Origin: Candidatus Saccharimonadota bacterium
Lineage (GTDB): Bacteria > Patescibacteriota > Saccharimonadia > Saccharimonadales > SLHW01
Length of the DNA: 64,000 nt
Direction: 5' to 3'
NCBI GenBank assembly: GCA_024635455.1
Contig: JAGXIU010000002.1
Coordinates: forward strand, 44,309-108,308
Shown here: positions 1 through 64,000 of the stretch, piece after piece
Layout: every line of letters begins with the position of its first letter
How positions within the stretch are numbered: position 1 is the stretch's first letter
Notes under the pieces: generated by a model
Databases searched by the model: none
Told to the model about the DNA's origin: nothing
What the model saw: the letters and a program-made list of their open reading frames with translations, nothing else
Program-made: the position numbers and the translations under genes

Positions 1-1187
1 CCAGGAGCGTTGTAATGATGGAAGAATCGCTTTTCTTCATCTTTTTCCATAGTATCAATCAATTGCGCGTAACGAAGCGGCGCCAACGTAACAATATTCA
101 TTCCTTGCGTAACACCTCGAGTAAAGATACTTGAGCCGTGTACACGTGGCAAAATACCAACCTCGCTTGACAACGGTCGAATCTCGGTTAGTTTCCGACC
201 ATCTGGGCGGGACTGCTTTTCGATAATGCCAGCTCGAGCGTCTTTATGAAGTGACATCGTGAAGGCTTCATCATACTCTGCTTTGATGTCAGGGTAGTCA
301 TCGCCAAGCTTGTCTGCCATAGCCTCATGATAAGCCGTGCGTAAATCTGCTATTTTGGCGTTACGCTCCGGATAGTCAATACGTAAGCTGTCGCCAAGCT
401 TTCCCTTGGTCCAGTCATCGGCTACTTTTTGGATTTCCTCATCAGGCAAGTCTAGTTCATACTCTTGTGCTTTTGCACCAAGTTTCTCTACGAGCTCGTT
501 TTGCAGGGCAATAGCTGGCTGCATCTTTTCTTGAGCGAACTCAATGGCTGAGATAACTTGCTCTTCATCCACCTCTCGTGCACCAGCTTCAACCATCATA
601 ACGCCGGTCTCTGTACCGGCAACAACTAGGTCAAGCTTGCCATCTTCTAGCGTGGAGCGAGTTGCAAATGGCACAAAATCACCTGCTTCGTTTAGGCCGA
701 TGCGCAAACCAGCGACAGGACCAGAAAACGGCGCACCAGTAAGGCTTAGAGCCGTACTAATAGCGATCATAGCGATCATGTCAGGACGAAAGTCAGGGTC
801 CATACTAAGAACAGATGCGATTCCCTGTACTTGATTGCGGTAACCTTTCGGCCACAAGGGTCGGATTGGGCGGTCGATCAAGCGACTTAGCAATATAGCA
901 TCGTCTGATGGACGGCCTTCTCGCTTAACAAAGCGTGAGCCGCTAATTTTCCCTGCTGCGTACATCTTTTCTTCATAGTCAATACTGAGCGGAAAGTAGT
1001 CCATGCCAGCCGCTGGCTCGTCGCCAACCATAGCTGTTCCTAGAATTACGGTATCGCCATAGCGAACTATGACACTAGATGATGAACGAAAGCCAACTCT
1101 GCCAACTTCCAGCGTCAGTGTTTTACCGCAAAACTCTGTGCTTACCTTTGTTATTTCTTTACCGAATGGATTTATCGTTTGTCCCAT
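1..1187 (-). CDS. pnp: polyribonucleotide nucleotidyltransferase (PNPase), N-terminal ~395 aa; the 3' part runs off the window
   Basis: Hand translation from the ATG at 1187..1185 gives MGQTINPFGKEITKVSTEFCGKTLTLEVGRVGFRSSSSVIVRYGDTVILG..., which matches a typical PNPase N-terminus. The frame stays open to position 1. The rpsO-pnp gene order is the classic one. Confidence 0.9.
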   Translation of the reverse strand, partial: MGQTINPFGKEITKVSTEFCGKTLTLEVGRVGFRSSSSVIVRYGDTVILGTAMVGDEPAAGMDYFPLSIDYEEKMYAAGKISGSRFVKREGRPSDDAILLSRLIDRPIRPLWPKGYRNQVQGIASVLSMDPDFRPDMIAMIAISTALSLTGAPFSGPVAGLRIGLNEAGDFVPFATRSTLEDGKLDLVVAGTETGVMMVEAGAREVDEEQVISAIEFAQEKMQPAIALQNELVEKLGAKAQEYELDLPDEEIQKVADDWTKGKLGDSLRIDYPERNAKIADLRTAYHEAMADKLGDDYPDIKAEYDEAFTMSLHKDARAGIIEKQSRPDGRKLTEIRPLSSEVGILPRVHGSSIFTRGVTQGMNIVTLAPLRYAQLIDTMEKDEEKRFFHHYNAP

Positions 1188-1340
1188 AATGTATGTTGTT
1201 CCTTACTTTTGTTCGAGCTTGTATCACAGGGGGCAAATATACAATCTATGCTTGTGCGATAACGAGCCAGCGCCCGCTATATGTATATCTGGTCTCTGCA
1301 AACAAACTCGTTTGGTTTCGTATTAATGTGCACAAGCGTT

Positions 1341-1354
1341 CCGCCAATTGGCGG
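1341..1354 (-). terminator. perfect GC-rich palindrome CCGCCAATTGGCGG just downstream of rpsO; possible attenuator or processing hairpin ahead of pnp
   Basis: 14-nt perfect palindrome located 16 nt after the rpsO stop. It has no clear U-tract, so full termination is doubtful. Confidence 0.35.
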
Positions 1355-1369
1355 ATTAGACTGTGCAAA

Positions 1370-1636
1370 TTAGCGTCGGATGCCTATTTTCTTAATCAAC
1401 TTAAGATAAGCTTCACCGTCTTTGTCGGCGATATGCTTGAGTAGTCGCTTGCGCTTACCAACCGCCTGTAGAAGGCCACGACGAGCAGCAAAATCTTTCT
1501 TGTTCTGCTTGAGGTGCTCAGTCAACTCATTGATACGCTCAGTTAGTATACCAACCTGCACTGCACTACTGCCAGTGTCCTTCTTGCCTGCTTGCAAATC
1601 AGTGATTATCTTACTTTTTTTCTCGTGTGAAATCAT
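1370..1636 (-). CDS. rpsO: 30S ribosomal protein S15
   Basis: 88 aa. The sequence GSSAVQVGILTERINELTEHLKQNKKDFAARRGLL...IKKIGIRR is a canonical S15. Confidence 0.95.
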   Translation of the reverse strand: MISHEKKSKIITDLQAGKKDTGSSAVQVGILTERINELTEHLKQNKKDFAARRGLLQAVGKRKRLLKHIADKDGEAYLKLIKKIGIRR

Positions 1637-1846
1637 GCGGTTCCTTTATTTAAAATTGTCTTGTTCCCAAAAGAGATTTCTATGCGATTGCAATGGATTG
1701 TATCAGATGTATCTCTCGAGTGCAATCAAATCGTATACCAAATATGTATTTTATTATCTTCGGCGTTCTACTGACCAAGCAATATACAAAAGCATATATA
1801 TGATTTCTATTCTATCATTATATTGTATTGTGTCAATTTTGTCAAG

Positions 1847-2530
1847 TTATAGTTGCCTTATGTAGCTTAGTACATCGCCCTCTATGGCTGTAATGTCCTC
1901 AGCGTCAGTGACGCTCCAGGGCCCAATGCTGGTACGGCGCAAACCGTGTAGATAGGCGCCTGTTTCAAGGTGTACTCCGATATCCGCTGCGAGTGATCGG
2001 ATGTACGTACCCGAAGAAACCCGGCAGTTGATCTTTAGCCATGGGTATTCGTAATTTACTAGATCATTCTGGTGTATCGTCACCGTTCTTGGCTCGATTT
2101 TTACCGTTTTACCAGCACGTGCTAGTGCGTAGGCCCGCTTCCCGCCCACCTTAACGGCTGAGTATGCTGGAGGAGTTTGCTGAATCGTGCCGCTATACTT
2201 CGAAAGTGCTGTGTTTATCGCCTCAATATCTGGTTGATGAGGTACGTTTTTTTCAGTTTTCTCTCCTTCATCATCACCAGTCGTACTGGTAATACCTAGA
2301 CGTATCGTCGCCTCATAGCTTTTATCCATGCCAGAAAATTCTTGAGCTCGCTTGCAATATGAACCTGTAACGATCAGTAAAAGACCTGTGGCATTTGGGT
2401 CAAGCGTGCCGCAATGACCAACTTTTGGCCGTTTAACATCTGTTTGTGCTCGTAACAGTCCACGAACTTTAGCAACAACGTCAAACGAAGTCCACCCCGC
2501 TTGTTTGTCTATGTATAGTATTCCGTCCAT
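1847..2530 (-). CDS. truB: tRNA pseudouridine(55) synthase TruB
   Basis: 227 aa. It has GILYIDKQAGWTSFDVV and the catalytic-Asp motif GHCGTLDPNATGLL. Confidence 0.9.
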   Translation of the reverse strand: MDGILYIDKQAGWTSFDVVAKVRGLLRAQTDVKRPKVGHCGTLDPNATGLLLIVTGSYCKRAQEFSGMDKSYEATIRLGITSTTGDDEGEKTEKNVPHQPDIEAINTALSKYSGTIQQTPPAYSAVKVGGKRAYALARAGKTVKIEPRTVTIHQNDLVNYEYPWLKINCRVSSGTYIRSLAADIGVHLETGAYLHGLRRTSIGPWSVTDAEDITAIEGDVLSYIRQL

Positions 2531-2590
2531 TGTTCTAAGCGAGTATACCCTATAAAAAATCGGTATGAGGTTTTATACCCTGGCTGGACT

Positions 2591-4336
2591 TTACTGATTT
2601 TGATTGGCTTGGCTTGGTGGCATCATCGGCGGTGGAACTGGTGGCGGCTGGTTTGGGTTCTGTACTTGTTGATTAGGCGCTGATGTGTTTTGTGTGTCAT
2701 TTGGATGAATATTTAGATGTACAGGCTGAGCGTTTAATGCTTCAACGGGTGGCAAAGCTTGATCGGGGTTCGTATTGGACGTATCCGCAGCATCCATAAT
2801 CGCTTGGCGGGCTTCATCTAACTCAGCCGGTGTCTCATTTGACCTATGACTCGGACTTGGAGCCGTGCTGTGAGCAGGAGCAAAGTTCATATCTGGCTTA
2901 CTTGATGCCTCTGCTTGATTGTTACTGTCACCAGTTTGCTGGTGAGCGCCAACAGCCTGCTCGATGTCAGAAAGCGTTTGTGTCGGACTTTGTGGCTCCT
3001 CATCTTGAGACTGTTCTTGGCCGCCTGTATTCTGCTCATTCTCTGGGCTACTTTTATCTCCTTGACTGTGCTCATCGCTATCTGTTTGCTGAGATGCGGA
3101 ATTGTGTGAAAGAATTCTTTCGTTTCTATGGTCAGATGAAGACAGGGGGTCAACAGGCTCTTCCTCATCAGAGTTGTTTGCGCTGTTAGATTGATCATCT
3201 GACTCTTCTGGCTCATCCGGTAGCATAGCCCCTTGGGGTTTTGTTACGATTTTTGGTAACGTATCGTGCGATGCCCCGCTGTTTTGCGCAAATTCATTAT
3301 TTTGATTTATAGATTGTTGGCTGGTGCTGTTTCCTGAGTTGTCGTCTACATTATCCTGATCCATAGCCTGCAGATTGCCGTGTTCATCTATGTGAATCTG
3401 GTGACCATCTACGTCGTCCCCAGATTGGTCGTGGCTAATATGAAGCGTGCCATCGTCCTTCTTTCTGTGTGAACGAGCCTCTTCTGAAGCCTCATCATCA
3501 AGCTGTTGATTTTGTTTTGCAGGTTCAGGTGCTGGTGGAGTCGGAGCCGGGGGCTCAGGTGCTGGTGCAGGTTCAGGTGCTGGTGGAGTCGGAGCCGGGG
3601 GCTGAAGCTTTTCAGCGACAAGTTGCTGGTCAGCTCCAGCTTTTAGCAACCGAGAACCGAGTGTCATACTAGCTGGATTGGTCTTTTCATTGCTGAAGCG
3701 ATCCGTTTCTGCGACAAGTCCGGTAAGGAATGCGGTGGCAGTTTGACCATCAAGTAGGTTTTCGCCAACTTCGTCAACCAGGTGTCCAAGCATTTCGCAT
3801 AAACTACTCGCTTGCTCATCAAGCCAGTTAATTGAGCCGGCAGAGCCATTTTGATTCATATTTATTGTTGCAACAGTTGCATCATGCAAGATTCGACCAT
3901 GACTCGATATGGCTTTGTCTATGTCTGTTTGCTCATGCACGCCAAGCGCGATTACCAGGTCAACGTTAAAATCACCTTGAGAAAAGTTCAAATCGCTCTC
4001 GTGAATCGATGTGCGGTATGGTGATATAAATATTTTTACCTGTGTGTCTTCTACTTTGTAGCGCAGCTTATCTGCCTTTGATCGATCAAGTGAGATAATA
4101 AAGTCTCGAAGTGAGTCAGTGTTCTTCTCTAGTGTTTTCTCGGGCTGTAAGAATGAGATAATCGGCGGTGTTTGACCGCTGAAAACAGCCGTGGCATGTT
4201 TGTTTAATTTGTTGAGCACTAGCGTCAGGCCAATTGCGCCAGACAACTGATCAACTGAGGGGTTATTACTAACCGTTACGAGTACGTTTGTAGCCTCTTT
4301 GAGGCGAGTGATAAGCTGTTGCTTTTGTTCGTTCAT
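2591..4336 (-). CDS. NrnA/DHH-like protein with degenerate catalytic motifs and a ~350-aa disordered P/Q/N/D/E/S-rich tail
   Basis: The N-terminal ~240 aa aligns by eye to DHH/DHHA1 phosphoesterases (VSNNPSVDQLSGAIGL, DLVIALGV, TINMNQNG, FLTGLVAETDRF). The position upstream of truB matches the nrnA position in many operons. The start was moved to ATG 4336 (MNEQKQQ). Confidence 0.6.
   Translation of the reverse strand: MNEQKQQLITRLKEATNVLVTVSNNPSVDQLSGAIGLTLVLNKLNKHATAVFSGQTPPIISFLQPEKTLEKNTDSLRDFIISLDRSKADKLRYKVEDTQVKIFISPYRTSIHESDLNFSQGDFNVDLVIALGVHEQTDIDKAISSHGRILHDATVATINMNQNGSAGSINWLDEQASSLCEMLGHLVDEVGENLLDGQTATAFLTGLVAETDRFSNEKTNPASMTLGSRLLKAGADQQLVAEKLQPPAPTPPAPEPAPAPEPPAPTPPAPEPAKQNQQLDDEASEEARSHRKKDDGTLHISHDQSGDDVDGHQIHIDEHGNLQAMDQDNVDDNSGNSTSQQSINQNNEFAQNSGASHDTLPKIVTKPQGAMLPDEPEESDDQSNSANNSDEEEPVDPLSSSDHRNERILSHNSASQQTDSDEHSQGDKSSPENEQNTGGQEQSQDEEPQSPTQTLSDIEQAVGAHQQTGDSNNQAEASSKPDMNFAPAHSTAPSPSHRSNETPAELDEARQAIMDAADTSNTNPDQALPPVEALNAQPVHLNIHPNDTQNTSAPNQQVQNPNQPPPVPPPMMPPSQANQNQ
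3519..3604. repeat. 48-bp tandem repeat (~1.8 copies) inside the coding sequence, encoding PAPEP/PAPTPP repeats
   Basis: gcaggttcaggtgctggtggagtcggagccgggggct occurs at 3519 and again at 3567, identical over 37 nt. Confidence 0.9.
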
Positions 4337-4553
4337 GTATTTTTGTAGTTTTTTTATTTTTTGGTATCTGTTAGTTATAGTACTACATAAGCACAAGTGT
4401 GTCTAGTAGGTGAAATATCGACGATTAGTTAGTCGTGAAACGATTCTTCATACCAGATGACATACTCTTTACAATTAGAATAAATAGTGTTACATTCAAA
4501 CCCGACTTTATTCTATTATCTAATATTTTAAGAAAGACAGGTCAGAAGTAACT

Positions 4554-4958
4554 ATGCCAATTATCAAGTCAGCTAAGAAGCGTGTCAAAACTGCTGCAAA
4601 AGCAACTGTACGAAACGCAAAGACTAAGCGCAATTTCCGTACCGCGATTAAACAGTTTCAGGTAGCGGTAGAAAGTAAGAAGAATGCTTCTGAGGCATTA
4701 TCTGAAGCCCAAAGCACAATCGATGTCGCCGTAAAAAAAGGACTATTGCACAAAAATCGAGCAGCTCGTAAGAAACAACAACTTGCTCGCCAGGCGAAAG
4801 CGGCCGGCGTTAAACTTACCCCCTCCACAAAGAAAAAGACTAGCCCCGCCAAGAAAACAACCGCTAAGAAACCTGCTACTAAAAAAGCAGCTCCAAAGAA
4901 AAAGCCAAGTACTACCGCGAAAAAGAAAACAACCGCCAAGAAACCTGCTAAAAAATAA
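4554..4958 (+). CDS. rpsT: 30S ribosomal protein S20 with a Lys/Ala/Pro/Thr-rich C-terminal extension
   Basis: MPIIKSAKKRVKTAAKATVRNAKTKRNFRTAIK is a canonical S20 N-terminus. The last ~45 aa are AKK/TAKKP repeats. Confidence 0.9.
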   Translation: MPIIKSAKKRVKTAAKATVRNAKTKRNFRTAIKQFQVAVESKKNASEALSEAQSTIDVAVKKGLLHKNRAARKKQQLARQAKAAGVKLTPSTKKKTSPAKKTTAKKPATKKAAPKKKPSTTAKKKTTAKKPAKK

Positions 4959-4966
4959 GTTGTTCG

Positions 4967-5896
4967 TTAGGCTTTTGAGCCAAGTGAGACAATGAAGTAC
5001 CGTATTGCTTGATCGACATCAAGCGGTCTGGTCTTTTGTGCCCTATCAATATCTCGTAGCTCAGCGACGAGCTTAAATACCCGGCTACGGCCGATGATGC
5101 GTGAAATTTTCTGTATTTTTTCTATTGCATACGGGTGAACATGAGCATCGCTCGCGATCGATTGGCTCCTCGCTCCTCCAGGGGCAAAAGCTACGATTGC
5201 CAAGATTTGTAATTGCCTCGCCATCATAGCCAAAATTTGTTGAGGCTCGACTTTCTGAGCGCGCTGGTCTTCATATAGTTGTAGCGCCTTATCAACCTGG
5301 CCCGACAAAGCCGCATCGAGCAAATCAAATATTGAGCTTTGTGGCGTTGCATCACTCAACAGATCTATCGTGTGACGAGATATCGTCGAGCTATAAGCTA
5401 TGAGCTTATCAAGTTCGTTGTGCAACCTATACTGATCAACGCCGACTCGGCTTACAAGATACTGTGCATCTGAGCGAGTTATGTTAGCACCACGTGCCGA
5501 AGCTTCGTCCTGTAGCCAACCAGGGGCACTGTAGGGGTCAATGCCAGCAAACTCGCTCACATCAGTCTGCTTCTTGAGATACTTTGCGTACGTTGTACGC
5601 TTATCAAGCTGTGGCTCAACAATTATGATATCGAGTGCGTCTGACACGTTACCGAGTAGTGTTTCGTGCTGGTCTGTAAAACCAGTTATCTTGCCTGGTT
5701 GCTGCAGCACTACGCATTTCTTATCAGTCAAGAACGGTAAACTACCGAGACTGTCTTGTACGGAACGTAAATCTGACTCGGCGCCATCGATACGCTCCAA
5801 CGCGTGCTCACCATGCGCACCGACAAAGCTTTGAATACGTTTTTGCAAAGCCTGAGCAAGTAAATATTGGTTGTCTCCAGTAAGTGTATATATCAT
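4967..5896 (-). CDS. holA: DNA polymerase III subunit delta
   Basis: 309 aa from MIYTLTGDNQYLL, a HolA-like N-terminus. The ATG at 5896 overlaps the mutM TGA as ATGA. The alternative upstream start is 5923. Confidence 0.75.
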   Translation of the reverse strand: MIYTLTGDNQYLLAQALQKRIQSFVGAHGEHALERIDGAESDLRSVQDSLGSLPFLTDKKCVVLQQPGKITGFTDQHETLLGNVSDALDIIIVEPQLDKRTTYAKYLKKQTDVSEFAGIDPYSAPGWLQDEASARGANITRSDAQYLVSRVGVDQYRLHNELDKLIAYSSTISRHTIDLLSDATPQSSIFDLLDAALSGQVDKALQLYEDQRAQKVEPQQILAMMARQLQILAIVAFAPGGARSQSIASDAHVHPYAIEKIQKISRIIGRSRVFKLVAELRDIDRAQKTRPLDVDQAIRYFIVSLGSKA

Positions 5897-6777
5897 GTAG
5901 GTAGTGCCTGACAGTTTGAACAAATATGTGTGCCTCGACCGGCAACTCGAATCTTATCTATAGAGTTCTGGCAGCGCGTACATGGCTGTCCTTCGCGGCG
6001 GAAGACTTTGGCAAAATTCATATAACTCCCCTTCTTTCCTTCGGCATTTACATAGTTTTTGTTGGTCGAGCCACCTTTATTAATGGCTGTGTTCAGTACG
6101 AGACGCAATTCATCAAATAACGTATTCAATTGGTCGCTGGTTACATCTGCAACGCGAGTATTTGGATGAATACGCGCAGCCCATAGAGACTCGTCGGCGT
6201 ATATATTGCCGATACCAGCAATAACAGTCTGGTCTAGCAAGGCAGCCTTAATGCTGGTTTTTTGTCGGCGCTGAAATCGCTTAGCGAACATATCGGCGGT
6301 GAGCGAGTCGTCCAAAGGCTCAGGCCCAACCTTCTGAAAAAAAGACAGGTCTGCTACTGCAACGGTTGGTAGCAGCTTCATCCAGCCAAATTTACGTTGA
6401 TCGTTAAAAAACAGCTTACTTTCATTACTAAATGTAATCGTCACTCGAGTGGATTTATCGGGAAGACTGTTTATTAAGCTATCGCTTGGATGCCCTGCCC
6501 CAAAGCGTGATCCATTTGATTTTGAGCCAATAAAAACAAGCTGCCCAGTCATCTTTAGGTGAATCACGAGACTATAGTCAGTGTCTAGCTCAATAATAAG
6601 CACTTTAGCCCGTCTACGAACCGATGTGATTGTTGCACCAAGCATAAACCTATCAACATCAGCCTGGCTATTCGGAAAACCCTTCGGCCAGTCAAACGCA
6701 ACGTCTGCTATCGTGCATCCTAACACGAGCTTATCAAGCCCTCGACGGACAGTCTCAACTTCTGGTAACTCTGGCAT
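5893..6777 (-). CDS. mutM: formamidopyrimidine-DNA glycosylase
   Basis: It has the MPELPEVETVRRGL N-terminus and a C-terminal zinc finger, CTRCQNSIDKIRVAGRGTHICSNCQ. Confidence 0.92.
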   Translation of the reverse strand: MPELPEVETVRRGLDKLVLGCTIADVAFDWPKGFPNSQADVDRFMLGATITSVRRRAKVLIIELDTDYSLVIHLKMTGQLVFIGSKSNGSRFGAGHPSDSLINSLPDKSTRVTITFSNESKLFFNDQRKFGWMKLLPTVAVADLSFFQKVGPEPLDDSLTADMFAKRFQRRQKTSIKAALLDQTVIAGIGNIYADESLWAARIHPNTRVADVTSDQLNTLFDELRLVLNTAINKGGSTNKNYVNAEGKKGSYMNFAKVFRREGQPCTRCQNSIDKIRVAGRGTHICSNCQALPT

Positions 6778-6803
6778 AGCCCCTATTATAACCTGGGGCT
6801 GCG

Positions 6804-7070
6804 ATGTATACTACAGATGAAATGGATAGTATTGATACAATCTTAGGAGCAAAAAAACGCAGTAATGAACCGCCTGAGATGCGTATTATCCGAGATTTTA
6901 TCCATAAAGAATTTCAAGAAACCTGTCGCGTAAGTGTTAGCCAGCGAAGCATAGCCATAATGGTGGACAATGGCGCAATTGCTAACATGGTGCAAATGCG
7001 GCTCCATGAAATCCGTGAGGCTTGTGCTACCGAGAAAAAACTATACGTCCGTATTGGCACCATCAGCTAA
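6804..7070 (+). CDS. hypothetical small protein (possibly DUF721/DciA-like)
   Basis: 88-aa ORF divergent from mutM. There is only weak by-eye resemblance to DUF721 (SIAIMVDNGAIANMVQMRLHEI). It overlaps the convergent HAD gene by 30 nt. Confidence 0.4.
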   Translation: MYTTDEMDSIDTILGAKKRSNEPPEMRIIRDFIHKEFQETCRVSVSQRSIAIMVDNGAIANMVQMRLHEIREACATEKKLYVRIGTIS

Positions 7071-7631
7071 CACTACATCGAGCGCTGTTTGTAGCTCATG
7101 GAGTCCGTTGTATACAAGTCCGTGCATGCCGACGGCTTCTGCAGCATCAGCATTATCTTCATTATCATCTATAAATACGCATGCTTCTGGGTCTACACCG
7201 AGACGTTCAGCCGCTAAATAGAATATATCAGGATGCGGCTTTGTTATCCCAACCCGAAACGACTCAATGATGTCATCGAACAACGCCTGTTCAGACGCAT
7301 CTAGCAATCGAGTCGTAATCCAGTCACTCGCAATGTTGCTCAATATAGCAAGCTTGTAATGTTTTTTTAACAAAGTTATGTAGGTAAGAAGCGCTGAGTT
7401 TTTGGCTGTCTCATCTAGCTTTACGTCCTCGATACGCTGGGGGGCGTGTCCGGTAAGATCTTTCAGCCGAAACAAATAATCATCATCAGATAGCATACCT
7501 GCATCATGTGCCCGATTAAGGTCATGTAGTGGTTGCTGGTCAATTGTAGGCGGCAAGCCGTCTAAATAACGTTGCCAAGTGCCAGTGGCTAAGACGCCAA
7601 AACAATCAAAAATTATAGCTTGTTTCTTCAT
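7041..7631 (-). CDS. HAD-superfamily hydrolase
   Basis: HAD motif I is AIIFDCFGVL. The C-terminal motif is VFIDDNEDNADAAEAVGM. Confidence 0.75.
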   Translation of the reverse strand: MKKQAIIFDCFGVLATGTWQRYLDGLPPTIDQQPLHDLNRAHDAGMLSDDDYLFRLKDLTGHAPQRIEDVKLDETAKNSALLTYITLLKKHYKLAILSNIASDWITTRLLDASEQALFDDIIESFRVGITKPHPDIFYLAAERLGVDPEACVFIDDNEDNADAAEAVGMHGLVYNGLHELQTALDVVLADGANTDV

Positions 7632-7655
7632 ACCTATACACTGTAACGCAAAATG

Positions 7656-8219
7656 CTAACGACGCGCATCACGAATTATATCGCGGTACTCTGGAATTTG
7701 CTCCTGAAACAATGTCATTACTGAACTTCTATCGCCAGCAAAGGTTCCATCTGAGCGCCCACAAGAACTGGTCCATGTTCGATGCACCACTTCATCATCA
7801 ACCCGTATCTCAAAAACAAAACGGCGACCAGATGGGCAAACACCATCCTCAGTTTCTATAGCACTTTGTCGCGTCTCGGTAGCATTGTTAGAATCTAGCG
7901 AATATAAAAGCGCTTTATATGCACTAGTAGTATTTGGAAGCCGCACTTGCTCTTCGATAGTTAAATCATAGCCACGCAGTACATCTAATGTGCGTTGTTG
8001 GGCGCTTACTGTTACACGGACTGCCTCAAATTCTTCGTTGGCAACAATGCGACCATATTCAGTAAAGGTAACCTCAGAATTCTGATCAAGATATGATGCA
8101 GCTAACGATGAGTCGGTACTAAGCTCAGACGGTGTATCACGAGAAGCAAGGCCAATAATACCAGCAATAAAGCCAGCGACAATGATTACCAAAATTGCTC
8201 CGCCAATAATGTATTTCAT
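7656..8219 (-). CDS. hypothetical membrane-anchored protein
   Basis: 187 aa. It has an N-terminal TM segment (IIGGAILVIIVAGFIAGIIGL) and no family I recognise. Confidence 0.55.
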   Translation of the reverse strand: MKYIIGGAILVIIVAGFIAGIIGLASRDTPSELSTDSSLAASYLDQNSEVTFTEYGRIVANEEFEAVRVTVSAQQRTLDVLRGYDLTIEEQVRLPNTTSAYKALLYSLDSNNATETRQSAIETEDGVCPSGRRFVFEIRVDDEVVHRTWTSSCGRSDGTFAGDRSSVMTLFQEQIPEYRDIIRDARR

Positions 8220-8300
8220 ACATTTATATTATACCACTCATACGGTATTTTACAATAGGCTCCATCTATAGCCTTTCGTCACCAAGCGTGGAGTAGATGT

Positions 8301-10946
8301 CTAAAGTTCACCCCAATGAGAACCAATTACTACGTCAACTTCTAAATTGACCGGTAATTTGTATATGTTCTGCATGGTATGCTTCATCTTCTTAGCTACA
8401 GATTCAGCAGACTCAGCAGGACATTCTACAAGGATTGAGTCGTGAATTTGCAGTAGCTGTGTTGCTCCAGACGGCAGGATATCGTCAACCGCCACCATAG
8501 CCATCTTCATAATATCGGCCTCAGTGCCTTGAATCGGCATGTTGATTGCTGCTCGTTCTGCGGCTTGACGAACAATAAAGTTACTCGACTTTATATCTGG
8601 TGTTGGCCGGCGGCGACCAAAAAGTGTTTCTACGTAGCCAACGTCGCGCGCCTGCATTTTTAAGCTCTCGATGTACTCCATAATTGGCTTGCGAATAGAA
8701 AAGTAAGTATCGATAAACTTTTTTGCGGCTGCGTAGGACATGCCGGTGGCTGCGACCAAACCGTGTGGACTCATGCCATACAAGATACCAAAGTTTATAA
8801 CCTTAGCGTCGCGTCGCATCGTCTTGGTTACGTCCTCGGGATTACGGCCATATATTTGTGCAGCTGTTGTAGTGTGAATATCGGCACCATCATTAAACAT
8901 CTTTATGAGCTCTTTATCATCAGCTAAGTATGCTGCTAAACGTAACTCGAACTGCGAGTAATCTGCGCTCACAAGCTTATTTCCCTCTGCAGCCACAAAG
9001 GCTCGACGAATTCGTTTACCAAGCTCAGTCCGCACTGGTATGTTTTGTAAATTTGGATCAGTTGAGCTGAGCCGACCAGTCTGAGCAATCGTTAAGTGAA
9101 ACGTGGTATGTACACGTGAGCGCTCGTCGACCAGCTTTGGCAGAGTATCGACATAGGTACTCTTCAGCTTGGTGTATTCACGGTACTTTAAAATACTCTC
9201 TATGACCGGATGTTGCCCGCGGAGCTTACCGAGCTGATTTGCAGCAGTTGAGTAGCCGGTTTTACCCTTTTTTATACCGTTAGTTGGCAGCTTCATCTCC
9301 TCAAACAATACCTCACTTAATTGTTTCGGTGAGGAAACGTTAAATTGCATATCGGCATACCCATAGATTTCTTGCTCGACGTCGTTAATATCATCAGCTA
9401 GTTCCTCTGACATTTTTTCTAAGTAAGCAGTATCGAGCTGAATACCTTCGTGTTCCATACGTGCCAAAACCGGTATAACTGGCCACTCCACGTCTTTCGC
9501 TAAATCGGTAAGCTTCGGTATATCTTGAAAGGACGTTTTTTGCTGTTTGTGTAGCGTCTTAATAAGCGCGCTGACCTCACCTGCTCGACTGGCAAACTCT
9601 TCGTCAGTGCAGTCCTCAAACGAAGATCCGTCGTAAGCAAATTCGGTTTGCGCTAACTCGGTGAGCGACTGTTCCCGTCGCAATGGGTTGAGTAAAAAAG
9701 CACCGACAAACACATCATGATCAACTTTTGGGAGCGGCAAACCTAGTTCGTACAAAACCTGCAAATTAGCTTTTGTATCATGCCCAATAATTGATTTTAC
9801 GGATGAAAAACAATCAGCCAATGCCTCAATAGATATATCAGCAAGAGTTATGACGTAGGTAGTCGGCTTATCTGCCTCTGAAACCGTTATTGCATAGGGT
9901 TGTTTGCCATGGGCATTTTTCGCCCTGCTTTGAATGTAGATAGTCTTTGCTAGGTTCAGTTTCTGTAAGGATTCGTCAGTTTTTATATAGACAACTTCTT
10001 CAGGTACGATACGCTTGCTTGTCGATAGTGCAGGCGTACTGATTGCACCGCTGCCGTTCATTGAATCAGGCAGTTGCCGAACAAGTGTCCTAAACTCGAG
10101 CTTTTCAAAAATAGATCGAATTTTTTCTACATCTATATCGTCACCATTCATTTTACTGACATCAAGTGGGATTGGTACGTCGGTCCAGATAGCGGCAATT
10201 TTTTTGCTCAAGTAGGCTGACTCTTTGCCGTCTTCGAGTTTTTTGCGCACAGAATTTTTTATAAGATCAAGGTTTGCATACACACCATCGAGCGAATCAT
10301 GCTCCTGAAGTAATTCTGTAGCCGTCTTCTCGCCAATGCCTGCTACCCCTGGGATATTATCAGATGAATCACCCTTTAATGCCTTAAAGTCAAGAAATTG
10401 ACTCGCTTTGATGCCATATTTTTTCTCCAGTGATTCTGGTTTGAATAATTCTATGTTACTTAAGCCTTTCTTGAGCGCATAGACATGAACTAATGGGTTA
10501 ACCAACTGCAGTACATCTAAATCGCTAGTGATGAGTTGCGTTTCTATACCCTGCTTGCTTGCCTCTACCGCAAACGTCCCCATAATGTCATCGGCCTCAT
10601 AGTCATCAATTTCATACAATGGCCAGCCAAACGCATCGAGTAATTCGTGCAGTACCGGGATCTGCTCATAGAAGTCTGGTGGGGGCGGTGTTCGGCCAGC
10701 TTTATATTCCGGGTATAACTCTTTACGTTTACGTATGTTGGTTTTTGGCTTATCCCACGCGACACAAACATAGTCTGGCTTAAGTTTCTTTATAACCTCT
10801 AGCGCCATAACTGCAAAACCATAGACTCCGCCAGTCGGGGTGCCGTCTTTCGTAGACAAATCGCGCATGGCATAGTACCCACGATAAAATACCGATTTAC
10901 CATCAATAATGGCTAATTTTTTGGGTGTATTGTTGGGTGTACTCAT
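8301..10946 (-). CDS. polA: DNA polymerase I
   Basis: 881 aa. It has a 5' nuclease N-terminus (LAIIDGKSVFYRGYYA) and polymerase motifs DYSQFELRLAAYL and QIHDSILVE. Confidence 0.96.
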   Translation of the reverse strand: MSTPNNTPKKLAIIDGKSVFYRGYYAMRDLSTKDGTPTGGVYGFAVMALEVIKKLKPDYVCVAWDKPKTNIRKRKELYPEYKAGRTPPPPDFYEQIPVLHELLDAFGWPLYEIDDYEADDIMGTFAVEASKQGIETQLITSDLDVLQLVNPLVHVYALKKGLSNIELFKPESLEKKYGIKASQFLDFKALKGDSSDNIPGVAGIGEKTATELLQEHDSLDGVYANLDLIKNSVRKKLEDGKESAYLSKKIAAIWTDVPIPLDVSKMNGDDIDVEKIRSIFEKLEFRTLVRQLPDSMNGSGAISTPALSTSKRIVPEEVVYIKTDESLQKLNLAKTIYIQSRAKNAHGKQPYAITVSEADKPTTYVITLADISIEALADCFSSVKSIIGHDTKANLQVLYELGLPLPKVDHDVFVGAFLLNPLRREQSLTELAQTEFAYDGSSFEDCTDEEFASRAGEVSALIKTLHKQQKTSFQDIPKLTDLAKDVEWPVIPVLARMEHEGIQLDTAYLEKMSEELADDINDVEQEIYGYADMQFNVSSPKQLSEVLFEEMKLPTNGIKKGKTGYSTAANQLGKLRGQHPVIESILKYREYTKLKSTYVDTLPKLVDERSRVHTTFHLTIAQTGRLSSTDPNLQNIPVRTELGKRIRRAFVAAEGNKLVSADYSQFELRLAAYLADDKELIKMFNDGADIHTTTAAQIYGRNPEDVTKTMRRDAKVINFGILYGMSPHGLVAATGMSYAAAKKFIDTYFSIRKPIMEYIESLKMQARDVGYVETLFGRRRPTPDIKSSNFIVRQAAERAAINMPIQGTEADIMKMAMVAVDDILPSGATQLLQIHDSILVECPAESAESVAKKMKHTMQNIYKLPVNLEVDVVIGSHWGEL

Positions 10947-11054
10947 ATTGCCTCGTTTGTACTAGTGTAACACTAGAGAAATTATTCGAGTGGGCCTAGC
11001 TGTAGTCCGTTATGAAATTAACGTTATAGTCGGTACCGATTTACAAAGTATAAA

Positions 11055-12047
11055 CTACGATGCGCGGCGTCGATCAACCTCATAAGTTCGGCGTATTTTT
11101 TCAAGCGATCTTGCCTCTATTTGGCGGATTGCTTCACGCGTAAGGCCAAGTTGATCACCAACCTCTTGTAAAGTTTGAGGGGAGCCGTCAAGCAGACCAA
11201 AACGACGAATAATCACCTCTCTGTCACGTTTACGCAGCCTTCTAAGTCGATTATGCAAATCTTCACTTTCAGCTGCAGCCATCGCGACACTCTCAGGATT
11301 AGGTGCTGTTTCATCTTGGACTATGTCTGCTAATTGAGCGCCGCCTGAAGTATTGTCCTTATTTCTGTTCTTAATAGGTTGATCAAGTGAAGCAGAGCTA
11401 GCAAAGCGTGACTTACGAAGTTCGGTTTTCTCTATTTTTTCTTGTGAAAAACCAGTTGCTTCGACTAGCCGTGATGTAATTTCAGCCTTCGTCATATTAC
11501 CGTCATCTATCTTTTCATAGGCTGTGAGAATCTTGGTGGCGTCCTGCCTGAAATGAGTCGGGAAGCGCACTGGCTCTACAATACTGTTGTCAGGGCGCCC
11601 ACGCTGGATAGCCTGACGTATCCACCAGTTTGCATAGGTTGTAAAACGATAACCTTTGGTTGGTTCAAACTTATCAACAGCCCGCTTGAGCCCCATATTG
11701 CCCACCTGGACTACATCAGCCAACTCCTCAGTATCACTTTTATATTTATGCGCGAGATGAACCACTAGTCGAAGATTATGCATAAACAAGCTATCGAATG
11801 CAGACCTTCCGAGCTCCTTTATTGTGTCGATACGATCGGGGTCAACATTTATTGCCGAGCCCTTTTCTTCAACGGCTTGGGCAGCTTTTAGTTGTTTGCC
11901 AAGCGACGCTTCTTGCTCGGGGGTTAATAAATCATGCCTACCAGCTTGACTCATGTATTGTGTAACGCTATCTGTTACAGTTGAGTCTTGCTCGATTACA
12001 CCGTAATCAGTAGTCTGCTCGTGATCCAATTTTTCTGGATATATCAT
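11055..12047 (-). CDS. RNA polymerase sigma factor, sigma-70 family (second copy, non-primary)
   Basis: Region 2 is FTTYANWWIRQAIQR. Region 4 is TLQEVGDQLGLTREAIRQIEARSLEKIR. Confidence 0.85.
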   Translation of the reverse strand: MIYPEKLDHEQTTDYGVIEQDSTVTDSVTQYMSQAGRHDLLTPEQEASLGKQLKAAQAVEEKGSAINVDPDRIDTIKELGRSAFDSLFMHNLRLVVHLAHKYKSDTEELADVVQVGNMGLKRAVDKFEPTKGYRFTTYANWWIRQAIQRGRPDNSIVEPVRFPTHFRQDATKILTAYEKIDDGNMTKAEITSRLVEATGFSQEKIEKTELRKSRFASSASLDQPIKNRNKDNTSGGAQLADIVQDETAPNPESVAMAAAESEDLHNRLRRLRKRDREVIIRRFGLLDGSPQTLQEVGDQLGLTREAIRQIEARSLEKIRRTYEVDRRRAS

Positions 12048-12120
12048 TGAATTATATTATCAAAATCAATACTACATAAAAAGTACTTGTGCCTACTATA
12101 GACTGTTCTTATAGCAGACC

Positions 12121-12966
12121 CTACTGATGACGTCGCAGCTCTTGTGCGTTTCGGGCAATTTGGCCGAGGGCAGAAAACGGATTTTGGTGGCTCGAGGTCG
12201 GTTCTTGACCAGAGCCAAGTGGAAAGGTGTCAGATATAACGTAAAGGTTTTCACCATTGGCGTCAAAACCATCGTGTCTTGCTTGCAACGCTCGCCGCGC
12301 CTGCCCCGCGTTTTGCACCCAAGCACCTGCGTTCGATGCAACCAAGACGCTGTCTTTTGACCCGATGTGATTGGCTGCCACTGCCATTACTTCATCACCT
12401 ATCGATGAGTTGACACGCACAAGCTCTACACGAACGCCGGCATCTTCCAATATGCCTCGAATAACGTTGTTAAAGTAATCGGCTTCGGTCATACCGGCTT
12501 CGACGTCATCACCTTCTTGTGGCTTCATTTCTCGATTGCCTGCTACCAAAAGCACGTCGGAAACTGCTCCTGATTCATTAGCCAACCGTTGGGCGCGGCG
12601 TTGCATCCAGTTGCGAACGCCACCAGTCACTAAAGCAACATCAATAGCAGCTTCACCTGACACAGTTTCTGAATTCATGTAAGACCTGTCGACGGGCAGG
12701 AGTAAACCAGAGCGCTCTACCCAACCTCGTGCAATTGTTACAGGATCATCGTTGGTTCCGATTTTTTCTTGCACGCCAGCTATGTTTTCTTGTAGTTCCT
12801 TTGATTGACCAACTGTACCAATAAGATTACCGAGATTTTGTACATCTGGTTCCTCGCTAAGCTCATGGTTGAACACTCGTGCCATTTCAGGTACTACTCC
12901 AGTTCCAATCTCATATACGCTGTGCGCTTCTGGGTTAAATGATTTAAATGTTATTTGTTCACTCAT
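12121..12966 (-). CDS. hypothetical protein
   Basis: 281 aa from MSEQITF. AAGGAG lies 9 nt upstream of ATG 12966. I recognise no family with confidence. Confidence 0.55.
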   Translation of the reverse strand: MSEQITFKSFNPEAHSVYEIGTGVVPEMARVFNHELSEEPDVQNLGNLIGTVGQSKELQENIAGVQEKIGTNDDPVTIARGWVERSGLLLPVDRSYMNSETVSGEAAIDVALVTGGVRNWMQRRAQRLANESGAVSDVLLVAGNREMKPQEGDDVEAGMTEADYFNNVIRGILEDAGVRVELVRVNSSIGDEVMAVAANHIGSKDSVLVASNAGAWVQNAGQARRALQARHDGFDANGENLYVISDTFPLGSGQEPTSSHQNPFSALGQIARNAQELRRHQ

Positions 12967-13211
12967 TATGATAATCTCCTTAGTCTGCATTTTTTACTCC
13001 AGCTGATCAATATCTTCTTACGTGATACCTATATTGGATAATTATTGGATAATTTATTAGCTCCCTGGCTTGAAATGCGCTCCGGTATTAGAGCCCCGAG
13101 GTGACGATTTGCTTGCGTCCAAGCCACTTGCTCGTCCGAATAAAGCTCATAGCTGTCAGGCACTTCAAGTTACTTCTCCGCCATGATAGTATTATCATAG
13201 CATTTTTTGTG

Positions 13212-13817
13212 CTATTTAGCAATATCTTGTAATAACTGTTGGGCGTGTTTCTCGAATGTAGCAAAATCGTCATTGTTTTCTATGGTATCTGTGGCATTTT
13301 CTTTCACGTAGGCTACATCCATTTGAGCATCCTTGGGAATACTGAGCTTCGGGCGCCACTGTAATGCTTCGTGAGCAAGGAATGTATCCATGTCTATATT
13401 TTTCATCTCACCATCTCGAGAGAACCCGAGCGCGCGAGCATAGCGAATATCGTCACTCGCTTCTACCCATATAAGTCGGCCATGATGTGTACGTATAAAA
13501 TCTACTTCTGTCGGAGTGCGAATACTGTAGAGTACAAGTCCAGTGTATGAAGCCTCTTTCTTTGCTTCTTTATATGCTTCAATCGCTTTGCGCAATACCA
13601 CATCTGCGCCAAATTGTTGTCGTAGGTAATTTGCAGTCTCGGTCATGTTGGCTACCGATATTGGATTATCCTCATCAACATGCCGCTGCCGCGACTGCTC
13701 TCGCACGATATCTCCTAATGATACACCGAAATACCCTGCCTCAATAAACTGCTTGGCTAGGGTATCTTTGCCGCTACGAGGTAGACCAGCAATACCAACA
13801 ATATTCATTTCTGACAT
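13212..13817 (-). CDS. P-loop nucleoside/nucleotide kinase-like protein
   Basis: It has a Walker A-like GIAGLPRSGKDT motif at the N-terminus. At 201 aa, its size and layout resemble dNMP or dephospho-CoA kinase-like proteins. Confidence 0.6.
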   Translation of the reverse strand: MSEMNIVGIAGLPRSGKDTLAKQFIEAGYFGVSLGDIVREQSRQRHVDEDNPISVANMTETANYLRQQFGADVVLRKAIEAYKEAKKEASYTGLVLYSIRTPTEVDFIRTHHGRLIWVEASDDIRYARALGFSRDGEMKNIDMDTFLAHEALQWRPKLSIPKDAQMDVAYVKENATDTIENNDDFATFEKHAQQLLQDIAK

Positions 13818-13827
13818 AAGGTCACCC

Positions 13828-14973
13828 TTATTTTATATAGTCCTGTAAGCGTTTGCTCTCTCGGTGTTTGCGTAACTTTGCAAGTGCCTTGGCTTCAATT
13901 TGTCTGATACGCTCCCGGGTTACCATAAACTCTTGCCCGACTTCCTCGAGTGTGTGGCTCTTGCCATCTTCGAGCCCAAAGCGAAGCTTGAGTATCTTTT
14001 GTTCTCGCTCAGTCAGCGTTCCGAGCAAACCTTTTACATGCTCCTTCAGAAGTGAACCTGTTGCTGATTCTTCAGGGGTAATCGTGTCCTCGTCAACAAT
14101 AAAGTCACCCAAGACAGAGTCCTCTTCGTCGTCTCGTACTGACGCATCTAGACTCGAAATATCTTGTTTGATCTTCATGATGTGTTCGACTTTTTCGACT
14201 TCAAGCTCCATTGCTTTAGCAATTTCTTCATGAGTAGGTTCACGATTAAGCTCCTGTGTCAGACGTCGCTGAGTACGTAGTAGCTTATTGATTGTCTCCA
14301 CCATGTGCACAGGAATACGAATGGTTCGAGCCTGATCAGCGATAGCACGAGTAATTGCTTGACGAATCCACCATGTCGCATAGGTACTAAACTTGAACCC
14401 CTTGTCAGGATCAAACTTCTCTACTGCTCGCAGCAGCCCAGTGTTCCCCTCTTGAATAAGATCAAGTAAGTCTAGCCCACGGCCAACATAACGCTTGGCA
14501 ATAGACACCACGAGGCGCATATTGGCCTCCGCCATTTTGTCTTTGGCGCCGGGCTCGCCAGCCACAACTTTGTTTGCCAATATAAGCTCTTCATCAGCGC
14601 TTAATAACGGAATTTTACCGATTTCTCGCAAATACAAGCGAACTGAGTCATCGGAAATATCATCAAGATAAGAGGTGCTTTGCGGAATAACTTCTTCGTC
14701 GTCATCAGACACCCACTCATCACTGAGCTCTTTTTTATCAATCTCTGGTGGGATAACAATCTCAACACCGCTATCAGATAGCTCAGTGTAGAGAGTATCG
14801 AGCACCTCTTCATTCTCTGGGGTGTCGGGAATAACCTTAAATATATCTTTTTGGTCAATTTTTTTGTCTTTTTGAGCGGTATCAATAAGCTTCATGACCG
14901 CTTTTGGGTCAAGTACGTCCGGAGTCTCGTTCTCCTTTGGCTTCTGCTGCTTCTTATTAGACTTTTTTGCCAT
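13828..14973 (-). CDS. rpoD: RNA polymerase primary sigma factor
   Basis: It has [30 protein letters not shown] and the region 4 sequence [24 protein letters not shown]. It lies directly downstream of dnaG. Confidence 0.92.
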
Positions 14974-14996
14974 GCGCGTACTGTCTACTCCCTTGG

Positions 14997-16751
14997 TTAG
15001 TGTTTTAATAGTGAATTTAGCTGATGCACCTCTGTAAGTAACTCAGCTTGTTTGTCTTCATCAGCATCTTCTAGCTTGGCTAAAATCGCTTGTTTTTTGT
15101 ACTTCACGTATTGTTCAACGAGGCGAGTCTTTATTCTGCTGGCTTCATCACGAAGCTCAACTAGGTCAAGATCTTTATATAATTCCTCAAACTGCAATTC
15201 TAGAATTTTAACATAATCTTCGTGTTCCTTCAAAGTTGGGTCTTTCCGTAGCTCATCAGCTGGGACAACCTTATCGATGATAGTATCTTGTAACTTTCGA
15301 GCAGGACCGTCCTCTAGTACCTCTGGTGGTATCGACAAAATGTTTTTGCGAATAGCCGGTTGGAAGAGCGCCAATGCCATCAAATGGTCTTGTATTTTGT
15401 TGCGCTCCTGACGAGCCTTATCTTCTACGGATGTATCTACGGTTTGAGTCGGTTTTTTCCGACGCGGCGGAGTTTGTTTACTCTGCGATTGTCGCAACTT
15501 TGCTCGCAACGAATCACGAGATACCTCTAGCTTACGTGATATAACACCTAGATAATGGTCTTGTTCAACACTATCCTTGATTGATCCAATCATCTTCAGT
15601 ACGACATCACTAAACGCTCGCTTCCCCTGAGCGGTGGTAATATCTAGCTGTTTTTCGTAGCGCTCAATCAACCAGTCGACGGCGTAAACAGGTTTTTCCA
15701 AGATAGCCTTCCAGGCATCAATATCAGACTTGATGAGATCATCAGGATCTTTCCCTGCTGGTAGCGGCAAAACACTCAACGAAACGCCGACTTCTGCAGC
15801 CACACCGATGGAGCGCTCGATAGCATTTTGCCCAGCGTTATCCTGGTCAAAGCAAATTCGCAAATCATCTGTAAAGTGCAGCATTGATTTCAGGTGATGG
15901 GTTGTAAGTGCGGTTCCAGCAGTTGCCACGACTTCACGCGTACCAGCCTGATGTGCAGCAATAACGTCAAGATTACCCTCGACTAATACTGCGTATTTCT
16001 GCTGACGAATAGCTTCCTTGGCCAAATGGAACGCATAGACGTGTCTACTTTTGTCATACAGTAGCGTTTGCGGAGTATTTATGTACTTGGGTGCATCTTT
16101 ATTGTCTTTTAACAGACGAGCAGTAAATCCAATCACCCTACCCTGTCTGTCCATGAGCGGTACCATGATTCTGCCGCGAAACATATCACTTGGCCTGCTG
16201 TAACGCGTGGTGACTAACCCGGCAGCTTTTAGTTCGGTGTCCTTGAATCCTTTTTTACTTAAGTAGCTATAGAGTTCACTACCATTTTCTGGTGAGTAGC
16301 CCAACCGAAACTCTAGTGCTATATCTTTGGTGAAGCCACGCTTCTTTAGCACGTACTCGAGAGCGGGTGTGTGTTTGGTAAATTGCCGCTGATAAAAGTG
16401 CGCAGCTGCCTCTAAAGCCTCATGCAAGCGTTCTTTGTGCTTCGTGTTTGACCCTGAGCCAGAGCTCCGATATTGATCTAGGTCAATACCAGCCTTACGA
16501 GCCAATTGCTCAAGTGCCCCCTTAAAGTCGAGCCCCTCAACCTCCATCAAAAAACTAAACATGTCTCCCCCGCGACCAGAGCTGAAGTCATGCCATATCT
16601 GCTTCTCTGGACTAACCATGAAGCTAGGCGTTCTCTCATTAGTAAACGGGCTTAACCCCTTTAAGTTTCTGCCGGAGCGCTTGAGCTCAATAAATTCACC
16701 CACCACATCTTCTATATCTAAGCGACTTTTAATGTCATCGACAGCATCCAT
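14997..16751 (-). CDS. dnaG: DNA primase
   Basis: It has a zinc-binding N-terminus ([34 protein letters not shown]) and a TOPRIM region ([16 protein letters not shown]). The start was set at ATG 16751. Confidence 0.92.
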
Positions 16752-16857
16752 ATACACTAGTGTACGTTTATTTCGTAATTCGAGAAAGTAGTCATGCTTA
16801 ACTTTTGGTTTGCGAGACTTCTTGATTTACTATATATGCTATATGTTCCCAAACAAT

Positions 16858-17379
16858 ATGACAGATCCAGGCAAGAAAAAACGCATCCTCATCGCCGCAG
16901 CTGGTGGAGGCATGTTGCTTATAATTATTATAATATTTTTGAGTATTATATTATCCGGCCCAAATATAGAGAGTAACTTCACAGCTATTGCTCAGCGACA
17001 AGCGGAAATAGCCAGGATTGCTGACATCGGCGCAGACAAAGCACGCGAAAGCCGCGTTAATTCTATAGCTACCACAACCCGTGCCTCTATAGCGTCGTCA
17101 CAAAATAGCGTGATTAGTAGGCTCGCGCAGAGTGGCGTCAGCCTTGATTCTTCTAGCCTAGCTGCGCGTCAAAGTCCCAGTACGGATAGTGAGCTAAACT
17201 CAGCAGAGCAAGCCAACCGGTTCGATGAGGAGTTTATAAAGATATTAATTGCTGAACTGCAAGAATATCAGAGTTTGCTTGAATCAACCTACGATCAATC
17301 TACGTCGAGAAGTGACCGTGAGCTACTCGACACGCTTCACAGTGAAGCTGCCGTCTTACTCAAGGCTATCGAAGACTAG
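16858..17379 (+). CDS. hypothetical membrane-anchored protein
   Basis: MTDPGKKKRILIAAAGGGMLLIIIIIFLSIIL is an N-terminal TM segment. The start was set at ATG 16858. Confidence 0.5.
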   Translation: MTDPGKKKRILIAAAGGGMLLIIIIIFLSIILSGPNIESNFTAIAQRQAEIARIADIGADKARESRVNSIATTTRASIASSQNSVISRLAQSGVSLDSSSLAARQSPSTDSELNSAEQANRFDEEFIKILIAELQEYQSLLESTYDQSTSRSDRELLDTLHSEAAVLLKAIED

Positions 17380-17727
17380 CTACTCGTTAAAAAGTGGTGT
17401 CTCTCCACCAGCTTTTGTTACTAGATCATAACTGTGCCGAATCAGCCCTTGCACATCTTCCCAAGGTAGCTGACCGGTTAATATTATGGTGTTCCAGTGC
17501 TTTTTATTTAGGTGGTAGCCCTCGAGGACTGTTTCGTACTTTTCGCGGAGTAAGGTCGAAAGTTGTGGGTCGCATTTAAGGCTCAAACGAACTGGAGCTT
17601 TTCCCTCTGGTATGAGTGCGTACATTTTGTCACCGACTTTATAGACGGCAACCTCTTCACCGAACGGATATTCCCGCCTGGCGTTTGGCATACTAAGCAC
17701 ATAATCTTCTACAGTTTTATGATCCAT
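17380..17727 (-). CDS. MmcQ/YjbR family DNA-binding protein
   Basis: 115 aa. The sequence EYPFGEEVAVYKVGDKMYALI...LSLKCDP...GYHLNKKHWNTI is typical of YjbR. Confidence 0.8.
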   Translation of the reverse strand: MDHKTVEDYVLSMPNARREYPFGEEVAVYKVGDKMYALIPEGKAPVRLSLKCDPQLSTLLREKYETVLEGYHLNKKHWNTIILTGQLPWEDVQGLIRHSYDLVTKAGGETPLFNE

Positions 17728-17811
17728 AGGCTACAGTTTAGAATGAAACGTCGATAGATAAAAGAATAACTACTTACAACCAAAATAAAAATGTGACATT
17801 ATTAGTCAAAT

Positions 17812-19467
17812 TTACTCCAGTGAACGTAGCAGTGATTGTTCTAGCTGACGCTTGGCAGGATCAGCGGCAGCTATTGGCATAGGTTGATGTTGTCTGCCAT
17901 TGGTAGATTTTTCGGTAAACAAACGAGGGTGCTTCTTTTTAATAGCAAGCATGATGGCAACTGTCCAAGCCTGAACCTCTTGCGGCGGTTGTTCGTATAC
18001 GTGCAAGAGGTCCAGTTCTTCGTTTACAACGTAGACTTCGGTGGTGTTTAGCTCTGGCTCTGAACTGTCACCACCACGGACAAACTCCGGAAACCGATTA
18101 GTTGATTCTACGATGTGGTGAAGGCGTTTTTTTAGGTCGTAGGCTAAGCCATAGTAACCGTGCCTCTCTAGGCCGCAGGCGATCTCATATGTGTCCCAAG
18201 GCCACACAGAACCGCTATGGTAGGCCCCTTCTCGAAATGTCGGCTCATATTTAGAAACTGTTCGGATACCCTGTGGGCTTAGAAGCCCCTCATCGAACAG
18301 CCGTCTAACAGTTTGTTCACGCTTGTACGTAATCTCTGGGTCGTCGCCATCCAGCAACGAAGAATTTAGCAAGTGACCAATGTTAGAGCTAACTACTTCT
18401 ATCGGGCGCATCTCTCCGTTATCATCTCTGTCGGCGCCGAGAGCAAAGTAGCCACCCACTTCATCGTCTATCCAAAGTTCTTTCAAGACAGCGCGACGCA
18501 GCGATTCGGCAGTATTAAATATCTCTCCTGAATGAAGCTCATCATTACTGTTCAGCGCGGTTGCGACCAAGGCGTCGTAGGTGAGGCCTTGCACCTCAAG
18601 TGTGGCGATGCCGTCAGCTGTGTTAGCCATTTCGCCGTTTTTATGACGATAAGCGTAGGCAGAATCTCGCCATCCTTGATTCATCATGCCAAAGCCAGGA
18701 CTACGGGTATCAAGATTTTTATACCAAAGTAGTCCCTGCGAGTCATTTTCTTGCAGCTCGCCATAGAGCCAGCCAAACGCTCTGTTAACAGCTGTCTCTA
18801 TCTGCTGTGTTTCGCCATTTTTGTCCACGTATGGTTTCTGCATTATCTCCGGGTCTTGTTTTGCGACTGTGTGGGCGGCATTTATAAATAGTGGCGTTGC
18901 GTCAATAGACCCATAAAACGGCCATCGCCAACCCTGCATAGCTGAAAATTTACGAGCTATCGGATCTTGAGGATCTTTTACGTGGTGGGGGACCTTGCCA
19001 AACCGTTCTTGGCCGAACGGCACCGAAGGATTTGGGTCGAGCTGCTCGTCCTTAACGCCTTGGTACTTCGCCAATTCCAAGATAGTGGATGTCATAAGCC
19101 GCGGATATGCGTCTTGCAAGTAGCCTGCGGTGCGCAATGAGTCACGCCCAAATAAATCCTCGTATTTGTTTAGGCTGGGGACATGTTCGTTCTCAGGGTT
19201 AGACCGAGATGCGACAGCTGGACCGTTTGTACCTATCTCAAGGCTCCGTTCTACTCCAGTCAACCACAGCATAGCCCGAAGCGCTGAAGGATGTCTTTCT
19301 GGGCGGACATCATCGACGTAGACAACATCGACGACTCTTTCCACCGGCGATAGGTAAGGAATTATCTCCGGCACACTCTCGCGCATATCCACATATGGGT
19401 CGACCTCATTTAAGCCAAGTAATGGATAACGTGGATAAGTTTCAGCCGAGTTATTTTCTCCTCTCAT
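17812..19467 (-). CDS. amylo-alpha-1,6-glucosidase (GDE_C)-like (alpha/alpha)6 glycoside hydrolase
   Basis: 551 aa. It has the FGRDSLRTAGY motif and a GSVWPWDT motif typical of this family. Confidence 0.7.
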   Translation of the reverse strand: MRGENNSAETYPRYPLLGLNEVDPYVDMRESVPEIIPYLSPVERVVDVVYVDDVRPERHPSALRAMLWLTGVERSLEIGTNGPAVASRSNPENEHVPSLNKYEDLFGRDSLRTAGYLQDAYPRLMTSTILELAKYQGVKDEQLDPNPSVPFGQERFGKVPHHVKDPQDPIARKFSAMQGWRWPFYGSIDATPLFINAAHTVAKQDPEIMQKPYVDKNGETQQIETAVNRAFGWLYGELQENDSQGLLWYKNLDTRSPGFGMMNQGWRDSAYAYRHKNGEMANTADGIATLEVQGLTYDALVATALNSNDELHSGEIFNTAESLRRAVLKELWIDDEVGGYFALGADRDDNGEMRPIEVVSSNIGHLLNSSLLDGDDPEITYKREQTVRRLFDEGLLSPQGIRTVSKYEPTFREGAYHSGSVWPWDTYEIACGLERHGYYGLAYDLKKRLHHIVESTNRFPEFVRGGDSSEPELNTTEVYVVNEELDLLHVYEQPPQEVQAWTVAIMLAIKKKHPRLFTEKSTNGRQHQPMPIAAADPAKRQLEQSLLRSLE

Positions 19468-19588
19468 TACTAGAAACTATAGCAAATATGAAAATATAAG
19501 ACAAGCTAGTTTCGTGTATGTCAAACGTACGCTATACTACCATGGCTAACGTGTGTAGTAATATGTACGTCCAAATTGGGAGGACAAA

Positions 19589-20779
19589 ATGAACAAGTCA
19601 GATGATAGGCCACTTAAAATTGCAATGTTGGCTCCGCCTTGGCTAGACATGTACCCGAGATGCTACTTTGGTATCGAAAACGTAGTGCATAATCTTACGG
19701 AACAGTTGGTAGAAAACGGACATCATGTAGAATTGTTTACTGTTTCTCATACAAAGACAAAAGCCAGTAAGACCCACTGGTTTCATAAAGAAAATCAGTA
19801 CAGACACTTATTCGCACCGCTTCACCATTCTGCAAGTATTTTGATATCACACATTCTCCATTCGCTTGAAATAATTCAAAATCAAGGGGACTTTGACATA
19901 ATTCATGATCACAACAACTTTGTTGGTCCGGGGATGATGGCTCACCTAAATAGGAAGTTTCCGCCGGTTATACATACACTCCACCAGCCTTTCACAGATG
20001 ACGAATTAGTCGAAGGTGGTACACCGGATAACAGGTTGATGTTTCAGGAGCTACAAAATGCAGAAAATCTGTATTTTAACTTTATCTCTGAAAAACAGAA
20101 AGAGATGGCGCCACCAGAACTAACCAGTCGAGTGCTTAGTCTTGTTTATAACGGAATTAAGGTAAACGACTACCACTATTACACAGAGAAAGAAGACTTT
20201 TGGCTAAACGTCGGCAACTTGAACAAAGGCCAAGGCGTCGCCGCTAAAGTATGTTCTGAGATGGGCGAAAAGCTTAAATTTGCTGGAATTATTTCTGGCG
20301 AACTAGAGAATCAAGAAATGCTACAAAAAGAGCTTGACGATCCACGAAGTAAATTCCTCCTAAAAGACGACTTTAAGCGGTTCCTAAAAGAGGTTGTGCC
20401 GTATATGAGTGAGGGGCAAGTTGAGTTTGTCGGGACCATTGTTGGCGACAGGAAGCTAGAGATGTTTGGTCGAGCAAAAGGTATGTTGTTCCCGATTTTA
20501 TGGGAAGAGCCGTTTGGCATTGTTGCCATTGAGGCATTAGCATCCGGCACACCAGTTGTCGCCTACAATAAAGGCGCTATGCCAGAGATAATAGAACATG
20601 GCGTAAACGGATTCCTCGCCAATAACGAGGCGGAACTAAAAGAATATATGACAAAGGTCGGGGAAATTGACCCAGAGAAGTGCCGCAAAACTGTAGAGGA
20701 TAAGTTTTCTGTCGAGATTATGGCAGATAAATACGACGAGCTCTATCGTCAAATCACCCTTCGTGGCAAAAACGCGTAA
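19589..20779 (+). CDS. glycosyltransferase family 4
   Basis: The sequence EEPFGIVAIEALASGTPVVAYNKGAMPEIIEHGVNGFL contains the GT4 E-x7-E region. Confidence 0.8.
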   Translation: MNKSDDRPLKIAMLAPPWLDMYPRCYFGIENVVHNLTEQLVENGHHVELFTVSHTKTKASKTHWFHKENQYRHLFAPLHHSASILISHILHSLEIIQNQGDFDIIHDHNNFVGPGMMAHLNRKFPPVIHTLHQPFTDDELVEGGTPDNRLMFQELQNAENLYFNFISEKQKEMAPPELTSRVLSLVYNGIKVNDYHYYTEKEDFWLNVGNLNKGQGVAAKVCSEMGEKLKFAGIISGELENQEMLQKELDDPRSKFLLKDDFKRFLKEVVPYMSEGQVEFVGTIVGDRKLEMFGRAKGMLFPILWEEPFGIVAIEALASGTPVVAYNKGAMPEIIEHGVNGFLANNEAELKEYMTKVGEIDPEKCRKTVEDKFSVEIMADKYDELYRQITLRGKNA

Positions 20780-20782
20780 GCA

Positions 20783-22141
20783 TTATCGTCGATCGATGAG
20801 TGTCGAGGCGTAGTATACGGCTGCAGCAGTCCAAGCCTGACTCACAGCGCTTTCTTGGTCGTGATCCGGATGCTCCCACGGTACGAGGTTGTTATTATCA
20901 TCGTCTTGAAATAGTTCTATCATACTGTCGAATTGAGATATACCGTGAAGCATGCTGCGGGCTACCTGTTTAGCAGATTGCTTAAAGTTGGCTTTCTCCA
21001 TGCCAGATGCCACAAGTGCAGATACGAACGGCCAATATGTACGTGAACTCCTGTGGTAGCCATTATCTGCTGCTGATACATCAGAAAGCAGGGAGTAATT
21101 TCTTAGCCCTGCTTGTCGGTTGAGCATATCCGGAAGTAATAGACGAGCGACAACATCATCTCGATATTTTTCGGCAATGATTGAGTCGCCACGAAAATCT
21201 GCCCATAAACATAGGCCAGGGTCCGCAGATATAGATGTCAGCTTGTTATCGTCTCCGTCAATGGCCTCTGCGTAGTAGTACAGCTCGAAGTTATCGTCGT
21301 AAACGAGAAATCCGTCGTTGGTACTGTTGAAGCGTTGCTTCAGGTTGTGCGCAGTATCCTCTAGATGATCGGCAAAATTGCTATCTGTATGTGCCAATAT
21401 TTCAGCTCCATATCTGAGAGCACACCAGAAAAGCGCATTAACAAAAACGTCCTTGATTGGATGTGGGGATACTGACCCATCCGAGTTTGTGTAGGCATAA
21501 TCGCTGTCTTTCCAGCCTTGGTTTCGTAGGCCTTTTGCTGTTCGCTCAAACTGTTGGTCTGCTGAAGTAAAGCCGGCTAGACCACCGTATTCATCCAGAT
21601 TACGTAAACACCACTCCAGCGCTTGCCGGACTTTGCTGGTGTACGCATGCGTATAGTTGGTATTTGTGAAATGGTGATACCTTGCTGTTGCGATGACCCA
21701 AAGAGGTGTACTGTCGACGCTATCCCAGTTGATATGGCGATGACTATGCGGGTCAACTTGCCAGAGATCAAGACTGATATCGACTCTTTGCTGCTCAGGG
21801 TCTAGGTCAGCCTCATTGAGTATTTCGTGCGGGATCTTTCCGAGTGCCTCACCAATCTGTGGAATGTCTTCGTGACCCTGGAACGAACCGAGTATCTCTA
21901 GGCCTGGGTACGTCCGTTTACAAAATTGCGAATTGCAATTTCGGCGCTCAGTATCAAATATAAGTCCGGCGACTATCGCGCTATCTCGACCGAATATATG
22001 GTTGTACAGACCTTTCCAGCCAGCTGAAGAAGATGCCTTAATCCCCTCAGAAGTGACAAGTTCATCAAGTACAGCCATTGAGCGCTCCCGCAGATTGTCG
22101 GTATCTAGTTTTGTTCGATTGTTTTGTTGTTTTAGTTTCAT
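20783..22141 (-). CDS. second amylo-alpha-1,6-glucosidase (GDE_C)-like glycoside hydrolase
   Basis: It has FGRDSAIVAGL and RTYWPFVSAL motifs and is a paralog-type of 17812..19467. The start is uncertain: ATG 22141 was chosen, and a GTG at 22168 is also open. Confidence 0.7.
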   Translation of the reverse strand: MKLKQQNNRTKLDTDNLRERSMAVLDELVTSEGIKASSSAGWKGLYNHIFGRDSAIVAGLIFDTERRNCNSQFCKRTYPGLEILGSFQGHEDIPQIGEALGKIPHEILNEADLDPEQQRVDISLDLWQVDPHSHRHINWDSVDSTPLWVIATARYHHFTNTNYTHAYTSKVRQALEWCLRNLDEYGGLAGFTSADQQFERTAKGLRNQGWKDSDYAYTNSDGSVSPHPIKDVFVNALFWCALRYGAEILAHTDSNFADHLEDTAHNLKQRFNSTNDGFLVYDDNFELYYYAEAIDGDDNKLTSISADPGLCLWADFRGDSIIAEKYRDDVVARLLLPDMLNRQAGLRNYSLLSDVSAADNGYHRSSRTYWPFVSALVASGMEKANFKQSAKQVARSMLHGISQFDSMIELFQDDDNNNLVPWEHPDHDQESAVSQAWTAAAVYYASTLIDRR

Positions 22142-22321
22142 AGTATGGCTGTACTCACATCTTACCACTTAAGCTTACGGTTGTGAACGCAAGCGCAACA
22201 GATATGCTGGTATAGTATGATCCTGTGGCAGAAACAGTGGGACATCGTTGTGTCTCAACGACTCGAGTTGTTGCCGTACACTTGTACAAAGTTGAATAGT
22301 GTACAATTTTCAGTTTTCAGC

Positions 22322-22365
22322 CATTAACTTAAACACGCAAGTCGACTTGCGTGTTTAAGTTAATG
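22322..22365 (-). terminator. perfect 22-bp-arm palindrome downstream of the large surface-protein gene
   Basis: The sequence is cattaacttaaacacgcaagtc|gacttgcgtgtttaagttaatg. It lies 29 nt after the stop at 22394. Confidence 0.75.
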
Positions 22366-22393
22366 AAAGTTTAATTTTTAAACTGTGTGATTT

Positions 22394-25300
22394 TTATTCT
22401 TGTTCGGCTTTGCGACGAAAAAAGAGGAGATAGAAAGCGGACAGCGCAGCGAGGCTAATAAGTATCCAGGCTAGTGTCATACCGGATGAGGATTCATCTG
22501 TCGCCTCATCAACGGCGCCCTGCACCTTGCCATTTTGCTCAGCGTCATCTGAGGCACCAAGAGTTTGTGCATCACCCTCAGATTCTTCACCATTATCCGG
22601 TTCGTTGTCTTCCGTGTCGCCAGCTCCGCCAGCGTTGTCGGCCGCGAATGCGACGAATGGTACACCCTGAGCTCCAGCAGCAGCCGCCTGTTGAGTACCT
22701 TGGTTGTTAGGCAAATTAACTGTGTTACTATCTTCATCTTCATCTTCATCTTCATCTGGCTCAGCAAACGTCACTGTAGCGGTTTCATTCGCTTGGTTAC
22801 CTGCCTCGTCAGTTACGGTCAGCGTCACCTCATAAGTGCCTTCAGTCGCACTCGTGACAGTCACTTCTTCTTCGTCGTTCTCACCGTTAATGGTAGCGCC
22901 GGTCTCAACGATCCAGATGTAGGTGTAGTTACCCAATTCATCGCTAGTAGCAGTAAGGATAACTTCGTCACCAGTCGTATTGTCACTGCTGGCCGGATCA
23001 ATATCAAAAATCGGTGCAGTATTATCGTAAGTAATGACAAACTCATTTGACCAATCAGATACATTCCCTGCCAAGTCTATGGCGCGCACACGAATGTAAT
23101 GCGTACCTTCTCCTTCAGTGAATGCGCCATATCGTGTCTCGCTATAAACTGAGGTAGACCATGGGTTACTTTCGGTCCATGGGCTGTCTGTAATATCATT
23201 CCAGTAGCTGTATTCGTAACGAACAGTATCGCTACTCGGCTTGTCCCAGATAGCTGTAACACCACCTACATTAGTGCTTTCACCAGAGGTAAAGCTCTCA
23301 CCGTCAACCTCAGCACTAAGAATAGGTGCGGGTGGCGCAGTATTGTCGACTGTTATTTTCCACAAATTACTCCATTCACCCTGGTTTCCAGCGTGGTCAA
23401 CTGCTTTTACTCTCCACCAGTAGGTAGTTTCAGAAACATTGTTGGCGGTTTTACTCGTAGTTGTGAATTGTTCATTCCAGCGCAGATTGTTGGCGCCTGC
23501 GTCATCATAGCTTTCGTAGATGTAGTATGCCACATCCTCATCACCAGACTCCCACTCTTGGGTGACGCTTGCGCCATTTAGCACAGTGCCGTTGCTTGGA
23601 GAGACTAGCGTTGCGACTGGCGCAGTTTGGTCATAAGTAAAGTCGCTGCTAATCCCATGATTATAGTTACCGACATCGTCAGTTGCTCTGGCCCAGAAAG
23701 TGTGATCGTCCAGGACTTCAGTCATCTGGTTATGTGTGTTTATATACTTACCATCTGATGGTATCTGAAATTCAAATCTGTATGTATCTCCGCCGATAGG
23801 GAGTGTTTCGTATGTTCGCGGAGCAACGTATTGTCCGTCTTTGTTTTGAATTCTAAACTCTACATCCTCAACGCCAGATGCGGCGTCTTCTACCTCAACT
23901 TCTACTCTTACCTGATCACCTGGCTTTACTACATCTTTTTCGACGTAGCTGGTGCCATCATATACATACATTTTAATGTTAGCCATTGAGGGTGCAGTTC
24001 GGTCGTTAGTGAATCGCGTAGAATCTGAGTTTGTATAGTTGCCGGCAGTATCAAATACCTTGATGTAGAAGGAAAGTCCTTCAATTGTTTCAGTTATCGT
24101 CTGATGTGTATCTATATACTGGTTGTCTGCAGGAAAAGTGAAGGTTCTCTCATAGATATCAGCAACCTTATTAACAAAATACCCTGAATCTATGTAACCG
24201 CCACCGTTCGAGCTTGGTTCAACGCTCCGTGCCAGCAAGCGAACTTGCCCTAAACCTGAATCATCATCTGTAATCTCTGCCTGCACGGTTACATTATCGC
24301 CTGGTCGCATGTAGGTAGATTCAATACCATTTACATACATAGTGATGCCAGATACTTCTGGGCCACTGAAATCACAACTGCTATTAACTGATACTGTATT
24401 TCCGTCCTGGAATGGCTGACAAAGCCATGGGTTGTAATCAATAACTATGCTGTCTGATGTGCTCGTGCGCAAATCGACTTCACTTTCTACAACTGTACCC
24501 CAGTAATTTTTTTCTGCGTCAGAAGTATCTGAGCCAGTCATACTACTGTGCATAGCAACGCCGTACCATGAGCCATCTGAAAAGAAGTTATTTCGATTTA
24601 TCGTGACTGAAGACATACTGGCGTTGTCCTGAAAGAACACCCCTGAACCATCTAGATTATTTTCATAGCCAGCTTTATATTCAGTAATATTAGAGATATC
24701 ATTTTCTACAACTTCAGCATTAGGAGTGTTTCCCTCTAGTCCAATGGCGTGCACCCAAAGACCTTCAAGGTTACTAATAGTGTTCCTTGCGATTCGAGCG
24801 CCGTCAGTATTTCCACCGTAGTTAATCAAGATACCGTAAGCACCTCGACCACCATTTCCACCGTTCCATTCATCAGTTGAAGCGGCAATATTTGTAAGAT
24901 TATTGTTTTCAATAAGAATACCGGATAGCGTTCCAGAGCCAGCGGTGTCTCCTACATATACACCTTTTGATGAACTGCCACCACTCCTAACTAGACTAGT
25001 GTTTCCAATGTTTGCTATCTCATTGTTTGTTATCTCTGCCTCAGATCCATTTAGATAAACAGCTTGCGCAGATCCCTCAGCGAGACTAGAGCCAATATCT
25101 GTGAAGACATTATTGTCTATTACAACATCTGTAGCGCCATTGACTACAACACCGTAACCACCAGTCGGGTTGGTTATCGTTAATCCAGATATGGTAACGC
25201 CTGAGGCAGTTACATTGATCTGTCCGTTTACGACAGGAGAAGAACCGTTTGTGAGTGTCAGGTCTGCCTTATTTACCTGGAGGTCCTCGTTGTAAGTGTC

Positions 25301-26140
25301 GTCGCCAATTTCGATCGTGTCGCCGTCGTTTGCCTCATCAATTGCTTCTTGAATAGTTTCGTAGAAGTTATCCTGAGTAGTGTTATGGACGGAGCCTACG
25401 GGTTCAGGGGCAGGTGTTATGGTTACTTCATAGTTCTTTGTAATCAAAGAACCGTCGAGAGCGCTGGCAATCACGATTACTTTGCCTTCAGCGTTAGCGG
25501 TTAATAGACCCGTATCCTGGTTGATAGCTGCGTCTCCATAACTAGAGCCTGAGCCATCACCTAGATAGACCGTCCACGCAACATCTTGGTTTGCCCCGTC
25601 AGTAGTAGCAGTAAACTGTATGGTTTCTCCTACTTCAACGGATGATTCACCGGAAATAGTAATCTCTTCAGAAAAATCAATTTCGTCACTGACTGTAATA
25701 AAGTCCGCGTTAAATTCCCCGGCTGGACCCGTAAAATAACCTATCAAATATACATATCCATCCGCACCAGAACCAGTAATCTCTGCTGATAACGTATCAA
25801 ACCCATTATAATTTACGCCGCCGACAATAGTACCCTCAATATCTCCACTAATGGTGCCTTCAAATTCAGCTGACTGACCAAGAGTGATATCAGTGACATC
25901 ACCAGATATGGTGGTCTCGTAGCTGTCAACGGTGTTGCCAGATACAGCCAAGGAACCGTCTACTTCAACTGACCCAGTGACTGCGCCATTATAAGCAACA
26001 GAAGATGCTGCTACAAATTGAGGCGCAACAGCACTTAGCGTGCCAGCGAGCGATAATGTTGCGATAATTACTGCAAAAATCGCATTTTTAATAACTGTCT
26101 GTGTTGCCTGCTGCCACCCTGCCTGGATACTGTATCTCAT
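22394..26140 (-). CDS. large secreted/surface protein with Big_2, right-handed beta-helix, FN3/PKD-like repeats, an acidic tail and a C-terminal TM anchor
   Basis: 1,248 aa from MRYSIQ, with AAGGGAG upstream of ATG 26140. It has a signal/TM segment (AIFAVIIATLSLAGTLSAVA) and a Big_2-like stretch (VGETIQFTATTDG...). Beta-helix repeats include NNVFTDIG, NNEIANIG, ENNNLTNIA and ENDISNIT. The C-terminal end is LAWILISLAALSAFYLLFFRRKAEQE. Confidence 0.8.
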   Translation of the reverse strand: MRYSIQAGWQQATQTVIKNAIFAVIIATLSLAGTLSAVAPQFVAASSVAYNGAVTGSVEVDGSLAVSGNTVDSYETTISGDVTDITLGQSAEFEGTISGDIEGTIVGGVNYNGFDTLSAEITGSGADGYVYLIGYFTGPAGEFNADFITVSDEIDFSEEITISGESSVEVGETIQFTATTDGANQDVAWTVYLGDGSGSSYGDAAINQDTGLLTANAEGKVIVIASALDGSLITKNYEVTITPAPEPVGSVHNTTQDNFYETIQEAIDEANDGDTIEIGDDTYNEDLQVNKADLTLTNGSSPVVNGQINVTASGVTISGLTITNPTGGYGVVVNGATDVVIDNNVFTDIGSSLAEGSAQAVYLNGSEAEITNNEIANIGNTSLVRSGGSSSKGVYVGDTAGSGTLSGILIENNNLTNIAASTDEWNGGNGGRGAYGILINYGGNTDGARIARNTISNLEGLWVHAIGLEGNTPNAEVVENDISNITEYKAGYENNLDGSGVFFQDNASMSSVTINRNNFFSDGSWYGVAMHSSMTGSDTSDAEKNYWGTVVESEVDLRTSTSDSIVIDYNPWLCQPFQDGNTVSVNSSCDFSGPEVSGITMYVNGIESTYMRPGDNVTVQAEITDDDSGLGQVRLLARSVEPSSNGGGYIDSGYFVNKVADIYERTFTFPADNQYIDTHQTITETIEGLSFYIKVFDTAGNYTNSDSTRFTNDRTAPSMANIKMYVYDGTSYVEKDVVKPGDQVRVEVEVEDAASGVEDVEFRIQNKDGQYVAPRTYETLPIGGDTYRFEFQIPSDGKYINTHNQMTEVLDDHTFWARATDDVGNYNHGISSDFTYDQTAPVATLVSPSNGTVLNGASVTQEWESGDEDVAYYIYESYDDAGANNLRWNEQFTTTSKTANNVSETTYWWRVKAVDHAGNQGEWSNLWKITVDNTAPPAPILSAEVDGESFTSGESTNVGGVTAIWDKPSSDTVRYEYSYWNDITDSPWTESNPWSTSVYSETRYGAFTEGEGTHYIRVRAIDLAGNVSDWSNEFVITYDNTAPIFDIDPASSDNTTGDEVILTATSDELGNYTYIWIVETGATINGENDEEEVTVTSATEGTYEVTLTVTDEAGNQANETATVTFAEPDEDEDEDEDSNTVNLPNNQGTQQAAAAGAQGVPFVAFAADNAGGAGDTEDNEPDNGEESEGDAQTLGASDDAEQNGKVQGAVDEATDESSSGMTLAWILISLAALSAFYLLFFRRKAEQE

Positions 26141-26402
26141 AGCTCTCCCTTTACTTATCTTCATTTGATAAGCCGTGGGTTCGCTACTAGCTCCGTGTGT
26201 TTCAAGCGACCATATACAAAACACATTTCTATGCTGGCTTTTTGATACACACTTTTGATTTTACTTAGTTACATCTTAACATATGCAATAATTTCGCAGC
26301 AAGCACAAGCAAATATCACAACATGCCTTCAGTTATACGCTGAATAAATATATAGTTCTTGGTATTTGGTTTCCGGACCCTAATTCGGAGCTTCTAGTTC
26401 CC

Positions 26403-26957
26403 CTATTTGCTAGCCTTCAGCCAATCTAAATAAAACTGTAGTTCAGCCACTGAAGCTTGTATGTCGTCGAAGGCACGGTGGACTTCCTTTTTCTCAAACT
26501 CCACGCCATACTTACCTTGCATCAGTACCTTAAGTGCACTGACATCCAGCATGCGGTAGTGCAGCTTCAAGTCGAAATTTGGCAGCCAATACTTCACAAA
26601 ATTACGATCATTATGAATAGAGTTACCTGCTAGTACCGCTGGCTCATCTCCGAAATGTTTTTTTGTAATTTCGATCAGCTCTTTTTCTATTACATCGAGC
26701 GACTTACCTTCATTGAGCCGGTCAACAAAGTCGTCCCGATTCTCTGGGAAATCTCGCCACCAAATGTTTTTCTGCATTCTATCCAGAACTGTCTTTTTAT
26801 CTTGCTGGAACCGCGCCTCATAGGTATCAATTGTTTTGAAGGAAAAGTCAGTAATCTCTACTGCGACTTCGAGCAAAACATCCTTTTCTGATTCTAGACC
26901 TGTCATCTCTAAATCCATCCAGAGAAGCTTGGTTGGGTGTGCTTTTTTATTGATCAT
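26403..26957 (-). CDS. orn: oligoribonuclease
   Basis: LLWMDLEMTGLESEKDVLLEVAV is the DEDDh ExoI motif. HRAFDDIQASVAEL is ExoIII. The start is ATG 26957. Confidence 0.85.
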   Translation of the reverse strand: MINKKAHPTKLLWMDLEMTGLESEKDVLLEVAVEITDFSFKTIDTYEARFQQDKKTVLDRMQKNIWWRDFPENRDDFVDRLNEGKSLDVIEKELIEITKKHFGDEPAVLAGNSIHNDRNFVKYWLPNFDLKLHYRMLDVSALKVLMQGKYGVEFEKKEVHRAFDDIQASVAELQFYLDWLKASK

Positions 26958-27027
26958 AGCCCCAGTATAACCTGCATAATACAAAAATCCCACGCAAGGT
27001 CTACCCGAGACGCGCTATACTACCATT

Positions 27028-27795
27028 ATGTCTATACGAAAACGCTGGATCGCAATAATTATTGCCCTGCTATTGGTTGGCGCTATATCACTTTTTGTCG
27101 CATCTGAACAAGCAAATGCTCCGGCAAGTGATGGCGGAAATACAGAACAGCTAGAAGCTGACGAAACTCAAACAACTGAAACTGGCTTGGACAAAACAAA
27201 GTACAGTATCGATGAGCCTGGTAGCTTATGGTGGATAGTGAGCCGCGAACGACCATTGCCTGATGGATATGAACCCTCAAACCTAGAAGTGCCAGACACA
27301 CAGCTCCGATTAGCTGCAACAGCCGAGCAAATGCAGCTTAGAGGTACCGTAGCAACAGCTACAGAAGCTATGTTCGCGGCTGCACAATCAGATGGTATAG
27401 AGCTCGTCTTTGGCAGTGGCTATCGCTCTGAAAGTCTGCAAGCGCAGTTTTATAACAGCTATGTTGCTCGTGATGGACAGGAAGCAGCAGACCGCTATTC
27501 AGCCCACCCAGGCACGAGCGAACACCAAACTGGCCTAGCATTTGACGTAACCTCATTGAGTGGCGCCTGCCACCTAGAAATATGCTTTGAGGACTTACCA
27601 GAAGGACAATGGGTGCAAGACAACGCCCACGACTATGGATTCATAATTCGTTACCTAGACGGGAAAGAAAACATTACTGGCTACCAGTACGAACCGTGGC
27701 ATCTCCGCTACGTCGGTGAAGAACTAGCAAATGAGCTGCACGAAAACGGCCAGACCATGGAAGAATTCTTCGGCTTAACCGGCACTGCTGATTAG
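27028..27795 (+). CDS. D-alanyl-D-alanine carboxypeptidase, VanY/M15B family
   Basis: It has an N-terminal TM segment plus the motifs SGYRS, SEHQTGLAFDV and EPWHLRYVG. Confidence 0.85.
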   Translation: MSIRKRWIAIIIALLLVGAISLFVASEQANAPASDGGNTEQLEADETQTTETGLDKTKYSIDEPGSLWWIVSRERPLPDGYEPSNLEVPDTQLRLAATAEQMQLRGTVATATEAMFAAAQSDGIELVFGSGYRSESLQAQFYNSYVARDGQEAADRYSAHPGTSEHQTGLAFDVTSLSGACHLEICFEDLPEGQWVQDNAHDYGFIIRYLDGKENITGYQYEPWHLRYVGEELANELHENGQTMEEFFGLTGTAD

Positions 27796-27820
27796 CTATC
27801 AGTCTTCAATCGCCTGCCCT

Positions 27821-27846
27821 GAACACGCAAGTCGAGTTGCGTGTTC
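27821..27846 (+). terminator. hairpin gaacacgcaagtcgagttgcgtgttc after the VanY-like gene
   Basis: It lies 26 nt after the stop. It shares the core aacacgcaagtcgaNttgcgtgtt with the palindrome at 22322..22365. Confidence 0.65.
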
Positions 27847-28040
27847 AACCCCAGCCCCAATTATTAATCCCTAGCCGCTACTTTCAGGCTTTGGCCAAAC
27901 TGATTGGTGCGACGCACAGACAATAGTCACGTTTCGAGGATGTTTGAGCCGAGCAGAGCGATGGCGAGTTCCGCAAGAAACTGATTGTTGGCTGGGTGGG
28001 GCGCCGGTCATGTGAGGACAACCGCCTGCGGCGTTTTTGC

Positions 28041-28082
28041 ATACTTTTGCCGCTGTTGGTAAAAGTATGTTGTTATTTTGCA
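28041..28082 (+). terminator. 12-bp hairpin plus T-rich tract; possible 3' end of an unannotated plus-strand RNA
   Basis: The hairpin is catacttttgcc-gctgtt-ggtaaaagtatg (one G-U pair), followed by ttgttattttgc. It lies 250 nt beyond the previous terminator. Confidence 0.45.
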
Positions 28083-28133
28083 AAGCAAAAAAAACAAACT
28101 CTAATCCCTGATTTAGTAGTTTCTAACTTTAAA

Positions 28134-29333
28134 TTATCTGCTCAAAAAATCGTCAGAACTCAAAATTGTCACATCGCTCATTCGATTGAGCACATTCGTC
28201 ACCCGCTCACGCTCAGCTTGCACACTTGTATCTAATTGATTGCGCTGGAAGTAGCCGTCGTCGACCTCATCCAGCGTATACATTTGCAGGTTATCACGAG
28301 CTAACAGGTTCTGCGCCTGCGCATCCTCAACCGACCATTCGTAGTGCGAGTAAGTTGGCAAAAAACCCAGACTTTCTAGCTCGAGTGTTTCTATATTAAT
28401 ATCCATCACCGCAAAACCACCGACTAATGTATTAGCCGGAATTTGTGTGTTCAGGAAGTTCCCAAGTGAATACCAGACAACAGCTTGTCGCCCATCACTA
28501 GTGTCAATTCGCTCAACTGGTTGCAGTACATGTGGCCCATGACCGAACACATAATCTGCACCGGCCTCAGCAACTGTACGCGCAATACCGCTGTCTCTCG
28601 CGTTGGGTGCATCAGCATATTCATCACCCCAGCGCATGCTTACCAACACAATGTCAGCATTATCTGCTGCTTCACGTATCTCTCGCGTTGCTGTCTGTTC
28701 ATCGTATTGCACGAGACTGTAGGTATTAGGGACTAGATCGTTGCTGTACGTACTGTATGAGAGAAAGGCAAAGCGAACACCGGCTATCTCAAAATACGCA
28801 ATTTGTTCACGCTCCTCCTGAGACTGATGCGCACCAGCAATCGCTAGCACGTCACGGTTCTGCCAATCAGCCACCATAGCGTCAACCAATGCCTCACCTT
28901 TGTCGTAGGTATGGTTTGTCCCCAGATTAATAACGTTGCAACCAACTTGCTCCATACCATCATGCCACTCGAATGGTGCGTTAAATACTGGGTATCCCGA
29001 TATACCGAATTGCTCCCCGCCAGCTGGCGTTGCCTCGTTACAAAACGATACGTCTGCTTGAGTAAAATACGGTTGCATATTCTGCATCAACGAATAAAAG
29101 TCGTAGCCATCACCTGTTTCTGCATTGGCGATCACTGAATCGTGCGCAATCATATCACCCGTTGCCACTAAACGAAACGTGCTACGACCTTCATCCGCTG
29201 AAGAATCATCTGAACTATTCTGTGCCTCATCCTGCTCAACAGTACTCTCACGTTGCTGCGCATATAAAGCTACAGCAGCCAGAAGAACTATGAGAAATAA
29301 AACGATACCTATGTAGCGTTTTTTTCTATTCAT
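28134..29333 (-). CDS. CapA-family (poly-gamma-glutamate synthesis / metallophosphatase-like) protein
   Basis: It has FRLVATGDMIAHD and NLGTNHTYDKG motifs. An N-terminal TM segment follows MNRKKRY, and the start is ATG 29333. Confidence 0.78.
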   Translation of the reverse strand: MNRKKRYIGIVLFLIVLLAAVALYAQQRESTVEQDEAQNSSDDSSADEGRSTFRLVATGDMIAHDSVIANAETGDGYDFYSLMQNMQPYFTQADVSFCNEATPAGGEQFGISGYPVFNAPFEWHDGMEQVGCNVINLGTNHTYDKGEALVDAMVADWQNRDVLAIAGAHQSQEEREQIAYFEIAGVRFAFLSYSTYSNDLVPNTYSLVQYDEQTATREIREAADNADIVLVSMRWGDEYADAPNARDSGIARTVAEAGADYVFGHGPHVLQPVERIDTSDGRQAVVWYSLGNFLNTQIPANTLVGGFAVMDINIETLELESLGFLPTYSHYEWSVEDAQAQNLLARDNLQMYTLDEVDDGYFQRNQLDTSVQAERERVTNVLNRMSDVTILSSDDFLSR

Positions 29334-29733
29334 CTTTACTGCCCTCTGCTTCTTCAAAAGAAAGTGCACATGAATTAATGCAGTAGCGTTTGCCTGTCGG
29401 CTGATCAATGGCATCATCAAATACATGCCCGAGGTGACCGTTGCAGTTAGCACAAACAACTTCTACCCGCTGCATGCCGTTACTGCTATCGTCTTGGAGC
29501 TTTACGTTGCCATATTGTGCGACGTCCCAAAAACTCGGCCATCCCGACTTAGAGTCAAACTTATGCTGGCTCGAAAAAAGCTTTGAGCCGCATCCGGCGC
29601 ATACATATGTGCCCGATACGTCATTGTGTACGAGCTTGCCAGAGAATGGTGGCTCAGTGCCCCGCTTGCGCAGCACATCATACTGCGATGGTGTTAAGTG
29701 TTGTCTCCAGTAGGCTTCGTCTTTACCGGGCAT
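29326..29733 (-). CDS. msrB: peptide-methionine (R)-S-oxide reductase
   Basis: It has two CxxC pairs (CAGCGSKLF and CANCNGHLGHVF) and RYCINS. Confidence 0.92.
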   Translation of the reverse strand: MPGKDEAYWRQHLTPSQYDVLRKRGTEPPFSGKLVHNDVSGTYVCAGCGSKLFSSQHKFDSKSGWPSFWDVAQYGNVKLQDDSSNGMQRVEVVCANCNGHLGHVFDDAIDQPTGKRYCINSCALSFEEAEGSKDE

Positions 29734-29738
29734 TGTAC

Positions 29739-30032
29739 CTACGACTTATTCTTATAGCTAATAACAATTTTCCGAAACGATATAACGATACGCGCCAGCA
29801 CTTCTAGTACTATGACCTGCAATATAAACAACATAGCTGGCTCAAACAAAGATGCTCGCCAGTCATAGATTGAACCTGCTTTGACGCCAATGTCGCCATT
29901 GATAATACTAGAGAATAGCGACGACAAGCCAAGTGCAACCACCGACATGAACTGCGCGAGAGCTAGACCAAGTGCGACTGCCAATATGATTGAGGTCACG
30001 TCTTTGCGCTGCAATATCCGAATAAATACCAT
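29739..30032 (-). CDS. hypothetical small membrane protein
   Basis: 97 aa with 2-3 hydrophobic segments. It sits 6 nt upstream of msrB. Confidence 0.5.
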   Translation of the reverse strand: MVFIRILQRKDVTSIILAVALGLALAQFMSVVALGLSSLFSSIINGDIGVKAGSIYDWRASLFEPAMLFILQVIVLEVLARIVISFRKIVISYKNKS

Positions 30033-30062
30033 GTTTTCCTCCTCGTTTCTAGACGTATTGTA

Positions 30063-31271
30063 TCAGTTATCTTCTGAAAGCCGCTTTAAGGCAGTGTAGA
30101 AGGCAGCCTCCTTGAGGCAGATATCTCGGTTCGTGGCGTCAGTTGTCACTTGATCGACGGCGTCGCGCAGATAGGTTTCGATTTTGCTCAAGACTGTCTG
30201 CTCATCCCAGTGCTCCCCTGCCCGGTTTTGTTGCCACTCCAGTAAGCTAGCTGTAACACCGCCGGCATTGGCCAAGATATCAGGAATGATGATAACGCCT
30301 TTTTTGGTTAAGTAGTCATGCGCCTCGAGAGTAACCGGACCATTGGCAAGCTCCAAAATATACTTGGCACGAACGTCTTTCATATTGTCTTTGTTGATTA
30401 CTCCACCGAGTGCCGCCAAAACTAGGATGTCGACTTCCTCGCGTAGAAGTTCTTCATTGGTTATATGAATAGTGTCTTGACTGTCATAGTCTCGAAACTT
30501 TTTCTCTTGCTGGCGGATTTTAGCCATTTCAGTTGCACTAAGCCCAAAACCTGAACTCAAACCACCGCTAGAATCGGCTGCAGCGACCAGTAAAACCTGA
30601 GGTAGAAGCTTCTCTTCCCGGAACATAAAGTGCGTCCCGACATTGCCGACGCCCTGGATGGCGTAGGTCATGTCTTTTTTATCATCGCCTTTCTGCTTGA
30701 GCACTTCACTCAGCACGTCAGCGCCACCATACCCGGTTGCCGCCGCACGACCTTCAGATCCACCATTGGCAATGGACTTGCCTGTCATGACAGCCCTGGA
30801 GATATCACCGGTCAGCTGTTCATATTCATCAACCATCCAGTCAATAATCTTGGCGTTGGTATTGACGTCTGGTGCCGCAACATCAGTATCAGGACCAATG
30901 TGTTTCTGCAGTTTGCGGACGAAGTCACGCGATAGCTCTTCCAGCTCTGATTCCGTGAGTTCTTTGGGGTTAACCGCGACACCGCCTTTCCCGCCCCCAA
31001 AAGGCAGTGCCGTGACCGCATTTTTGACCGTCATCAAAGTCGCCAAAGCTTGTACCTCATCTTTGTCGACCTCTGGATGAAAGCGAATACCGCCCTTGTA
31101 CGGGCCGCGCCGGTTATCATGCTGGATGCGGAAAGCCGAGTAGGTTTTATTGCCGTCAGACACCTCAAACGTATGTATGTGATCAGCTGTTAAGAACTTT
31201 TTTATCATGTCGTCTGTCCAGTCAAGATCTTTGGCAGCTCGAGTAATAAATTCTTGGGCAGTCTCTAACAT
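30063..31271 (-). CDS. gdh: Glu/Leu/Phe/Val dehydrogenase family (glutamate dehydrogenase-like)
   Basis: It has GPYKGGIRFHPEV, LPFGGGKGGV and the Rossmann motif IQGVGNVG. Confidence 0.88.
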   Translation of the reverse strand: MLETAQEFITRAAKDLDWTDDMIKKFLTADHIHTFEVSDGNKTYSAFRIQHDNRRGPYKGGIRFHPEVDKDEVQALATLMTVKNAVTALPFGGGKGGVAVNPKELTESELEELSRDFVRKLQKHIGPDTDVAAPDVNTNAKIIDWMVDEYEQLTGDISRAVMTGKSIANGGSEGRAAATGYGGADVLSEVLKQKGDDKKDMTYAIQGVGNVGTHFMFREEKLLPQVLLVAAADSSGGLSSGFGLSATEMAKIRQQEKKFRDYDSQDTIHITNEELLREEVDILVLAALGGVINKDNMKDVRAKYILELANGPVTLEAHDYLTKKGVIIIPDILANAGGVTASLLEWQQNRAGEHWDEQTVLSKIETYLRDAVDQVTTDATNRDICLKEAAFYTALKRLSEDN

Positions 31272-31284
31272 GGGAACCTCTTTT

Positions 31285-32772
31285 CTATCGTGTATATTTT
31301 TTCAAAAAATCTTCTGCGCGGTAACTAATAATCCGCTTGCGATCCGCGTCAAGCTTATCTAATTGGGTTGTCATCATGTGTAAACGAGGGTTCTGGGCTA
31401 AACGCTCACGATGCTTTTCAACAAAACGCCAGTAGAGTCCATCCCAGATATCAGACCATCCACCGTGTTCATAATGACTCATATTCAATATGTAGTTACT
31501 CGAGCTTACATACGGCTTGGTAATAATAGAGCCGCTGTCGGCAAACTGACTCATACCGTAAACGTTCGGCACCATGACCCAGTCATAAGCGTCCACGAAC
31601 AACTCGCTGAACCAGCGATAGACCTCGTTCGGGTGAATATCTGATAACAGCATTAGGTTACCAGCTATCATCAACCGCTCGGCATGATGTGCATAGCCAT
31701 GTTTTTGCACCTTTTGTACCATGTCATCAAAGGGTGGTATACCCAACGTGCCGTCGAACCAAGCATCTGTGAGTTGGCGGGTATTCTTTAACGCATTCTT
31801 GCTGCGCATTTGACCACCCCGAGTCACATACACTCCTCGCATAAACTCGCGCCAGCCCAGCACTTGTCGAATAAAACTCTCGAGGCTCGCCAGTGGGACC
31901 TCTCGTTTGTGGTGCCGATCTAGTGCAGCAGTAACGATTTGATTAGGAGATAACAAGCCAATATTCAAAGCAGGAGTTAGCACGCTGTGGTATACCCAAG
32001 TCGCATTATTATCTATAGCGTCTTCATACGGACCAAACGAATCGAGACGATGCTCGACAAAATCCTCGAGCCACGCATTCGCTTCAGCGTGGTTTGTTGG
32101 CCAAACGAAATCAGTGCCGCCAGGATTATTTGGAAAGTTTTGCTCCACCCAGGTAGTTGCCTCTGCCACGTAATCATTACTACCGAACACTTCAAAGCTT
32201 GGTAGCTCATGCCCCTTGGGTAGTTTCTTGCGATTTTCGCCATCAAAACTCCACTTACCACCCAATGGTTTGTAGTGCGCATTAATCAGTATGTTGAACC
32301 GTTCGCGTTGCCACTGATAAAAATCATCAAACAAGTGCTGATGTGACTCACCAAAATATGAGCGCACATCTTGGTCTGACAGAAAAAAGTTAGGTGAGGT
32401 CAGCAGCTCAAGCTCAGCGTTTATAGCATGCTCTCGTCGTGACCGTAATAATCGCTTGAGCAGCACATCATCAACCGGATCAAATGCATATATCTGTTGT
32501 GCCTCAGAAACTCGTTGCATGATATCTGCGGTCTGTAATAACGGATCAAGCTCGATGTACTCTACCTTGTAGCCGGCAGGCCATAATACTTCCTGGACAT
32601 AGCGGCGCATGCTGGCGCGATGCAATATAAGTTTTTGTTTGTGCATCCGGAGTGGATACTCACTATCAACACCGAAATACAACGGATCTTCGACTAGAAA
32701 AACTGTGTCTACTTCTGGTAGAAACTCGACTGGATATAATTGATGTGGATATAGGATAAGTGTTGATTTCAT
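31285..32772 (-). CDS. cryptochrome/photolyase-family protein (COG3046, FeS-BCP/(6-4) photolyase-like)
   Basis: 495 aa. The N-terminus (LILYPHQLY) and C-terminal half (ERLMIAGNLMLL, WFSELFVDAYDWVMVPNVYGMSQFADGG-like) match this family. Confidence 0.78.
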   Translation of the reverse strand: MKSTLILYPHQLYPVEFLPEVDTVFLVEDPLYFGVDSEYPLRMHKQKLILHRASMRRYVQEVLWPAGYKVEYIELDPLLQTADIMQRVSEAQQIYAFDPVDDVLLKRLLRSRREHAINAELELLTSPNFFLSDQDVRSYFGESHQHLFDDFYQWQRERFNILINAHYKPLGGKWSFDGENRKKLPKGHELPSFEVFGSNDYVAEATTWVEQNFPNNPGGTDFVWPTNHAEANAWLEDFVEHRLDSFGPYEDAIDNNATWVYHSVLTPALNIGLLSPNQIVTAALDRHHKREVPLASLESFIRQVLGWREFMRGVYVTRGGQMRSKNALKNTRQLTDAWFDGTLGIPPFDDMVQKVQKHGYAHHAERLMIAGNLMLLSDIHPNEVYRWFSELFVDAYDWVMVPNVYGMSQFADSGSIITKPYVSSSNYILNMSHYEHGGWSDIWDGLYWRFVEKHRERLAQNPRLHMMTTQLDKLDADRKRIISYRAEDFLKKYTR

Positions 32773-32782
32773 AATTTCTCCG

Positions 32783-34432
32783 TTACATTTTTTCTATAGC
32801 AGGAATACCGAGTAGAGTTAAGCCGTTTTCAAGAACTGCTTGATACTTCCGAACGAGCTCGATGCGGTTAACCTCTCTTTCACTCCCAATAACCTGATTA
32901 TCTTCGTAGAAACGATTAAATTCTTTGCATAACTCATACAGATACGTACAAATAAGATGTGGCTGCAGAGATGCTACAGCAGCATCCAGCACACCAGAAT
33001 AATGACTCAGCTTACGAGCCAGAGTTCGCTCACTCGGAGTATATTCTGCTGGATAAAGCGGCACATCACGCGACTGGATTGACTTGCGTAGTATCGAGCA
33101 AGCACGAACATGCGCATACTGTAAATAAATACCGGAATTACCATGTATGCTAACTGACTCATTGATATCAAATACTACGTCGCTACCGCTTCGAACCTTC
33201 AGGAATTCATAGCGTAAAGCTGCCTGAACTATCTCGTCTGTTGCGAGACTTTCTTCGGTTTTTATGGCGTCAGCTATTTGGTTAAATAACCATTGTATCT
33301 CTATGACATCGCCATCACGTGAACTCATCTTTCCACTTGTAAGCTTTACTGTTCCAGTTGATATATTTTCGGTTACCCCGCCAAGATCCGGCAGGCATAG
33401 TTCGGCAGCCTTAATCACTCCCTGAAAATAGGCTTTTTGCTCCTCTGCGGTTACGATATAACTCTTGTCAGGATGAAAATCTCGCTGCTTCAACTGCATC
33501 AGACCAAGATCACGAGCACCATATAGACTATTACCAGCTGAGGAAATAAAAGCGCTGTCAAATGAACCGTACTGCTCGCCCGGAAACACGACCGCGCCTT
33601 GGCTCTCTACAAATACATCTCCTATGTTTTCTCTGACTGTTTTTGCACCAAGAATGTCCGTTTGACTTTCTAGGTAGCGACCGTTTTCTGCGATAGCCTG
33701 GTTGCCGATTCGCCCCACAATCTGATCAATCTCTTCAAAACTCCATGCCTTACAAAGCTCATACGTTTCCCTATATATTCCCTCTGGTGGATTGAATGAC
33801 TGCTTAGCTAGCTCGTTGATTTTTTCTCTAGCGGCGTCATCTTCTTTATAGGCTTTGGCTCCTTCGGCATACATCCGTGACATAAAGTTATTCCGCTCAG
33901 CCTTTGGTATAGCATGTAGCTTCTCTATATCGCCACCAATGTAGCTCAATATACTGTACATACTTTTGCCGACATGAGCGCCCACGTCACCGTGATAGCT
34001 CACTCTGAATGTTTCTGCGCCACCAGCTTCAATAATGTTCGCTATGGTGTCTGCCAATATTGCATTATAGGCGTGACCAATGTGCATAGCCTTAAATGGA
34101 TTTGGATTATTTGTTTCTATAACTACACGTTTTTCTGTGTGTTTGCATGGCTTTAGACTAATAGCTTCTTTCAAGGAAGTGTCAGTAAGACGTATATTGA
34201 TAAAGCCAGGGCCAGCAATAGTCATCTCGGCAATTGCCTCGTGGTCTAGCTTCTCTACTAGGCCCTCCGCAATTTCACGCGGATTTTTATCTAGCGGCTT
34301 AGCTAAGCGCAGGGCAACGTTCGTGCTGTAATCACCAAACTTTTCCTCAGGAATTTCTAATACAACATCGACTTGTTGGCCGAACAATTCTTCTACAACC
34401 CTCGCTATATGTTTCTGTATGTCTTCTTGCAT
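32783..34432 (-). CDS. argS: arginine--tRNA ligase
   Basis: 549 aa. It has the HIGH-type motif NPFKAMHIGHAYN, an MSSR (KMSKS-like) motif, and a C-terminal ...IEKM. Confidence 0.95.
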   Translation of the reverse strand: MQEDIQKHIARVVEELFGQQVDVVLEIPEEKFGDYSTNVALRLAKPLDKNPREIAEGLVEKLDHEAIAEMTIAGPGFINIRLTDTSLKEAISLKPCKHTEKRVVIETNNPNPFKAMHIGHAYNAILADTIANIIEAGGAETFRVSYHGDVGAHVGKSMYSILSYIGGDIEKLHAIPKAERNNFMSRMYAEGAKAYKEDDAAREKINELAKQSFNPPEGIYRETYELCKAWSFEEIDQIVGRIGNQAIAENGRYLESQTDILGAKTVRENIGDVFVESQGAVVFPGEQYGSFDSAFISSAGNSLYGARDLGLMQLKQRDFHPDKSYIVTAEEQKAYFQGVIKAAELCLPDLGGVTENISTGTVKLTSGKMSSRDGDVIEIQWLFNQIADAIKTEESLATDEIVQAALRYEFLKVRSGSDVVFDINESVSIHGNSGIYLQYAHVRACSILRKSIQSRDVPLYPAEYTPSERTLARKLSHYSGVLDAAVASLQPHLICTYLYELCKEFNRFYEDNQVIGSEREVNRIELVRKYQAVLENGLTLLGIPAIEKM

Positions 34433-34523
34433 GCGATATGCTCTAGTATATCAGTTGAGCGACTAATTTTCTGCCACTACTATGATGATGTTACGCTACT
34501 AATACTAAAGGAAGGATGGTTTC

Positions 34524-35081
34524 GTGAAAATATTACTCATATTCGGCAGTACGCGCATAGAACGTCATGGAGAAGTTGTTTTTAACTGGGTGAAAGAGCA
34601 AATCAATGCACGTGACGATATTGAGCTAGATGCAGTAGATTTACGAGATGTACCGCTACCGTTCTATGATGAGCCTGAATCTATTGGCGCGTTAGATGGT
34701 AAGTTTAATCACGAAATTGGAAAAGAATGGAATGAGCGTGTATCAGCAGCGGATGGCTTTATTATGATTACGCCTGAGTACAATCACGGACCGTCAGCTG
34801 TCTTAAAAAACGCAATTGATTATGCCTGGGCTGGCTGGAACTATAAGCCAGTTAGCTTCATTAGTTATAGCAACGGCATGATTGCGGGTGCACGAGCCAC
34901 TGAACAGCTCCGATTAATTGCCAGTGGCGTAAAGCTACTGCCCCTCCCTACTGCCACACACATACCAATGCTGGCCGATGCATTCGATGAAGCTGGTCGA
35001 CCCACAAACGATAAAACCACTCAATCACTTGACTCTGTACTCAAAGAACTTACAACGGTCGGTCAAAAACTTGCCGCCTAA
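34524..35081 (+). CDS. NAD(P)H-dependent FMN reductase family protein
   Basis: It has KILLIFGSTR and ITPEYNHGPSAVLKNAIDY. The start is GTG, with AAGGAAGGA upstream. Confidence 0.8.
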   Translation: MKILLIFGSTRIERHGEVVFNWVKEQINARDDIELDAVDLRDVPLPFYDEPESIGALDGKFNHEIGKEWNERVSAADGFIMITPEYNHGPSAVLKNAIDYAWAGWNYKPVSFISYSNGMIAGARATEQLRLIASGVKLLPLPTATHIPMLADAFDEAGRPTNDKTTQSLDSVLKELTTVGQKLAA

Positions 35082-35120
35082 TCTGCACGAATACGTCATA
35101 GTCATATATACTAATGAGCA

Positions 35121-35771
35121 ATGAAGTGGATACACCGTAGCCTAGACAGTGCACGCGATACGGTTCGAGGATGGATGAATCATGTTGCTGAAGCGCTCGA
35201 CAAACTCTCTGGCGGTTCGCTCAAGCCGAACACCATTACCTATATTGGGTTCTTGATGCATATTCCCGTAGCGATGCTGATTGCTACAAATCAGTTTGTG
35301 CTAGGTGCTATTACGCTTATCATATTTGGCCTGTTTGACGCGCTTGACGGAGCATTGGCCCGTATACAAAAAACCGATTCTGCTGGCGGCATGCTACTTG
35401 ATGCCAGCACTGATCGCATGAAAGAAGTTTTGTTATACGTTGGCGTGGCTTATGTCCTTATTAACAACGGAGCCGAACTAGCTGCTGTTTGGGCGGTCGC
35501 TGCATGCGGTGCAAGTATTTGCGTCAGCTACGTTAAGGCCAAGGGAGAGGCTGCGATTTCAACGCTGCAGACTATTTCAGCAAAAGAAGTAAATAATCTG
35601 TTCAAAGACGGCTTGCTACGCTTTGAAGTGCGTATGTTTTTTCTAATTGTCGGCCTCCTAACGAATCAGTTGGTCATTGCACTGATTATCATAACCACGC
35701 TCTCGACCTATACTGCGTTTGATCGGTTGCTGCGCATTCAACGAACACTTGATGAGGCATCTCGTGTTTAA
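35121..35771 (+). CDS. CDP-alcohol phosphatidyltransferase family protein
   Basis: The motif DALDGALARIQ...GGMLDASTDR follows the pattern D-x2-D-G-x2-A-R...G-x3-D-x3-D. It is a multi-TM protein. Confidence 0.8.
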   Translation: MKWIHRSLDSARDTVRGWMNHVAEALDKLSGGSLKPNTITYIGFLMHIPVAMLIATNQFVLGAITLIIFGLFDALDGALARIQKTDSAGGMLLDASTDRMKEVLLYVGVAYVLINNGAELAAVWAVAACGASICVSYVKAKGEAAISTLQTISAKEVNNLFKDGLLRFEVRMFFLIVGLLTNQLVIALIIITTLSTYTAFDRLLRIQRTLDEASRV

Positions 35772-36408
35772 GGTTGATTTGCACACTCACTCATCTGCCT
35801 CGCACGATGGCGGTATAAAGCCAGAGCAGTATAAGCAGGTGCTAGAATCAGGGGTACTAGATTGTATCGCTGTAACTGATCATGGGCGTATCGATGCAGC
35901 ACAACAGCTACACGACGAACTAGGCGACAAGATTATCGTCGGCGAAGAAATCATGAGCCAGCAGGGCGAGATTATTGGCCTATATCTAAACAAGCCAGTC
36001 ATGAGTGGCTTAAGTGCTCATGAAACGGTGCAAGTTATACGAGACCAGGGTGGCATTGTCTATATTCCGCACCCGTTTGAAACCGTTCGTAAAGGCCTAC
36101 ACCCTGAGGTATTAGAAGAGCTTGAGATTGACATTATAGAAGTGTGCAACGGGCGAGCCTTCGCCCAAAACCGCTCTCAGCAAACAGTGGTATGGTCGCG
36201 GCTTAACCACGTATATGGAGCTGCCGCTAGTGATGCGCACGGCGTCAAAGGCCTTGGCAAAACCTACACCATGCTAGCAGAGATGCCGAGCAGGACCACA
36301 CTACGAGAACAAATGAAACAGGCTCGAGTTATTACCGAACGACCAGCACTGCGTAGCTTGCTCTACCCGAAATATCACAAAATACGCAAGAAAGTCCTCA
36401 GGAAATGA
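35752..36408 (+). CDS. PHP-domain metal-dependent phosphoesterase
   Basis: It has VDLHTHSSASHDG and IPHPFE motifs. The start is ambiguous (ATG 35752 or GTG 35764). It overlaps the end of the upstream gene. Confidence 0.72.
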   Translation: MRHLVFKVDLHTHSSASHDGGIKPEQYKQVLESGVLDCIAVTDHGRIDAAQQLHDELGDKIIVGEEIMSQQGEIIGLYLNKPVMSGLSAHETVQVIRDQGGIVYIPHPFETVRKGLHPEVLEELEIDIIEVCNGRAFAQNRSQQTVVWSRLNHVYGAAASDAHGVKGLGKTYTMLAEMPSRTTLREQMKQARVITERPALRSLLYPKYHKIRKKVLRK

Positions 36409-36935
36409 CTATGCTTTGGGAAGTGTTTTGGTTTTTCCTTCCAGCTGGCATAGCAAACATGGCGCCAATATTTGCCGTGCATATGCCCCTTCTCCGCCAC
36501 TGGAACACGCCACTGGATTTTGGCAAGTCATTCCATGGTAAACGTATATTCGGTGATAATAAAACGTGGCGCGGCCTCGTCTTTGGTGTGTTTTGCGCTA
36601 TAGTATTCGGACTGTTTCAGTATCGTGTAATTGCCTACTCGGCAGAATCAACCAGTTTCATTATCCTGGCCTCAGGATTACTAGGTTTTGGTGCATTAGC
36701 TGGAGATGCAATAGCAAGCTTCTTTAAGAGGCAAAGGAATATTCCTGCTGGATACAGCTGGATTCCAGTTGATCAGACAGACTACATCATTGGCGGACTT
36801 ATCATGGTATATCCACTAATACCTAAGCAACTGACTCTCACTATCGCGCTCATGACTGTAGCAATGTATATGTTGCTCCATGTAGCGGTAAGTTATTTTG
36901 GCTATTTGCTTGGCTTGAAGAAGAAACCTATCTAA
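36405..36935 (+). CDS. CDP-archaeol synthase (CarS/DUF46)-like membrane protein
   Basis: The sequences LPAGIANMAPIF...PLDFGKSFHGKRIFGDNKTWRGLVFG match my recollection of the CarS family signature. Its ATGA overlaps the PHP gene stop. Confidence 0.68.
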   Translation: MTMLWEVFWFFLPAGIANMAPIFAVHMPLLRHWNTPLDFGKSFHGKRIFGDNKTWRGLVFGVFCAIVFGLFQYRVIAYSAESTSFIILASGLLGFGALAGDAIASFFKRQRNIPAGYSWIPVDQTDYIIGGLIMVYPLIPKQLTLTIALMTVAMYMLLHVAVSYFGYLLGLKKKPI

Positions 36936-37981
36936 GAAGCTGTTAGTTCTTTCTTCAGCTTTTCTATCATGTCAACGGGTGTCGGATCAAGACCGTTGAG
37001 GAGCGCCACGTAAAGACTAACGAAATCACCCATGACTACACTCCAAAGCAACTGTTGCAGCTCATTATCACCCTGCACTTCGACAATTATTGGCGCAGGA
37101 CGTTGCCCAGATAATAGCTTTTCTGAAATAACGAAGCGCTTTTGCACACGCTCGTGTTCTATCGAGCTACGCAAATCAATTACTTTATACGGCTTTTTTT
37201 CCGGGTGGCTGGTCCACCCAAGAAACTCGTTATGATTAAACTCAGGAAACTGATTATACCAAGCGATGTTTTTAGCGTTTTCATTAAAACTAATCTTCCA
37301 CTTATAGGCTGCTGGCGATAGCTCCGGACCAGCATAGATGACCACTGAGCTACCGGCCACGTCCAGCGCTATTTGCTTCGCTAAGTTGTCGCTTGTTGGC
37401 ACTGTTGGTGACAAACGCTCAGACTGCTGGCCAAGCCAATCAGATACAGCACGCAGCTCTGCTAACTTTCCCGAGCCGATGAGCTCGCTTGGTTCGAGCA
37501 GATGAATAAGCGCAGTGTAGTTAAAGAGCATCGCCATGCGCGGCTGATAGCCTGTTGGTAATGTAAAGCAAGGATAGCCTGCTGCCTCAGCTCGCTGCTT
37601 TAGTTGACCACCTGAAGTCACCACTACAATCTGACAACCACGTGATTCTGCCGCATCAAGAGCACTAAGCGTTTCTTCTGTATTACCCGAGTAACTTGAG
37701 GCAATGAACAACGTGTTGCTATCCGCATAATTTGGTGCATCGTATGAACGCCAAACCTCAAGAGGTACAGTAGGCTTCGGCCAACTTGACAAGAAGCTGG
37801 CGGCTAAAGCAGATCCGCCCATGCCAGCCACAACAATATTGCGTACTGCACTAAAGTCAATCATAGATACATCTACATCGCTATAGTCATGTTGCAACTG
37901 CAAGTGCTGCTTTTGGGCGATGCCCAACGCATCTCCACTATCACGGTGATGGATAGCTTTTAGGTCATCAAGAACTGACAT
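36932..37981 (-). CDS. bifunctional phosphoglucose/phosphomannose isomerase (SIS domain, archaeal-type PGI/PMI)
   Basis: It has the SIS motifs VVAGMGGSALAA and FIASSYSGNTEETL, plus a C-terminal GLDPTPVDMIE. Confidence 0.8.
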   Translation of the reverse strand: MSVLDDLKAIHHRDSGDALGIAQKQHLQLQHDYSDVDVSMIDFSAVRNIVVAGMGGSALAASFLSSWPKPTVPLEVWRSYDAPNYADSNTLFIASSYSGNTEETLSALDAAESRGCQIVVVTSGGQLKQRAEAAGYPCFTLPTGYQPRMAMLFNYTALIHLLEPSELIGSGKLAELRAVSDWLGQQSERLSPTVPTSDNLAKQIALDVAGSSVVIYAGPELSPAAYKWKISFNENAKNIAWYNQFPEFNHNEFLGWTSHPEKKPYKVIDLRSSIEHERVQKRFVISEKLLSGQRPAPIIVEVQGDNELQQLLWSVVMGDFVSLYVALLNGLDPTPVDMIEKLKKELTAS

Positions 37982-38119
37982 GTGTATATCTCCTTTTTGG
38001 TATCAATACTTCCTAGTGTACGCATAGAGGGATAGACGAACAAGCAAATATGCTTGCACTTTTACCCTAATCCTCTTATGCTATAGAGTATATAAGAAGC
38101 AAATAATATAGGGGGTGGC

Positions 38120-38704
38120 ATGTTCGATCAGCAGAACGGTCAGAATAATCAACAACAAAACTTTCAAGATGCGAATGCACCCGGGCAACCAGCGGCACCA
38201 GCAGATCAGCAAGTAGCTGACGGACAGCAGGCGGCAGCACCACAAGGCCAACAGTTTTCAGCACCTAAACCAGCCTATGAGTCTATCTTTGATGACGACC
38301 ATGCTGCCCCCACCGCAACAAATGACGGATCTCTCTCCTCTGATGATCAATCGTCAACTGCGGACGCGCAAGTAGCTGATACTACACAGGCACCGGCCAC
38401 GGTTGCCCCTGTTGATAACACAACTGGCGACGACAGCCAATTACTGGATATCAAGAAACAAGCTCTTGAGCACCTAAGCCCGCTCGTCGGTCAACTCGAA
38501 CAGAGCCCTGAAGAAAAGTTTCATACTACTATGCGTATCATTCAAGCGTCTGATAATCACGCGCTCGTAAAAGACGCTTATGAAGCTGCACAGAATATCG
38601 AAGACGACAAAGTCCGCGCCCAAGCACTTTTGGACATCGTTAATGAGATTAACTACTTCACAAAAGAACCCGGACAAGAGGTTGAGCAACCTGACCCTAG
38701 CTAG
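38120..38704 (+). CDS. hypothetical protein with a Q/N/A/P-rich N-terminal half
   Basis: 194-aa ORF. It has a low-complexity N-terminus and a helical-looking C-terminus, with no family I recognise. Confidence 0.5.
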   Translation: MFDQQNGQNNQQQNFQDANAPGQPAAPADQQVADGQQAAAPQGQQFSAPKPAYESIFDDDHAAPTATNDGSLSSDDQSSTADAQVADTTQAPATVAPVDNTTGDDSQLLDIKKQALEHLSPLVGQLEQSPEEKFHTTMRIIQASDNHALVKDAYEAAQNIEDDKVRAQALLDIVNEINYFTKEPGQEVEQPDPS

Positions 38705-38722
38705 AGACTGTCACTGATATAT

Positions 38723-38756
38723 AAAAAACGCTCGCTATTTAAGCAGGCGTTTTTTA
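38723..38756. terminator. probable bidirectional terminator between convergent genes
   Basis: The sequence is aaaaaacgctcgctatttaagcaggcgtttttt. The imperfect stem is flanked by A6 and T6. Confidence 0.55.
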
Positions 38757-38772
38757 TATTTAAGAATCGGTA

Positions 38773-39192
38773 TTACAAATTATTTGAAGGGCCAGTTTGT
38801 GGCAACTGCTCTACCGCCCCTGAAGATCGTGTTGTATCCTGCTGAGAGCTTGAATCATCTGAGGATTCTTCAGGTTCTGGCTCGGAACCATCACTAGAGT
38901 CATCGGTTGTATCGTCGCTTGAATCATCTGATATACGCGCACCTGGCAGCTGCTCATCTTCGGTTGTCTCTATCTCACTTGTTGTGTCGTCGCTTGAGTC
39001 AGAGCTAAAAATGCTTTGGTATGCCCAGCGACCAGCAAAGAAGATGCCAAGGATAATCGCAACAGTAAGGATGAACGCACCAACTGCAAGCAACCAAGCT
39101 ACACCCATACGGTCACGTTGCTCTGCCTTATAGTAATCTTGCACTTCTTCAGGAAGCACTTCGTCTTTATTCTTTCGGTTGAACCATGCCAT
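38773..39192 (-). CDS. hypothetical membrane protein with an acidic Ser/Asp-rich tail
   Basis: 139 aa. It has one TM segment (VAWLLAVGAFILTVAIILGIFFA) followed by SSDD repeats. Confidence 0.5.
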   Translation of the reverse strand: MAWFNRKNKDEVLPEEVQDYYKAEQRDRMGVAWLLAVGAFILTVAIILGIFFAGRWAYQSIFSSDSSDDTTSEIETTEDEQLPGARISDDSSDDTTDDSSDGSEPEPEESSDDSSSQQDTTRSSGAVEQLPQTGPSNNL

Positions 39193-39316
39193 GAATAGTT
39201 TTCTCCCTTAGTTGACTTATACAATACTACAATGTGGCGTAATTATCAACTATTATGTCTGTTATAGTTGCTTATGATTACTGCAGATACATTAACTGTT
39301 ACTACGCAGCGCGTAA

Positions 39317-39352
39317 TAAAAAAATAGACAGGACATTAAATTTCCTGTCTAT
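39317..39352 (-). terminator. strong rho-independent terminator (minus sense)
   Basis: A perfect 10-bp stem (atagacagga...tcctgtctat) is followed on the minus strand by a T7 run. Confidence 0.7.
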
Positions 39353-39548
39353 TTATCAAATTGAGGATGAGCAGCCGGGGAAATCAAAGATTTCCCCAAG
39401 CAACGAGAGGAGGAGACCCCCTCTTCTCATGAGCAAGCGTAGCGACTTTAAAAGCTAAAAAGTCCTCGGGATTTACTTCCGGGACTTTTTATCTGCTTTA
39501 AAGGAGGAGAGCAAACCGAGTAGGCGATTCATTCGGCTACCCGGCTTG

Positions 39549-39576
39549 ATGAGAGGAGGGAACTCCCTCCTCTCAT
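39549..39576 (-). other. perfect 12-bp hairpin immediately after the groEL stop
   Basis: The hairpin is atgagaggaggg-aact-ccctcctctcat, with no U-tract. A related hairpin lies at 39405..39428. Confidence 0.6.
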
Positions 39577-39581
39577 AGTTC

Positions 39582-41243
39582 TTACATCATTCCCATGCCG
39601 CCCATGCCTGGCATGCCGCCGCCACCGCCACCGGCTGGTGCAGCAGACTCCTTCTCAGGAACGTCTACAACAAGAGCACCCATGGTCATCGCAGTTCCTG
39701 CAATAGAAGCAGCGTTTTGGATTGCTTCTTTGGTAACGCGAGCGGGATCGATTACGCCGACTGACTTCATGTCAACTAGCTTAGACGGATTATTGACATC
39801 GATTCCCTGCCCAACCTTACCGGCACGTACCTTTGGCAGCCACTCATCGGCATTCAAGCCAGCGTTGGTCAGCAGTATACGAAACGGCTGATCGAGTGCG
39901 TTTTTGAGGAGTTGCGCTCCAGCTGCCTCTGCATCATTAGCATCTACTTTGATAGTATCCGCAAGGTTAATCAGCGTCACACCACCACCTGGCACAATGC
40001 CCTCATCTAGGGCTGCTTTAACAGCTGCTACCGCATCATCGACGCGGAACTTTTTTTCCTCAATTTCAGTTTCAGTGGCGCCACCGACCTTGATGACTGC
40101 AACTTTACCAGACAGTGCAGCGCGTCGCTTTTCAAGGTTCTCTTTATCGTATTCACTGGTTGCTTGGTCAGCTTGCGCAGCAATTTGTTTGATACGAGCA
40201 TCAACCTCAAGTACATCACCGTTACCCTCAATGATAGTTGTCTCATCCTTCGTAACGATAATCTTCCGTGCAGAGCCTGCCATATCTAGCTCAGCATTCT
40301 CGAAGCTGTGTCCCTGGTCTTCGGTAATGACAGTTGCACCAGTCAAAATAGCAATGTCTTGTAGCACCTCTTTGCGGCGATCACCGAAAGCTGGCGCTTT
40401 CACGGCTACACAGTTAAAGGTACCCTTCAGTCGGTTAAGCACAAGGTTAGCAAGTGCGTCGCCTTCGACGTCTTCTGCTATTAATACAAGGTCTTTCTTG
40501 CCACTCTGCACTAACTTCTCAAGAAGCGGCAGAATATCCTGGATTGAACTAACTTTCTTATCTGTAATTACCACTGCTGGCTTATCATAGGTTGCTTCCA
40601 TACGCTCAGTGTCTGTTGCCATGTACGGGCTCACAAAACCACGGTCGAAGGTGAAGCCCTCTACCACTTCGCTCTCTAGCTCGAGGCTTTGGCCTTCCTC
40701 TACCGTAACAACGCCGTCTTTACCAACTTTTTCTATAACCTCTGCGATTAATTCACCGATCTTGTTGTCACCTGCGGAGATAGTGGCAATTTCTGAAACG
40801 CGCTTCTTGTTTGCTTTAATGTCCTCGGCCTGCTTACCAAGCTCAGCAATAATATCCTGGGCAGCTGACTCTAACCCTTTGCGTAGTTGCATTGGACTGT
40901 GCCCTGCAGCGATTAATTTATTTGCCTCATTCAAAATGTTGTATGTCAGCACCGTAACAGTTGTAGTGCCGTCACCTGCCACGTCGTTCATTTTGTTGGC
41001 TGACTGCTTTATGAGCTCTGCGCCCACTTTATAACCGAGTGTTTCATCATCAACGTCTTCAATATCAACGCCTTTTGCAACTGTTACGCCATCATGCGTA
41101 ATGGTTGGGTTACCGTAACTTTTACTGATAACTGCATTGCGCCCCTTTGGACCCATAGTTGTTTTCACGGCATCATAGAGAATCTTTGCGCCCTCGAGCA
41201 CACGCCGTCGAGCGTCTTCATCATAAAATACTTTGTTAGCCAT
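39582..41243 (-). CDS. groEL: chaperonin GroEL
   Basis: 553 aa. It has AGDGTTTVTVL and a C-terminal GGGGGMPGMGGMGMM. Confidence 0.98.
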   Translation of the reverse strand: MANKVFYDEDARRRVLEGAKILYDAVKTTMGPKGRNAVISKSYGNPTITHDGVTVAKGVDIEDVDDETLGYKVGAELIKQSANKMNDVAGDGTTTVTVLTYNILNEANKLIAAGHSPMQLRKGLESAAQDIIAELGKQAEDIKANKKRVSEIATISAGDNKIGELIAEVIEKVGKDGVVTVEEGQSLELESEVVEGFTFDRGFVSPYMATDTERMEATYDKPAVVITDKKVSSIQDILPLLEKLVQSGKKDLVLIAEDVEGDALANLVLNRLKGTFNCVAVKAPAFGDRRKEVLQDIAILTGATVITEDQGHSFENAELDMAGSARKIIVTKDETTIIEGNGDVLEVDARIKQIAAQADQATSEYDKENLEKRRAALSGKVAVIKVGGATETEIEEKKFRVDDAVAAVKAALDEGIVPGGGVTLINLADTIKVDANDAEAAGAQLLKNALDQPFRILLTNAGLNADEWLPKVRAGKVGQGIDVNNPSKLVDMKSVGVIDPARVTKEAIQNAASIAGTAMTMGALVVDVPEKESAAPAGGGGGGMPGMGGMGMM

Positions 41244-41274
41244 AAATAGGTTTCTCCTTCTTTTCGTTTAGTGC

Positions 41275-41541
41275 TTATTTAACGGTTGCGAGTATGTCTT
41301 CCTCTTTGACGAGAAGATACTCAGTGCCTTCTATTTTAATGTCGCTCGTACTATACGTTTTGTATATAACACGGTCGCCTTTTTTGACTTTTTTTGCATC
41401 TGCACCAACGGCAAGTACCTTGGCTATTTTTGGCTTCTCCTGGGATTTCTCCATTACGTAGAGACCGCTAGCGGTCTTGGCTTCAGCCTCTTCTTGCTGA
41501 GCGAGCACGTAATCTGCAAGCGGTTGAATATTCGCTGCCAT
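41275..41541 (-). CDS. groES: co-chaperonin GroES
   Basis: 88 aa, with IQPLADYVL...GDRVIYKTYSTSDIKIEGTEYLLVKEEDILA. Confidence 0.95.
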   Translation of the reverse strand: MAANIQPLADYVLAQQEEAEAKTASGLYVMEKSQEKPKIAKVLAVGADAKKVKKGDRVIYKTYSTSDIKIEGTEYLLVKEEDILATVK

Positions 41542-41604
41542 TGTATGTTTCCTCCTCGATTATCTGTTCTTTGGTGGATTAGCGCTTCTCGCAAGTTGTT
41601 GTTT

Positions 41605-41631
41605 TTGGCACTCGCCAAAAACAAGTGCTAA
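41605..41631. promoter_or_regulatory. CIRCE-like operator (proximal copy)
   Basis: TTGGCACTC-N9-AAGTGCTAA versus the consensus TTAGCACTC-N9-GAGTGCTAA, with one mismatch per arm. It lies 64 nt upstream of groES. Confidence 0.65.
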
Positions 41632-41635
41632 TCCA

Positions 41636-41662
41636 TTAGCACTCACTATAGCCGACTGCTAA
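41636..41662. promoter_or_regulatory. CIRCE operator (distal copy)
   Basis: TTAGCACTC-N9-GACTGCTAA, with one mismatch to the consensus. Confidence 0.75.
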
Positions 41663-41690
41663 TTACTCTGTCAAGTCTCTGGCTGAAAGC

Positions 41691-42659
41691 TTATTCTGTT
41701 GGTTTATTAAGCCGCTGATATCTTTCGTCAAAGTCATCTCGATCATACGCCGGGACAACTCTAACCGTGTTGTCTAGCACCTCTTGAGTCAGCATCTTAA
41801 ATTCTTTTCGCAGCTGCAATGAGGTTTGATCGGGCGTTTCAAATCTAGTGCTCAAAAACTGTCTACCGAGTCGCTGCGTAATTCCTTTTGAACGTTCCGA
41901 GATCTTTTCTTTTTTGTTACCGACACCGCGCCCCGTTGACACGTTTTCGTTGTACCAGACAGGCAGGTCAGCGTTACCTTGCGCATTACCTTTCTGCGCA
42001 ACCCCGCTCATCCAATGTGTTCCTGCTATTCGAGCAGTCGGAAAAGCTTTCTCGAAAAATTTTTTTGCAATCGAAAGCGTGCTTCCCGTAGCTCGGACTT
42101 CGTCAACAATTAGAACCGTTTTGTCGTCCAGTTGAGTTGGTGCATTATCAATTTCTTCTGTTAAACCAGCTCGCTTATGGTTAATGTCAACAAAAATTGA
42201 TCGCAGACTTCGTATAACTGACTGGTCCACTCGATCAATATTAAAAATACCCGTACCATCAGGGTCAACACTAGATAGCCAGTGGTTTCGGTCTATATTT
42301 ACAAAGCGAAACTCAGGGCGTTTAGGTGTTTCACCCGACTCGTCCGCGGCAAGGATAGGCCACAAATCTTTTGTTAGCCAAGCGACTGGTCGAGCAGACT
42401 TATCAAGCCAAACAACATAATCAGGACGCTCTTCAACCTGTTCTCCAGTCTCTGGATCGGTAACTGATACACCTTTGGTAATCTTGTGTATAAGTTTATC
42501 CGTAAGATGGACGTACTGTCGATGTAGCTCTTCGTCAGTTTTTTCACTTCCGTCAGTACGTGGGTGGCCAACCAGTAATTGATATGGCTCTTTTTCTGAT
42601 TGCGCTACCTGTTCAAACTGTTCATGTTTAGAAAACTGCATAAGCATGTATAATAGCAT
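41691..42659 (-). CDS. phosphoribosyltransferase-domain protein with a long N-terminal extension
   Basis: The PRPP-binding motif is TVLIVDEVRATGSTL. About 190 aa of unrecognised sequence precede it. It lies 33 nt downstream of kinase-like gene A. Confidence 0.7.
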   Translation of the reverse strand: MLLYMLMQFSKHEQFEQVAQSEKEPYQLLVGHPRTDGSEKTDEELHRQYVHLTDKLIHKITKGVSVTDPETGEQVEERPDYVVWLDKSARPVAWLTKDLWPILAADESGETPKRPEFRFVNIDRNHWLSSVDPDGTGIFNIDRVDQSVIRSLRSIFVDINHKRAGLTEEIDNAPTQLDDKTVLIVDEVRATGSTLSIAKKFFEKAFPTARIAGTHWMSGVAQKGNAQGNADLPVWYNENVSTGRGVGNKKEKISERSKGITQRLGRQFLSTRFETPDQTSLQLRKEFKMLTQEVLDNTVRVVPAYDRDDFDERYQRLNKPTE

Positions 42660-42692
42660 ATTTTTGCTTATATTGCAAGGTTTAGCGTTTGG

Positions 42693-43817
42693 TTAAGGCG
42701 CGATCCGACGTGCTCTTTGCTGCACATCCATCAAGTCTCGAGCCTCTTCAAGCTTCGTGAGAACCATTTGGTCGTATGCTCGCGCTAAGGGGTCGCCTGG
42801 CCGAACACCAATACGCAACAAACGGTCATAGTACGGTAAAAAGAGTTTACTCAGCATAAAACTATAGGTTTCTAGCGGCTGTTTCTCGTCGTGTTCGTCC
42901 TTGAATAAATACCCGATGTATTCATAGATAGATTTCGCTACAAAAGAAAAGTCTTCGTTCATCTTCTCGGCAATCACGTCGACTTTCTCTGTAGCGTCAC
43001 GGTAGCTACGCGCATACTCAAGATCAATCACTCGTAGTGATCGTCCACTGTCTGCTACCGCGATATTGCGGAATTCAGCGTCACCGTGAAATATGTAGTG
43101 ACTGTGCAATAGCGCCATTGTATCGAGAACATGCTCCATTCTCTGCCCCGCCATCTCAGCGTCCATACCTGACCACTTCAGGCTATTGAGTGTTTCCATG
43201 TCTGCTTCAGTACGACTCACGACGTAACCATACGGCTGCGAACCGTCTTCTTCATCTCCACCCTCACTACCTGCTTCAGGTATTACAGCACCTGTTCGAA
43301 TAACTCCGATAACATCGAGTGCCGGCAACCCATACTGCGTCAGGTATTGGTGCATTCCGACTTCGTGTAACACCTTATAGTGATCTTTAACAGTGTTAGG
43401 TATCGGCTTGATAGCAACATCAATGGCGCCCGACTGCTGCTCGTGAAACCACTGACCTTCTAATCGTCCAAAAAATACCTGATGGCGCGATTTTTCCCGT
43501 CCAAGTCGATCAAATGGCTGCGCCTCAAACGATAAACGATCAGGGTAGCGGTACGGTGTGTCTTCGCGGAAAAAGCGAGGCGCAAAAAATACCGTGTCAC
43601 CAGAAGCTTCCAGCGACACATTCAAATTGCGTGACGGCTTACCGGTATGATCAACATACTGTCCAAGATTGGGTAGTTCGGCAAAATGACCCTGCCTGAG
43701 CGGCTCTAGAAGTTCGCGGAAAGTTTTTTGATTCTTTTCGTCAATGAGATTCCGGTTTTCAAAATAATAATCATCCAGAAACTCAAAGCCAATAACTTCA
43801 CTACTCTCTCCATCCAT
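42693..43817 (-). CDS. atypical protein-kinase-fold protein (Kdo/RIO/APH-like), copy A
   Basis: It has VAIKPI (beta3 Lys), HEVGM, the catalytic loop FHGDAEFRNIAV, and VIDLEYA. The start was set at ATG 43817, inside the last codons of the partner gene. Confidence 0.7.
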   Translation of the reverse strand: MDGESSEVIGFEFLDDYYFENRNLIDEKNQKTFRELLEPLRQGHFAELPNLGQYVDHTGKPSRNLNVSLEASGDTVFFAPRFFREDTPYRYPDRLSFEAQPFDRLGREKSRHQVFFGRLEGQWFHEQQSGAIDVAIKPIPNTVKDHYKVLHEVGMHQYLTQYGLPALDVIGVIRTGAVIPEAGSEGGDEEDGSQPYGYVVSRTEADMETLNSLKWSGMDAEMAGQRMEHVLDTMALLHSHYIFHGDAEFRNIAVADSGRSLRVIDLEYARSYRDATEKVDVIAEKMNEDFSFVAKSIYEYIGYLFKDEHDEKQPLETYSFMLSKLFLPYYDRLLRIGVRPGDPLARAYDQMVLTKLEEARDLMDVQQRARRIAP

Positions 43818-44454
43818 AGTCGACTTCCTCCACAATGCGGCGAGCCAGCGGTTCGGTGCTAATGGGTGCTTCACCACTCATTAAAAATCCCGCAAACCCT
43901 ACCAGCTGTTCGTCTAGTGCTTTTGGTTCATCCGTTAACGAATATGGCGGCAAAAAAACAACACGTGCCCCTAAATCTGACTGTCGATCGGGGTAAAAAG
44001 CAAACTGCTGCAACCAGTTGCCAGACGGCGCGCCAAAACCAGCCTCGTGCAGCTTGCGCAACTGCTGCCCAAGTAGACGGAACACGGACATGTACTGCGT
44101 CGTATCGTAATGTTCTTGCTGAGCATCTCCTATTAACGCTACCAGCGATTCAATACTTCTAGTATTTTTCGGCACTGGTAACACAATTTTGTCATTGATG
44201 TGCGTCTTCTCAAGCACATCAATCCCAGAGTCTCGCAATCTGTCATGACTTGATTCGACGGCAGAACCTTCACGTATAACAATAATCCGCTCACGCAGTC
44301 GGTCACTATAGAGTTCGTGCACGTCTATATCAGATGTATCTGTGTCGGTGAGCAGTGCAAATGTATCTTCTATCGGATAAAGGTCGCCGTAGATAACCTG
44401 CAGGGTTTCATAGTCAAATCGCTCGCCTGAATCGGCGATATCAAACTCCATCAT
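43801..44454 (-). CDS. hypothetical protein, partner of kinase-like copy A
   Basis: 217 aa. It is a paralog of 45764..46390, sharing ERII, VLPVP, FRLLG..LR..HE...G.PSGNWL.QFA and VV.LPPY. Confidence 0.65.
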   Translation of the reverse strand: MMEFDIADSGERFDYETLQVIYGDLYPIEDTFALLTDTDTSDIDVHELYSDRLRERIIVIREGSAVESSHDRLRDSGIDVLEKTHINDKIVLPVPKNTRSIESLVALIGDAQQEHYDTTQYMSVFRLLGQQLRKLHEAGFGAPSGNWLQQFAFYPDRQSDLGARVVFLPPYSLTDEPKALDEQLVGFAGFLMSGEAPISTEPLARRIVEEVDYGWRE

Positions 44455-44540
44455 AGTTTCTATATTATAGCACTTTTTTAGTTTTTTATCAAAGGATGGA
44501 TTTTTCTATTCCTTTATAAGCGCTGTTTTTATAACAGCCG

Positions 44541-44652
44541 CTTCGACCCACTCGAGGAGTTTACCACCCATATTACGGGTGTCGGTGGCCGATGCCGGTA
44601 CAAAGCACGTGGTTGTATGCTCCTGCTAAGGGGTCGCCCGGCCGAACACCAA
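44541..44652 (-). pseudogene. chimeric gene remnant: a kinase-A-like 3' fragment abutting a murE-like 3' fragment
   Basis: 44541..44608 aligns to 46468..46535, with about 10 mismatches and a 2-nt deletion over ~68 nt. 44611..44652 aligns to 42770..42811, with 4 mismatches in 42. Confidence 0.8.
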
Positions 44653-44715
44653 GCTTAGATCCGGCTAGCAACGAAGGGGATCGATAAAACACCTAGCATT
44701 ACTAAAGCTTATGAC

Positions 44716-45789
44716 TTATGCGTGGCGCCAGTAACCCTCATCTCCAACAGCCTCATCAAGCCTGCGAGAAACTACGTTATCATATGCGAGACCAAGTGGA
44801 TCCTGGGGTGTAATCCCAAATTTAACCAGCCTGTTGAAATAAGGTAAAAACACGTGTTCATGCATAAAATTAAATCGATCTGTTAGTGAGGTAACGTCAG
44901 CTTCATTCTGGTACAGATGACCAACATTTCCGTCAAGAGAAGATGCAAGAAAGCTAAAGTCGGATTTCATAAACAAAGATAACTTTCGTACATCATCTTG
45001 CTCATCAAGCAGGCTCCCCGATAGTTCCAAATCAACTATCGTAGGCTTTTGATTGGCATCACAAACGGCAATATTTTTAAAAGCTGGGTCACCATGAAAT
45101 ATATAATTTGCGTGCAGTAAAGCGAGCGTGTCGACTGCATGGCTCAAGGCGTTTGCAGCCTCCTTGGCGGTCATATCACCCCACTCAAGCGTATCGAGAG
45201 TTCGAATATCCGGTTCGTATCGAGTAATTACAAATCCGTATATATCAGGCGCATCTGATTTAATAAGTCCCAAGACGTCCAACGTCGGAACATCAAGTGA
45301 CGCAACATGTTGGTACATCGCTATTTCATGCAGCGATTGCTGATGCTTAATAAAATCCTTGGCATGCGGTATGGTGCTTACGGCAACCTCTACTGTTGGT
45401 TTTTCTTCTGATGCAACTCCTATGCCTGACATCTCACCAAAAAATAACTGCCTCCTGGAGTCTTCTCGACCAAACCTAAAAAGCGGACGAGGCGCAAAAG
45501 CAAACTCTTGCTTTGGCGCAACCTCTACACCCGAGTGAAATAAGGCGGCCGCTTTTTCACTTTCTAGTATTTCATGCACAGCGGAGCTTCGACCACCACG
45601 ATGATTCAGGGCAGCTCTTACATCTGGTAGTTCACCTATTGGACGGTGCGTAAGTCCCTCAAGAGATTCGATAAATACCGCTTGGTTACGATCACTAACT
45701 TCACGTCGCTCTGGATCGTTGTAGTAGTTTGGCTTTACACCTTGAGGGAAATGCTCGCCCGAGTTACGTTTCTCGATTCCACCCATCAT
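44716..45789 (-). CDS. atypical protein-kinase-fold protein, copy B
   Basis: It has FHGDPAFKNIAV and IVDLELS. The position of the beta3 Lys reads VAVSTI. The start ATG 45789 (MMGG) lies inside the partner gene's last codons. Confidence 0.68.
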   Translation of the reverse strand: MMGGIEKRNSGEHFPQGVKPNYYNDPERREVSDRNQAVFIESLEGLTHRPIGELPDVRAALNHRGGRSSAVHEILESEKAAALFHSGVEVAPKQEFAFAPRPLFRFGREDSRRQLFFGEMSGIGVASEEKPTVEVAVSTIPHAKDFIKHQQSLHEIAMYQHVASLDVPTLDVLGLIKSDAPDIYGFVITRYEPDIRTLDTLEWGDMTAKEAANALSHAVDTLALLHANYIFHGDPAFKNIAVCDANQKPTIVDLELSGSLLDEQDDVRKLSLFMKSDFSFLASSLDGNVGHLYQNEADVTSLTDRFNFMHEHVFLPYFNRLVKFGITPQDPLGLAYDNVVSRRLDEAVGDEGYWRHA

Positions 45790-46390
45790 GCACTTCCCAC
45801 GCAAGCTGCGTTATTGTTGTCTCGTTCAGATTTGTCGTATCAGCAAGCTGCAATCCAATTTCGGTCATGGCGTTCACAGCTCTTTCATGCGTGTTGTATG
45901 GAGGCAATAACACTACCTTGGCGCCATATTTTTCCCCCGCATCAGGATGATACGCAAACTGGTCGAGCCAATTGCCTGACGGTAAGCCAACATTGCTTTC
46001 ATGAATAGCACGCAGCTCGCCTCCAAGTAGCCGAAATACAATCGAATAATTTTGCGGGTCTCGCTCAATGAATCCTGCAATAGTGCGCATGCTTCGAGCG
46101 CCCTCCGGTACAGGAAGTACTCTATCTTCCCCAAGAGACTTCTTTTGCAACAAATGAACTCCGTTTGCCACCAAATAATCGTGGGTTTCTTCAATTTTTG
46201 ATCCGCCCTTGAATGTAATAATCCGCTCTGGAGTCTTGGTTGTCGTCCACTCTTTTACGTCTGACCCGAATGTCTCGACATCAGACAGCAATGAAAAAGA
46301 GCGCTGGACCGGGCGAAGGGTTCCAAAGGTTTCATAGAATGACTCTGGCAAACTAGGGTGCTCACCGCGATCTAGATAGTGCTCTGACAT
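45764..46390 (-). CDS. hypothetical protein, partner of kinase-like copy B
   Basis: 208 aa. It is a paralog of 43801..44454. Confidence 0.65.
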   Translation of the reverse strand: MSEHYLDRGEHPSLPESFYETFGTLRPVQRSFSLLSDVETFGSDVKEWTTTKTPERIITFKGGSKIEETHDYLVANGVHLLQKKSLGEDRVLPVPEGARSMRTIAGFIERDPQNYSIVFRLLGGELRAIHESNVGLPSGNWLDQFAYHPDAGEKYGAKVVLLPPYNTHERAVNAMTEIGLQLADTTNLNETTITQLAWEVHDGWNRET

Positions 46391-46420
46391 ATACCATATT
46401 GTAACACTTTTTTGTAGAAT

Positions 46421-47716
46421 TTACAATTGTTTTTTGGTTCTCTTTAGAAGTTGGGTGACGATTTTTACTTCGTCCCATTTGACGAGCTTGCCGCCCATAT
46501 TACGGGTGTCTTGGTGGCCGATACCAGTGCAAAGCACAACGTCACCTGACTTTGCTTCTTTCAGTGCGGCCTGGATGGCCTTTTTGCGATCAGCTATTTC
46601 AGTTGTTTTCTTTACGCCCTTGCCCTGCTTGATACCGCTCATAACATCTTTGCGGATCTTAGCTGGATCTTCAGTGTAGGTCTCGTCGTCAGTGAGGAAA
46701 ATTTTGTCAGCTAGCTCAGCAGCTACCTTGCCCATCTTGGGTCTTTTGTCGGTGTCTCGATCGCCCGTTGCTCCAAATACTACTAAAACTCGCTTATCGG
46801 TCAATGCTCGCAGTGATTGTAAGGACTTCTCAAGTGCATCTGATGTAACTGCATAATCTACTAGTACCGTATAGTCTGTTTTTGTATCGACTATCTGCAT
46901 ACGGCCCGGCACCTGATCGAGGGATGCCAGCCCCTTAGTAATTTGCTCAGCCGACAAGCCCAGCACTGCACCAACGCCAGCAGCAGCAGCTGAATTATAG
47001 GCATTAAAGTCACCAATAAGCTTCAGGTCGCAGGCTGATTTTTTTCCCTCTATTTTTAGACTGAGCCTGGTGCCACTTACGCTTGGATCAACACTAGACA
47101 ACACAATATCTGCGTCACGCTTTACTCCATAACTATTTACCAAACCAACGCTCTGCTTTGCAAAATAATTGTACTTAGCATCATCTCGGTTCAAAACACA
47201 ATACATCGGCTGCATATACTCATTAAATAATCGCACTTTCATAGCAATGTATTCATCCATAGAGCCGTGATAATCGAGGTGGTCTTGAGAAATATTTGTC
47301 AAAACTGATACTTCAACCGGGATATTAAGCACTTTGTGCTGATGAAGCGCGTGGCTAGTCACCTCGAGCACGACGTAATCAACCTGGCTGTCTTTGGCTC
47401 GCTTCAAAAACTGCAGTAGATCAGCGGTCTTCGGCACAGTGGTGTGGCGTGTATTGAGTTTTGCTACGCCTGCTACCTCAACACTAGCCGTTGTAAACAT
47501 AGCTGTTTTATAGCCGGCTGATTTAAGCATTGCATTTATCAGCATACAAGTGGTTGTCTTGCCGTTCGTTCCTGTAACCGCTATCACCTGCAAATCCCGC
47601 GCTGGGTATCCGTAGCGTATCTGCATGGCGCGAATCCTGCTTTTGCGATATGTTTCCTCAGCAGTTTTTATACCGCTGGCAGGAAGAACTTTACGAGCAA
47701 ATTTCTTTGGGTTCAT
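46421..47716 (-). CDS. Mur ligase family protein (MurE-like, short N-terminus)
   Basis: The P-loop is IAVTGTNGKTTT. The C-terminal region reads FLTDDETYTEDPAKI...GDVVLCTGIGHQ. The start is ATG 47716. Confidence 0.75.
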   Translation of the reverse strand: MNPKKFARKVLPASGIKTAEETYRKSRIRAMQIRYGYPARDLQVIAVTGTNGKTTTCMLINAMLKSAGYKTAMFTTASVEVAGVAKLNTRHTTVPKTADLLQFLKRAKDSQVDYVVLEVTSHALHQHKVLNIPVEVSVLTNISQDHLDYHGSMDEYIAMKVRLFNEYMQPMYCVLNRDDAKYNYFAKQSVGLVNSYGVKRDADIVLSSVDPSVSGTRLSLKIEGKKSACDLKLIGDFNAYNSAAAAGVGAVLGLSAEQITKGLASLDQVPGRMQIVDTKTDYTVLVDYAVTSDALEKSLQSLRALTDKRVLVVFGATGDRDTDKRPKMGKVAAELADKIFLTDDETYTEDPAKIRKDVMSGIKQGKGVKKTTEIADRKKAIQAALKEAKSGDVVLCTGIGHQDTRNMGGKLVKWDEVKIVTQLLKRTKKQL

Positions 47717-47842
47717 ATCACTATAATACCGCAAAAACAGTCAATCACCGCCGCTAGTTTTTATTAGAATTAACTCGACAATTAATGAAGCACTCTGCAA
47801 GCATGAGTAACAGCAATCAGCAACATGCTATCATCACTAATA

Positions 47843-48913
47843 ATGAAAATACTCGGTATTGAGACTAGTTGTGACGAGACAGCCTGTGCAGTAGTTGCAA
47901 ATGGCAACACACTTCTGAGCAACGTGGTTTTCTCTAGCATTGATCAGCACGTTGCCTATGGTGGCGTTGTACCAGAAATCGCAGCGCGTAGCCACATCGA
48001 GGCAATGACCCCAGTTATCAAGCAAGCGCTGAGCGATGCGAAGTGCTCTTGGGGTGATATTGATGGCATCGCCGTAACTTACGGTGCTGGACTCGGCGGT
48101 TCATTGCTCATAGGAGTCATCACCGCTCGAACCTTGGCCATCTCAAAGCAATTACCGCTGTATGCCTGCAACCATGTTGAGGGGCACATTTACGCTAACT
48201 TTTTAACCTCCGGAGCTACGCCGGCAGTCAATGACTACAAGATGCGAGGTGAGCAGCCTGAGTTTCCAATGCTCGGGGTCATCGTCTCTGGTGGACACAC
48301 ACAACTTGTGCTTTGGAAGGATCATTTCGATTATCAGCTCCTGGGGCGAACACGAGACGATGCCGTCGGAGAAGCGTTTGATAAAGTAGCAAAAATTATC
48401 GGACTCCCCTACCCTGGCGGTCCGAGTATCAGCCAAAAAGCGAAGCAGGGTAACGCGAACTCATACGAGTTACCGAAAGCCAAATTATCTAACCCATATG
48501 AATTTTCCTATAGCGGGCTCAAGACAGCCGTTCTACGACTTGCGCAGAAAGAAGTTGGAGAAGATTACAGCTTTCCTTCGTTTAAGCTTGCAGAGCGCCT
48601 ATCTGACGCCCAGAAGGCAAATATTGCAGCGAGCTTCCAACGTATTGCTATTGAAACGCTTGTCGATAAGGCTGCACTTGCTTACGAAGAATATCAGCCA
48701 AGAAGTGTCGTTATTGGCGGTGGCGTAGCCAGCAGTCAAGAATTACGTAAACAGCTATCCGAGCGACTCCCCTTGCCTATCTCCTACCCTGATGCACGAC
48801 TATGCACTGATAACGCCGCTATGATAGCGACACTGGGTTGTTTTCAGGCAGCACAGAAACGACCAACTGCGGATCCTTACAGCTTGAGCATTCAGCCAAA
48901 CTTATCGATGTAA
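47843..48913 (+). CDS. tsaD: tRNA N6-adenosine threonylcarbamoyltransferase
   Basis: It has MKILGIETSCDETA, NHVEGHIY and VSGGHTQL. Confidence 0.92.
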   Translation: MKILGIETSCDETACAVVANGNTLLSNVVFSSIDQHVAYGGVVPEIAARSHIEAMTPVIKQALSDAKCSWGDIDGIAVTYGAGLGGSLLIGVITARTLAISKQLPLYACNHVEGHIYANFLTSGATPAVNDYKMRGEQPEFPMLGVIVSGGHTQLVLWKDHFDYQLLGRTRDDAVGEAFDKVAKIIGLPYPGGPSISQKAKQGNANSYELPKAKLSNPYEFSYSGLKTAVLRLAQKEVGEDYSFPSFKLAERLSDAQKANIAASFQRIAIETLVDKAALAYEEYQPRSVVIGGGVASSQELRKQLSERLPLPISYPDARLCTDNAAMIATLGCFQAAQKRPTADPYSLSIQPNLSM

Positions 48914-49377
48914 TAACACTCCACGCAATCAGCAAAAACCGCGCGTGAGGCCTTTCACGCGACTAATGCGCTAACCGTGTACGTTCTTATTTTTAAGACA
49001 ATCCTAAACCGCGAACAAACACTTCTCAATGTACCACACAATAACATGTTGGTATATGTTTGTCAATGTTTACCTCTGTTGTAGGTCGTGTTACACTGGT
49101 CACGAAAATAAAAACTATACCTGAGTCGGGTAACGACTTGCACCTTCGAATAAAATGACCAGTCACATCAATTGTCTAGAGGGTTTCATGTGAAAACCTT
49201 TGAGTTAGTTTGTGTGTTTTTTCACGTGAAAGTTTTATCCTGCCATCAGTGGTGAAGTAACTATATTTATGCTATGCTACGGCCATAGTTACAGGTGTAG
49301 CGTGTCATGGAATATACATAAACGAGCGAACCTAAACGCACGGAACAACGATTGAGTAACAGGGAAGAGAACAACTA

Positions 49378-51951
49378 ATGAACTTACCAAAAGTATACGA
49401 ACCAAAGTTATACGAATCAGATATCTATGCTCTGTGGGAAAAAAGCCAAGCTTTTGCACCAAAAAGCAGAGGTAAATCGGGGCATTACAGTATTGTCATG
49501 CCGCCACCAAACGCCAATGCTAATCTACATATAGGTTTCGCGTTAACAGCAGCTCTCGAGGACATACCGACTCGCTATCACCGCATGCAAGGCAAGTCGA
49601 CACTACTACTGCCTGGTGCTGATCATGCTGGCTTTGAATCTCAATCTGTATATGAAAAACAGCTCGCAAAAGAAGGCAAGAGCCGTTTTGATTTCAGCAG
49701 GGAAGAGCTTTACCAACAAATTTGGGATTTCGTAGCGGCAAATCGACAGAATTATGGCAAGCAGTTTCGTGCTTTAGGTACAAGCTGTGACTGGTCTCGT
49801 TTTACGTTTACACTTGATGAAAAAATTATCAATAGAGCATACAAAACATTTAAAAAAATGTGGGATGAAGGACTTATTTACAGAGGCGAGAGGCTCGTAA
49901 ACTATTGTACGTTCCACGGCACTGGATTTGCGGATGTAGAGGTTGAGTATAAAGAAGTAGCTAGCAAAATATGGTCTCTGAACTATCCACTAACTGACGG
50001 AAGCGGTGTTATAACGGTAGCGACCACACGACCAGAAACAATGCTCGGCGATACCGCAGTAGCAGTACATCCGGAAGACGCACGATACAAAGATATGATC
50101 GGCAAAACAGTTCAGCTACCCCTAACTAAAAGAGAAATACCGATTATAGCTGATGGCTTCGTTGATAAAGATTTTGGTACTGGTGCGGTCAAGCTAACGC
50201 CCGCACACGATCAAAATGACTACGATGCCGCACAACGACACGACCTTCCGATGATTGTAGCCATTGGACACGACGGCACAATGACTAGTCACGTCCCCAG
50301 TAAGTATCAAGGACTACCAGTTGCCGAAGCCCGAAAAATCGTCCTAAATGATTTGGAAGAGCAGGGCGCTCTCGCATCAGATGAGCCCTATACGCATAGC
50401 GTGGGACACTGCTATAAGTGCGGAACTGCGATTGAACCAATGCTCAAGGAGCAGTGGTTTATCAATATGCAGCCACTCGCAAAACAAGCGATAAAAGCCC
50501 TGAAAGAGGGTAGAATCAAATTTTATCCTGATAGCAAACGAGAGCAGTTAATTACTTACTTGGAGGGCTTGCGAGACTGGAACATTTCTCGTCAAATTGC
50601 CTGGGGGATTCCTATTCCAGCCTTTGTGAACGTTGATGATTCAGAGGACTGGATATTTGATGAACGAACCGACCAACATACGATTGAGATTGACGGAAAA
50701 ACCTACGTCAGGGACTCCGATGTTTTTGATACGTGGTTCAGTAGCTCAAGCTGGCCATACGCCACTCTAGACTATCCTGAAGGGGAAGACTTTTCTGATT
50801 TTTACCCATTGAGCTTAATGGAAACCGGTGGAGAAATTCTCTACCCATGGGTATCACGCATGATTATGCTCGGGCTATACGTTACGGGGGAAGTTCCATT
50901 CAAAGAGGTGTACATTCACGGTTACGTGATGGCAGAAGACGGTTCAAAAATGAGTAAGTCCATTGGCAATGTAGTTGACCCATTCCCGATTATTGAAGAA
51001 TTTGGCTCAGACGCATTGCGCATGGGACTTATTGCTGGGCGATCACCGGCAGTCAATAGGGGGTTTGATAATAGAAAAATTGAAGATGCGCGCAACTTCT
51101 GTAATAAACTTTGGAACATTGCCCGGTTCACGCAAGAAAAACTTGGTAATGAATACTCGCACAGCAATAATCCAAAAGCTGCTAGTCTGGCTGATGAATG
51201 GATGTTGAGGAAAATACAACATAGTATTGCGCTAACGTCGGACTATCTCGAAGAGTATCGTTTCTCTGAGGCATACGAACACCTATATCATCTGGTATGG
51301 GACGATTTTGCGGATTGGTATATTGAATCGACTAAAATTGACCTGAACGAAGGTGTGCTCGCCTATTGTCTTGAGGCGATATTAAAGCTAATTCACCCGT
51401 TTGCTCCTTTCGTAACAGAGACGATCTGGCAGACGCTTGCCTGGGAGCAAGATAGTCTACTGATAACGAGCTCATGGCCAACTGCGCTGAAAGCAGATAA
51501 AAAAAAGGCTCAGCAATTTGAAGAGGTGAAGACCATTGTTGGCGAGGTTCGCTACATTACAACTGCACTTCGAGTACGGGATACTGTGACTTTGTACTAC
51601 AAGGAAAGCGCCTTCCTGGAAGAGCAGGGGGATCTAATCAAGAAGCTTGCACGCCTCAAGGACGTTCGTTCGGTTGAAGATGGAAATGGCCTGTACCTAA
51701 CAGAGACAAAGCACTCCTGCTGGCTCGATATAGATAAAGCTACCGCTAAGCGCTACAGCAGTGAATTGGCAGATAAGATAGCTGCAGCTGATGAAGACAT
51801 ACAATCACTAGACAAACGACTCAGCAATAAAAGTTACACCGCCAAAGCACCAAAAAAGCTAGTCGATGAGTCAAAGCAACAGCGAAAAGAGGCGGTAGAT
51901 AAGCGTGAAAAGCTTGTTGCGGAGCTCGAACGCTTTCAACTAGCTGGCTAG
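49378..51951 (+). CDS. valS: valine--tRNA ligase
   Basis: 857 aa. It has PPPNANANLHIGF (HIGH), KMSKSIGN and a C-terminal coiled coil. Confidence 0.96.
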   Translation: MNLPKVYEPKLYESDIYALWEKSQAFAPKSRGKSGHYSIVMPPPNANANLHIGFALTAALEDIPTRYHRMQGKSTLLLPGADHAGFESQSVYEKQLAKEGKSRFDFSREELYQQIWDFVAANRQNYGKQFRALGTSCDWSRFTFTLDEKIINRAYKTFKKMWDEGLIYRGERLVNYCTFHGTGFADVEVEYKEVASKIWSLNYPLTDGSGVITVATTRPETMLGDTAVAVHPEDARYKDMIGKTVQLPLTKREIPIIADGFVDKDFGTGAVKLTPAHDQNDYDAAQRHDLPMIVAIGHDGTMTSHVPSKYQGLPVAEARKIVLNDLEEQGALASDEPYTHSVGHCYKCGTAIEPMLKEQWFINMQPLAKQAIKALKEGRIKFYPDSKREQLITYLEGLRDWNISRQIAWGIPIPAFVNVDDSEDWIFDERTDQHTIEIDGKTYVRDSDVFDTWFSSSSWPYATLDYPEGEDFSDFYPLSLMETGGEILYPWVSRMIMLGLYVTGEVPFKEVYIHGYVMAEDGSKMSKSIGNVVDPFPIIEEFGSDALRMGLIAGRSPAVNRGFDNRKIEDARNFCNKLWNIARFTQEKLGNEYSHSNNPKAASLADEWMLRKIQHSIALTSDYLEEYRFSEAYEHLYHLVWDDFADWYIESTKIDLNEGVLAYCLEAILKLIHPFAPFVTETIWQTLAWEQDSLLITSSWPTALKADKKKAQQFEEVKTIVGEVRYITTALRVRDTVTLYYKESAFLEEQGDLIKKLARLKDVRSVEDGNGLYLTETKHSCWLDIDKATAKRYSSELADKIAAADEDIQSLDKRLSNKSYTAKAPKKLVDESKQQRKEAVDKREKLVAELERFQLAG

Positions 51952-51954
51952 TTC

Positions 51955-52797
51955 TTAGTCTTTGAACCTGAGCGCATCTCGAACCCGCTGAACGCTCTCT
52001 GAGGCCCTATAGCCATCGAACCACAAGACACGCCAGCCAAGTCGTTCTGCAGCCATTATATTAGCTCTGGCGTCATCTATCAGCAACAGCTCTGCTGGCT
52101 CAAACGTTGTGTTAGCTTGAGCGATCTCAAAGATCTCAGGCTCTGGCTTGATCGCGTGAGCATCAGACGAATCGATAATACTGTGGTAGGTGACTTTTGG
52201 TAGCAAATCTTGCTCCAGCATTTCCGTGATAAGACCCGGCATAATATTGCTCAACAACCCAATGTGATAGTGCTCCGCTGCCCAGGTGATCAAGGCATGC
52301 ATCTCTTCTATTGGCTCGACAGCGTCGAGATAGTACTTCTGCCATTCTATGCCTGGTGTTTCTAGCTGCTCGCTGAGGATTTCATTGAAGTCATCCATGC
52401 CAAGCTCTCCACGACAAACAGCATCATTGTAGCGCCAAAAGGTGGTCTCAATCATGTCAGCTGACTTACCGGTGTCTTCAGCGAGCGCCGTAAAGGCACG
52501 CTGGAAAAAGCGCACCAAACAACCATTGATATCGAAGTAGACGAAACGAATACCCGTTAATGATGTCTTCTTCTGTGGTTTTTGCGGAATAATACCACCT
52601 AAAAGCTCCTGAAAAGACAGGTCGAGCGCATCAGCAATGGCGTGGATAGTAAAGATAGACGGCGCCTTTATAGCACCTCTCTCGATCTTTGCCAGTGTCG
52701 AGTAGCTTAAGTTCGCTTTATGGCATAAGTCTTGCTGGGTTAAACCAGCTTTTTTACGCGCAGACTGCAGTGCCTTCCCCAGAGCCTCTTCGTTCAT
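51955..52797 (-). CDS. XRE-type HTH domain fused to a HAD-like hydrolase domain
   Basis: The N-terminal LTQQDLCHKANLSYSTLAKIERG is an HTH_3 region. The C-terminal half has FVYFDINGCLV and LLIDDARANIMAAERLG. Confidence 0.75.
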   Translation of the reverse strand: MNEEALGKALQSARKKAGLTQQDLCHKANLSYSTLAKIERGAIKAPSIFTIHAIADALDLSFQELLGGIIPQKPQKKTSLTGIRFVYFDINGCLVRFFQRAFTALAEDTGKSADMIETTFWRYNDAVCRGELGMDDFNEILSEQLETPGIEWQKYYLDAVEPIEEMHALITWAAEHYHIGLLSNIMPGLITEMLEQDLLPKVTYHSIIDSSDAHAIKPEPEIFEIAQANTTFEPAELLLIDDARANIMAAERLGWRVLWFDGYRASESVQRVRDALRFKD

Positions 52798-52858
52798 ACA
52801 CCATATCGTACTATTATATGAGCAAAAAACAAAGAGAAACTAGCACCAAATGGCTAGT

Positions 52859-53032
52859 TTATTCCGGTATAAAGCCGAGGAGTGTAAACATAAGTATAAA
52901 TACGACAATGCCGACAACTGCCGCACCGGTGACCGCAGACTGCGTGTTACCACCAGTCCGGCGATAAAATTTGCTATACACCCAAGCTGAAACACCAATA
53001 GCCATTAAAAATGCAATGATACCGTTTGACAT
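52859..53032 (-). CDS. possible 57-aa two-TM membrane protein (below the ORF-track cutoff)
   Basis: Hand translation gives MSNGIIAFLMAIGVSAWVYSKFYRRTGGNTQSAVTGAAVVGIVVFILMFTLLGFIPE. The ATG lies 9 nt after the HIT gene stop. There is no obvious SD. Confidence 0.4.
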   Translation of the reverse strand: MSNGIIAFLMAIGVSAWVYSKFYRRTGGNTQSAVTGAAVVGIVVFILMFTLLGFIPE

Positions 53033-53041
53033 ATTCTTATT

Positions 53042-53437
53042 CTACTCGAATGCAAGAAGTTTCGCGAGTGCTTGGTTTTTTGCTGAGTTTACAGGTTGTG
53101 ATTCATCTGGTTGCTCCCGAAATTCAGCTAATGTATTGAAGCCAATTACATGCACGTGTACGTGTGGAACGTCTAAGCCAATAACCTGTAGACCAACTCG
53201 CTTTGGCTGTACTTTCTCGTTTATTTTCTGGCCGATTTTTTGAACCGTGTCCATAACCGCCCGATAGTCGTCTTTTGATAAGTCTATGAATTGATCGACT
53301 TGTGTTTTTGGTATAACGAGGACGTGTGCTTGAGCAATTGGGTGTAGGGGGATAATAGCGATGGTTTTATCATCTTCATACACCTTGTCTGAGGGTAGCC
53401 CCCCTTTGATAATCTTTGTGAAAACTGATTCTTCCAT
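53042..53437 (-). CDS. HIT-family nucleotide hydrolase
   Basis: It has the histidine triad HVHVHVI and an N-terminal FTKIIKGGLPSDKVYEDD. The start is ATG 53437. Confidence 0.88.
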   Translation of the reverse strand: MEESVFTKIIKGGLPSDKVYEDDKTIAIIPLHPIAQAHVLVIPKTQVDQFIDLSKDDYRAVMDTVQKIGQKINEKVQPKRVGLQVIGLDVPHVHVHVIGFNTLAEFREQPDESQPVNSAKNQALAKLLAFE

Positions 53438-53486
53438 AGCTATATTGTACACAATTTCACTGATAAATTTCGTGTAGAATAAGCGT

Positions 53487-54497
53487 ATGCATGTTCTGAA
53501 AAATATACTGACAGCAATCACCGCACTGCTACTTCACCTAACGCTCCCGCTACTCGTGATTGCCAGTATCTTTACCCTCTTGTTTACTACGCCAGACACA
53601 ATTAAACAATCATTCCGTGAAGCAGATGTCTACCAGGCATTTGTCGACACAATTGCACATGAACTCACTGCGCAGACACAAACAGATGGTTCATCCGATA
53701 TACCACAAAAAGAAATGCGCAACGCTATAGAACAAGCGGTGACAGCAGAGGATGTCCAGACCCAGGCAGAGCAGGCAATTGATGGCGTATATGATTGGCT
53801 GAACGGTACGACCGAGCAGCCAGAATTCATGATTGATTTCGGTCCTGCCCGAGAACGATTTGCTGAGGAAATAGCCATGTTTGCAGCAGAACGGCTACAG
53901 TCACTACCGACCTGTACATCACTCGACCAGCTACAAGGAGAAATTGATCCGCTAACTACCGAGTGTTTGCCGCCGGGTTTTGACCCCATCGAAAAAACGT
54001 CTACCTATGCAGATGAGTTACTCGCCTCAGATGACTTTATTCCAGATGTACAAATTTCATCTACTGAATTGCTCGATGACATCGAGGACGATGATCAGAT
54101 ATCGACGATTCCAGAGGGCTTTGAGTGGTTAATGCGTAGTATATGGATTATATCTACTGCAATCGTTGTGCTAGCGCTCGGGCTGTTTGCACTCGCTCCG
54201 TCAAAGCAAGTTGGCGTCCGGCGAGTCGGCATGCAATTCTTTATAGCTGGATTATGGCTTGGTCTATCGACGCTGATCGTGTGGATTCTGCAAGATGGGC
54301 TATTTAAAGAAAATGCGGCGGCGGCTGAGATCCAAAATGCCCTTGCTAGGGCAGGAGAGCTGCTCGTTGGCGATATATTGTTAATAATGGCCGTTGGCGC
54401 AGGTATATACGTTCTGCTTGGATTATCGCTCCGCTATGGCTTGGCCCCTCGATTGAAGGCGGAGGAGCCTGCGGTAGATAAGACCGGGCGGGCATAG
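53487..54497 (+). CDS. hypothetical multi-TM membrane protein
   Basis: 336 aa. It has an N-terminal TM segment, an acidic central region and three C-terminal hydrophobic segments. Confidence 0.55.
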   Translation: MHVLKNILTAITALLLHLTLPLLVIASIFTLLFTTPDTIKQSFREADVYQAFVDTIAHELTAQTQTDGSSDIPQKEMRNAIEQAVTAEDVQTQAEQAIDGVYDWLNGTTEQPEFMIDFGPARERFAEEIAMFAAERLQSLPTCTSLDQLQGEIDPLTTECLPPGFDPIEKTSTYADELLASDDFIPDVQISSTELLDDIEDDDQISTIPEGFEWLMRSIWIISTAIVVLALGLFALAPSKQVGVRRVGMQFFIAGLWLGLSTLIVWILQDGLFKENAAAAEIQNALARAGELLVGDILLIMAVGAGIYVLLGLSLRYGLAPRLKAEEPAVDKTGRA

Positions 54498-54564
54498 TTT
54501 ATATATTTATGAGAGGTTCGACGAAAGCTTACTTCACTCAAGCTTAATCATGGCAAGTTGTTTG

Positions 54565-54991
54565 TCGGAGAGAGGGATGAACACTCAATGATAGACCGTC
54601 AGCTCGTGTTGTTTATATTCGAGAGGGATATCGGCTTCGCCTCTTCCGTTCAGGCTTACTCGAAGCAACCGTTCTTCACTAAAGCTACGAATAGCTTGGC
54701 TTCTGCGTGAGCCTTCGCTCCACCGAACGCCTCGGTACGTATTTTTTAGAAAAAAATACCCTCGGGCTTGAAGCCCTCTATCAAATAAAAAAGACCGACT
54801 AAAGCCAGTCTTCTTTATTTGGCGGAGAGAGAGGGATGAACACTCGATGATAGACTGCACGTTCCGTGCATTCCATCATCTCGCTATTTGTCGTCAAGTG
54901 GTAACTTGACAACAATCGAACCTGAGAACCGAATTCCTGCTTTCACTGGCGAGAAAGCTAAACCCGAGCACAAGGCTCGGGTCTATCTTCC
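54565..54991 (-). repeat. tRNA-Ser(CGA) trailer: conserved unit plus two further copies of the tRNA 3' end
   Basis: The 18-nt tRNA 3' end (54992..55009) recurs exactly at 54820..54837 and in degenerate form at 54565..54597. 54781..54991 is the inverted partner of 59081..59291. Confidence 0.85.
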
Positions 54992-55083
54992 TGGCGGAGA
55001 GAGAGGGATTCGAACCCTCGGTACCGATTGCTCGGTACAGCTGTTTTCGAGACAGCCCAGTTCAGCCACTCCTGCACCTCTCC
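54992..55083 (-). tRNA. tRNA-Ser(CGA), class II, CCA encoded
   Basis: The hand-folded cloverleaf has acceptor GGAGAGG/TCTCTCC, anticodon stem GCTGT/ACAGC with loop CTCGAAA, a long variable arm GTACCGA-gcaa-TCGGTAC, and T arm GAGGG-TTCGAAT-CCCTC. Confidence 0.9.
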
Positions 55084-55125
55084 ATACCTAAAATATGCTA
55101 TCACATACTATCAGCTCATCAGTAC

Positions 55126-55656
55126 TTAGGCAGACCCGTCATTTGGTATGCACGATAACAACACTACGCCACCGATAAATGAACCACGGGCCTTTCTTTT
55201 TTCTAATCGAACGTCCTCAATCTTATGAATTGACACACCGACTGCCTCAGATAAACCATATACACACTCCAGCAACCCAGCAAGTTTTTCGAGGCGCTCG
55301 CTGCTGCTTGGGCTTGCCGCTAGCTCTGCGTGCAACAGATTAAAACGCTCATTCAGAGCGTCCGCAGAAGCGCCCTCGAGGCCCATGACTGGACGTTGCT
55401 TTCTTTGGGTTCTTTGAAGGTGCTGCTCGGTATAATCATCGAGTACAGTAAAGCTATACAAAACTTCGGATATATCACTGAGCTCTTCGGTTTTGCATTC
55501 AAGCCTTTCTGCTTCGTTGTATTCAGCATATTCTTCGATTATTTTTTCTAGCAAGAGACCTCTGTGCTCGGTCTGACTAGAAACATTTCGCCACTCCGGT
55601 GATCGACCGTCGTTAGCGAGTATAATTTCTGGTATATTGTCGCGTACAAGCTTCAT
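55126..55656 (-). CDS. MazG-like nucleoside triphosphate pyrophosphohydrolase family protein
   Basis: MKLVRDNIPEII...LLEKIIEEYAEYNEA...EELSDISEVLY resembles the KLVRDKIPEII MazG-like family. Confidence 0.6.
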   Translation of the reverse strand: MKLVRDNIPEIILANDGRSPEWRNVSSQTEHRGLLLEKIIEEYAEYNEAERLECKTEELSDISEVLYSFTVLDDYTEQHLQRTQRKQRPVMGLEGASADALNERFNLLHAELAASPSSSERLEKLAGLLECVYGLSEAVGVSIHKIEDVRLEKRKARGSFIGGVVLLSCIPNDGSA

Positions 55657-55814
55657 AGCATCAATTGTATGTTAAATCTGATGAAGAAAGTATACCTCGA
55701 AGTTGCAGGATAGACACAAGCAAAAACAAGCAGTTTAACTTACGGTCGTAGACTCAAACCACTGGAGTATATATGCAACAAAAAAGCCCGAGACAAAAGC
55801 TCATACCTTTTTAT

Positions 55815-55828
55815 TGGTACACCCGGCA
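55815..55828 (-). repeat. isolated 14-nt copy of the tRNA-Arg 3' end (att-like)
   Basis: tggtacacccggca is identical to 57645..57658, in the same orientation. Confidence 0.6.
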
Positions 55829-56002
55829 AGGACGAGTTGGGAACAAATTAAAGCGGAACTGATTGAAATTGGGCAACAGGTTAAAAAGAACCGAGGAACA
55901 AACTTCTTGTAGTCTAAGCGACAATAACTAAACCACGTCAATGAGTTATGTGAAAAGCCAGTAACACCTTTAGAGCTGTTGACAGCTTGCTTGTATTATG
56001 AT

Positions 56003-57181
56003 ATGATGTCGCTTATGTCAGTACAGCACGAAATGATGCCGCTTTTGGATCCTAGAGAAGTTAATCCACCGCCTTCGGAAAGGGTTCTTGCGCCAGATGA
56101 ACAGGTTCAGATTGACCTTGATGCTCCCCTTGCTGACAGTCAAGAAGTGCACGATAGGTTGGGTATACGAAGTAACTTAGTTGCTACCGTAAACGCTGGT
56201 AGTAAGAGCTTTTTAATTGTTGACTCTCGTAATACTCGCAGCAATAGGGATTTCTTTATTTCAGATGAAACCTTTTCAAAAGAAAACAGAATAGGATTCA
56301 AAGGTGTACTGGAAGACGAGCCAGTAGTCATAGGTCGTGGTCATCACACAGATAGATTCTCTTACCCAGCTACTGTTTCTAGAGAGCATTTTGAAGTTTC
56401 ATACACCGATGAAGCGTTATTTATTCGCAATCTACGACCAACTAACAAAACCACTGTAACGGCTCATTTAGCCTTAGAGCAGCAACACCAAGGGGTTTCC
56501 CCTCGTTACGCCGTTGAAGATATACGCACAATCCTAGTAGAAGACAGACTGCAAGCACACCCCGACTTTGACGAAAAAGATGAAACAGCCCCATACGGGT
56601 ACTATATGAATCACCAAATCTTAGGTAGAGCGTCTAAGTCAGTAGACGGCGGAGTATATTTGGGTGGTTCAGCTCGTGAAGCAATAGTAGTTGACGGCAA
56701 ATCCGTAGCTATGAAGCAGGTATATGAAGGTGTTGCAACAGAGTTGCGACAATCATTCCAAAAAAATGAAACTTTGCCAATGCAGTCTATCTTATTGAAG
56801 GTAATGCACAGAGTTCAAGAAGTGATGCCGTATGACGGTAGAAAAACAGAAGATATTAGCCGACAGCACCATGGTGATAAATTAGTCGGGCTTAGTACAT
56901 ATGTTAAAGAACGAGTTGGTGTTTGTAGACATCAAGGCTTATTGGCCGCCTACATTATTGAAAACCTTATTAAAGACGGTCATATGCTTGGAATAGTAGG
57001 TGTTGAACGTAATACTGTTAAAGATATGGGTGGAACGCACGCTTGGGCCGTTTACAAAACTAGCAGTAATGAAGCCGAAGAAGTAATTGTTGTTGACCCA
57101 GCTCAATCATTTGTCGGCACCAAAGCACAAGCACAGCGCGAAGGTCGGTGGGAATACCGCTTGACCACTGACAAATACTAG
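56003..57181 (+). CDS. FHA-domain protein with a C-terminal transglutaminase/papain-like Cys-His-Asp core
   Basis: The FHA region is VIGRGHHTDRF...VSREHFEV...LFIRNLRPTNKTTV. The C-terminal candidate triad is GVCRHQG, GTHAWAV and VVDPA. The first in-frame ATG is 56003; the ORF opens at TTG 55979. Confidence 0.65.
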   Translation: MMSLMSVQHEMMPLLDPREVNPPPSERVLAPDEQVQIDLDAPLADSQEVHDRLGIRSNLVATVNAGSKSFLIVDSRNTRSNRDFFISDETFSKENRIGFKGVLEDEPVVIGRGHHTDRFSYPATVSREHFEVSYTDEALFIRNLRPTNKTTVTAHLALEQQHQGVSPRYAVEDIRTILVEDRLQAHPDFDEKDETAPYGYYMNHQILGRASKSVDGGVYLGGSAREAIVVDGKSVAMKQVYEGVATELRQSFQKNETLPMQSILLKVMHRVQEVMPYDGRKTEDISRQHHGDKLVGLSTYVKERVGVCRHQGLLAAYIIENLIKDGHMLGIVGVERNTVKDMGGTHAWAVYKTSSNEAEEVIVVDPAQSFVGTKAQAQREGRWEYRLTTDKY

Positions 57182-57454
57182 TCTTAGTTTCTAAACTACT
57201 ACTGAAGCAAAAAAATGAGAGCTGTTATTGCTAAAACATAAAGAGCAAATTATTGACGAAGTTATGCAGCTCATTAACCAGCCAGACGAGTTACGGAACC
57301 AAGCTATCCTCAAGATACAGAAGGCTATCCAATGGTTAGTATTTCCGAACGGACTTGAGTGTGACTTCGGAACTGGTTTTTGAAACCAGTCCACTAAGCC
57401 AAACTCATCTGTTAATTTAAGAACTTGATAAAAAATTACCTGAAAATGCAAATT

Positions 57455-57505
57455 TGGTACACCCCTGCCCGATGTGATACATCGTATCAGGCGGGCGGCA
57501 GGATT
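57455..57505 (-). pseudogene. tRNA-Arg 3' stump split by a 32-nt insertion
   Basis: The minus-sense read is AATCCTGCCG-[CCCGCCTGATACGATGTATCACATCGGGCAGG]-GGTGTACCA, compared with the intact AATCCTGCCGGGTGTACCA. Confidence 0.8.
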
Positions 57506-57611
57506 ATCGCACACAATTGCTAAAGCATTTGCTCGGCCAAGCAAGGAAAACATAATGTGCCACCGGCACATTATGCCTACGGTCGCAGGTTCAAGCCAAC
57601 GACCTACCACG

Positions 57612-57638
57612 CAAAAACCCGACCAAAATGGTCGGGCC
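57612..57638 (-). terminator. rho-independent terminator after tRNA-Arg
   Basis: The minus-sense read is GGCCCGACC-atttt-GGTCGGG-TTTTT. It starts 7 nt after the CCA. Confidence 0.8.
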
Positions 57639-57644
57639 TTAGCG

Positions 57645-57721
57645 TGGTACACCCGGCAGGATTTGAACCTACGACCTTCTGTACCGCAAACAGACGCTCT
57701 ATCCAGCTGAGCTACGGGTGC
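57645..57721 (-). tRNA. tRNA-Arg(GCG), CCA encoded
   Basis: The hand fold is GCACCCG TA GCTC AGCTGGATA GAGC G TCTGT TTGCGGT ACAGA AGGTC GTAGG TTCAAAT CCTGC CGGGTGT A CCA. The anticodon loop TTGCGGT gives GCG. Confidence 0.85.
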
Positions 57722-57730
57722 TTAATTTAT

Positions 57731-57973
57731 CTATTGTATTCTTGTGAAAAGTACTTTTCTAGCATTACCACTCTTTTTTACCTGACTTTCTCTTTTTCGT
57801 GCTAGCCCTAACTCTCGGTATGCTTCGTAATAAATCAACTCTATGGGTAATCTTGATTTTGTAGAAGCAACCTTACCATCTTGATGCTCTTTCAGTCTAC
57901 GCTTCAAATTTGATGTTGAACCGTAATAAAACTTATTGTCGGCACAAGAGTGCAGAATATAAAAATAGTACAT
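57731..57973 (-). CDS. small GIY-YIG (URI-domain) nuclease family protein
   Basis: 80 aa, with YYFYILHS...KFYYGSTSNLKRRLKEH...E...E motifs. Its stop lies 9 nt upstream of tRNA-Arg. Confidence 0.8.
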   Translation of the reverse strand: MYYFYILHSCADNKFYYGSTSNLKRRLKEHQDGKVASTKSRLPIELIYYEAYRELGLARKRESQVKKSGNARKVLFTRIQ

Positions 57974-57980
57974 TTATTAA

Positions 57981-57988
57981 ATTATACA
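57981..57988 (-). promoter_or_regulatory. extended -10 (TGTATAAT) directly upstream of the GIY-YIG ATG; likely a leaderless or near-leaderless transcript
   Basis: The minus-sense read is aaaaaaTGTATAATttaataaATG. Confidence 0.5.
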
Positions 57989-58000
57989 TTTTTTAATGTT

Positions 58001-58051
58001 CCAGCTGACCCGCCTGATACGATGTATCACATCGGGCAGGGCTACGGGTGC
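58001..58051 (-). pseudogene. tRNA-Arg 5' stump split by the inverted copy of the same 32-nt sequence
   Basis: The minus-sense read is GCACCCGTAGC-[CCTGCCCGATGTGATACATCGTATCAGGCGGG]-TCAGCTGGA, compared with the intact GCACCCGTAGCTCAGCTGGA. Confidence 0.8.
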
Positions 58052-58137
58052 ATATATGTGTAACGCGTAAATGATCGAGCTTTTGCCTCATGGGCAAACG
58101 GAGCAGGGGAAACTATAGCATATAACAGAGGTTATTA

Positions 58138-58698
58138 CTAGAAACGTATTTTACGCATCAAGTTATCAATAGCGTCAGGGTCGCTATCCTCCATCGGTAA
58201 ATAATCAGAAATGGCTTCGATGATTTGATCCTCCTGATCAGGGGGGTAATATACGCGCAACTCAGTGGTAAAACGCTTTATTGGTAGCAAAAATATAGAT
58301 GATATGGCGCCTTCGTCATGTACAGCAAAAGACTTGAATGAGTCGAACTCGTATAGCCTACCGCTTACATCAATGCCGCTCGGTGTTATCTCATACTGCC
58401 GAACTTCTGGTTTACGTGTAGCCAACACCCCGAAAGATGCGCCAGCAATCAAAACTACGATAAGTGATATAGCATCACGCGTTAGCAGATAAACAAGCAC
58501 AGACAATAAAGCGAGGCCAATCCCAAACGATACATACCAGGAAAGACTTTTGTGGTGCGCGATAAATTCAGAGGCAGACCAGCTTACCAGGCTCCCTCTT
58601 GGTTCAGGGGATACCTGTTGAGCATCTTGGCTGTTAGAGTTCTTTCTAGTAATCTGGGCTTCAAGTTGTTCGATTGTCGGCTCTTGCTGATCCTGCAT
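58138..58698 (-). CDS. hypothetical two-TM membrane protein
   Basis: 186 aa. It has two adjacent TM segments (WYVSFGIGLALLSVLVYLL and ISLIVVLIAGASFGVLA) and a soluble C-terminal domain. Confidence 0.55.
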   Translation of the reverse strand: MQDQQEPTIEQLEAQITRKNSNSQDAQQVSPEPRGSLVSWSASEFIAHHKSLSWYVSFGIGLALLSVLVYLLTRDAISLIVVLIAGASFGVLATRKPEVRQYEITPSGIDVSGRLYEFDSFKSFAVHDEGAISSIFLLPIKRFTTELRVYYPPDQEDQIIEAISDYLPMEDSDPDAIDNLMRKIRF

Positions 58699-58767
58699 GT
58701 GCTTATTGTACCTGAAGATAGCACTACATAGAAAGTACTCAGAGCTATTAGTCGCGTTGCGTGGAAT

Positions 58768-58780
58768 TATTTGCTATAAT
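58768..58780 (+). promoter_or_regulatory. putative tRNA promoter -10 block tatttgcTATAAT
   Basis: The same 13-mer occurs upstream of tRNA-Ser(TGA) at 59466..59478. Confidence 0.55.
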
Positions 58781-58821
58781 CTTCATCTGTTACAGTCTAA
58801 GCTAGTCATAGATTGTGACGA

Positions 58822-58914
58822 GGAGAGGTACCCAAGTGGCTGAAGGGGCGGCTTTGCTAAAGCTGTAGGGGGGCGCAAGCTCCCGCGAGGGTTCGAATCC
58901 CTCCCTCTCCGCCA
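58822..58914 (+). tRNA. tRNA-Ser(GCT), class II, CCA encoded
   Basis: The acceptor is GGAGAGG/CCTCTCC. The anticodon stem is CGGCT/AGCTG with loop TTGCTAA. It has a long variable arm and T arm GAGGG-TTCGAAT-CCCTC. Confidence 0.9.
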
Positions 58915-58917
58915 GGA

Positions 58918-58958
58918 GAGAAGCGGTCATATCTTTATGGTATGGCCGTTTCTCTTTT
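58918..58958 (+). terminator. rho-independent terminator after tRNA-Ser(GCT)
   Basis: The hairpin is gagaagcggtcata-tctttatgg-tatggccgtttctc, followed by tttt. Confidence 0.7.
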
Positions 58959-59080
58959 GGAGAAAGGATGCGAACCCGTATCCGCTGGAAGTGGAAGGGT
59001 TCGGTGACACAAGCTGACGCGCAGATGCTTGCATCGAGCATCAGTGCAGTGGCAACGATGTCATCCCTCCCTCTCCGCCA
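58959..59080 (+). repeat. type-A trailer unit ending in an exact second copy of the tRNA-Ser(GCT) 3' end
   Basis: 58998..59062 matches 59650..59714 with 8 mismatches in ~66 nt. The 18-nt sequence atccctccctctccgcca sits at 59063..59080. Confidence 0.85.
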
Positions 59081-59291
59081 GGAAGATAGACCCGAGCCTT
59101 GTGCTCGGGTTTAGCTTTCTCGCCAGTGAAAGCAGGAATTCGGTTCTCAGGTTCGATTGTTGTCAAGTTAGTACTTGACGACAAATAGCGAGATGACGGA
59201 ATGCGCGGAACGTGCAGTCTATCATTGAGTGTTCATCCCTCCCTCTCCGCCAAATATAGAAGACTGGCTTTAGTCGGTCTTTTTTATTTGG
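59081..59291 (+). repeat. type-B trailer unit (hairpin-bearing left arm, third tRNA 3'-end copy, terminator); inverted partner of 54781..54991
   Basis: There are about 8-9 mismatches over ~211 nt against the reverse complement of 54781..54991. The core copy lies at 59235..59252. Confidence 0.9.
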
Positions 59292-59465
59292 CAGACAGGT
59301 TCGAACCCGATTTAAGCGAGCTGTGCGAGCGAGGGTTCGGCGGAGTGAGGTCACGCTCAGAAGCTCGCTTCGAGCATGGCCGAACGTAAAAGACGAAGAC
59401 AATATTCCTCTCTCTACGAGAAAGAAGTGATATGAGCGCTGCCTTCCTATTCTGAAATCAGTTTA

Positions 59466-59478
59466 TATTTGCTATAAT
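59466..59478 (+). promoter_or_regulatory. putative tRNA promoter -10 block tatttgcTATAAT
   Basis: It lies 11 nt upstream of the tRNA-Ser(TGA) 5' end and is identical to 58768..58780. Confidence 0.6.
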
Positions 59479-59489
59479 CACACTCTGTT

Positions 59490-59579
59490 GGAAGGGTGAC
59501 CGAGTGGTTTAAGGTACTTGTCTTGAAAACAAGCGTGCCGGAAACGGTACCGTGGGTTCGAATCCCACCCCTTCCGCCA
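59490..59579 (+). tRNA. tRNA-Ser(TGA), class II, CCA encoded
   Basis: The acceptor is GGAAGGG/CCCTTCC. The anticodon stem is CTTGT/ACAAG with loop CTTGAAA. It has a long variable arm and T arm GTGGG-TTCGAAT-CCCAC. Confidence 0.9.
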
Positions 59580-59732
59580 GGAAGGTAGACCCGAGCCTTG
59601 TGCTCGGGTTTAGCTTTCTCGCCAGAAAGTATGGAGTCGAGCCCGATGCGGTTCGGTGACACAAGCTGGCGCACAGAAGCTCGCTTCGAGCACCAGCGCA
59701 GTGGCAACAATGTCATCCCACCCCTTCCGCCA
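59580..59732 (+). repeat. compact trailer unit (B-type left arm + A-type right arm) ending in a second copy of the tRNA-Ser(TGA) 3' end
   Basis: The left-arm hairpin gacccgagccttgtgctcgggtttagctttctcgcc lies at 59588..59623. The core atcccaccccttccgcca at 59715..59732 is identical to 59562..59579. Confidence 0.85.
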
Positions 59733-59770
59733 AACAAAATGAATCTACCTTGTGTAGGTTCTTTTTGTTT
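59733..59770 (+). terminator. rho-independent terminator closing the tRNA-Ser(TGA) trailer
   Basis: The hairpin is gaatctac-cttgt-gtaggttc, followed by tttttg. Confidence 0.7.
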
Positions 59771-59858
59771 GAGGGGTGATTCGAGCCCACGGGCGACAGC
59801 TACTGCTGCCGTTGAGCCGTGTATAAACCCGACAATCTATAGTGTGTCGGGTTTATAT

Positions 59859-60539
59859 TTAGTCTTTTTGGCAGAATACACTAGCGTATACGTTTTTATA
59901 ACCTGCTCGACGCAGCTCTTTTGTTGCTGCTATCAACGTGCCGCCTGTAGTCGTCACGTCATCGACCAGCACTATTGGAGTGTCTTTATGTTTGCCCGCT
60001 GCAGTACCAGCTAAGAACGCCCCTTCTAGTTGCTGCAAACGAGTCGCTCGGGTTGCCCCGACTTGGCGTACATTACTAAGGCGTCGGAGCAGGGGATGGT
60101 AGCTCCTACTAATATTATTCGCTAGGGACCTAGCGATAAGTTGCGCCTGGTCATACCCCCGCTGACGAATCCGGCTCGGGGCAGTTGGTATGTGCGTAAT
60201 AATGGTTTCCTTGGGTAGATAAGGCATTGACTCCGCCATGAGTGATGCAATGACGGTTACTGACGCCCGCTTGCGGGAGAACTTCATGCCTTCGATCAAT
60301 TTCTTGGGTACACCCGTGTACAAACTTGTCACCCACACTTGTTTAGGTGGGCTATATCGTTTTACGCACCGTGCGCACGTAATCGTACTGTCGCCCTGAG
60401 CCTTACAAAGAAAACAACGCTCAGGTATCGGCTCACGGACATCAGGCAAACACCAATGACAAACGATACTACCTATGCGACCACAAACGGTGCAATGGTG
60501 TGGAGCGATTTGTGCTATCAAGAGTTCTACTACGTGCAT
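59859..60539 (-). CDS. comFC: ComF-family phosphoribosyltransferase (ComFC-like)
   Basis: It has N-terminal Cys clusters (CTVCGRIGSIVCHWC and CFLCKAQGDSTITCARC) and the PRT motif IVLVDDVTTTGGTL. The start is ATG 60539. Confidence 0.82.
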   Translation of the reverse strand: MHVVELLIAQIAPHHCTVCGRIGSIVCHWCLPDVREPIPERCFLCKAQGDSTITCARCVKRYSPPKQVWVTSLYTGVPKKLIEGMKFSRKRASVTVIASLMAESMPYLPKETIITHIPTAPSRIRQRGYDQAQLIARSLANNISRSYHPLLRRLSNVRQVGATRATRLQQLEGAFLAGTAAGKHKDTPIVLVDDVTTTGGTLIAATKELRRAGYKNVYASVFCQKD

Positions 60540-60667
60540 GTTGTTATTAGTACTGTTGTAAATATAGAGCCAAACTGTTGCCCTTATCTTATAATGTAAG
60601 CTATACTTGCTAGTAACAAAAATTGCAAACCTTAGAAAATAAATTCTACAAGTGGAGGGTAAGACGT

Positions 60668-61144
60668 ATGGCGCGCAAAAATCGCGATGAAGACCTATTG
60701 ATGGAAGATGAATTAACGGCAGCTTTTCTTGATGACGAAGAATTAGCGCCCGTAAATACATCATCTAATGATCAGCCGGCAGATGCAGGCAATGATGACT
60801 GGGATGAAGACGAGGCTGTACCAGGTCAACTTGCAGTTGACGTGTACGAGACCAAAGAACAGCTAATTGTTAAGGCGCGTACAGCTGGCGTCAACAAAGG
60901 CGAGCTTGATGTGAGCATTGCTGACAACACGCTCAGCATTCGAGGCACGCTCTCAGCCGGAACTGAGGACGGAGTAGAGAACTACTTTGTTCAGGAATGT
61001 TATTGGGGCGAGTTTAGTCGCAGTATCGCATTGCCAGTTCCAGTCAAAGAAGAAGAAATTGACGCAGTTCTTAAGGACGGTGTACTAACTATCAGCTTCA
61101 CTAAGGTTAAGCAAGACACGGTTAAAAAGATAGAAATCAAATAG
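60668..61144 (+). CDS. Hsp20/alpha-crystallin small heat-shock protein
   Basis: It has AVDVYETKEQLIVKARTAGVNKGELDVSIADNTLSIRG and LKDGVLTISFTKV. GGAGGG lies upstream of ATG 60668. Confidence 0.88.
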   Translation: MARKNRDEDLLMEDELTAAFLDDEELAPVNTSSNDQPADAGNDDWDEDEAVPGQLAVDVYETKEQLIVKARTAGVNKGELDVSIADNTLSIRGTLSAGTEDGVENYFVQECYWGEFSRSIALPVPVKEEEIDAVLKDGVLTISFTKVKQDTVKKIEIK

Positions 61145-61245
61145 CACAAACAATAACTATTCTGATTAGATAATAAGTGCGAGTTAAATCGCGCTTATTT
61201 TTTTGAGTTGCTGTCTGACTTCTCGAAGGAGTATGTGCAACAAAT

Positions 61246-61277
61246 AAAAACGACCCGTGCTTGGCGGGTCGTTTTTA
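61246..61277. terminator. bidirectional rho-independent terminator between hsp20 and the pilin-like array
   Basis: The sequence is aaaaacgacccg-tgcttgg-cgggtcgttttt. Confidence 0.8.
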
Positions 61278-61294
61278 TCATAAAGATGCTTTTA

Positions 61295-61705
61295 CTATAG
61301 GTCAGTAGCAGTCGTTAATACGAACCGAACGATAACCTGAGCAAGTGCAACTACGACTAGGCCAATAATGGCGTAGAGGATGGTGTTCTTGGCGCCTGTT
61401 ACGTTACCTGAGTCACCGCCCGAAGTTATGTACTTAAGGCCACCAATGATGATCATGATGACAGATATAACACCTACAACGAGGGAAAATACATTGATCG
61501 TTGTGGTAATGATGCCTTCGACGCGTTCTTCTGGGTTATCGCCGCCCTCTGGATCTGTAGCTGTTGCCCCAGAATCGAGATTTCCAGAAATACCTCCGTC
61601 AGGGTTAATAAGCTGTGCTTCAGCAGGACTAACCAACACTAAGGGTGCAACGACTCCTGCGATGAGCACCATCTGTAGTGCAATTGATTTTAGAGATTTA
61701 AACAT
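61295..61705 (-). CDS. VirB2/TrbC-like (T4SS pilin-like) small membrane protein, paralog 1
   Basis: It has a signal-like N-terminus ending AEAQ. The C-terminal module is VVGVISVIMIIIGGLKYITSGGDSGNVTGAKNTILYAIIGLVVVALAQVIV. Confidence 0.7.
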   Translation of the reverse strand: MFKSLKSIALQMVLIAGVVAPLVLVSPAEAQLINPDGGISGNLDSGATATDPEGGDNPEERVEGIITTTINVFSLVVGVISVIMIIIGGLKYITSGGDSGNVTGAKNTILYAIIGLVVVALAQVIVRFVLTTATDL

Positions 61706-61773
61706 TTGAATTATTTTCCTTTCTTACCTGTTATTTATACACCGATAGTTATCTTTGGTCAAGATTGTACTGT

Positions 61774-62190
61774 CTAAACAGTATCGATTACAAACAATAC
61801 TATTACCTGAGCGAGGGCTACTATAGCAAGGCCAATGACAGCATACAGAATGGTGTTCTTAGCGCTGGTTATATTGGAAGGGTCACCGCTTGACATAATG
61901 TACTTCAGGCCACCAATAATAATCATAATGACGGCTATAACACCGACAACAACGGAGAATATATCAATTGCCGTCTGTATTGCGCCGTAGAGGTCACCCT
62001 CTGCATCACCTGGAGGGTTCGGATCTGTTAGACAGGCCCCAAGTGCTGGACCTGTAAGCCCGCCACAGTGGCTATTTGCAAACACGTGTTGCGTCGGAGC
62101 GAATGCTACAAGTGCAAACAAAAGCGCACCAGTGATTAATATTGCCTTGATGATTGTTTCTTTTTGAATAGTGTATAATTTTTCGAGCAT
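61774..62190 (-). CDS. VirB2/TrbC-like small membrane protein, paralog 2
   Basis: The C-terminal module is VVGVIAVIMIIIGGLKYIMSSGDPSNITSAKNTILYAVIGLAIVALAQVIV. The variable region has two Cys. Confidence 0.7.
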   Translation of the reverse strand: MLEKLYTIQKETIIKAILITGALLFALVAFAPTQHVFANSHCGGLTGPALGACLTDPNPPGDAEGDLYGAIQTAIDIFSVVVGVIAVIMIIIGGLKYIMSSGDPSNITSAKNTILYAVIGLAIVALAQVIVLFVIDTV

Positions 62191-62204
62191 TTTTTTCCTT
62201 ATAT

Positions 62205-62618
62205 TTATATGGTTTCTATCACAAACAATACAATAGCTCGTGCAAAAACTGCAACTCCGATACCAATTAATGCATAGATTATGGTGCTTCGTGCACTTGC
62301 TAGCTTAGCCGAGTCTCCCGTTGATAACATGTACTTTACGGCGCCGACAATCAACATAAAAACTGCAATGACGCCGATTCCAATCAGCAATATGTCAATT
62401 ACCTCTACTACGAAATCAGTCACGCCGCTATCTTGTGCCGTATCGCCGCTCGTATCATCATTACTCTTACAGACTTCAGGGATATTACTTCCGGTATAGG
62501 ACGAGCATGATGGATCGAGCACTGATTGCGCACTAATCGGAGTAGCTAATAAGAGCAACAATGACATGGTAATAACGGCCATAGCCCGAAGGGCAGTCTC
62601 AAGTTTATGCACTACCAT
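62205..62618 (-). CDS. VirB2/TrbC-like small membrane protein, paralog 3
   Basis: The module is IGVIAVFMLIVGAVKYMLSTGDSAKLASARSTIIYALIGIGVAVFA. ATG 62618 lies 4 nt after the stop of paralog 4. The variable region has two Cys. Confidence 0.68.
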   Translation of the reverse strand: MVVHKLETALRAMAVITMSLLLLLATPISAQSVLDPSCSSYTGSNIPEVCKSNDDTSGDTAQDSGVTDFVVEVIDILLIGIGVIAVFMLIVGAVKYMLSTGDSAKLASARSTIIYALIGIGVAVFARAIVLFVIETI

Positions 62619-62622
62619 GCCC

Positions 62623-62919
62623 TTAAGTGCTCCCAATAACAAAATTAACAATCGTCCAGGCACTTATAGATATGGCTAGCCCTATGACTGACCATAATAT
62701 AGTCTTTTTGGCGCGCGCAACCCTTTGTGGGTCACCGCCTGACAATGTATACCAGTAGCCTCCAACAATGACCATAATGACTGATATAATCCCTACTGCT
62801 ATAAATACAAACTCCGTAACCGAAGCAAGCTGATCGCTACCGAGACTACCATCTTTATTTGGATGCTCAATATCATCAAAAACACCACTGATTTGTGAAA
62901 ATATTGTAAGAAGCTTCAT
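62623..62919 (-). CDS. VirB2/TrbC-like small membrane protein, paralog 4 (short, no clear signal peptide)
   Basis: The module is VGIISVIMVIVGGYWYTLSGGDPQRVARAKKTILWSVIGLAISISA. Confidence 0.62.
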   Translation of the reverse strand: MKLLTIFSQISGVFDDIEHPNKDGSLGSDQLASVTEFVFIAVGIISVIMVIVGGYWYTLSGGDPQRVARAKKTILWSVIGLAISISAWTIVNFVIGST

Positions 62920-62924
62920 AATTA

Positions 62925-63359
62925 TTACGCCAACAAAATGTTCGTCACTATGTTAACTATAGCCACCGCAAATACCGCTAACACCAGGCCAACCAAGCCA
63001 TTAATAATAGTCTTTCTGGCGTTGCTCAATTGCTCTGGTTGCCCTTGACTCATACTGAACAGTATACCACCGTATATAACGTATCCCACAGCTACGATGC
63101 CGGCTATACGAAGTAGTATTTCTATAGCCGCGAACAAAATTGCTGAAACAGTAGCTCCTATGTCAACTGATTCATCTTTTTGTGGCAAAGAAATACTGCA
63201 ATCATCAGCCACATCAAGATATTCATACCACGTCGGGAATCCCAAGAAGCTTGATGAGCCATCATAATCCTTACAGTGATTATCGGCGTGTACTGTACCT
63301 GGCGATACCATAGTGAATATACCGACCACCGCAAATAAAAGTGCCGTAAACTTTATCAC
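62925..63359 (-). CDS. VirB2/TrbC-like small membrane protein, paralog 5
   Basis: The module is AGIVAVGYVIYGGILFSMSQGQPEQLSNARKTIINGLVGLVLAVFA. GTG 63359 has GGGAGGGG 9 nt upstream. The variable region has two Cys. Confidence 0.65.
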   Translation of the reverse strand: MIKFTALLFAVVGIFTMVSPGTVHADNHCKDYDGSSSFLGFPTWYEYLDVADDCSISLPQKDESVDIGATVSAILFAAIEILLRIAGIVAVGYVIYGGILFSMSQGQPEQLSNARKTIINGLVGLVLAVFAVAIVNIVTNILLA

Positions 63360-63360
63360 C

Positions 63361-63882
63361 CTACAGAACCCCTCCCGGCACAAGCCATTGCAAGAACGCG
63401 AACAAGAAAATATATATAACTAACGCCGAAATAGCTTGCGTAATCCGTTTTTTAGCGGCAGCAACTGCTTGAGGGTTTGAGCCTGCTGACGAGTATTGAA
63501 TTCCGCCGATAACAATCATCATAACAACGACAATCCCAAATATAACGGCTAATGCATCTGTAAAAATTTTTAAATAAGCGATGATTCCACAGGTCTCGGG
63601 GTTAATGTCATCAGTCTCGCAATCAGCTTTGATATCAGGTCTCAGGCCAGATGACGTCTCTTGAGCTCCTCCTGGATTTTGAAGAGCATGCTCACGACAA
63701 AGCTCTCTATCACCTGGGTCAGAAATACGATCACATTCTGCCGCCGTCCTACCGTGGTCAGCTTGCACATAAACGGGGCTCGATAAAGAAAGCAACAGGG
63801 CCCCGAATACAGCAATAACTAACGCTAAAATAAAAGATTTTTGCGCATACCGCCTGTTGCGTAAATTGTTTTGCATTTTCAT
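63361..63882 (-). CDS. VirB2/TrbC-like small membrane protein, paralog 6
   Basis: The module is FGIVVVMMIVIGGIQYSSAGSNPQAVAAAKKRITQAISALVIYIF. It has a signal/TM N-terminus and four Cys in the variable region. Confidence 0.65.
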   Translation of the reverse strand: MKMQNNLRNRRYAQKSFILALVIAVFGALLLSLSSPVYVQADHGRTAAECDRISDPGDRELCREHALQNPGGAQETSSGLRPDIKADCETDDINPETCGIIAYLKIFTDALAVIFGIVVVMMIVIGGIQYSSAGSNPQAVAAAKKRITQAISALVIYIFLFAFLQWLVPGGVL

Positions 63883-64000
63883 ACTTGTTACTGCTTACTA
63901 TGTTCTCTTGTAAATCAAATATAAACTACACAAAGAATAAAACAGTTTAGAGATTCTGTAAATCACGATTGTCGGTCAAAGCAATAACTTAGACTTATTT

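Follow-up and report, generated by a model that had tools for sequence, protein, structure and literature searches.

Background

Novel joints formed by tandem duplication in bacteria are known from the classical duplication literature on Salmonella and E. coli. Such duplications are normally lost again by recombination between the copies and are not fixed as fossils.

[quoted passage not shown] C-terminal displacement, together with 'orphan' arrays, is described by Kirchberger et al. 2017 (PMC5361080), who cite Jackson et al. 2009, for Rhs, CDI and type VI effector-immunity loci.

The current work concerns a locus in a 64-kb stretch of a Saccharimonadia genome, the whole of which is referred to as the window. 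An earlier note on this DNA had read part of a spacer between two gene pairs, modules B and A, as a joint left by head-to-tail duplication. The reading preferred here, to which a probability of about 0.6 is given, is that positions 44506-44654 are a non-functional recombination scar, consisting of a displaced murE end and a 45-nt copy of the kinase A gene, and that it arose by native tandem duplication followed by foreign replacement.

Organization of the locus

All genes of the locus are on the minus strand and lie downstream of tsaD, which is divergent:

tsaD, 47825-48913, divergent from the murE side: a Kae1 homologue
murE, 47734-46421, minus strand: matches to NCBIfam and Pfam Mur ligase models reach the model end
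Module B, 44716..46390, minus strand: a gene pair that appears to be imported (nested in clade B; absent from L019 and L001)
Partner B (pB), 46390-45764, minus strand: part of module B
Kinase B (kB), 45804-44716, minus strand: part of module B
Spacer between kB and pA, 44715-44455, minus strand: 261 nt
Module A, 42693..44454, minus strand: the vertically inherited resident pair (colinear with L019 in blastn; clade A with 100% bootstrap)
Partner A (pA), 44454-43801, minus strand: part of module A
Kinase A (kA), 43877-42693, minus strand: part of module A
Phosphoribosyltransferase-like gene of 322 aa, 42659-41691, minus strand: 3' of kA
groES and groEL, minus strand: 3' of the phosphoribosyltransferase-like gene

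Both kinases match protein-kinase, Bud32 and Kdo-kinase models only weakly and around the catalytic loop, and the predicted model of kA has a protein-kinase-like fold. Protein identity is 35% between kA and kB and 41% between pA and pB. In blastn the two modules have no DNA similarity beyond the matches related to the scar, and no further module paralogues were found in the 64-kb window. The partner protein, which lacks the HGD motif present in kA and kB, has no Pfam or NCBIfam match. The best matches of its low-confidence predicted model (pLDDT 65, from two sequences) are small kinase folds, namely WaaP, human PRPK, yeast Bud32 of the KEOPS complex and Rio1, with TM about 0.5 and E 1e-4. The conserved module may combine a Bud32-like, possibly inactive, kinase fold with a larger kinase, encoded beside tsaD. 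In the window and in all relatives, murE is without the canonical MurE N-terminal domain; matches to the models start at model positions 67-96, and the protein has ~430 aa.

The best promoter match between 41.5 and 47.9 kb (11/12 positions) lies just upstream of pA and is conserved in L019 and L001. A second promoter-like site is found before pB (46398-46426), with its -35 element overlapping the murE stop codon. In the partner-gene sites the -10 element ends ~7 nt 5' of the ATG, and the mRNAs may accordingly be leaderless or nearly so. A similar motif of the -10 region (repeat family D3) occurs again 5' of the phosphoribosyltransferase-like gene, at 42648-42665. Upstream of groES (window 41542-41700), a TTGACA promoter is followed by CIRCE-like inverted repeats, TTAGCACTC-N9-GAGTGCTAA, the usual HrcA-type heat-shock operator. 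The same arrangement of TTGACA and CIRCE-like repeats is also present 5' of groES in L006, L008, L009, L020 and L025.

The locus in related Saccharimonadia

Roughly 20 related Saccharimonadia loci were compared; the sole close relatives among them, L019 and L001, are both metagenomic contigs. The partner-kinase pair sits between murE and groES throughout Saccharimonadia, once in most of these loci; in three of them (L014, L016 and L017) a kinase was matched and a partner was not. The closest relative found, L019 (a 116-kb JGI contig), has a single module in the order tsaD, then murE-pA-kA, two other genes, groES and groEL. Its protein identity to the window is 90% for tsaD, 90% for murE, 98% for groEL, 81% for pA and 82% for kA. 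The next relative, L001 (murE 81% and kA 77% identical), has only the order murE-pA-kA. Both carry the A-type module alone, and module B is absent. Protein searches with kA, kB and murE, together with scans of genome and metagenome contigs, returned nothing between L019 and the window except identical assemblies.

The earlier note had proposed a comparison of related genomes for one, two or three module copies. None of the roughly 20 loci contains two intact modules, and extra module fragments do occur, in L001 and L022. The related claim that the locus gains and loses copies receives independent support from the L001 fragment, which lies 3' of the kinase.

This fragment (L001 3602-3721) covers ~100 nt of a second A-type partner gene, reads LDAASTSVVDVYESYDYRLRGRIIVICEASAV, and shares 53-59% identity with residues 35-66 of the partner (E 1e-6). 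It lies ~80 nt 3' of the kinase stop, is truncated by a convergent gene, and represents what is left of a further extra module in a separate lineage. The fragment in L022, a distant relative, is an inverted kinase-like piece (3517-4182, minus strand) between murE and the partner-kinase module. In L004 the A-type kinase is called as two ORFs of 50 aa and 322 aa (1083-2248), which suggests a frameshift, by pseudogenization or by sequencing error. Gene content between the kinase and groES varies as well, and this interval is a second variable spot of the locus. In the window it holds the 322-aa phosphoribosyltransferase-like gene (41691-42659), and in L019 two unrelated ORFs of 222 and 128 aa (7280-8374). 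In L012 a phosphoribosyltransferase-like gene (58% identical) is placed between murE and the partner, at 5422-6300.

Composition of the scar

The 261-nt spacer (44455-44715) was used as a blastn query against the entire 64-kb window, and just two significant non-self matches were obtained, both of them as the earlier note had claimed. The first pairs 44541-44608 with the murE 3' end at 46468-46537 (58/70 identity with 10 mismatches and a single 2-nt gap, E 1e-14), in line with the roughly 10 mismatches and 2-nt deletion given in that note. The second pairs 44610-44652 with the kA 3' region at 42769-42811 (39/43 identical, E 8e-12). A separate repeat finder gave the same pairs (families D1, D2 and D6; D1 spacing 1841), and tblastn likewise detected both fragments. 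The parts of the scar and their counterparts can be listed as follows:

44655..44715, minus strand: 61 nt after the kB stop, taken as the right end of the putative imported block
44610..44654, minus strand: 45-nt copy of the kA 3' region, reading LGVRPGDPLAGAYN; source at 42769-42813
44542..44608, minus strand: murE-derived region 1, VLCTGIGH..TRNMGGKLLEWVE, with a frame-breaking 2-nt deletion; native type
44506..44541, minus strand: original murE C-terminal tail, AAVIKTALIKE and the stop TAG at 44508-44506, recognised from the murE of relatives
44464..44492, minus strand: promoter-like site of pA, TTGATA-17-TATAAT with a TG extension, just 3' of the displaced murE stop
46421..46466, minus strand: present murE C-terminal tail, VKIVTQLLKRTKKQL and stop; foreign-looking, the putative left end of the imported block
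46468..46537, minus strand: sister copy of region 1 in the working murE; 46537 is the duplication breakpoint x
42769..42813, minus strand: source region in kA; 42769 is the duplication breakpoint y

On the minus strand the spacer reads ..LGVRPGDPLAGAYNH, joined directly to VLCTGIGH, the 2-nt deletion, TRNMGGKLLEWVEAAVIKTALIKE and a stop. The kinase piece (44654-44610) directly precedes the murE piece (44608-44506); base 44609 can be assigned to neither source, and patchy microhomology (TG..TT) is found at the joint. In register, the kinase piece agrees with the window kA at 39/45 positions, with L019 kA at 33/45, with L001 kA at 32/45 and with kB at only 21/45, and its earlier assignment to kinase A and not kinase B (44611..44652) holds. 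Region 1 agrees with the window murE at 57/67 positions, with L019 at 51/67, with L001 at 53/67 and with B-type genomes at 41-50/67, and it retains clade-specific residues; all such counts are small, given fragment lengths of 45, 67 and 36 nt. The 61 nt at 44655-44715 have no homology to kA, and they match nothing in the window or in any fetched locus, the regions 3' of B-type kinases included.

The scar is not an assembly artefact, because L002 and L003, Logan assemblies made independently from the same population, match the locus at 100% identity over 21 kb and 10.9 kb. Its G+C content (0.60 vs 0.46 in the window) and its position directly 5' of a strong promoter-like site might be taken as signs of an element with a function of its own, perhaps a small RNA, a terminator or a regulatory leader, whose likeness to murE and the kinase would be incidental. 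The spacer has no Rfam match at E up to 1, folds no better than shuffled sequence (z -1.6) and contains no terminator-like site. The similarity is colinear with the coding sequence of relatives down to the stop codon, and the chimeric piece is missing from the equivalent spacers of L019 and L001; in the 216-nt murE-pA spacer of L001 only the promoter-proximal ~32 nt match. A functional element or an artefact is accordingly a very improbable explanation, and the scar has no detectable present function. Mobile elements were also considered. A transposon, integron or IS was rejected: a search for flanking inverted repeats found none, 41.6-47.8 kb contains no recombinase gene, and the sole flanking direct repeat is the 70-nt murE piece.

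The displaced end of murE

In the earlier note the murE piece ended at 44541. The match from 44541 to 44608 stands, and the end does not. The piece continues to the stop codon at 44508-44506, and this extension past 44541 is detectable only against the murE of relatives. With L019 murE as the tblastn query, the extension is 75% identical over 24 aa (E 3.5e-6); its 33 tail nucleotides agree with L019 at 22/33, with L001 at 23/33 and with the tail of the window's own murE at 9/33.

A single blastn alignment (78%) joins L019 5267-7164 to window 44608-42714. It opens with the first base of the murE fragment and continues through the tail, stop, promoter, pA and kA. At base level L019 reads ..WDEVAVIKKALKK and stop, then CCTTTGATAAA..TGCTATAAT; the scar reads ..WVEAAVIKTALIKE and stop, then the same two elements. 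Because of this colinearity, the 103-nt murE piece (44608-44506) is the original murE 3' end in its ancestral context and not a stray copy. At present the scar simply sits 3' of the kB stop and 5' of the pA promoter.

The ancestral order murE...kA is given by L019 and L001. As in the joints of tandem duplications, the downstream kinase 3' region is joined directly before the upstream murE 3' region; the two pieces have the same orientation, derive from the window's own lineage and share little or no homology at the joint, and the unit measures 1.84 kb. This fits the earlier proposal that a kinase 3' end fused to a murE 3' end is the novel joint of a tandem duplication, with two native sequences in head-to-tail order. 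Unlike a standing duplication, the locus does not have two full flanking copies: only the downstream copy is intact, the upstream one is gone except for 70 nt and 45 nt, and the interior is a divergent gene pair of foreign type. Unlike most tandem duplications, which recombination between copies removes, the joint is fixed as a fossil.

Native type and age of the scar pieces

Of the 23 sites that distinguish the window's working copies from L019, the scar has the window state at 17 and the L019 state at five (binomial p 0.008), which places both sides of the joint in the same lineage (17/22 informative sites). With L001 as outgroup, five window-derived states are common to the scar and three are not. 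Judged by these shared states and by the match counts given above, both pieces are native to the window lineage and younger than its split from L019, and the joint therefore formed after that split. Its place on the window branch is about three eighths of the way back, and a rough distance estimate agrees with this (15/113 differences, set beside a third-codon-position identity between the window and L019 of 0.55-0.60); gene conversion between copies could mimic recency.

Campbell-type integration, in which a foreign circle enters by a single crossover in murE, predicts a donor-type region 1 and a donor-type kinase piece; it was rejected, since both are native. The native type and the age of both pieces also make an additional A-type copy the simplest reading, as the earlier note had proposed. 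The plain deletion by which that copy was supposed to have disappeared is not supported; replacement by a foreign block is the reading preferred here. Among the genomes searched, none contains an intact A-A tandem intermediate.

The working murE tail and the origin of module B

The murE gene of L019 aligns to the working murE of the window only down to 46467. When the two genes are compared in 45-nt windows, the six lowest identities all fall in the last ~45 nt (47-58% vs a mean of 81%). Region 1 is 83% identical between the two, the adjoining tail codons 42% (14/33). Over these 33 nt the working tail agrees with L006 at 23/33, with L024 at 22/33, with L019 at 14/33 and with the scar tail at 9/33. 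The working murE thus looks like a native core to which an imported tail, nearest to that of B-type genomes, has been attached. This likeness is only moderately discriminating (23/33 vs 19/33 for some other genomes), the tail being lysine-rich and of low complexity. A switch from recipient type to donor type lies inside murE, over few sampled sites.

Neighbour-joining trees with bootstraps were constructed for the backbone and the modules. The backbone tree groups the window with L019 (100%) and then with L001 (100%). In the module trees, kA and pA fall in clade A (100% support) with L019, L001, L004 and L005, and kB and pB are placed inside clade B, together with L006, L008, L023 and L024. 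Conflict between backbone and module trees was set aside as proof of cassette exchange, because the backbone trees are poorly resolved outside the clade of the window, L019 and L001.

The earlier note implied that modules A and B arose by duplication in place. The A-only loci of L019 and L001 and the nesting of module B among the modules of other lineages speak against this, and from its tree position and its absence from the two nearest relatives, module B appears to be a foreign import and not an in-place duplicate of A. No donor-like genome was found: the nearest relatives of module B are merely 55-61% identical, and the best reach about 61%. In G+C content and GC3, pB and kB do not stand out from their neighbours, and base composition gives no information on a foreign origin.

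The divergence of kB (57-61% identity to L006 and L008) is that of old orthologues at such a species distance, and ancient paralogy with later differential loss would also agree with it. In such a history the ancestor would have had murE-pB-kB-pA-kA, the outcome of an early tandem duplication, most lineages would have lost one module, and the window would have retained both. The scar would then be the old joint, kept close to its sources by gene conversion, or what remains of a later duplication of the whole array trimmed by two deletions. Two deep, well supported clades at a similar backbone distance agree with this history (the murE genes of L004, which is A-type, and L008, which is B-type, are both about 67% identical to the window), as does the identity of the window kB to B-type kinases, approximately that expected for orthologues so far apart. 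It was also the implicit view of the earlier note. For this history to hold, L019 and L001 would each have had to lose B independently and precisely, restoring an in-frame murE with the tail found in the scar. If a pseudogene piece dated from the A/B split (35-41% protein identity), it could not have stayed 85-91% identical to its sources, and the scar shares with the working copies of the window derived states that postdate the L019 split. Moreover, the difference between the working murE tail and the type shared by L019, L001 and the scar is left unexplained, and both modules occur together in no other sampled genome. Ancient paralogy is therefore judged improbable.

Discussion

Proposed sequence of events

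The preferred reading, native duplication followed by foreign replacement, begins with an ancestor shared with L019, in which divergent tsaD would have been followed by murE-pA-kA-...-groES-groEL. After the split from L019, a head-to-tail duplication of 1,840 bp would have generated the new joint of kA, at y, with murE, at x. Of the two ends of the duplicated segment, x would have lain 117 nt 5' of the murE stop and y about 75 nt 5' of the kA stop; 1,840 nt separate them on the intact copy (44608 to 42769). The interior of the upstream copy, starting with the murE tail and ending 45 nt short of y, would later have been replaced by a 1.8-kb block from another Saccharimonadia lineage. This block (46466-44655; 1,812 nt) would comprise the murE tail, pB, kB and 61 nt. 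What is left of the upstream copy are 70 nt (46537-46468) and 45 nt (44654-44610), the remainder being module B; a full second A copy would probably have existed in the past.

The left crossover would have taken place in conserved murE coding sequence, and the right end, probably at 44655, would have been joined without recognisable homology. Homology-facilitated illegitimate recombination may have been the mechanism, and the duplication probably preceded the import. As in the described cases, one end of the block lies inside conserved murE, marked by the identity break at 46467, and the other end abuts recipient DNA without recognisable homology. Unlike typical cases, only one copy of a duplicate was apparently hit and no native sequence seems to have been lost. 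The native module would have survived because the copy that was replaced was redundant.

A single complex event could account for the same breakpoints and for the native origin of the fragments with no full tandem duplication. Foreign DNA would have been integrated through one murE anchor with two template switches: the first would have copied 45 nt of filler from kA, 1.8 kb away, and the second would have rejoined murE 70 nt upstream of the crossover, thereby duplicating the short region 1. Short templated insertions from nearby sequence are an established phenomenon at illegitimate joints, and the patchy microhomology (TG..TT) between kA and murE would suit a template switch; only 45 nt and 70 nt remain of the presumed upstream copy, so that a full second A module is unproven. 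Three joints would have to form at once, though, while tandem duplications are common and yield exactly a joint of this orientation, and the second-partner relic of L001 demonstrates that extra copies of whole modules do occur at the locus. For these reasons the single event is considered rather unlikely, and duplication followed by replacement is retained.

Displacement and cassette exchange

The resulting architecture, murE (native core and new tail)-pB-kB-[old murE end]-pA-kA, is that of a displacement. As at Rhs, CDI and type VI loci, the conserved gene gains a new 3' end and cassette, the old end and cassette are pushed downstream and kept, and alternative cassette types occupy the same locus in different genomes. 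The differences are that the conserved gene is a housekeeping cell-wall ligase and not a toxin, and that the displaced cassette is intact, with its own promoter, after a single displacement that has formed no array. No toxin or immunity domains were found, the cassette proteins having kinase-like folds. Membership in the Rhs/CDI/type VI class was rejected: murE is a Mur ligase to its end, there is no secreted toxin, and the architecture alone is alike.

Tentatively, and with considerable doubt, types A and B of the partner-kinase pair may be deeply diverged 'alleles' of one polymorphic cassette, located between murE and groES in Saccharimonadia, that lineages exchange by recombination anchored in the flanking housekeeping genes. 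If so, the scar would for the first time record such an exchange at base resolution, stopped half-way with the old and new cassettes stacked and the murE tail displaced, and it would give direct evidence of uptake-type illegitimate recombination in an uncultivated episymbiont.

Significance

The scar is a well preserved example of known processes and not a new kind of element. It allows a rare reconstruction, at base level, of three breakpoints (the right boundary being the probable one proposed above) by which a streamlined Saccharimonadia genome would have gained a second, divergent module with no loss of the native copy and with the essential murE unbroken. The locus also gives a caution for the reading of gene clusters: adjacent paralogues are not necessarily duplicates made in place, since here a real duplication joint lies beside a neighbouring paralogue that appears to be imported. 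The interval between murE and groES emerges as a recombination hotspot, with two deep module types spread over related lineages.

Follow-up and report, generated by a model that had tools for sequence, protein, structure and literature searches.

The locus considered here raises the question of how a complete tRNA-Arg gene of a Saccharibacteria-like bacterium came to lie directly behind a very small nuclease gene, with broken pieces of the same tRNA on either side and a copy of one palindrome inside each piece. It lies on the minus strand of the window, as we call the whole 64-kb stretch of DNA that was analysed. An earlier note on this DNA had listed the two stumps, the inverted repeat X/X', the GIY-YIG ORF and the tRNA-Arg 9 nt after it; all are present on that strand where the note had placed them, except that the 5' stump, which does start at 58051, has its last base at 58000 and not at 58001. 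Our reading, held with somewhat more confidence than doubt, is that Patescibacteria have a widespread family of tiny selfish cassettes, made up of an ORF of ~80 aa for a GIY-YIG protein and of short GC-rich palindromes with conserved arms, and that this locus is one of its copies. Literature searches returned no description of tRNA-linked UPF0213 cassettes. The features are listed below in the order in which the minus strand is read; L001 is a related locus with the same layout.

58112..58137, minus strand: putative promoter region of the resident tRNA-Arg (CTGTTATATGCTATAGT), directly 3' of the stop codon of a 186-aa gene
58041..58051, minus strand: 5' stump, part 1 (GCACCCGTAGC), tRNA-Arg nt 1-11; 11/11 against the intact gene and 11/11 in L001
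58009..58040, minus strand: palindrome X (CCTGCCCG...CAGGCGGG), splitting the dead copy between tRNA nt 11 and 12; from the sequence and an inverted-repeat search
58000..58008, minus strand: 5' stump, part 2 (TCAGCTGGA), tRNA-Arg nt 12-20; 9/9 against the intact gene
57981..57988, minus strand: extended -10-like element TGTATAAT, 7 nt 5' of the ATG; read from the sequence, conserved in L001
57731..57973, minus strand: gene for an 80-aa single-domain GIY-YIG nuclease, UPF0213/Slx1-like (Pfam PF01541)
57733..57761, minus strand: promoter-like TAGAAA-17-TACAAT in the ORF 3' end, 11 nt short of tRNA +1; a consensus match only
57645..57721, minus strand: intact tRNA-Arg (anticodon GCG), the functional gene, 9 nt after the ORF (ARAGORN; Rfam 65.4 bits)
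57613..57638, minus strand: intrinsic-terminator-like hairpin and T-run 3' of the tRNA; read from the sequence
57506..57612, minus strand: conserved module of ~100 nt, with homologous modules in relatives
57496..57505, minus strand: 3' stump, part 1 (AATCCTGCCG), tRNA-Arg nt 58-67, the end of the older module; exact identity with the intact gene
57464..57495, minus strand: palindrome X', reverse complement of X without a mismatch, splitting the 3' stump between nt 67 and 68; inverted-repeat search
57455..57463, minus strand: 3' stump, part 2 (GGTGTACCA), tRNA-Arg nt 68-76; exact identity with the intact gene
55815..55830, minus strand: third tRNA-Arg 3' stump (CTTGCCGGGTGTACCA); repeat search (repeat family D7)

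At least 10 independent metagenome contigs (JGI and ENA) of a sister lineage, whose ORF shares 83% protein identity with that of the window, have the same layout, which is therefore not an assembly artefact. The uninterrupted relatives that the earlier note had proposed to look for do exist, and three kinds of allele were found at this very locus. Filled alleles (the window, L001-L008, L093 and L094) carry the ORF; in the syntenic empty alleles (L089, L090, L097 and L098) the promoter is followed directly by the tRNA-Arg; and the stump-only alleles L095 and L096 have a 5' stump of nt 1-19, with 2 mismatches, ~100 nt 5' of the tRNA, and neither ORF nor X. The ~100-nt spacer between stump and tRNA of L095 was aligned to the ORF, and a decayed ORF was not convincingly matched in it. 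The nuclease gene is, in short, polymorphic for presence and absence at one homologous locus. The promoter region at 58112..58137, 96% identical with that of L001, aligns with the region 5' of the uninterrupted tRNA-Arg in L089, L090 and L097, and the TACAAT of the promoter-like site in the ORF 3' end aligns with CACAAT or CAAAAT just 5' of the tRNA in empty alleles.

These alleles bear on which parts are old. Since the empty alleles, too, have their tRNA-Arg at this syntenic position, the gene in the window, which is identical with that of L001 at 77/77 positions, is ancestral and was not imported with a 0.5-kb cassette. Without X', the module and its 3' stump are also found in the ORF-free relatives L090 (stump at 4428-4447) and L095, uninterrupted in both; the stump is therefore an older scar and not the broken gene's other half, and X' was absent from the 3' stumps of ORF-free relatives. 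The proposal of the earlier note that a single resident tRNA-Arg had lost its middle does not agree with this. Its idea of a replacement tRNA is contradicted by the empty alleles as far as the window is concerned, but it fits a pair of tRNA-Lys alleles in another member of the family (L099), in which the ORF-linked tRNA-Lys lies beside a copy of a different allele that is 5'-truncated and carries a palindrome.

As read from the sequence comparison, the event at this locus is an insertion of the ORF into a tRNA transcription unit with duplication of tRNA nt 1-20. The ancestral unit consisted of the promoter, a short leader, tRNA-Arg(GCG), the terminator and the ~100-nt module ending in a copy of the tRNA 3' end. 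The ORF entered it in sense orientation, and a direct repeat of tRNA nt 1-20 now flanks the ORF; the upstream repeat is the dead 5' stump behind the old promoter, and the downstream repeat belongs to the only functional gene, which starts 9 nt past the stop codon. One palindrome lies at nt 11/12 of the dead copy, and a second, inverted copy at nt 67/68 of the pre-existing 3' stump.

The inverted repeat that the earlier note had described as perfect over 32 positions was recovered, and extends to 33/33 (57463-57495 against 58009-58041, arms 513 nt apart). With up to 3 mismatches allowed, the 32-mer has 2 copies in the 64-kb window, where shuffles give an expectation of 0, and each stump is exact tRNA sequence into which 32 nt were cleanly inserted, without target duplication. 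X folds into a hairpin of -7.5 kcal/mol with DNA parameters (z=-3.05). Between the window and L001, X is identical at 32/32 positions and X' at 31/32, against a background identity of 59% in the leader, 46% in the terminator region, 53% in the downstream flank and 59% at ORF third positions. Because 63/64 palindrome positions are identical between lineages whose neutral sites are ~55% identical, both palindromes are under purifying selection. The sole difference in L001 lies in the loop of X', and X has no compensating change. The conservation over the whole length of X and X', loops included, exceeds what structure alone would need, and a role in RNA-RNA pairing would fit it as well. In JGI metagenome contigs, the exact 32-mer was otherwise found in one contig only, in the same two-copy arrangement; with two copies in the window and one other such contig, X as a dispersed repeat was ruled out. 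The X arms and the nt 11/12 site recur in other tRNAs of other species, and the palindrome, for which the earlier note had suggested a search, belongs to the family at large and is not an unrelated dispersed repeat.

Two further explanations of the split tRNA were rejected. A split or trans-spliced tRNA rebuilt by X:X' pairing was worked through by hand: nt 11 would meet nt 68, the acceptor-stem register would be lost, and nt 21-57 are absent. A group I intron in a tRNA gene was set aside on the lack of a ribozyme match in Rfam and on stumps that lack nt 21-57. The Rfam search gave no group I intron or other known-RNA match at the gathering score or at E<=1, with the exception of a sub-threshold naRNA4 match (E=0.23).

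The 80-aa protein matches the Pfam GIY-YIG family PF01541 with E=1.4e-14 and 54.6 bits (cut-off 22.6) over residues 1-71/80. Among 35 homologues, Y3, Y5, G18, R26, H30 and E62 are invariant, and Y16 is nearly so; in the same alignment some homologous ORFs run through into the tRNA, and C-terminal tails of the 'SSAG' type are visible. The closest solved structures are the UPF0213 proteins 1zg2 (BH0048, 4.5e-12) and 1ywl (EF2693, 4.4e-11), followed by SLX1 nuclease domains, and from its size and nearest relatives the sequence is that of a UPF0213/YhbQ-type single-domain GIY-YIG protein. The Pfam search left no residues outside the catalytic domain, and a recognition or DNA-binding module like that of I-TevI or the Seg proteins is accordingly absent. 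The NCBIfam model grpIintron_endo scored 22.4 bits, below its cut-off of 56. No PHROG or PADLOC family was matched, which leaves a phage or defence origin unsupported. Against L001 the ORF has dN/dS = 0.086 (dS 1.26) and is under strong purifying selection. The element TGTATAAT may be the ORF's own promoter, possibly giving a leaderless mRNA; it was not called by the promoter consensus scan because it has no -35 hexamer, and promoter-like sites in the region were no more numerous than in shuffles under that scan. A terminator scan of 57300-58250 called none, though a hairpin and T-run are visible after the tRNA; L001 has a different hairpin and a T6 at the same place.

The search for homologues, made with an alignment of 9 sequences, defined a family set of 80 species or loci, and in this set the ORF keeps close company with tRNA genes. 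Within 350 nt of the ORF there are 1.02 tRNAs per kb, compared with 0.073 per kb more than 700 nt away. At 47/80 loci a tRNA is adjacent (<=350 nt), and 54/55 such tRNAs lie on the strand of the ORF; at least 15 tRNA identities adjoin homologous ORFs, and the family spans many phyla. The linkage of the small GIY-YIG family to tRNA genes elsewhere, on which the earlier note had made its case depend, is thus borne out by those 47 loci, and together with the variable presence at this locus it agrees with the note's picture of a mobile GIY-YIG cassette that associates with tRNA genes and is tied to a functional tRNA. Palindrome-interrupted partial copies of the adjacent tRNA are common across the family. 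Partial self-duplicates are also present at 6/23 tRNAs far from the ORF, so stumps alone are not specific to it.

Arms of the X type were found in the setting of tRNA-Lys, tRNA-Trp and tRNA-Arg, and one genome has them at two of its tRNA loci. Insertion at nt 11/12 is shared by the window, L012, L015, L029, L088 and L100, and judging from these sequences this is the preferred site of X-type palindromes, in at least 6 different tRNA contexts. Most members have a single palindrome (among the X-type ones L011, L012, L015 and L029), and a flanking pair is present in L081, L088, L078 and L024. Orientation at the same tRNA position varies, L012 and L015 having it one way and the window and L029 the other. 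In a second palindrome family the changes are compensatory: 4/10 pairs had changed on both sides and 96.7% of cells were paired, a value reached by 0/500 shuffles. Family palindromes regularly stand ~13-40 nt 5' of the start codon; in the window X lies 26 nt 5' of the ATG. Tight brackets of 13-27-bp inverted repeats enclose ~20 or more of the 80 ORFs. The window ORF has no such tight repeat of its own, only the X/X' bracket, which also encloses the tRNA and the module. Four of the 80 loci (L023, L036, L040 and L041) lie inside 23S rRNA by their Rfam LSU matches, with an inverted repeat of 18-21 bp and no ribozyme; the insertion of L023 appears to be at what we take to be the helix-25 region, going by the E. 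coli 23S sequence. Inverted-repeat pairs without an ORF lie near family loci, and palindrome copies without an adjacent ORF were seen in L016 and L100, the latter with a stump, a palindrome, ~95 nt and a tRNA-Arg(TCG). In the DNA examined, palindrome copies occurred only in or beside tRNA-derived sequence. In L010, L016, L056 and L078 the palindrome is flanked by 5-9 nt repeats of the tRNA end, and in L026 a 9-nt repeat flanks the ORF-containing element; as the window has no target duplication, no one single mechanism is evident.

Several known systems resemble this one in part. Tsurumaki et al. (J Bacteriol 2024, PMC11270868) report GIY-YIG ORFs in rRNA insertions of CPR/Patescibacteria and state that none of the insertions with a GIY-YIG protein is a group I or a group II intron; that paper mentions neither tRNA genes (0 occurrences) nor palindromes nor duplicated targets. 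The protein family is the same, and 4/80 homologous loci likewise lie inside 23S rRNA, but the host gene in the window is a tRNA and the ORF stands beside the palindrome, not within it. A tRNA cannot tolerate fragmentation, which would account for the coexistence of a dead and an intact copy. Insertions in tRNA genes of the same phylum include group I introns, some with endonuclease genes; the window has no ribozyme, and its truncated copy cannot splice into a tRNA. The endonucleases described in a paper on tRNA-gene insertions of this phylum are of the HNH, LAGLIDADG and PD-(D/E)XK types, not GIY-YIG. The bare 80-aa catalytic domain of the window protein, in a cellular host and without a PHROG match, is also unlike the Seg proteins, the free-standing GIY-YIG homing endonucleases of T-even phages. 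These are of ~200 aa or more and carry DNA-binding modules. SegB, from the T4 tRNA gene cluster, is stated in PMC2330249 to be required for preferred inheritance of the T4 tRNA gene region. The likeness lies in a GIY-YIG gene that stands among tRNA genes, outside any intron, and whose presence varies between relatives; SegB is not known to have palindromes or duplicated target pieces.

UPF0213/YhbQ (COG2827) and Slx1 proteins are of similar size, with the same Y, Y, G, R, H and E conserved. In the literature on UPF0213 we found nothing on tRNA linkage, and its function is not established. Slx1 differs in having a RING domain and in acting together with Slx4; for the window ORF no partner is evident. 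With integrative elements that target tRNA genes the locus shares a tRNA kept intact by partial duplication and a stump left behind. It differs from them in having no integrase in or next to the cassette, in a duplicated 5' end (nt 1-20) instead of the 3' end, and in a unit of ~0.3 kb; no recombinase was found between or beside the stumps, where the nuclease gene is the only ORF, and an integrase-driven cassette was ruled out because the cassette has no recombinase. The palindromes recall REP/RAYT, IS200/IS605-derived elements and MITEs, being short and imperfect with conserved arms (the imperfect positions kept), with or without a gene, in several copies and in either orientation. Here, however, the associated protein is a GIY-YIG hydrolase and not a Y1/HUH or DDE transposase (no associated Y1 (HUH) transposase was found, and GIY-YIG is the only associated protein), and the window copies are not dispersed, with two in 64 kb. 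The terminal inverted repeats plus target duplication of fixed length that mark a MITE or IS were not seen, since insertions are clean in the window and flanked by 5-9 nt elsewhere.

On the comparison of sequences, we infer a mechanism that combines a structure-specific nuclease with cis-acting palindromes and a homing-like spread. As the nuclease has no DNA-binding domain, it is likely to be structure-specific, like Slx1, and it probably acts on the palindromes, as hairpin or cruciform, or on the DNA of tRNA or rRNA genes. Breaks would be repaired by recombination, and the ORF and palindromes would in this way be copied into cognate tRNA genes of other genomes. Only insertions that spare one intact tRNA copy would survive, so dead tRNA pieces would gather palindromes; the tight junction of ORF and tRNA would make the ORF hard to lose and ensure its transcription. 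ORF-less palindromes may be non-autonomous relatives of the ORF-containing form that is bracketed by inverted repeats inside 23S rRNA and at the ends of tRNAs. Such homing leaves self-immunity unaccounted for, since the carrier's intact tRNA keeps every tRNA-internal site.

The composite element of the earlier note, in which X and X' are terminal inverted repeats around a nuclease and a replacement tRNA-Arg and the middle of the resident tRNA-Arg has been removed, has several observations to commend it. On its outer sides (nt 1-11 and nt 68-76) as on its inner sides, the perfect X/X' pair is flanked by tRNA-Arg sequence; both arms are conserved well over background, as one would expect of an active element's ends; and L081 and L088 have inverted palindrome pairs around ORF and tRNA as well. 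In L009 a 5' stump and palindrome lie upstream and a palindrome-like sequence with nt 67-77 downstream, and the differing tRNA-Lys copies of L099 would also suit an imported tRNA. Yet the 3' stump and module without X' belong to ORF-free loci (L090 and L095) that lack the composite's 5' stump, the syntenic tRNA-Arg of the empty alleles speaks against import, and tRNA pieces (nt 12-20 and nt 58-67) inside the supposed ends are not what a simple insertion would give. The single palindrome of most X-type members does not suit it, and one tRNA cannot have given rise to both the 5' pseudo-copy (GGGCCTG) and the 3' stump (TGGGCCC) of L009. We regard it as improbable, and give a lower chance again, a very small one, to a housekeeping role in the host, by which a UPF0213 protein expressed from tRNA operons would be accompanied by hairpins or operators that regulate or stabilise, with stumps left by tRNA duplication and integrase scars and with no mobility now. 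Such a role would agree with strong purifying selection on ORF and palindromes, with the strict sense orientation within tRNA transcription units, with the presence of UPF0213 proteins in many bacteria and with 3' stumps that are frequent at tRNA genes with no ORF nearby; E. coli yhbQ is not known to be tRNA-linked. It does not sit well with the patchy presence of the ORF among close syntenic relatives, with an ORF family found beside at least 15 tRNA species and inside 23S rRNA in many phyla, with palindromes whose arms are alike in different tRNA settings, two tRNA loci of a single genome among them, with the ORF-less derivatives, or with tRNA copies of different alleles side by side in L099.

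A role of X and X' at the RNA level, which is compatible with the selfish-cassette reading, is unlikely in our estimate, though less so than the two explanations above. In read-through transcripts, a 33-bp stem cut by RNase III might free the RNA of ORF and tRNA from the dead tRNA pieces, like the RNase III-cut intervening sequences of 23S rRNA, or X' in an sRNA from the module might pair with X in the 5' UTR of the nuclease mRNA and repress it, much as antisense RNAs do in type I toxin-antitoxin systems. In favour of such a role, long stems of inverted repeats hold the homologous ORFs of 23S rRNA, and many others, in their loops; X stands at the short distance from the ATG that is usual in the family; and all 32 nt of both copies are conserved (63/64), as would be expected of RNAs kept complementary. 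A promoter-like site lies in the module 5' of X', and L081 has no terminator between the tRNA and the second palindrome. The terminator-like hairpin and T-run after the tRNA in the window and L001, however, would seldom let X and X' stand on one transcript, the X' loop difference of L001 is uncompensated in X, and a strand-specific RNA role is hard to square with a palindrome that is mostly single and can face either way at one and the same tRNA position.

If the selfish-cassette reading is taken further, the family may form an unrecognised class of mobile element: palindrome-bounded units resembling intervening sequences, with or without an 80-aa Slx1-like GIY-YIG gene in or beside the palindrome, that colonise tRNA and rRNA genes, disable one tRNA copy through an inserted palindrome and become tied to the surviving or imported copy. 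We put this forward tentatively, as a possibility that we rate somewhat below even. Were it true, the host could not lose the element without losing an essential tRNA, the UPF0213 family would have its first function, and an origin would be on offer for rRNA intervening sequences. UPF0213/YhbQ is a widespread family with solved structures and an orphan function, and its sense-strand habitat at tRNA and rRNA genes, together with the palindromes, makes that function testable. The ORF-containing and ORF-less palindromic forms are a candidate answer to the old question of how bacterial rRNA intervening sequences arose and spread. The tRNA-linked form would illustrate how a selfish gene survives in an essential single-copy gene, through partial duplication of its target and possibly replacement of the resident copy, in a host setting that comprises the smallest bacterial genomes known. 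For annotation, dead tRNA copies that carry palindromes are missed by tRNA finders.

Downstream of the tRNA, the module at 57506..57612 opens with an inverted copy of the variable/T-arm region of tRNA-Arg (TTGAACCTGCGACC), is 80% identical with that of L001 and has hairpins that vary in a compensatory manner, with paired changes in CATAATGTGCC/GGCACATTATG; the promoter-like site inside it is TTGGCT-18-CATAAT (consensus scan). Homologous modules are present in the ORF-free L090 and L095 and also after tRNA-Ser genes, and 3' stumps are common at tRNA genes without a nearby ORF. The direct repeats of the tRNA-Arg 3' end at 57455-57505 and 55815-55830 concern these downstream scars and not the ORF cassette; in sequence they, and the 3' stumps after tRNA-Ser genes, look like attachment-site scars. 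The third stump, at 55815..55830, bounds a 1.6-kb segment (55831-57454) with an FHA-domain gene that is absent from L001, and behind it come the terminator and flank that L001 has directly after its intact tRNA.

Read on the minus strand, the tRNA-Arg locus consists of the following parts, in which X and X' are two inverted copies of a 32-nt palindrome:

58051-58041, minus: first part of the 5' stump, a copy of tRNA-Arg nt 1-11
58040-58009, minus: palindrome X, 32 nt
58008-58000, minus: second part of the 5' stump, tRNA-Arg nt 12-20
57988-57981, minus: TGTATAAT, upstream of the ORF
57973-57731, minus: GIY-YIG ORF of 80 aa (Pfam GIY-YIG, 1.4e-14)
minus: 9-nt spacer between ORF and tRNA-Arg
57721-57645, minus: intact tRNA-Arg, anticodon GCG
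minus: hairpin and T-run after the intact tRNA-Arg
57506-57612, minus: conserved module of ~100 nt downstream of the hairpin and T-run
57505-57496, minus: first part of the 3' stump, tRNA-Arg nt 58-67
57495-57464, minus: X', the exact reverse complement of X
57463-57455, minus: second part of the 3' stump, tRNA-Arg nt 68-76

The layout described in the earlier note, with its stumps, X/X', ORF and intact tRNA-Arg, is borne out at the sequence level, and the X/X' inverted repeat matches at 33 of 33 positions. With up to 3 mismatches allowed, the 32-mer has no more than these two copies in the 64-kb window (0 expected by chance), and both copies are clean insertions into tRNA pieces, without target duplication.

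Syntenic loci were reached through homologues of the upstream 186-aa gene, and they share HSP20, a ComF-like gene, two tRNA-Ser genes, the 186-aa gene and tRNA-Arg. Relatives with an uninterrupted tRNA-Arg at this position, as sought by the earlier note, were found in four cases (L089, L090, L097 and L098), where a promoter and a short leader run directly into tRNA-Arg(GCG) and no ORF, 5' stump or X is present at the syntenic locus. Two further loci, L095 and L096, have a 5' stump that covers nt 1-19 with two mismatches and lies ~100 nt before the intact tRNA; ORF and X are absent there despite the stump. In an alignment of filled, stump-only and empty alleles (A4) the promoter region is homologous across all these loci, with the window 5' stump behind it; together with the empty alleles, this homology therefore gives promoter, leader and tRNA as the ancestral state. 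Judging from the aligned alleles, the ORF entered the tRNA transcription unit at the window locus, and tRNA nt 1-20 were duplicated in the process, possibly along with the last leader bases; X at nt 11/12 is an additional insertion. The ORF thus stands in sense orientation within the tRNA transcription unit, with a dead 5' copy beside the intact one.

The 3' stump has a different history. In the ORF-free L090 and L095, a module located ~150-250 nt past the tRNA ends in an uninterrupted copy of the tRNA 3' end and is followed by a terminator, which contradicts the view that the two stumps are halves of one broken tRNA-Arg. Analogous modules, each ending in the 3' end of its own gene, trail the three tRNA-Ser genes of the window and likewise those of L001, the sister-lineage locus with the window's layout. 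The features concerned are:

58915-59255 and 59580-59735, plus: tRNA-Ser modules
54560-54990, minus: tRNA-Ser module
55815-55830: third tRNA-Arg 3' stump
55979-57181, plus: FHA-domain gene, 400 aa

After each tRNA-Ser there is a terminator, then one or two modules of ~100-170 nt ending in ...CGATGTCATC plus the cognate tRNA 3' end (e.g. ATCCCTCCCTCTCCGCCA), then another terminator, and two of the tRNA-Ser loci have a 248-nt stretch in common at 94%. By their sequence these modules resemble scars of attachment sites or miniature integrative elements, and they could possibly be small RNA genes with a tRNA-like 3' end. The terminator and flank after the third tRNA-Arg 3' stump match those directly after the intact tRNA of L001. 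The FHA-domain gene lies inside a 1.6-kb segment (55815-57463) between two direct tRNA-Arg 3'-end copies; this segment is missing from L001 and resembles an integrated element, but no integrase is recognisable in it. The 3' stumps at tRNA-Arg and tRNA-Ser look like marks of repeated integration at tRNA 3' ends and, since 3' stumps are also found free of the ORF, the two stumps of the window do not stem from the two sides of a single broken gene. The 3' stump has another origin and is older, and X' was inserted into it when it already existed. The single-element model of the earlier note, in which one cassette had entered a tRNA-Arg and broken it, is therefore contradicted by the empty and stump-only alleles as well as by the 3' stump of ORF-free relatives. 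The module at 57506-57612 (minus) opens with an inverted copy of the tRNA-Arg variable/T-arm region and contains a promoter-like site; its hairpins show compensatory changes between window and L001 (ATAATGTGCC...GGCACATTAT vs ATACTGCGCC...GGCGCAGTAT), and it may be a small structured RNA.

The closest ORF homologue, that of the sister lineage, is 83% identical at the protein level and lies within the same order of parts on no fewer than 10 independent contigs from JGI and ENA. Homologue sources are annotated as Saccharibacteria/Patescibacteria. Between the two lineages the ORF has a dN/dS of 0.086 (dS ~1.26), and identity is 59% in the leader, 46% in the terminator region, 53% in the downstream flank and 59% at ORF third codon positions, against 32/32 in X, 31/32 in X' and 37/39 in the four stump pieces. 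Since X and X' are nearly identical amid diverged flanks, the palindromes are not neutral scars. Gene conversion from the intact tRNA could explain the uniformity of the stumps, but it cannot account for the identity of X across lineages. The pattern of substitutions shows selection on the ORF and on both palindromes.

A scan of one genome per species yielded 556 relatives of the ORF, and the best 80 of these were examined. They are mostly from Patescibacteria, with a few on contigs of bins labelled Bacteroidota (Cytophagales, Roseivirgaceae), Gammaproteobacteria, Clostridia, Planctomycetaceae, Bdellovibrionales and Margulisiibacteriota. Whether this small GIY-YIG family is linked to tRNA genes elsewhere had been raised as a test in the earlier note, and among these best 80 an adjacent tRNA was present at 47 loci, on the ORF strand for 54 of 55 such tRNAs and representing at least 15 tRNA identities. 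The density of tRNA genes in this set was 1.02/kb within 350 nt of the ORF and 0.073/kb beyond 700 nt, a 14-fold difference. Commonly, a partial or disabled tRNA copy interrupted by a GC-rich palindrome is followed ~13-40 nt on by the ORF and, within a few bases of its stop, by the intact form of the same tRNA, and the order of parts varies among loci.

Palindromes with X-type arms (CCTGCCCG...CAGGCGGG) are found at tRNA-Lys, tRNA-Trp and tRNA-Arg, and in both orientations; their imperfect positions are shared, and the self-complementary centre varies. The nt 11/12 site has been reused in the window (Arg-GCG), L015 (Arg-CCT), L100 (Arg-TCG), L012 (Lys-TTT), and L029 and L088 (both Trp). A second palindrome family (CCCCGCCnnnTCGCGAnnnGGCGGGG) stands in place of about nt 37-55 of tRNA-Trp and tRNA-Cys copies; four of its ten pairs are changed on both sides and 96.7% of cells are paired, with 0 of 500 shuffles as high. 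Such covariation would be equally expected from a DNA palindrome kept for protein binding and is no proof of RNA structure. Inverted palindrome pairs surround ORF plus tRNA in L081 (24/24, exact reverse complement) and L088, and the ORF alone in L078 and L024; most family loci have a single palindrome only, and ORF-less inverted-repeat pairs and solitary palindromes are found near family loci. At L103 (2046-2122), L010 (3262-3297) and L016 (2705-2745), the first 5-7 nt of the tRNA are copied directly upstream of the intact gene; next comes a palindrome that extends with its distal arm into the true tRNA 5' end, and in L103 this unit is tandemly duplicated.

Among the best 80 of 556 ORFs, some 20 or more are tightly bracketed by inverted repeats of 13-27 bp. 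Four of these lie inside 23S rRNA genes (L023, 2967-3272; L036, 1338-1630; L040 and L041, 2981-3273), exactly bracketed by inverted repeats of 18-21 bp that begin shortly ahead of the ATG and finish shortly past the stop; in L041 a further pair, similar in its arms but without ORF, stands 125 nt upstream (2733-2856). The insertion in L023 appears to lie in what we take, from the E. coli 23S sequence, to be the helix-25 region. Other bracketed ORFs sit at the extreme end of a tRNA, either 5' or 3', and 7-9 nt of that end are repeated.

Two loci illustrate possible derivatives. L100 (425-641), from the same genome as a P0003-type ORF cassette, consists of nt 1-11, an X-type palindrome, nt 12-18, ~95 nt without ORF and then tRNA-Arg(TCG), and the two ends of the spacer are similar to what precedes the ATG and what follows the stop of the window ORF; the locus is probably an ORF-deleted derivative. 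At L099 (1312-1740), the ORF overlaps an intact tRNA-Lys(CTT) beginning GGGTCCA, and 12 nt on there is a further tRNA-Lys. It belongs to another allele, whose differences in T-stem and acceptor are compensated (acceptor ...CTGGCCC), and it is missing its first bases and has an X-type palindrome at nt 24/25. This arrangement suggests that an imported tRNA-Lys took the place of the resident gene.

The 80-aa protein is a bare catalytic domain. Among solved structures it is nearest to two UPF0213 proteins, BH0048 and EF2693, and then to the SLX1 nuclease domain, its GIY-YIG catalytic residues are invariant in an alignment of 35 homologues (A2), and it gave no phage-family or defence-family matches. 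Because the protein is without a recognition module, long-site sequence specificity of the I-TevI/Seg type is unlikely, and structure-specific action would be the natural expectation. Several homologues in A2 have C-terminal tails such as ...SSSAG or ...GP, which suggest that the called ORF was extended into the D-arm of the downstream tRNA (TAGCTCAGCTGG), an annotation artefact arising from the tight ORF-tRNA junction.

For CPR rRNA genes, GIY-YIG ORFs within non-intron insertions are already on record (PMC11270868), but that report is silent on tRNA genes, palindromes and target duplication. Group I introns are known from Patescibacteria tRNA genes (PMC13011429); unlike these, the window locus is without a ribozyme, none having been detected there. 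The nearest functional counterpart is T4 SegB (PMC2330249), whose free-standing GIY-YIG gene lies among clustered tRNA genes, although palindromes are not known to play a part there. The SegB protein is also larger and has recognition modules. No description of tRNA-linked UPF0213 cassettes was found in the literature searched, which was mostly open-access, and an earlier description is possible.

We infer activity and movement from these comparisons, and the most likely account is that a structure-specific nuclease would act on palindromes or on tRNA- and rRNA-gene DNA, with recombinational repair then copying ORF and palindromes into cognate genes. Insertion into a single essential tRNA would survive only if a second intact copy were created or imported, so that dead pieces would be the ones to collect palindromes, and the tight ORF-tRNA junction would secure transcription and make loss costly. 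A role of X/X' at the RNA level, as an RNase III stem like those of rRNA intervening sequences or as an antisense pair of mRNA leader and module sRNA, fits the full-length conservation of X/X' and the relatives bracketed by inverted repeats, but three things count against it: the terminator behind the tRNA, a change in L001 without compensation, and the occurrence of the palindrome in either orientation in other species. Across the loci compared, the family has a patchy distribution among relatives, moves from one tRNA identity to another and into rRNA, and includes forms without the ORF. An arrangement that is purely host-level and immobile does not fit easily with such patchiness and multiple targets.

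The tRNA-Arg reading CGN codons has the anticodon GCG in the window and in all relatives examined (including L089, L090, L092, L095 and L097); the usual bacterial anticodon for this tRNA is the inosine-forming ACG.

Follow-up and report, generated by a model that had tools for sequence, protein, structure and literature searches.

The window analyzed here is a 64-kb piece of a Saccharibacteria (CPR) chromosome in which structured modules of 120-170 nt lie behind three tRNA-Ser genes and one tRNA-Arg gene. The 3' end of each module is formed by the last 18 bases of the local tRNA. The tRNA genes were called with ARAGORN, and the tRNA-Ser loci contain the following features:

58822-58914, + strand: tRNA-Ser(GCT) gene with encoded CCA (ARAGORN)
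about 40 nt upstream of tRNA-Ser(GCT), + strand: promoter-like TTGCTATAAT
58915-59080, + strand: unit A, 18-nt copy exact; covariance-model match at 58995-59080, 97 bits
58915-58958, + strand: terminator-like hairpin of unit A
58959-59062, + strand: R1-type body of unit A
59063-59080, + strand: exact 18-nt tRNA 3'-end copy of unit A
59081-59252, + strand: unit B, with left-arm hairpin, GGTTCGA and B-type insert of about 95 nt; three covarying helices
59235-59252, + strand: exact 18-nt copy of unit B
59253-59291, + strand: intrinsic terminator 3' of unit B (stem 59258-59283)
59290-59421, + strand: degenerate R2-type unit (covariance model, 74 bits)
59490-59579, + strand: tRNA-Ser(TGA) gene (ARAGORN)
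59580-59732, + strand: unit C, a hybrid of B-type left arm and R1-type body (covariance model, 93 bits)
59715-59732, + strand: exact 18-nt copy of unit C
59733-59771, + strand: terminator after unit C
59773-59800, + strand: short unit fragment GGGGTGATTCGAGCCCACGGGCGACAGC
54992-55083, - strand: tRNA-Ser(CGA) gene (ARAGORN)
54820-54991, - strand: unit B', 94% identical to unit B
54820-54837, - strand: exact 18-nt copy of unit B', T variant as in the CGA tRNA
54782-54819, - strand: terminator after unit B'
about 54612-54781, - strand: degenerate R2-type unit (covariance model, 52 bits)
54563-54596, - strand: B-end fragment with decayed copy

Organization of the trailer modules

Read 5' to 3' on the tRNA strand, a module starts with a terminator-like hairpin, which is followed by a purine-rich stretch that is the complement of the tRNA T-stem/acceptor strand and by a tRNA-derived segment with GGTTCG(A) as its 3' boundary. 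A structured insert of 60-95 nt, belonging to family R1, R2 or B, then occupies T-loop position 58/59, and the module closes with positions 59-76 of the local tRNA, its final 18 nt with the CCA included. The degenerate R2-type unit of the GCT locus has an end decayed to ATTCCTCTCTCTACG, without CCA, and the left flank of its counterpart at the CGA locus, GTACCGAGG, is specific to the CGA tRNA. In the minimum-energy fold of unit C, the 5' GGAAGG pairs with the 3' CCTTCC.

An earlier sequence-only reading of this DNA had reported extra exact copies of the tRNA 3' ends and unit arms shared among loci. Both observations were reproduced, and all stated coordinates were correct. The sequence ATCCCNCYCYYTCCGCCA was found seven times, at 58897, 59063, 59235, 59562, 59715, 54992 and 54820, against an expectation of 0.04 from shuffled sequence. 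The left-arm hairpin GACCCGAGCCTTGTGCTCGGGTTTAGC occurs exactly three times (0 in shuffles) and the right-arm start GGTTCGGTGACACAAGCTG twice (0.01 in shuffles), and the GCT and CGA loci share 94% identity in the 248 nt that cover the B unit and its terminator. The degenerate third copy suspected at the CGA locus was also located, as one of the three occurrences of the motif GTCTATCATYGAGTGTTCATCC in the window falls at 54575-54596. The match of each copy to its local isoacceptor extends to five genomes, in which the C or T at tRNA position 66 agrees between tRNA and copies. As a background figure, only 2 of the 235 tRNAs at 130 unrelated loci have 16 nt of their 3' end repeated exactly in the 1 kb downstream. 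Other statements had to be narrowed. That every tRNA-Ser gene carries trailer units is true in the window but not in relatives, some of which have none; the association with the three tRNA-Ser genes was confirmed, yet tRNA-Arg(GCG) also has a trailer module; and the description of the unit start (GGA...) as a near-copy of the local tRNA 5' end fits units A and C but not unit B. What had been called the left arm has the appearance of a terminator hairpin.

The tRNA-Arg(GCG) locus is organized as follows:

57645-57721, - strand: tRNA-Arg(GCG) gene (ARAGORN)
57455-57640, - strand: tRNA-Arg trailer (terminator and unit)
57613-57640, - strand: terminator of the trailer
57455-57612, - strand: trailer unit whose 3' end is that of tRNA-Arg itself
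55815-55828, - strand: further 14-nt copy of the tRNA-Arg 3' end, TGCCGGGTGTACCA

The end copy of the tRNA-Arg unit is in two pieces, ATCCTGCC (57497-57504) and GGGTGTACCA (57455-57464), with a 32-nt hairpin inserted between them (57465-57496), and the homologous unit of a related locus, L013, has an uninterrupted copy of 28 nt. A possible terminator-like T-rich stretch and then a degenerate unit start lie 3' of the copy at 55815-55828. The tRNA-Arg 3'-end copies enclose a segment of 1.6 kb that holds an FHA-domain gene (55979-57181) and is missing from the related locus L003. In the window, L011 and L020, the tRNA-Arg gene is preceded by 5' fragments of tRNA-Arg.

Several known identities were considered for the units and rejected. 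ARAGORN and the Rfam tRNA model called only the four true tRNA genes and none of the units as tRNA genes or pseudogenes. The 1-nt indels and compensatory changes in the alignments of units deprive the ORFs called over them (54585-54860, 59201-59389 and 59598-60014) of credibility. Searches for known ribozymes and small RNAs returned only Rfam noise, the weak sX4 matches overlapping the tRNA itself.

Distribution in related genomes

We compared syntenic loci (labelled with L-numbers) of about ten related Saccharibacteria genomes, in which a tRNA is followed by zero to four or more modules. The families R1, R2 and B and their hybrids have bodies common to several tRNA loci and 3' ends of the local type: family B ends in GCT-, CGA- or TGA-type 18-mers and R2 in Ser- or Arg-type sequences. 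All 19 nhmmer matches of the R body in the window and eight related loci were in tRNA trailers and on the tRNA strand, and the R-unit covariance model found nothing beyond the tRNA trailer units across the 64 kb. The local specificity of the left flank is mixed; it is clear in the degenerate CGA unit, the Arg unit of L018 and the degenerate GCT unit, and is not seen in all units. Unit order also varies among syntenic relatives, from A-B in the window to an R-B-A-like arrangement in L011, and no units were found at the Ser loci of L015, L146 and L148. Exact copies tend to adjoin the tRNA and decayed copies lie farther out. Since distal units decay and many relatives are without units, any function of the modules would be dispensable. 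Between the window and L003 the units are 82-85% identical, the flanking proteins 52-55%, and other intergenic DNA is unalignable.

Secondary structure and covariation

The two base-pair-preserving changes that had been noticed between the right-arm copies are real and belong to a wider compensatory pattern. In the R-type core, compensatory changes affect 9 of 11 pairs; 90% of cells are paired compared with 29-40% when the partners are slid, and none of 500 shuffles attained the observed score. The B type shows double changes at 15 pairs, with 94% of cells paired and about 34 G-U pairs against about 4 A-C mismatches, as tallied manually from the pair table. Altogether, at least five helices have undergone compensatory substitution, some of it visible when orthologous units of the window and L003 are compared.

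A helix closing the unit changes with the tRNA type: GAGGGAT is paired with ATCCCTC in one case and GGTGGGAT with ATCCCACC in another, the B units pair GAGnGAT with ATCnCTC, and in the unit L011x677 GGAGAAAG is paired with the mutated copy CTTTCTCC. This pairing is weak in some decayed units. The earlier description of a T-loop split by an insert was correct in that the left piece is tRNA-derived, as seen in L018, where exact tRNA-Arg positions 47-58 and 60-75 stand on either side of the insert, but the T-stem is not kept in TGA units. The five bases before TTCG pair at 2 of 5 positions in those units and at 5 of 5 in the L018 Arg unit; they do not covary with the copy, and a real T-arm was rejected as a general feature.

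These data bear on the idea that the units are neutral debris, that is, decaying partial duplications of tRNA and spacer generated by slippage or unequal crossing-over, with neither function nor mobility. The tRNA-derived pieces flanking the insert (positions 47-58 and 60-75 in L018, the 28-nt copy in L013 and the variable-arm apex GCGCAAGC retained in unit A of L003) would agree with such an origin, as would the tandem duplication of an identical unit at the contig end in L011, the tRNA-Arg 5' fragments and the decay visible in many units. Yet debris would not be expected to accumulate compensatory substitutions in at least five helices, nor to stay 82-85% identical where neutral intergenic DNA cannot be aligned. 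Moreover, local duplication alone could not distribute each insert family over several tRNA loci and several genomes with the T-loop position unchanged throughout. We therefore regard this explanation as quite improbable.

The covariation of the R core and the B type also favors the structured-RNA option of the sequence-only reading, and the B type prefers the sense fold (-62.2 versus -48.9 kcal/mol for antisense). For the R units neither strand is clearly preferred, as G-U pairs (7) do not exceed A-C mismatches (6), the two being about equal, and the consensus fold of the R core is slightly better in antisense (-17.8 versus -14.9 kcal/mol in sense). These R-core values would be compatible with a functional antisense strand, starting with the complement of the 18-nt tRNA 3' end in the manner of a retroviral primer-binding site and acting as a tRNA-primed element or as an antisense tRNA regulator. 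The extent of the copy points the same way, being exactly positions 59-76, the stretch that a reverse transcriptase copies before the m1A58 stop. However, the sense strand is clearly preferred by the B units, and it is on the tRNA strand that the terminators and CCA/GGA junctions are meaningful. In addition, the scanned ORFs of the window gave no reverse transcriptase, and the E. coli rtT RNA described below is a sense transcript, so that we give the antisense proposal very little weight.

Comparison with the E. coli RtT repeats

The architecture of the modules closely resembles that of the E. coli RtT repeats (Rfam RF00391), the closest known parallel, which was absent from the possibilities listed in the sequence-only reading. 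As a control we used the tyrT locus of NC_000913.3 (tyrT-tyrV operon, gene rttR), in which the 19-nt 3' end of tRNA-Tyr, CCA included, is present six times. The annotated rttR product is a sense small RNA, the 171-nt rtT RNA, ending at the CCA of a copy. According to one study, RtT RNA arises by processing of tyrT transcripts (10.1101/2024.07.17.603846), and its structure is backed by covariation (PMC7657543).

Both kinds of units are placed directly 3' of tRNA genes, on the same strand and in tandem. Both carry an exact tRNA 3'-end copy with CCA, of 18 nt here and 19 nt in E. coli, which begins in the T-loop at position 58/59, and in both a structured insert is located there, preceded by a tRNA-like GGTTCG(A) piece; the E. 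coli unit contains the tRNA-derived CTTCGAccAAGGTTCGA, an insert and then AATCC...CCA. Furthermore, the purine-rich 5' segment of E. coli, GGGGAAGGAU, pairs with the copy and leaves ...CCACCA free. This corresponds to helix P1 of RF00391, GgGaaGGAU paired with AUCCuuCcC, and the units studied here have a closing helix of this type, with a 5' purine-rich segment onto the T-stem/acceptor part.

In spite of this likeness, the Saccharibacteria units are not members of the Rfam RtT family, because the RF00391 covariance model has no match among them: none at E up to 1 in positions 53000-61000 of the window and none at E up to 10 in positions 1-1120 of L011. The same model, with a gathering score of 45 bits, gives 133-138 bits on the four E. 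coli units. In the reverse direction, our R-unit model aligns with RtT solely at GGUUCGG...AUCC..CCA, the core being skipped, and pairwise similarity between units and RtT is weak (z-scores of 0.7 to 4.6), which leaves homology between the inserts unsupported. Homology to RtT is accordingly unproven, since RF00391 finds no match and the R model matches the flanks only. The two systems also differ in composition. In E. coli a single tRNA species carries a single, homogeneous family of 178-nt units, whereas at least three insert families plus hybrids are found here at four tRNA genes (three Ser and one Arg), spaced by terminator-like hairpins and in a CPR lineage; the E. coli repeat region holds the small tpr ORF, whereas the units here are without a conserved ORF.

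RtT has so far been an isolated curiosity of enterobacterial tRNA-Tyr operons, without accepted function or origin. The presence of an RtT-like layout in a CPR lineage that is far removed from E. coli and has a reduced genome, behind tRNAs other than tRNA-Tyr and with several covarying insert families, suggests that RtT-like modules form a general class and not an E. coli accident. The modules provide comparative material on the role of such units, be it tRNA mimicry, processing signals or regulation, and on their spread.

Mobility of the units

The sequence-only reading had also proposed att scars or miniature elements. The flanking direct repeats, the turnover of units and the 1.6-kb segment at the tRNA-Arg locus speak for it; the absence of an integrase, which that reading had itself pointed out, and the mixed tRNA ends speak against it. 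In a more explicit form, the units would be non-autonomous CIME- or MITE-like mini-elements inserting site-specifically at the tRNA 3' end or T-loop by means of a recombinase or reverse transcriptase supplied from elsewhere in the genome. Each insertion would duplicate or bring the last 18 nt, new insertions would adjoin the tRNA while older units are shifted outward and decay, and the internal RNA-like structure would serve the mobility of the element itself. Direct repeats of the tRNA 3' end do flank every unit, the boundary is invariably T-loop position 58/59, and the gradient from exact proximal to decayed distal copies would fit, as would the differing number and order of units among syntenic relatives (window and L011, none at the Ser loci of L015, L146 and L148). 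Target copying would also be expected to give the same bodies at Ser(GCT), Ser(CGA), Ser(TGA) and Arg with local ends. The FHA-domain-gene segment between tRNA-Arg 3'-end copies, absent from L003, may be cited as well, together with the tRNA-Ser(TGA) 18-mer being a frequent boundary sequence of viral contigs, a serine recombinase beside tRNA-Ser(CGA) in L012 and rve transposases near tRNA-Arg in L010.

However, the recombinase of L012 sits at a tRNA without a unit, and the two copies bordering a unit agree in having the local C or T variant, where a crossover would give one of each. A tyrosine integrase with a fixed attP cannot account for the units because one family has three or four tRNA ends. 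A Pfam search revealed no integrase or reverse transcriptase in the 42 window ORFs scanned (41 of the 43 ORFs with 180 aa or more, together with two shorter ORFs), no such gene was found inside or beside any unit, and no integrase was seen at any related locus. Genome, metagenome, viral, phage and plasmid searches gave no full-length relative: BLAST of the units against phage and plasmid collections had no match, and the scan of viral contigs returned nothing for the left-arm pattern and only chance matches in GC-rich coding DNA for the R core. Absence from such collections does not prove that a parent element is lacking. The tRNA-Ser(TGA) 18-mer is present in more than 120 viral contigs and is too generic as a probe. 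A search for the left-arm pattern in other genomes and metagenomes, a check of the kind that had been suggested, yielded one true relative (L003), the remaining hits (L001, L002 and L004-L008) being due to chance. To our knowledge, the E. coli counterpart has never been linked to an integrase.

Compared with known att sites and CIMEs, the units share the flanking direct repeats from T-loop to CCA, tandem accretion, strain-variable content and, at tRNA-Arg, one gene-carrying segment of 1.6 kb. They differ in being gene-free and only 120-170 nt long, with no integrase or parent element found, in having several tRNA ends in a single family instead of one attP core per element family, and in helices that evolve by compensatory change. 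A unit resembles a MITE with terminal inverted repeats because its 5' segment is an inverted partial copy of its 3' end, but a flanking repeat of 18 nt is not typical of MITEs, and the searches gave no parent IS. Taken together, we consider the mini-element explanation a serious contender, although an unlikely one.

A model for the trailer modules

The reading that we prefer, and to which we would give about an even chance, is that the units are RtT-like trailer modules, that is, tRNA-end mimics that are co-transcribed with the tRNA, undergo tRNA-like processing and recombine as arrays. It starts from the repeats, their architecture and its identity with that of RtT, the conserved secondary structure and the gain and loss of units between genomes, from which we infer how the modules are transcribed, processed and recombined. 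Read-through from the tRNA promoter past leaky hairpins would transcribe the modules. The module RNA would be compact, closed by 5' segments pairing with the 18-nt copy and leaving the NCCA free, and in this closed form it would mimic the acceptor/T minihelix of a tRNA; the module ends would therefore be set by the tRNA maturation machinery. RNase P may cut at the CCA/GGA junctions, and 3' trimming and CCA repair may form the 3' end, and the products would be separate RNAs of 120-170 nt with a CCA end, comparable to the 171-nt rtT RNA of E. coli. Module transcripts may be scarce, since several units are preceded by good intrinsic terminators and lack their own promoter. Unequal recombination at the 18-nt repeats would expand, contract and homogenize the arrays, and bodies could be exchanged between tRNA loci through the shared hairpins and the GGTTCG motif. 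Concerning the role of the modules, tRNA mimicry or regulation would be our guess.

Against the trailer-module reading, recombination on 18-nt repeats is an inefficient route to identical copies, and the acquisition of different tRNA ends by one family is not explained by this model alone. A broader, though improbable, scheme is that RtT-type modules are a widespread and so far unrecognized class of small structured elements colonizing tRNA 3' ends, which would insert at position 58/59 and acquire the final 18 nt from whichever tRNA precedes them. Because this stretch is the one copied by a reverse transcriptase up to the m1A58 stop, the process could be RNA-mediated (template switching or tRNA priming); a novel recombinase would be the alternative. 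The E. coli RtT repeats and the Saccharibacteria units would then be two lineages of such mobile, RNA-like elements.

Other RNAs offer partial parallels to the trailer modules. The 3'ETS of leuZ is an sRNA sponge in E. coli and, as proposed for the units, a by-product of a tRNA operon freed by tRNA processing enzymes and having a role of its own; unlike the units, it is non-repeated and without a copy of the tRNA 3' end. The tmRNA, YrlA and viral tRNA-like structures have an acceptor-like helix with a free NCCA recognizable by tRNA enzymes, as predicted for the units, which differ in maintaining neither a T-arm nor a D-arm. The Rfam search of the units gave no match to tmRNA, and the single weak match to YrlA (E 3.5; 16 bits where the cut-off is 69) overlaps the tRNA-Ser(TGA) gene of L011 and not a unit. 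On the practical side, the units break assemblies and cause spurious ORF calls in tRNA trailers, and their annotation as ncRNAs or repeats is advised.

tRNA genes and trailer repeats

The window is an ordinary stretch of chromosome (45% GC) encoding ValRS, ArgRS, GroEL, sigma factors, DnaG, TsaD, a ComF-like protein and Hsp20. Its four tRNA genes, all found with ARAGORN and Rfam, lie within 5 kb. Trailer units of 120-170 nt, each ending in a copy of the local tRNA's last 18 nt, follow the three tRNA-Ser genes.

54820-54991, minus strand, unit B'
54992-55083, minus strand, tRNA-Ser(CGA)
57645-57721, minus strand, tRNA-Arg(GCG)
58822-58914, plus strand, tRNA-Ser(GCT)
58915-59080, plus strand, unit A
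59081-59252, plus strand, unit B
59490-59579, plus strand, tRNA-Ser(TGA)
59580-59732, plus strand, unit C

As the sequence-only reading had stated, the 18 nt recur exactly at 59063 and 59235 (GCT), 59715 (TGA) and 54820 (CGA). The degenerate 18-mer matched the window seven times as against 0.04 in shuffles. The left-arm hairpin (three exact copies) and the right-arm start (two copies), also reported there, were both recovered and were missing from shuffles, as was the B-type end motif, which has three copies including the decayed one at 54575-54596. The GCT and CGA loci share unit B and its terminator at 94% identity over 248 nt. As background, 235 tRNAs from 130 unrelated loci were checked for an exact 16-nt repeat of the 3' end in the first 1 kb downstream; only 2 had one. 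The trailer repeats are real.

Anatomy of the units

The units share a common plan: a hairpin, a purine-rich segment, a piece ending in GGTTCG(A), an insert of 60-95 nt and the 18-nt copy, in that order. A terminator-like hairpin forms the 5' start of most of them; units B and C have it as the previously described left arm, unit A as GGAGAGAAGCGG...CCGTTTCTCTTTT. The purine-rich segment is complementary to the first 7-10 nt of the copy. Inserts fall into at least three families: R1, with the 3' end ...GCAGTGGCAACGATGTC; R2, which ends in ...CGGAAGAG, a hairpin and GAT or GCT; and B, with a long hairpin and a GATGATGGA/TCTATCATC helix. The hybrid unit C has the left arm of B and the body of R1.

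Judged by its sequence, the piece left of the insert is tRNA-derived. It comprises exact tRNA-Arg positions 47-58 in the related Saccharibacteria locus L018, the CGA-specific GTACCGAGG in the decayed CGA unit and GCGAGG in GCT units, and unit A of the relative L003 retains the variable-arm apex GCGCAAGC; this local specificity is not present in all units. The idea of a T-loop split by an insert consequently stands for the origin of the piece but not for its fold, as the T-stem is not kept (2 of 5 pairs in TGA-type units).

The 5' segment varies with tRNA type (GAGGGAT/ATCCCTC; GGTGGGAT/ATCCCACC), and in the unit L011x677 a mutated copy, CTTTCTCC, is paired by GGAGAAAG. Where a unit abuts a CCA, its first bases are often able to base-pair with the copy's free tail (unit A, GGAGAG; unit C, GGAAGG; GCT unit of L013, GGAGAGG). 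In unit C this pairing is present in the minimum-energy fold. The B units of the window start with GGAAGAT, which is TGA-like and not local.

The copies follow the local tRNA. Position 66 of tRNA-Ser(GCT) is C or T depending on the genome, and the copies behind it agreed with it at this base in each of the five genomes examined. Likewise, the 94% identical B units behind GCT and CGA each have the base of their own tRNA. Family B ends in GCT-, CGA- or TGA-type 18-mers, and R2 in Ser- or Arg-type ones. A fixed attP would not give rise to this pattern, which demands that the ends be copied from the target, be homogenised locally or be selected to match.

Units at tRNA-Arg and in related genomes

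The description of the units as tRNA-Ser trailers holds for the Ser genes of the window but is too narrow, because tRNA-Arg has a unit too and relatives vary. Behind the tRNA-Arg gene of the window lie a terminator and then a unit (57455-57612, minus strand) that ends in the tRNA-Arg 3' end, here split by a 32-nt hairpin insertion. The corresponding copy in L013 is unbroken (28 nt), and the Arg-type ends of L003, L015 and L018 each contain one mismatch. Homologues of the 186-aa protein adjoining tRNA-Ser(GCT) led to the syntenic loci of about ten related genomes. Relatives keeping the same tRNA cluster vary in the number and order of units.

Trailer units in related loci
L003: one unit behind TGA, one behind GCT; CGA without unit
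L010: decayed units only
L011: at least two units behind TGA (an identical tandem copy reaches the contig end), four behind GCT
L013: units behind TGA, Arg and CGA; GCT unit decayed
L015, L018: units behind Arg only
L019: partial unit behind TGA
L020, L146, L148: no units

In the window and in relatives, decayed copies are mostly distal and exact copies mostly adjoin the tRNA. The L011 contig end falls within the second, identical copy of the TGA trailer unit (1-76 and 229-318); short-read assemblies thus break at tandem units, and unit counts from MAGs are lower bounds.

Conserved structure

The R core, modelled from 17 sequences, has two helices, of 5 and 2 bp, and a 4-bp hairpin whose loop is of CUUG type. 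Paired cells amounted to 90%, against 29-40% with the partners slid; both sides had changed in 9 of 11 pairs, and none of 500 shuffles reached the observed covariation score. In this hairpin, two double substitutions separate the window units from their orthologues in L003. The B-type structure was predicted from the same five sequences on which it was scored, so its figures lean favourable: 94% paired cells against 36-42% slid, and double changes in 15 pairs. Compensatory changes of this kind contradict the view that the units are neutral debris, which we consider improbable.

In B-type units, a manual tally of the pair table gave about 34 G-U against about 4 A-C mismatches, and the sense strand folds at -62.2 kcal/mol versus -48.9 for the antisense. 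In the R core G-U and A-C are balanced (7 and 6) and the antisense folds slightly better, so that the strand of R units is not fixed by sequence. A functional antisense strand resembling a primer-binding site would be a long shot.

Units of the window and L003 are 82-85% identical, whereas the neighbouring proteins share 52-55% and the remaining intergenic DNA is unalignable. This points to either selection or recent spread.

Comparison with E. coli RtT

In E. coli K-12, tyrT-tyrV (NC_000913.3, 1285500-1288000) contains the last 19 nt of tRNA-Tyr six times, in two genes and four units; the units score 133-138 bits with Rfam RF00391, the model of the RtT repeats behind tRNA-Tyr genes. In its consensus helix P1, GgGaaGGAU pairs with AUCCuuCcC of the copy and ccaCCACCA is left free. 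Compared with the tRNA, the E. coli unit shows CTTCGAccAAGGTTCGA, corresponding to tRNA-Tyr positions ~44-58, followed by an insert of ~67 nt and AATCC...CCA. Every RtT unit can be viewed as the last third of tRNA-Tyr (CTTCGAccAAGGTTCGA ... AATCCTTCCCCCACCACCA), interrupted at T-loop position 58/59 by the ~67-nt insert, a description not found in the literature examined. The Saccharibacteria units have the same plan and the same T-loop junction. The rttR annotation is a 171-nt small RNA whose 3' end lies at the CCA of an RtT unit. The rtT RNA is described as taking part in tyrT transcript processing and as a likely modulator of the stringent response, its mode of action being unknown (10.1101/2024.07.17.603846), and covariation supports the RtT structure (PMC7657543).

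Membership in the RtT family was rejected, as RF00391 gave no match in the window at 53000-61000 (E up to 1) or in L011 at 1-1120 (E up to 10). A covariance model of R units aligned to the RtT flanks and skipped the core, and pairwise similarity was weak. The architecture is therefore the same but the inserts differ, and homology is unproven. In E. coli SK1144, two tRNA-Tyr genes lie 33 nt apart with no unit between or behind them.

We favour, at about even confidence, the reading of the units as RtT-like tRNA trailer modules. The sequences directly show no more than the anatomy, the conservation of structure and the turnover of units from genome to genome; transcription, processing and role are our inference. 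Read-through would co-transcribe the modules, and the RNA would fold compactly, closed onto the 18-nt copy with NCCA free, a form that tRNA maturation enzymes would handle. Recombination at repeats and shared motifs would reshape the arrays. With the units described here, E. coli RtT passes from an isolated curiosity to what looks like a class with comparative material.

Search for a parent mobile element

The main rival, that the units are a family of non-autonomous mobile mini-elements, is possible though rather unlikely. It accounts better than trailer modules for turnover, decay with distance, local ends and the constant 58/59 junction. It also gains from a 1.6-kb segment (55829-57454) that lies between two tRNA-Arg 3'-end copies and is missing from the syntenic L003 locus. 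Against it, neither an enzyme nor a parent element was found. Pfam searches (41 of 43 ORFs of at least 180 aa and two shorter ones) revealed no integrase, transposase or reverse transcriptase. BLAST of the units against 50,697 phage and 72,556 plasmid records found nothing. The left-arm pattern identified one true relative among representative genomes, the Candidatus Saccharibacteria MAG of L003, the other matches being due to chance; it gave a single chance match in metagenomes and none in viral contigs, where the R-core pattern had chance matches only. The R-unit covariance model detected the four R units and nothing else in the 64-kb window. Trailer modules and mini-elements are not mutually exclusive.

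The 1.6-kb segment carries the gene of a 400-aa protein (55979-57181, plus strand) with an FHA domain; Pfam, PHROGs and NCBIfam assigned it to no other family. The segment has the look of cargo inserted at a repeat of the same type. More than 120 viral contigs, including L024-L103, contain the tRNA-Ser(TGA) 18-mer ATCCCACCCCTTCCGCCA, in many cases less than 100 nt from the contig end. This fits a role as prophage attachment site in many bacteria and tells no more than that the tRNA end in question is widely used for attachment. In L012, a large serine recombinase gene (2752-3816) lies ~220 nt downstream of a tRNA-Ser(CGA) without trailer unit, and L010 has rve-type transposase genes (6811-7779 and 11753-12576) near tRNA-Arg.

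Other small repeats and neighbouring genes

The 32-nt insertion is an imperfect palindrome, CCCGCCTGATACGATGTATCACATCGGGCAGG, with two inversely oriented copies in the window, at 57465-57496 (minus) and 58009-58040 (plus), that show 100% identity over 33 nt. The former interrupts the tRNA-Arg 3'-end copy, the latter a tRNA-Arg 5'-end fragment. No target duplication was seen at either, and the palindrome looks like a tiny hairpin insertion element. Three genomes have partial tRNA-Arg 5'-end copies (window 58001-58008 plus 58041-58051, minus strand; L011 1987-1999; L020 6142-6160) that span positions 1-19/20, reaching the D-loop, and lie ~110-290 nt upstream of the gene itself, mirroring the 3' copies. 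Those of L011 and L020 stand directly behind the promoter and are followed by an inverted CCAGCTG. L018 has a 23-nt exact copy of tRNA-Ser(CGA) positions 10-32 (13213-13235), ~400 nt upstream on the same strand and adjoining the tRNA-Arg trailer unit.

Weak matches to the Rfam proteobacterial sRNA sX4 (window 59482-59589, L011 176-325; 26-28 bits, cut-off 70) cover tRNA-Ser(TGA) together with the beginning of the left arm; the probable cause is an overlap of the sX4 family with tRNA-Ser. Finally, five to eight paralogous small T4SS-pilin genes (PF18895) adjoin the Hsp20/ComF/tRNA cluster in all relatives (L010, L013, L015, L018, L019 and L148). A run of small ORFs in the window (61295-63882, minus strand) corresponds to these arrays, and its portion at ~61320-61499 aligns to three places in L003.
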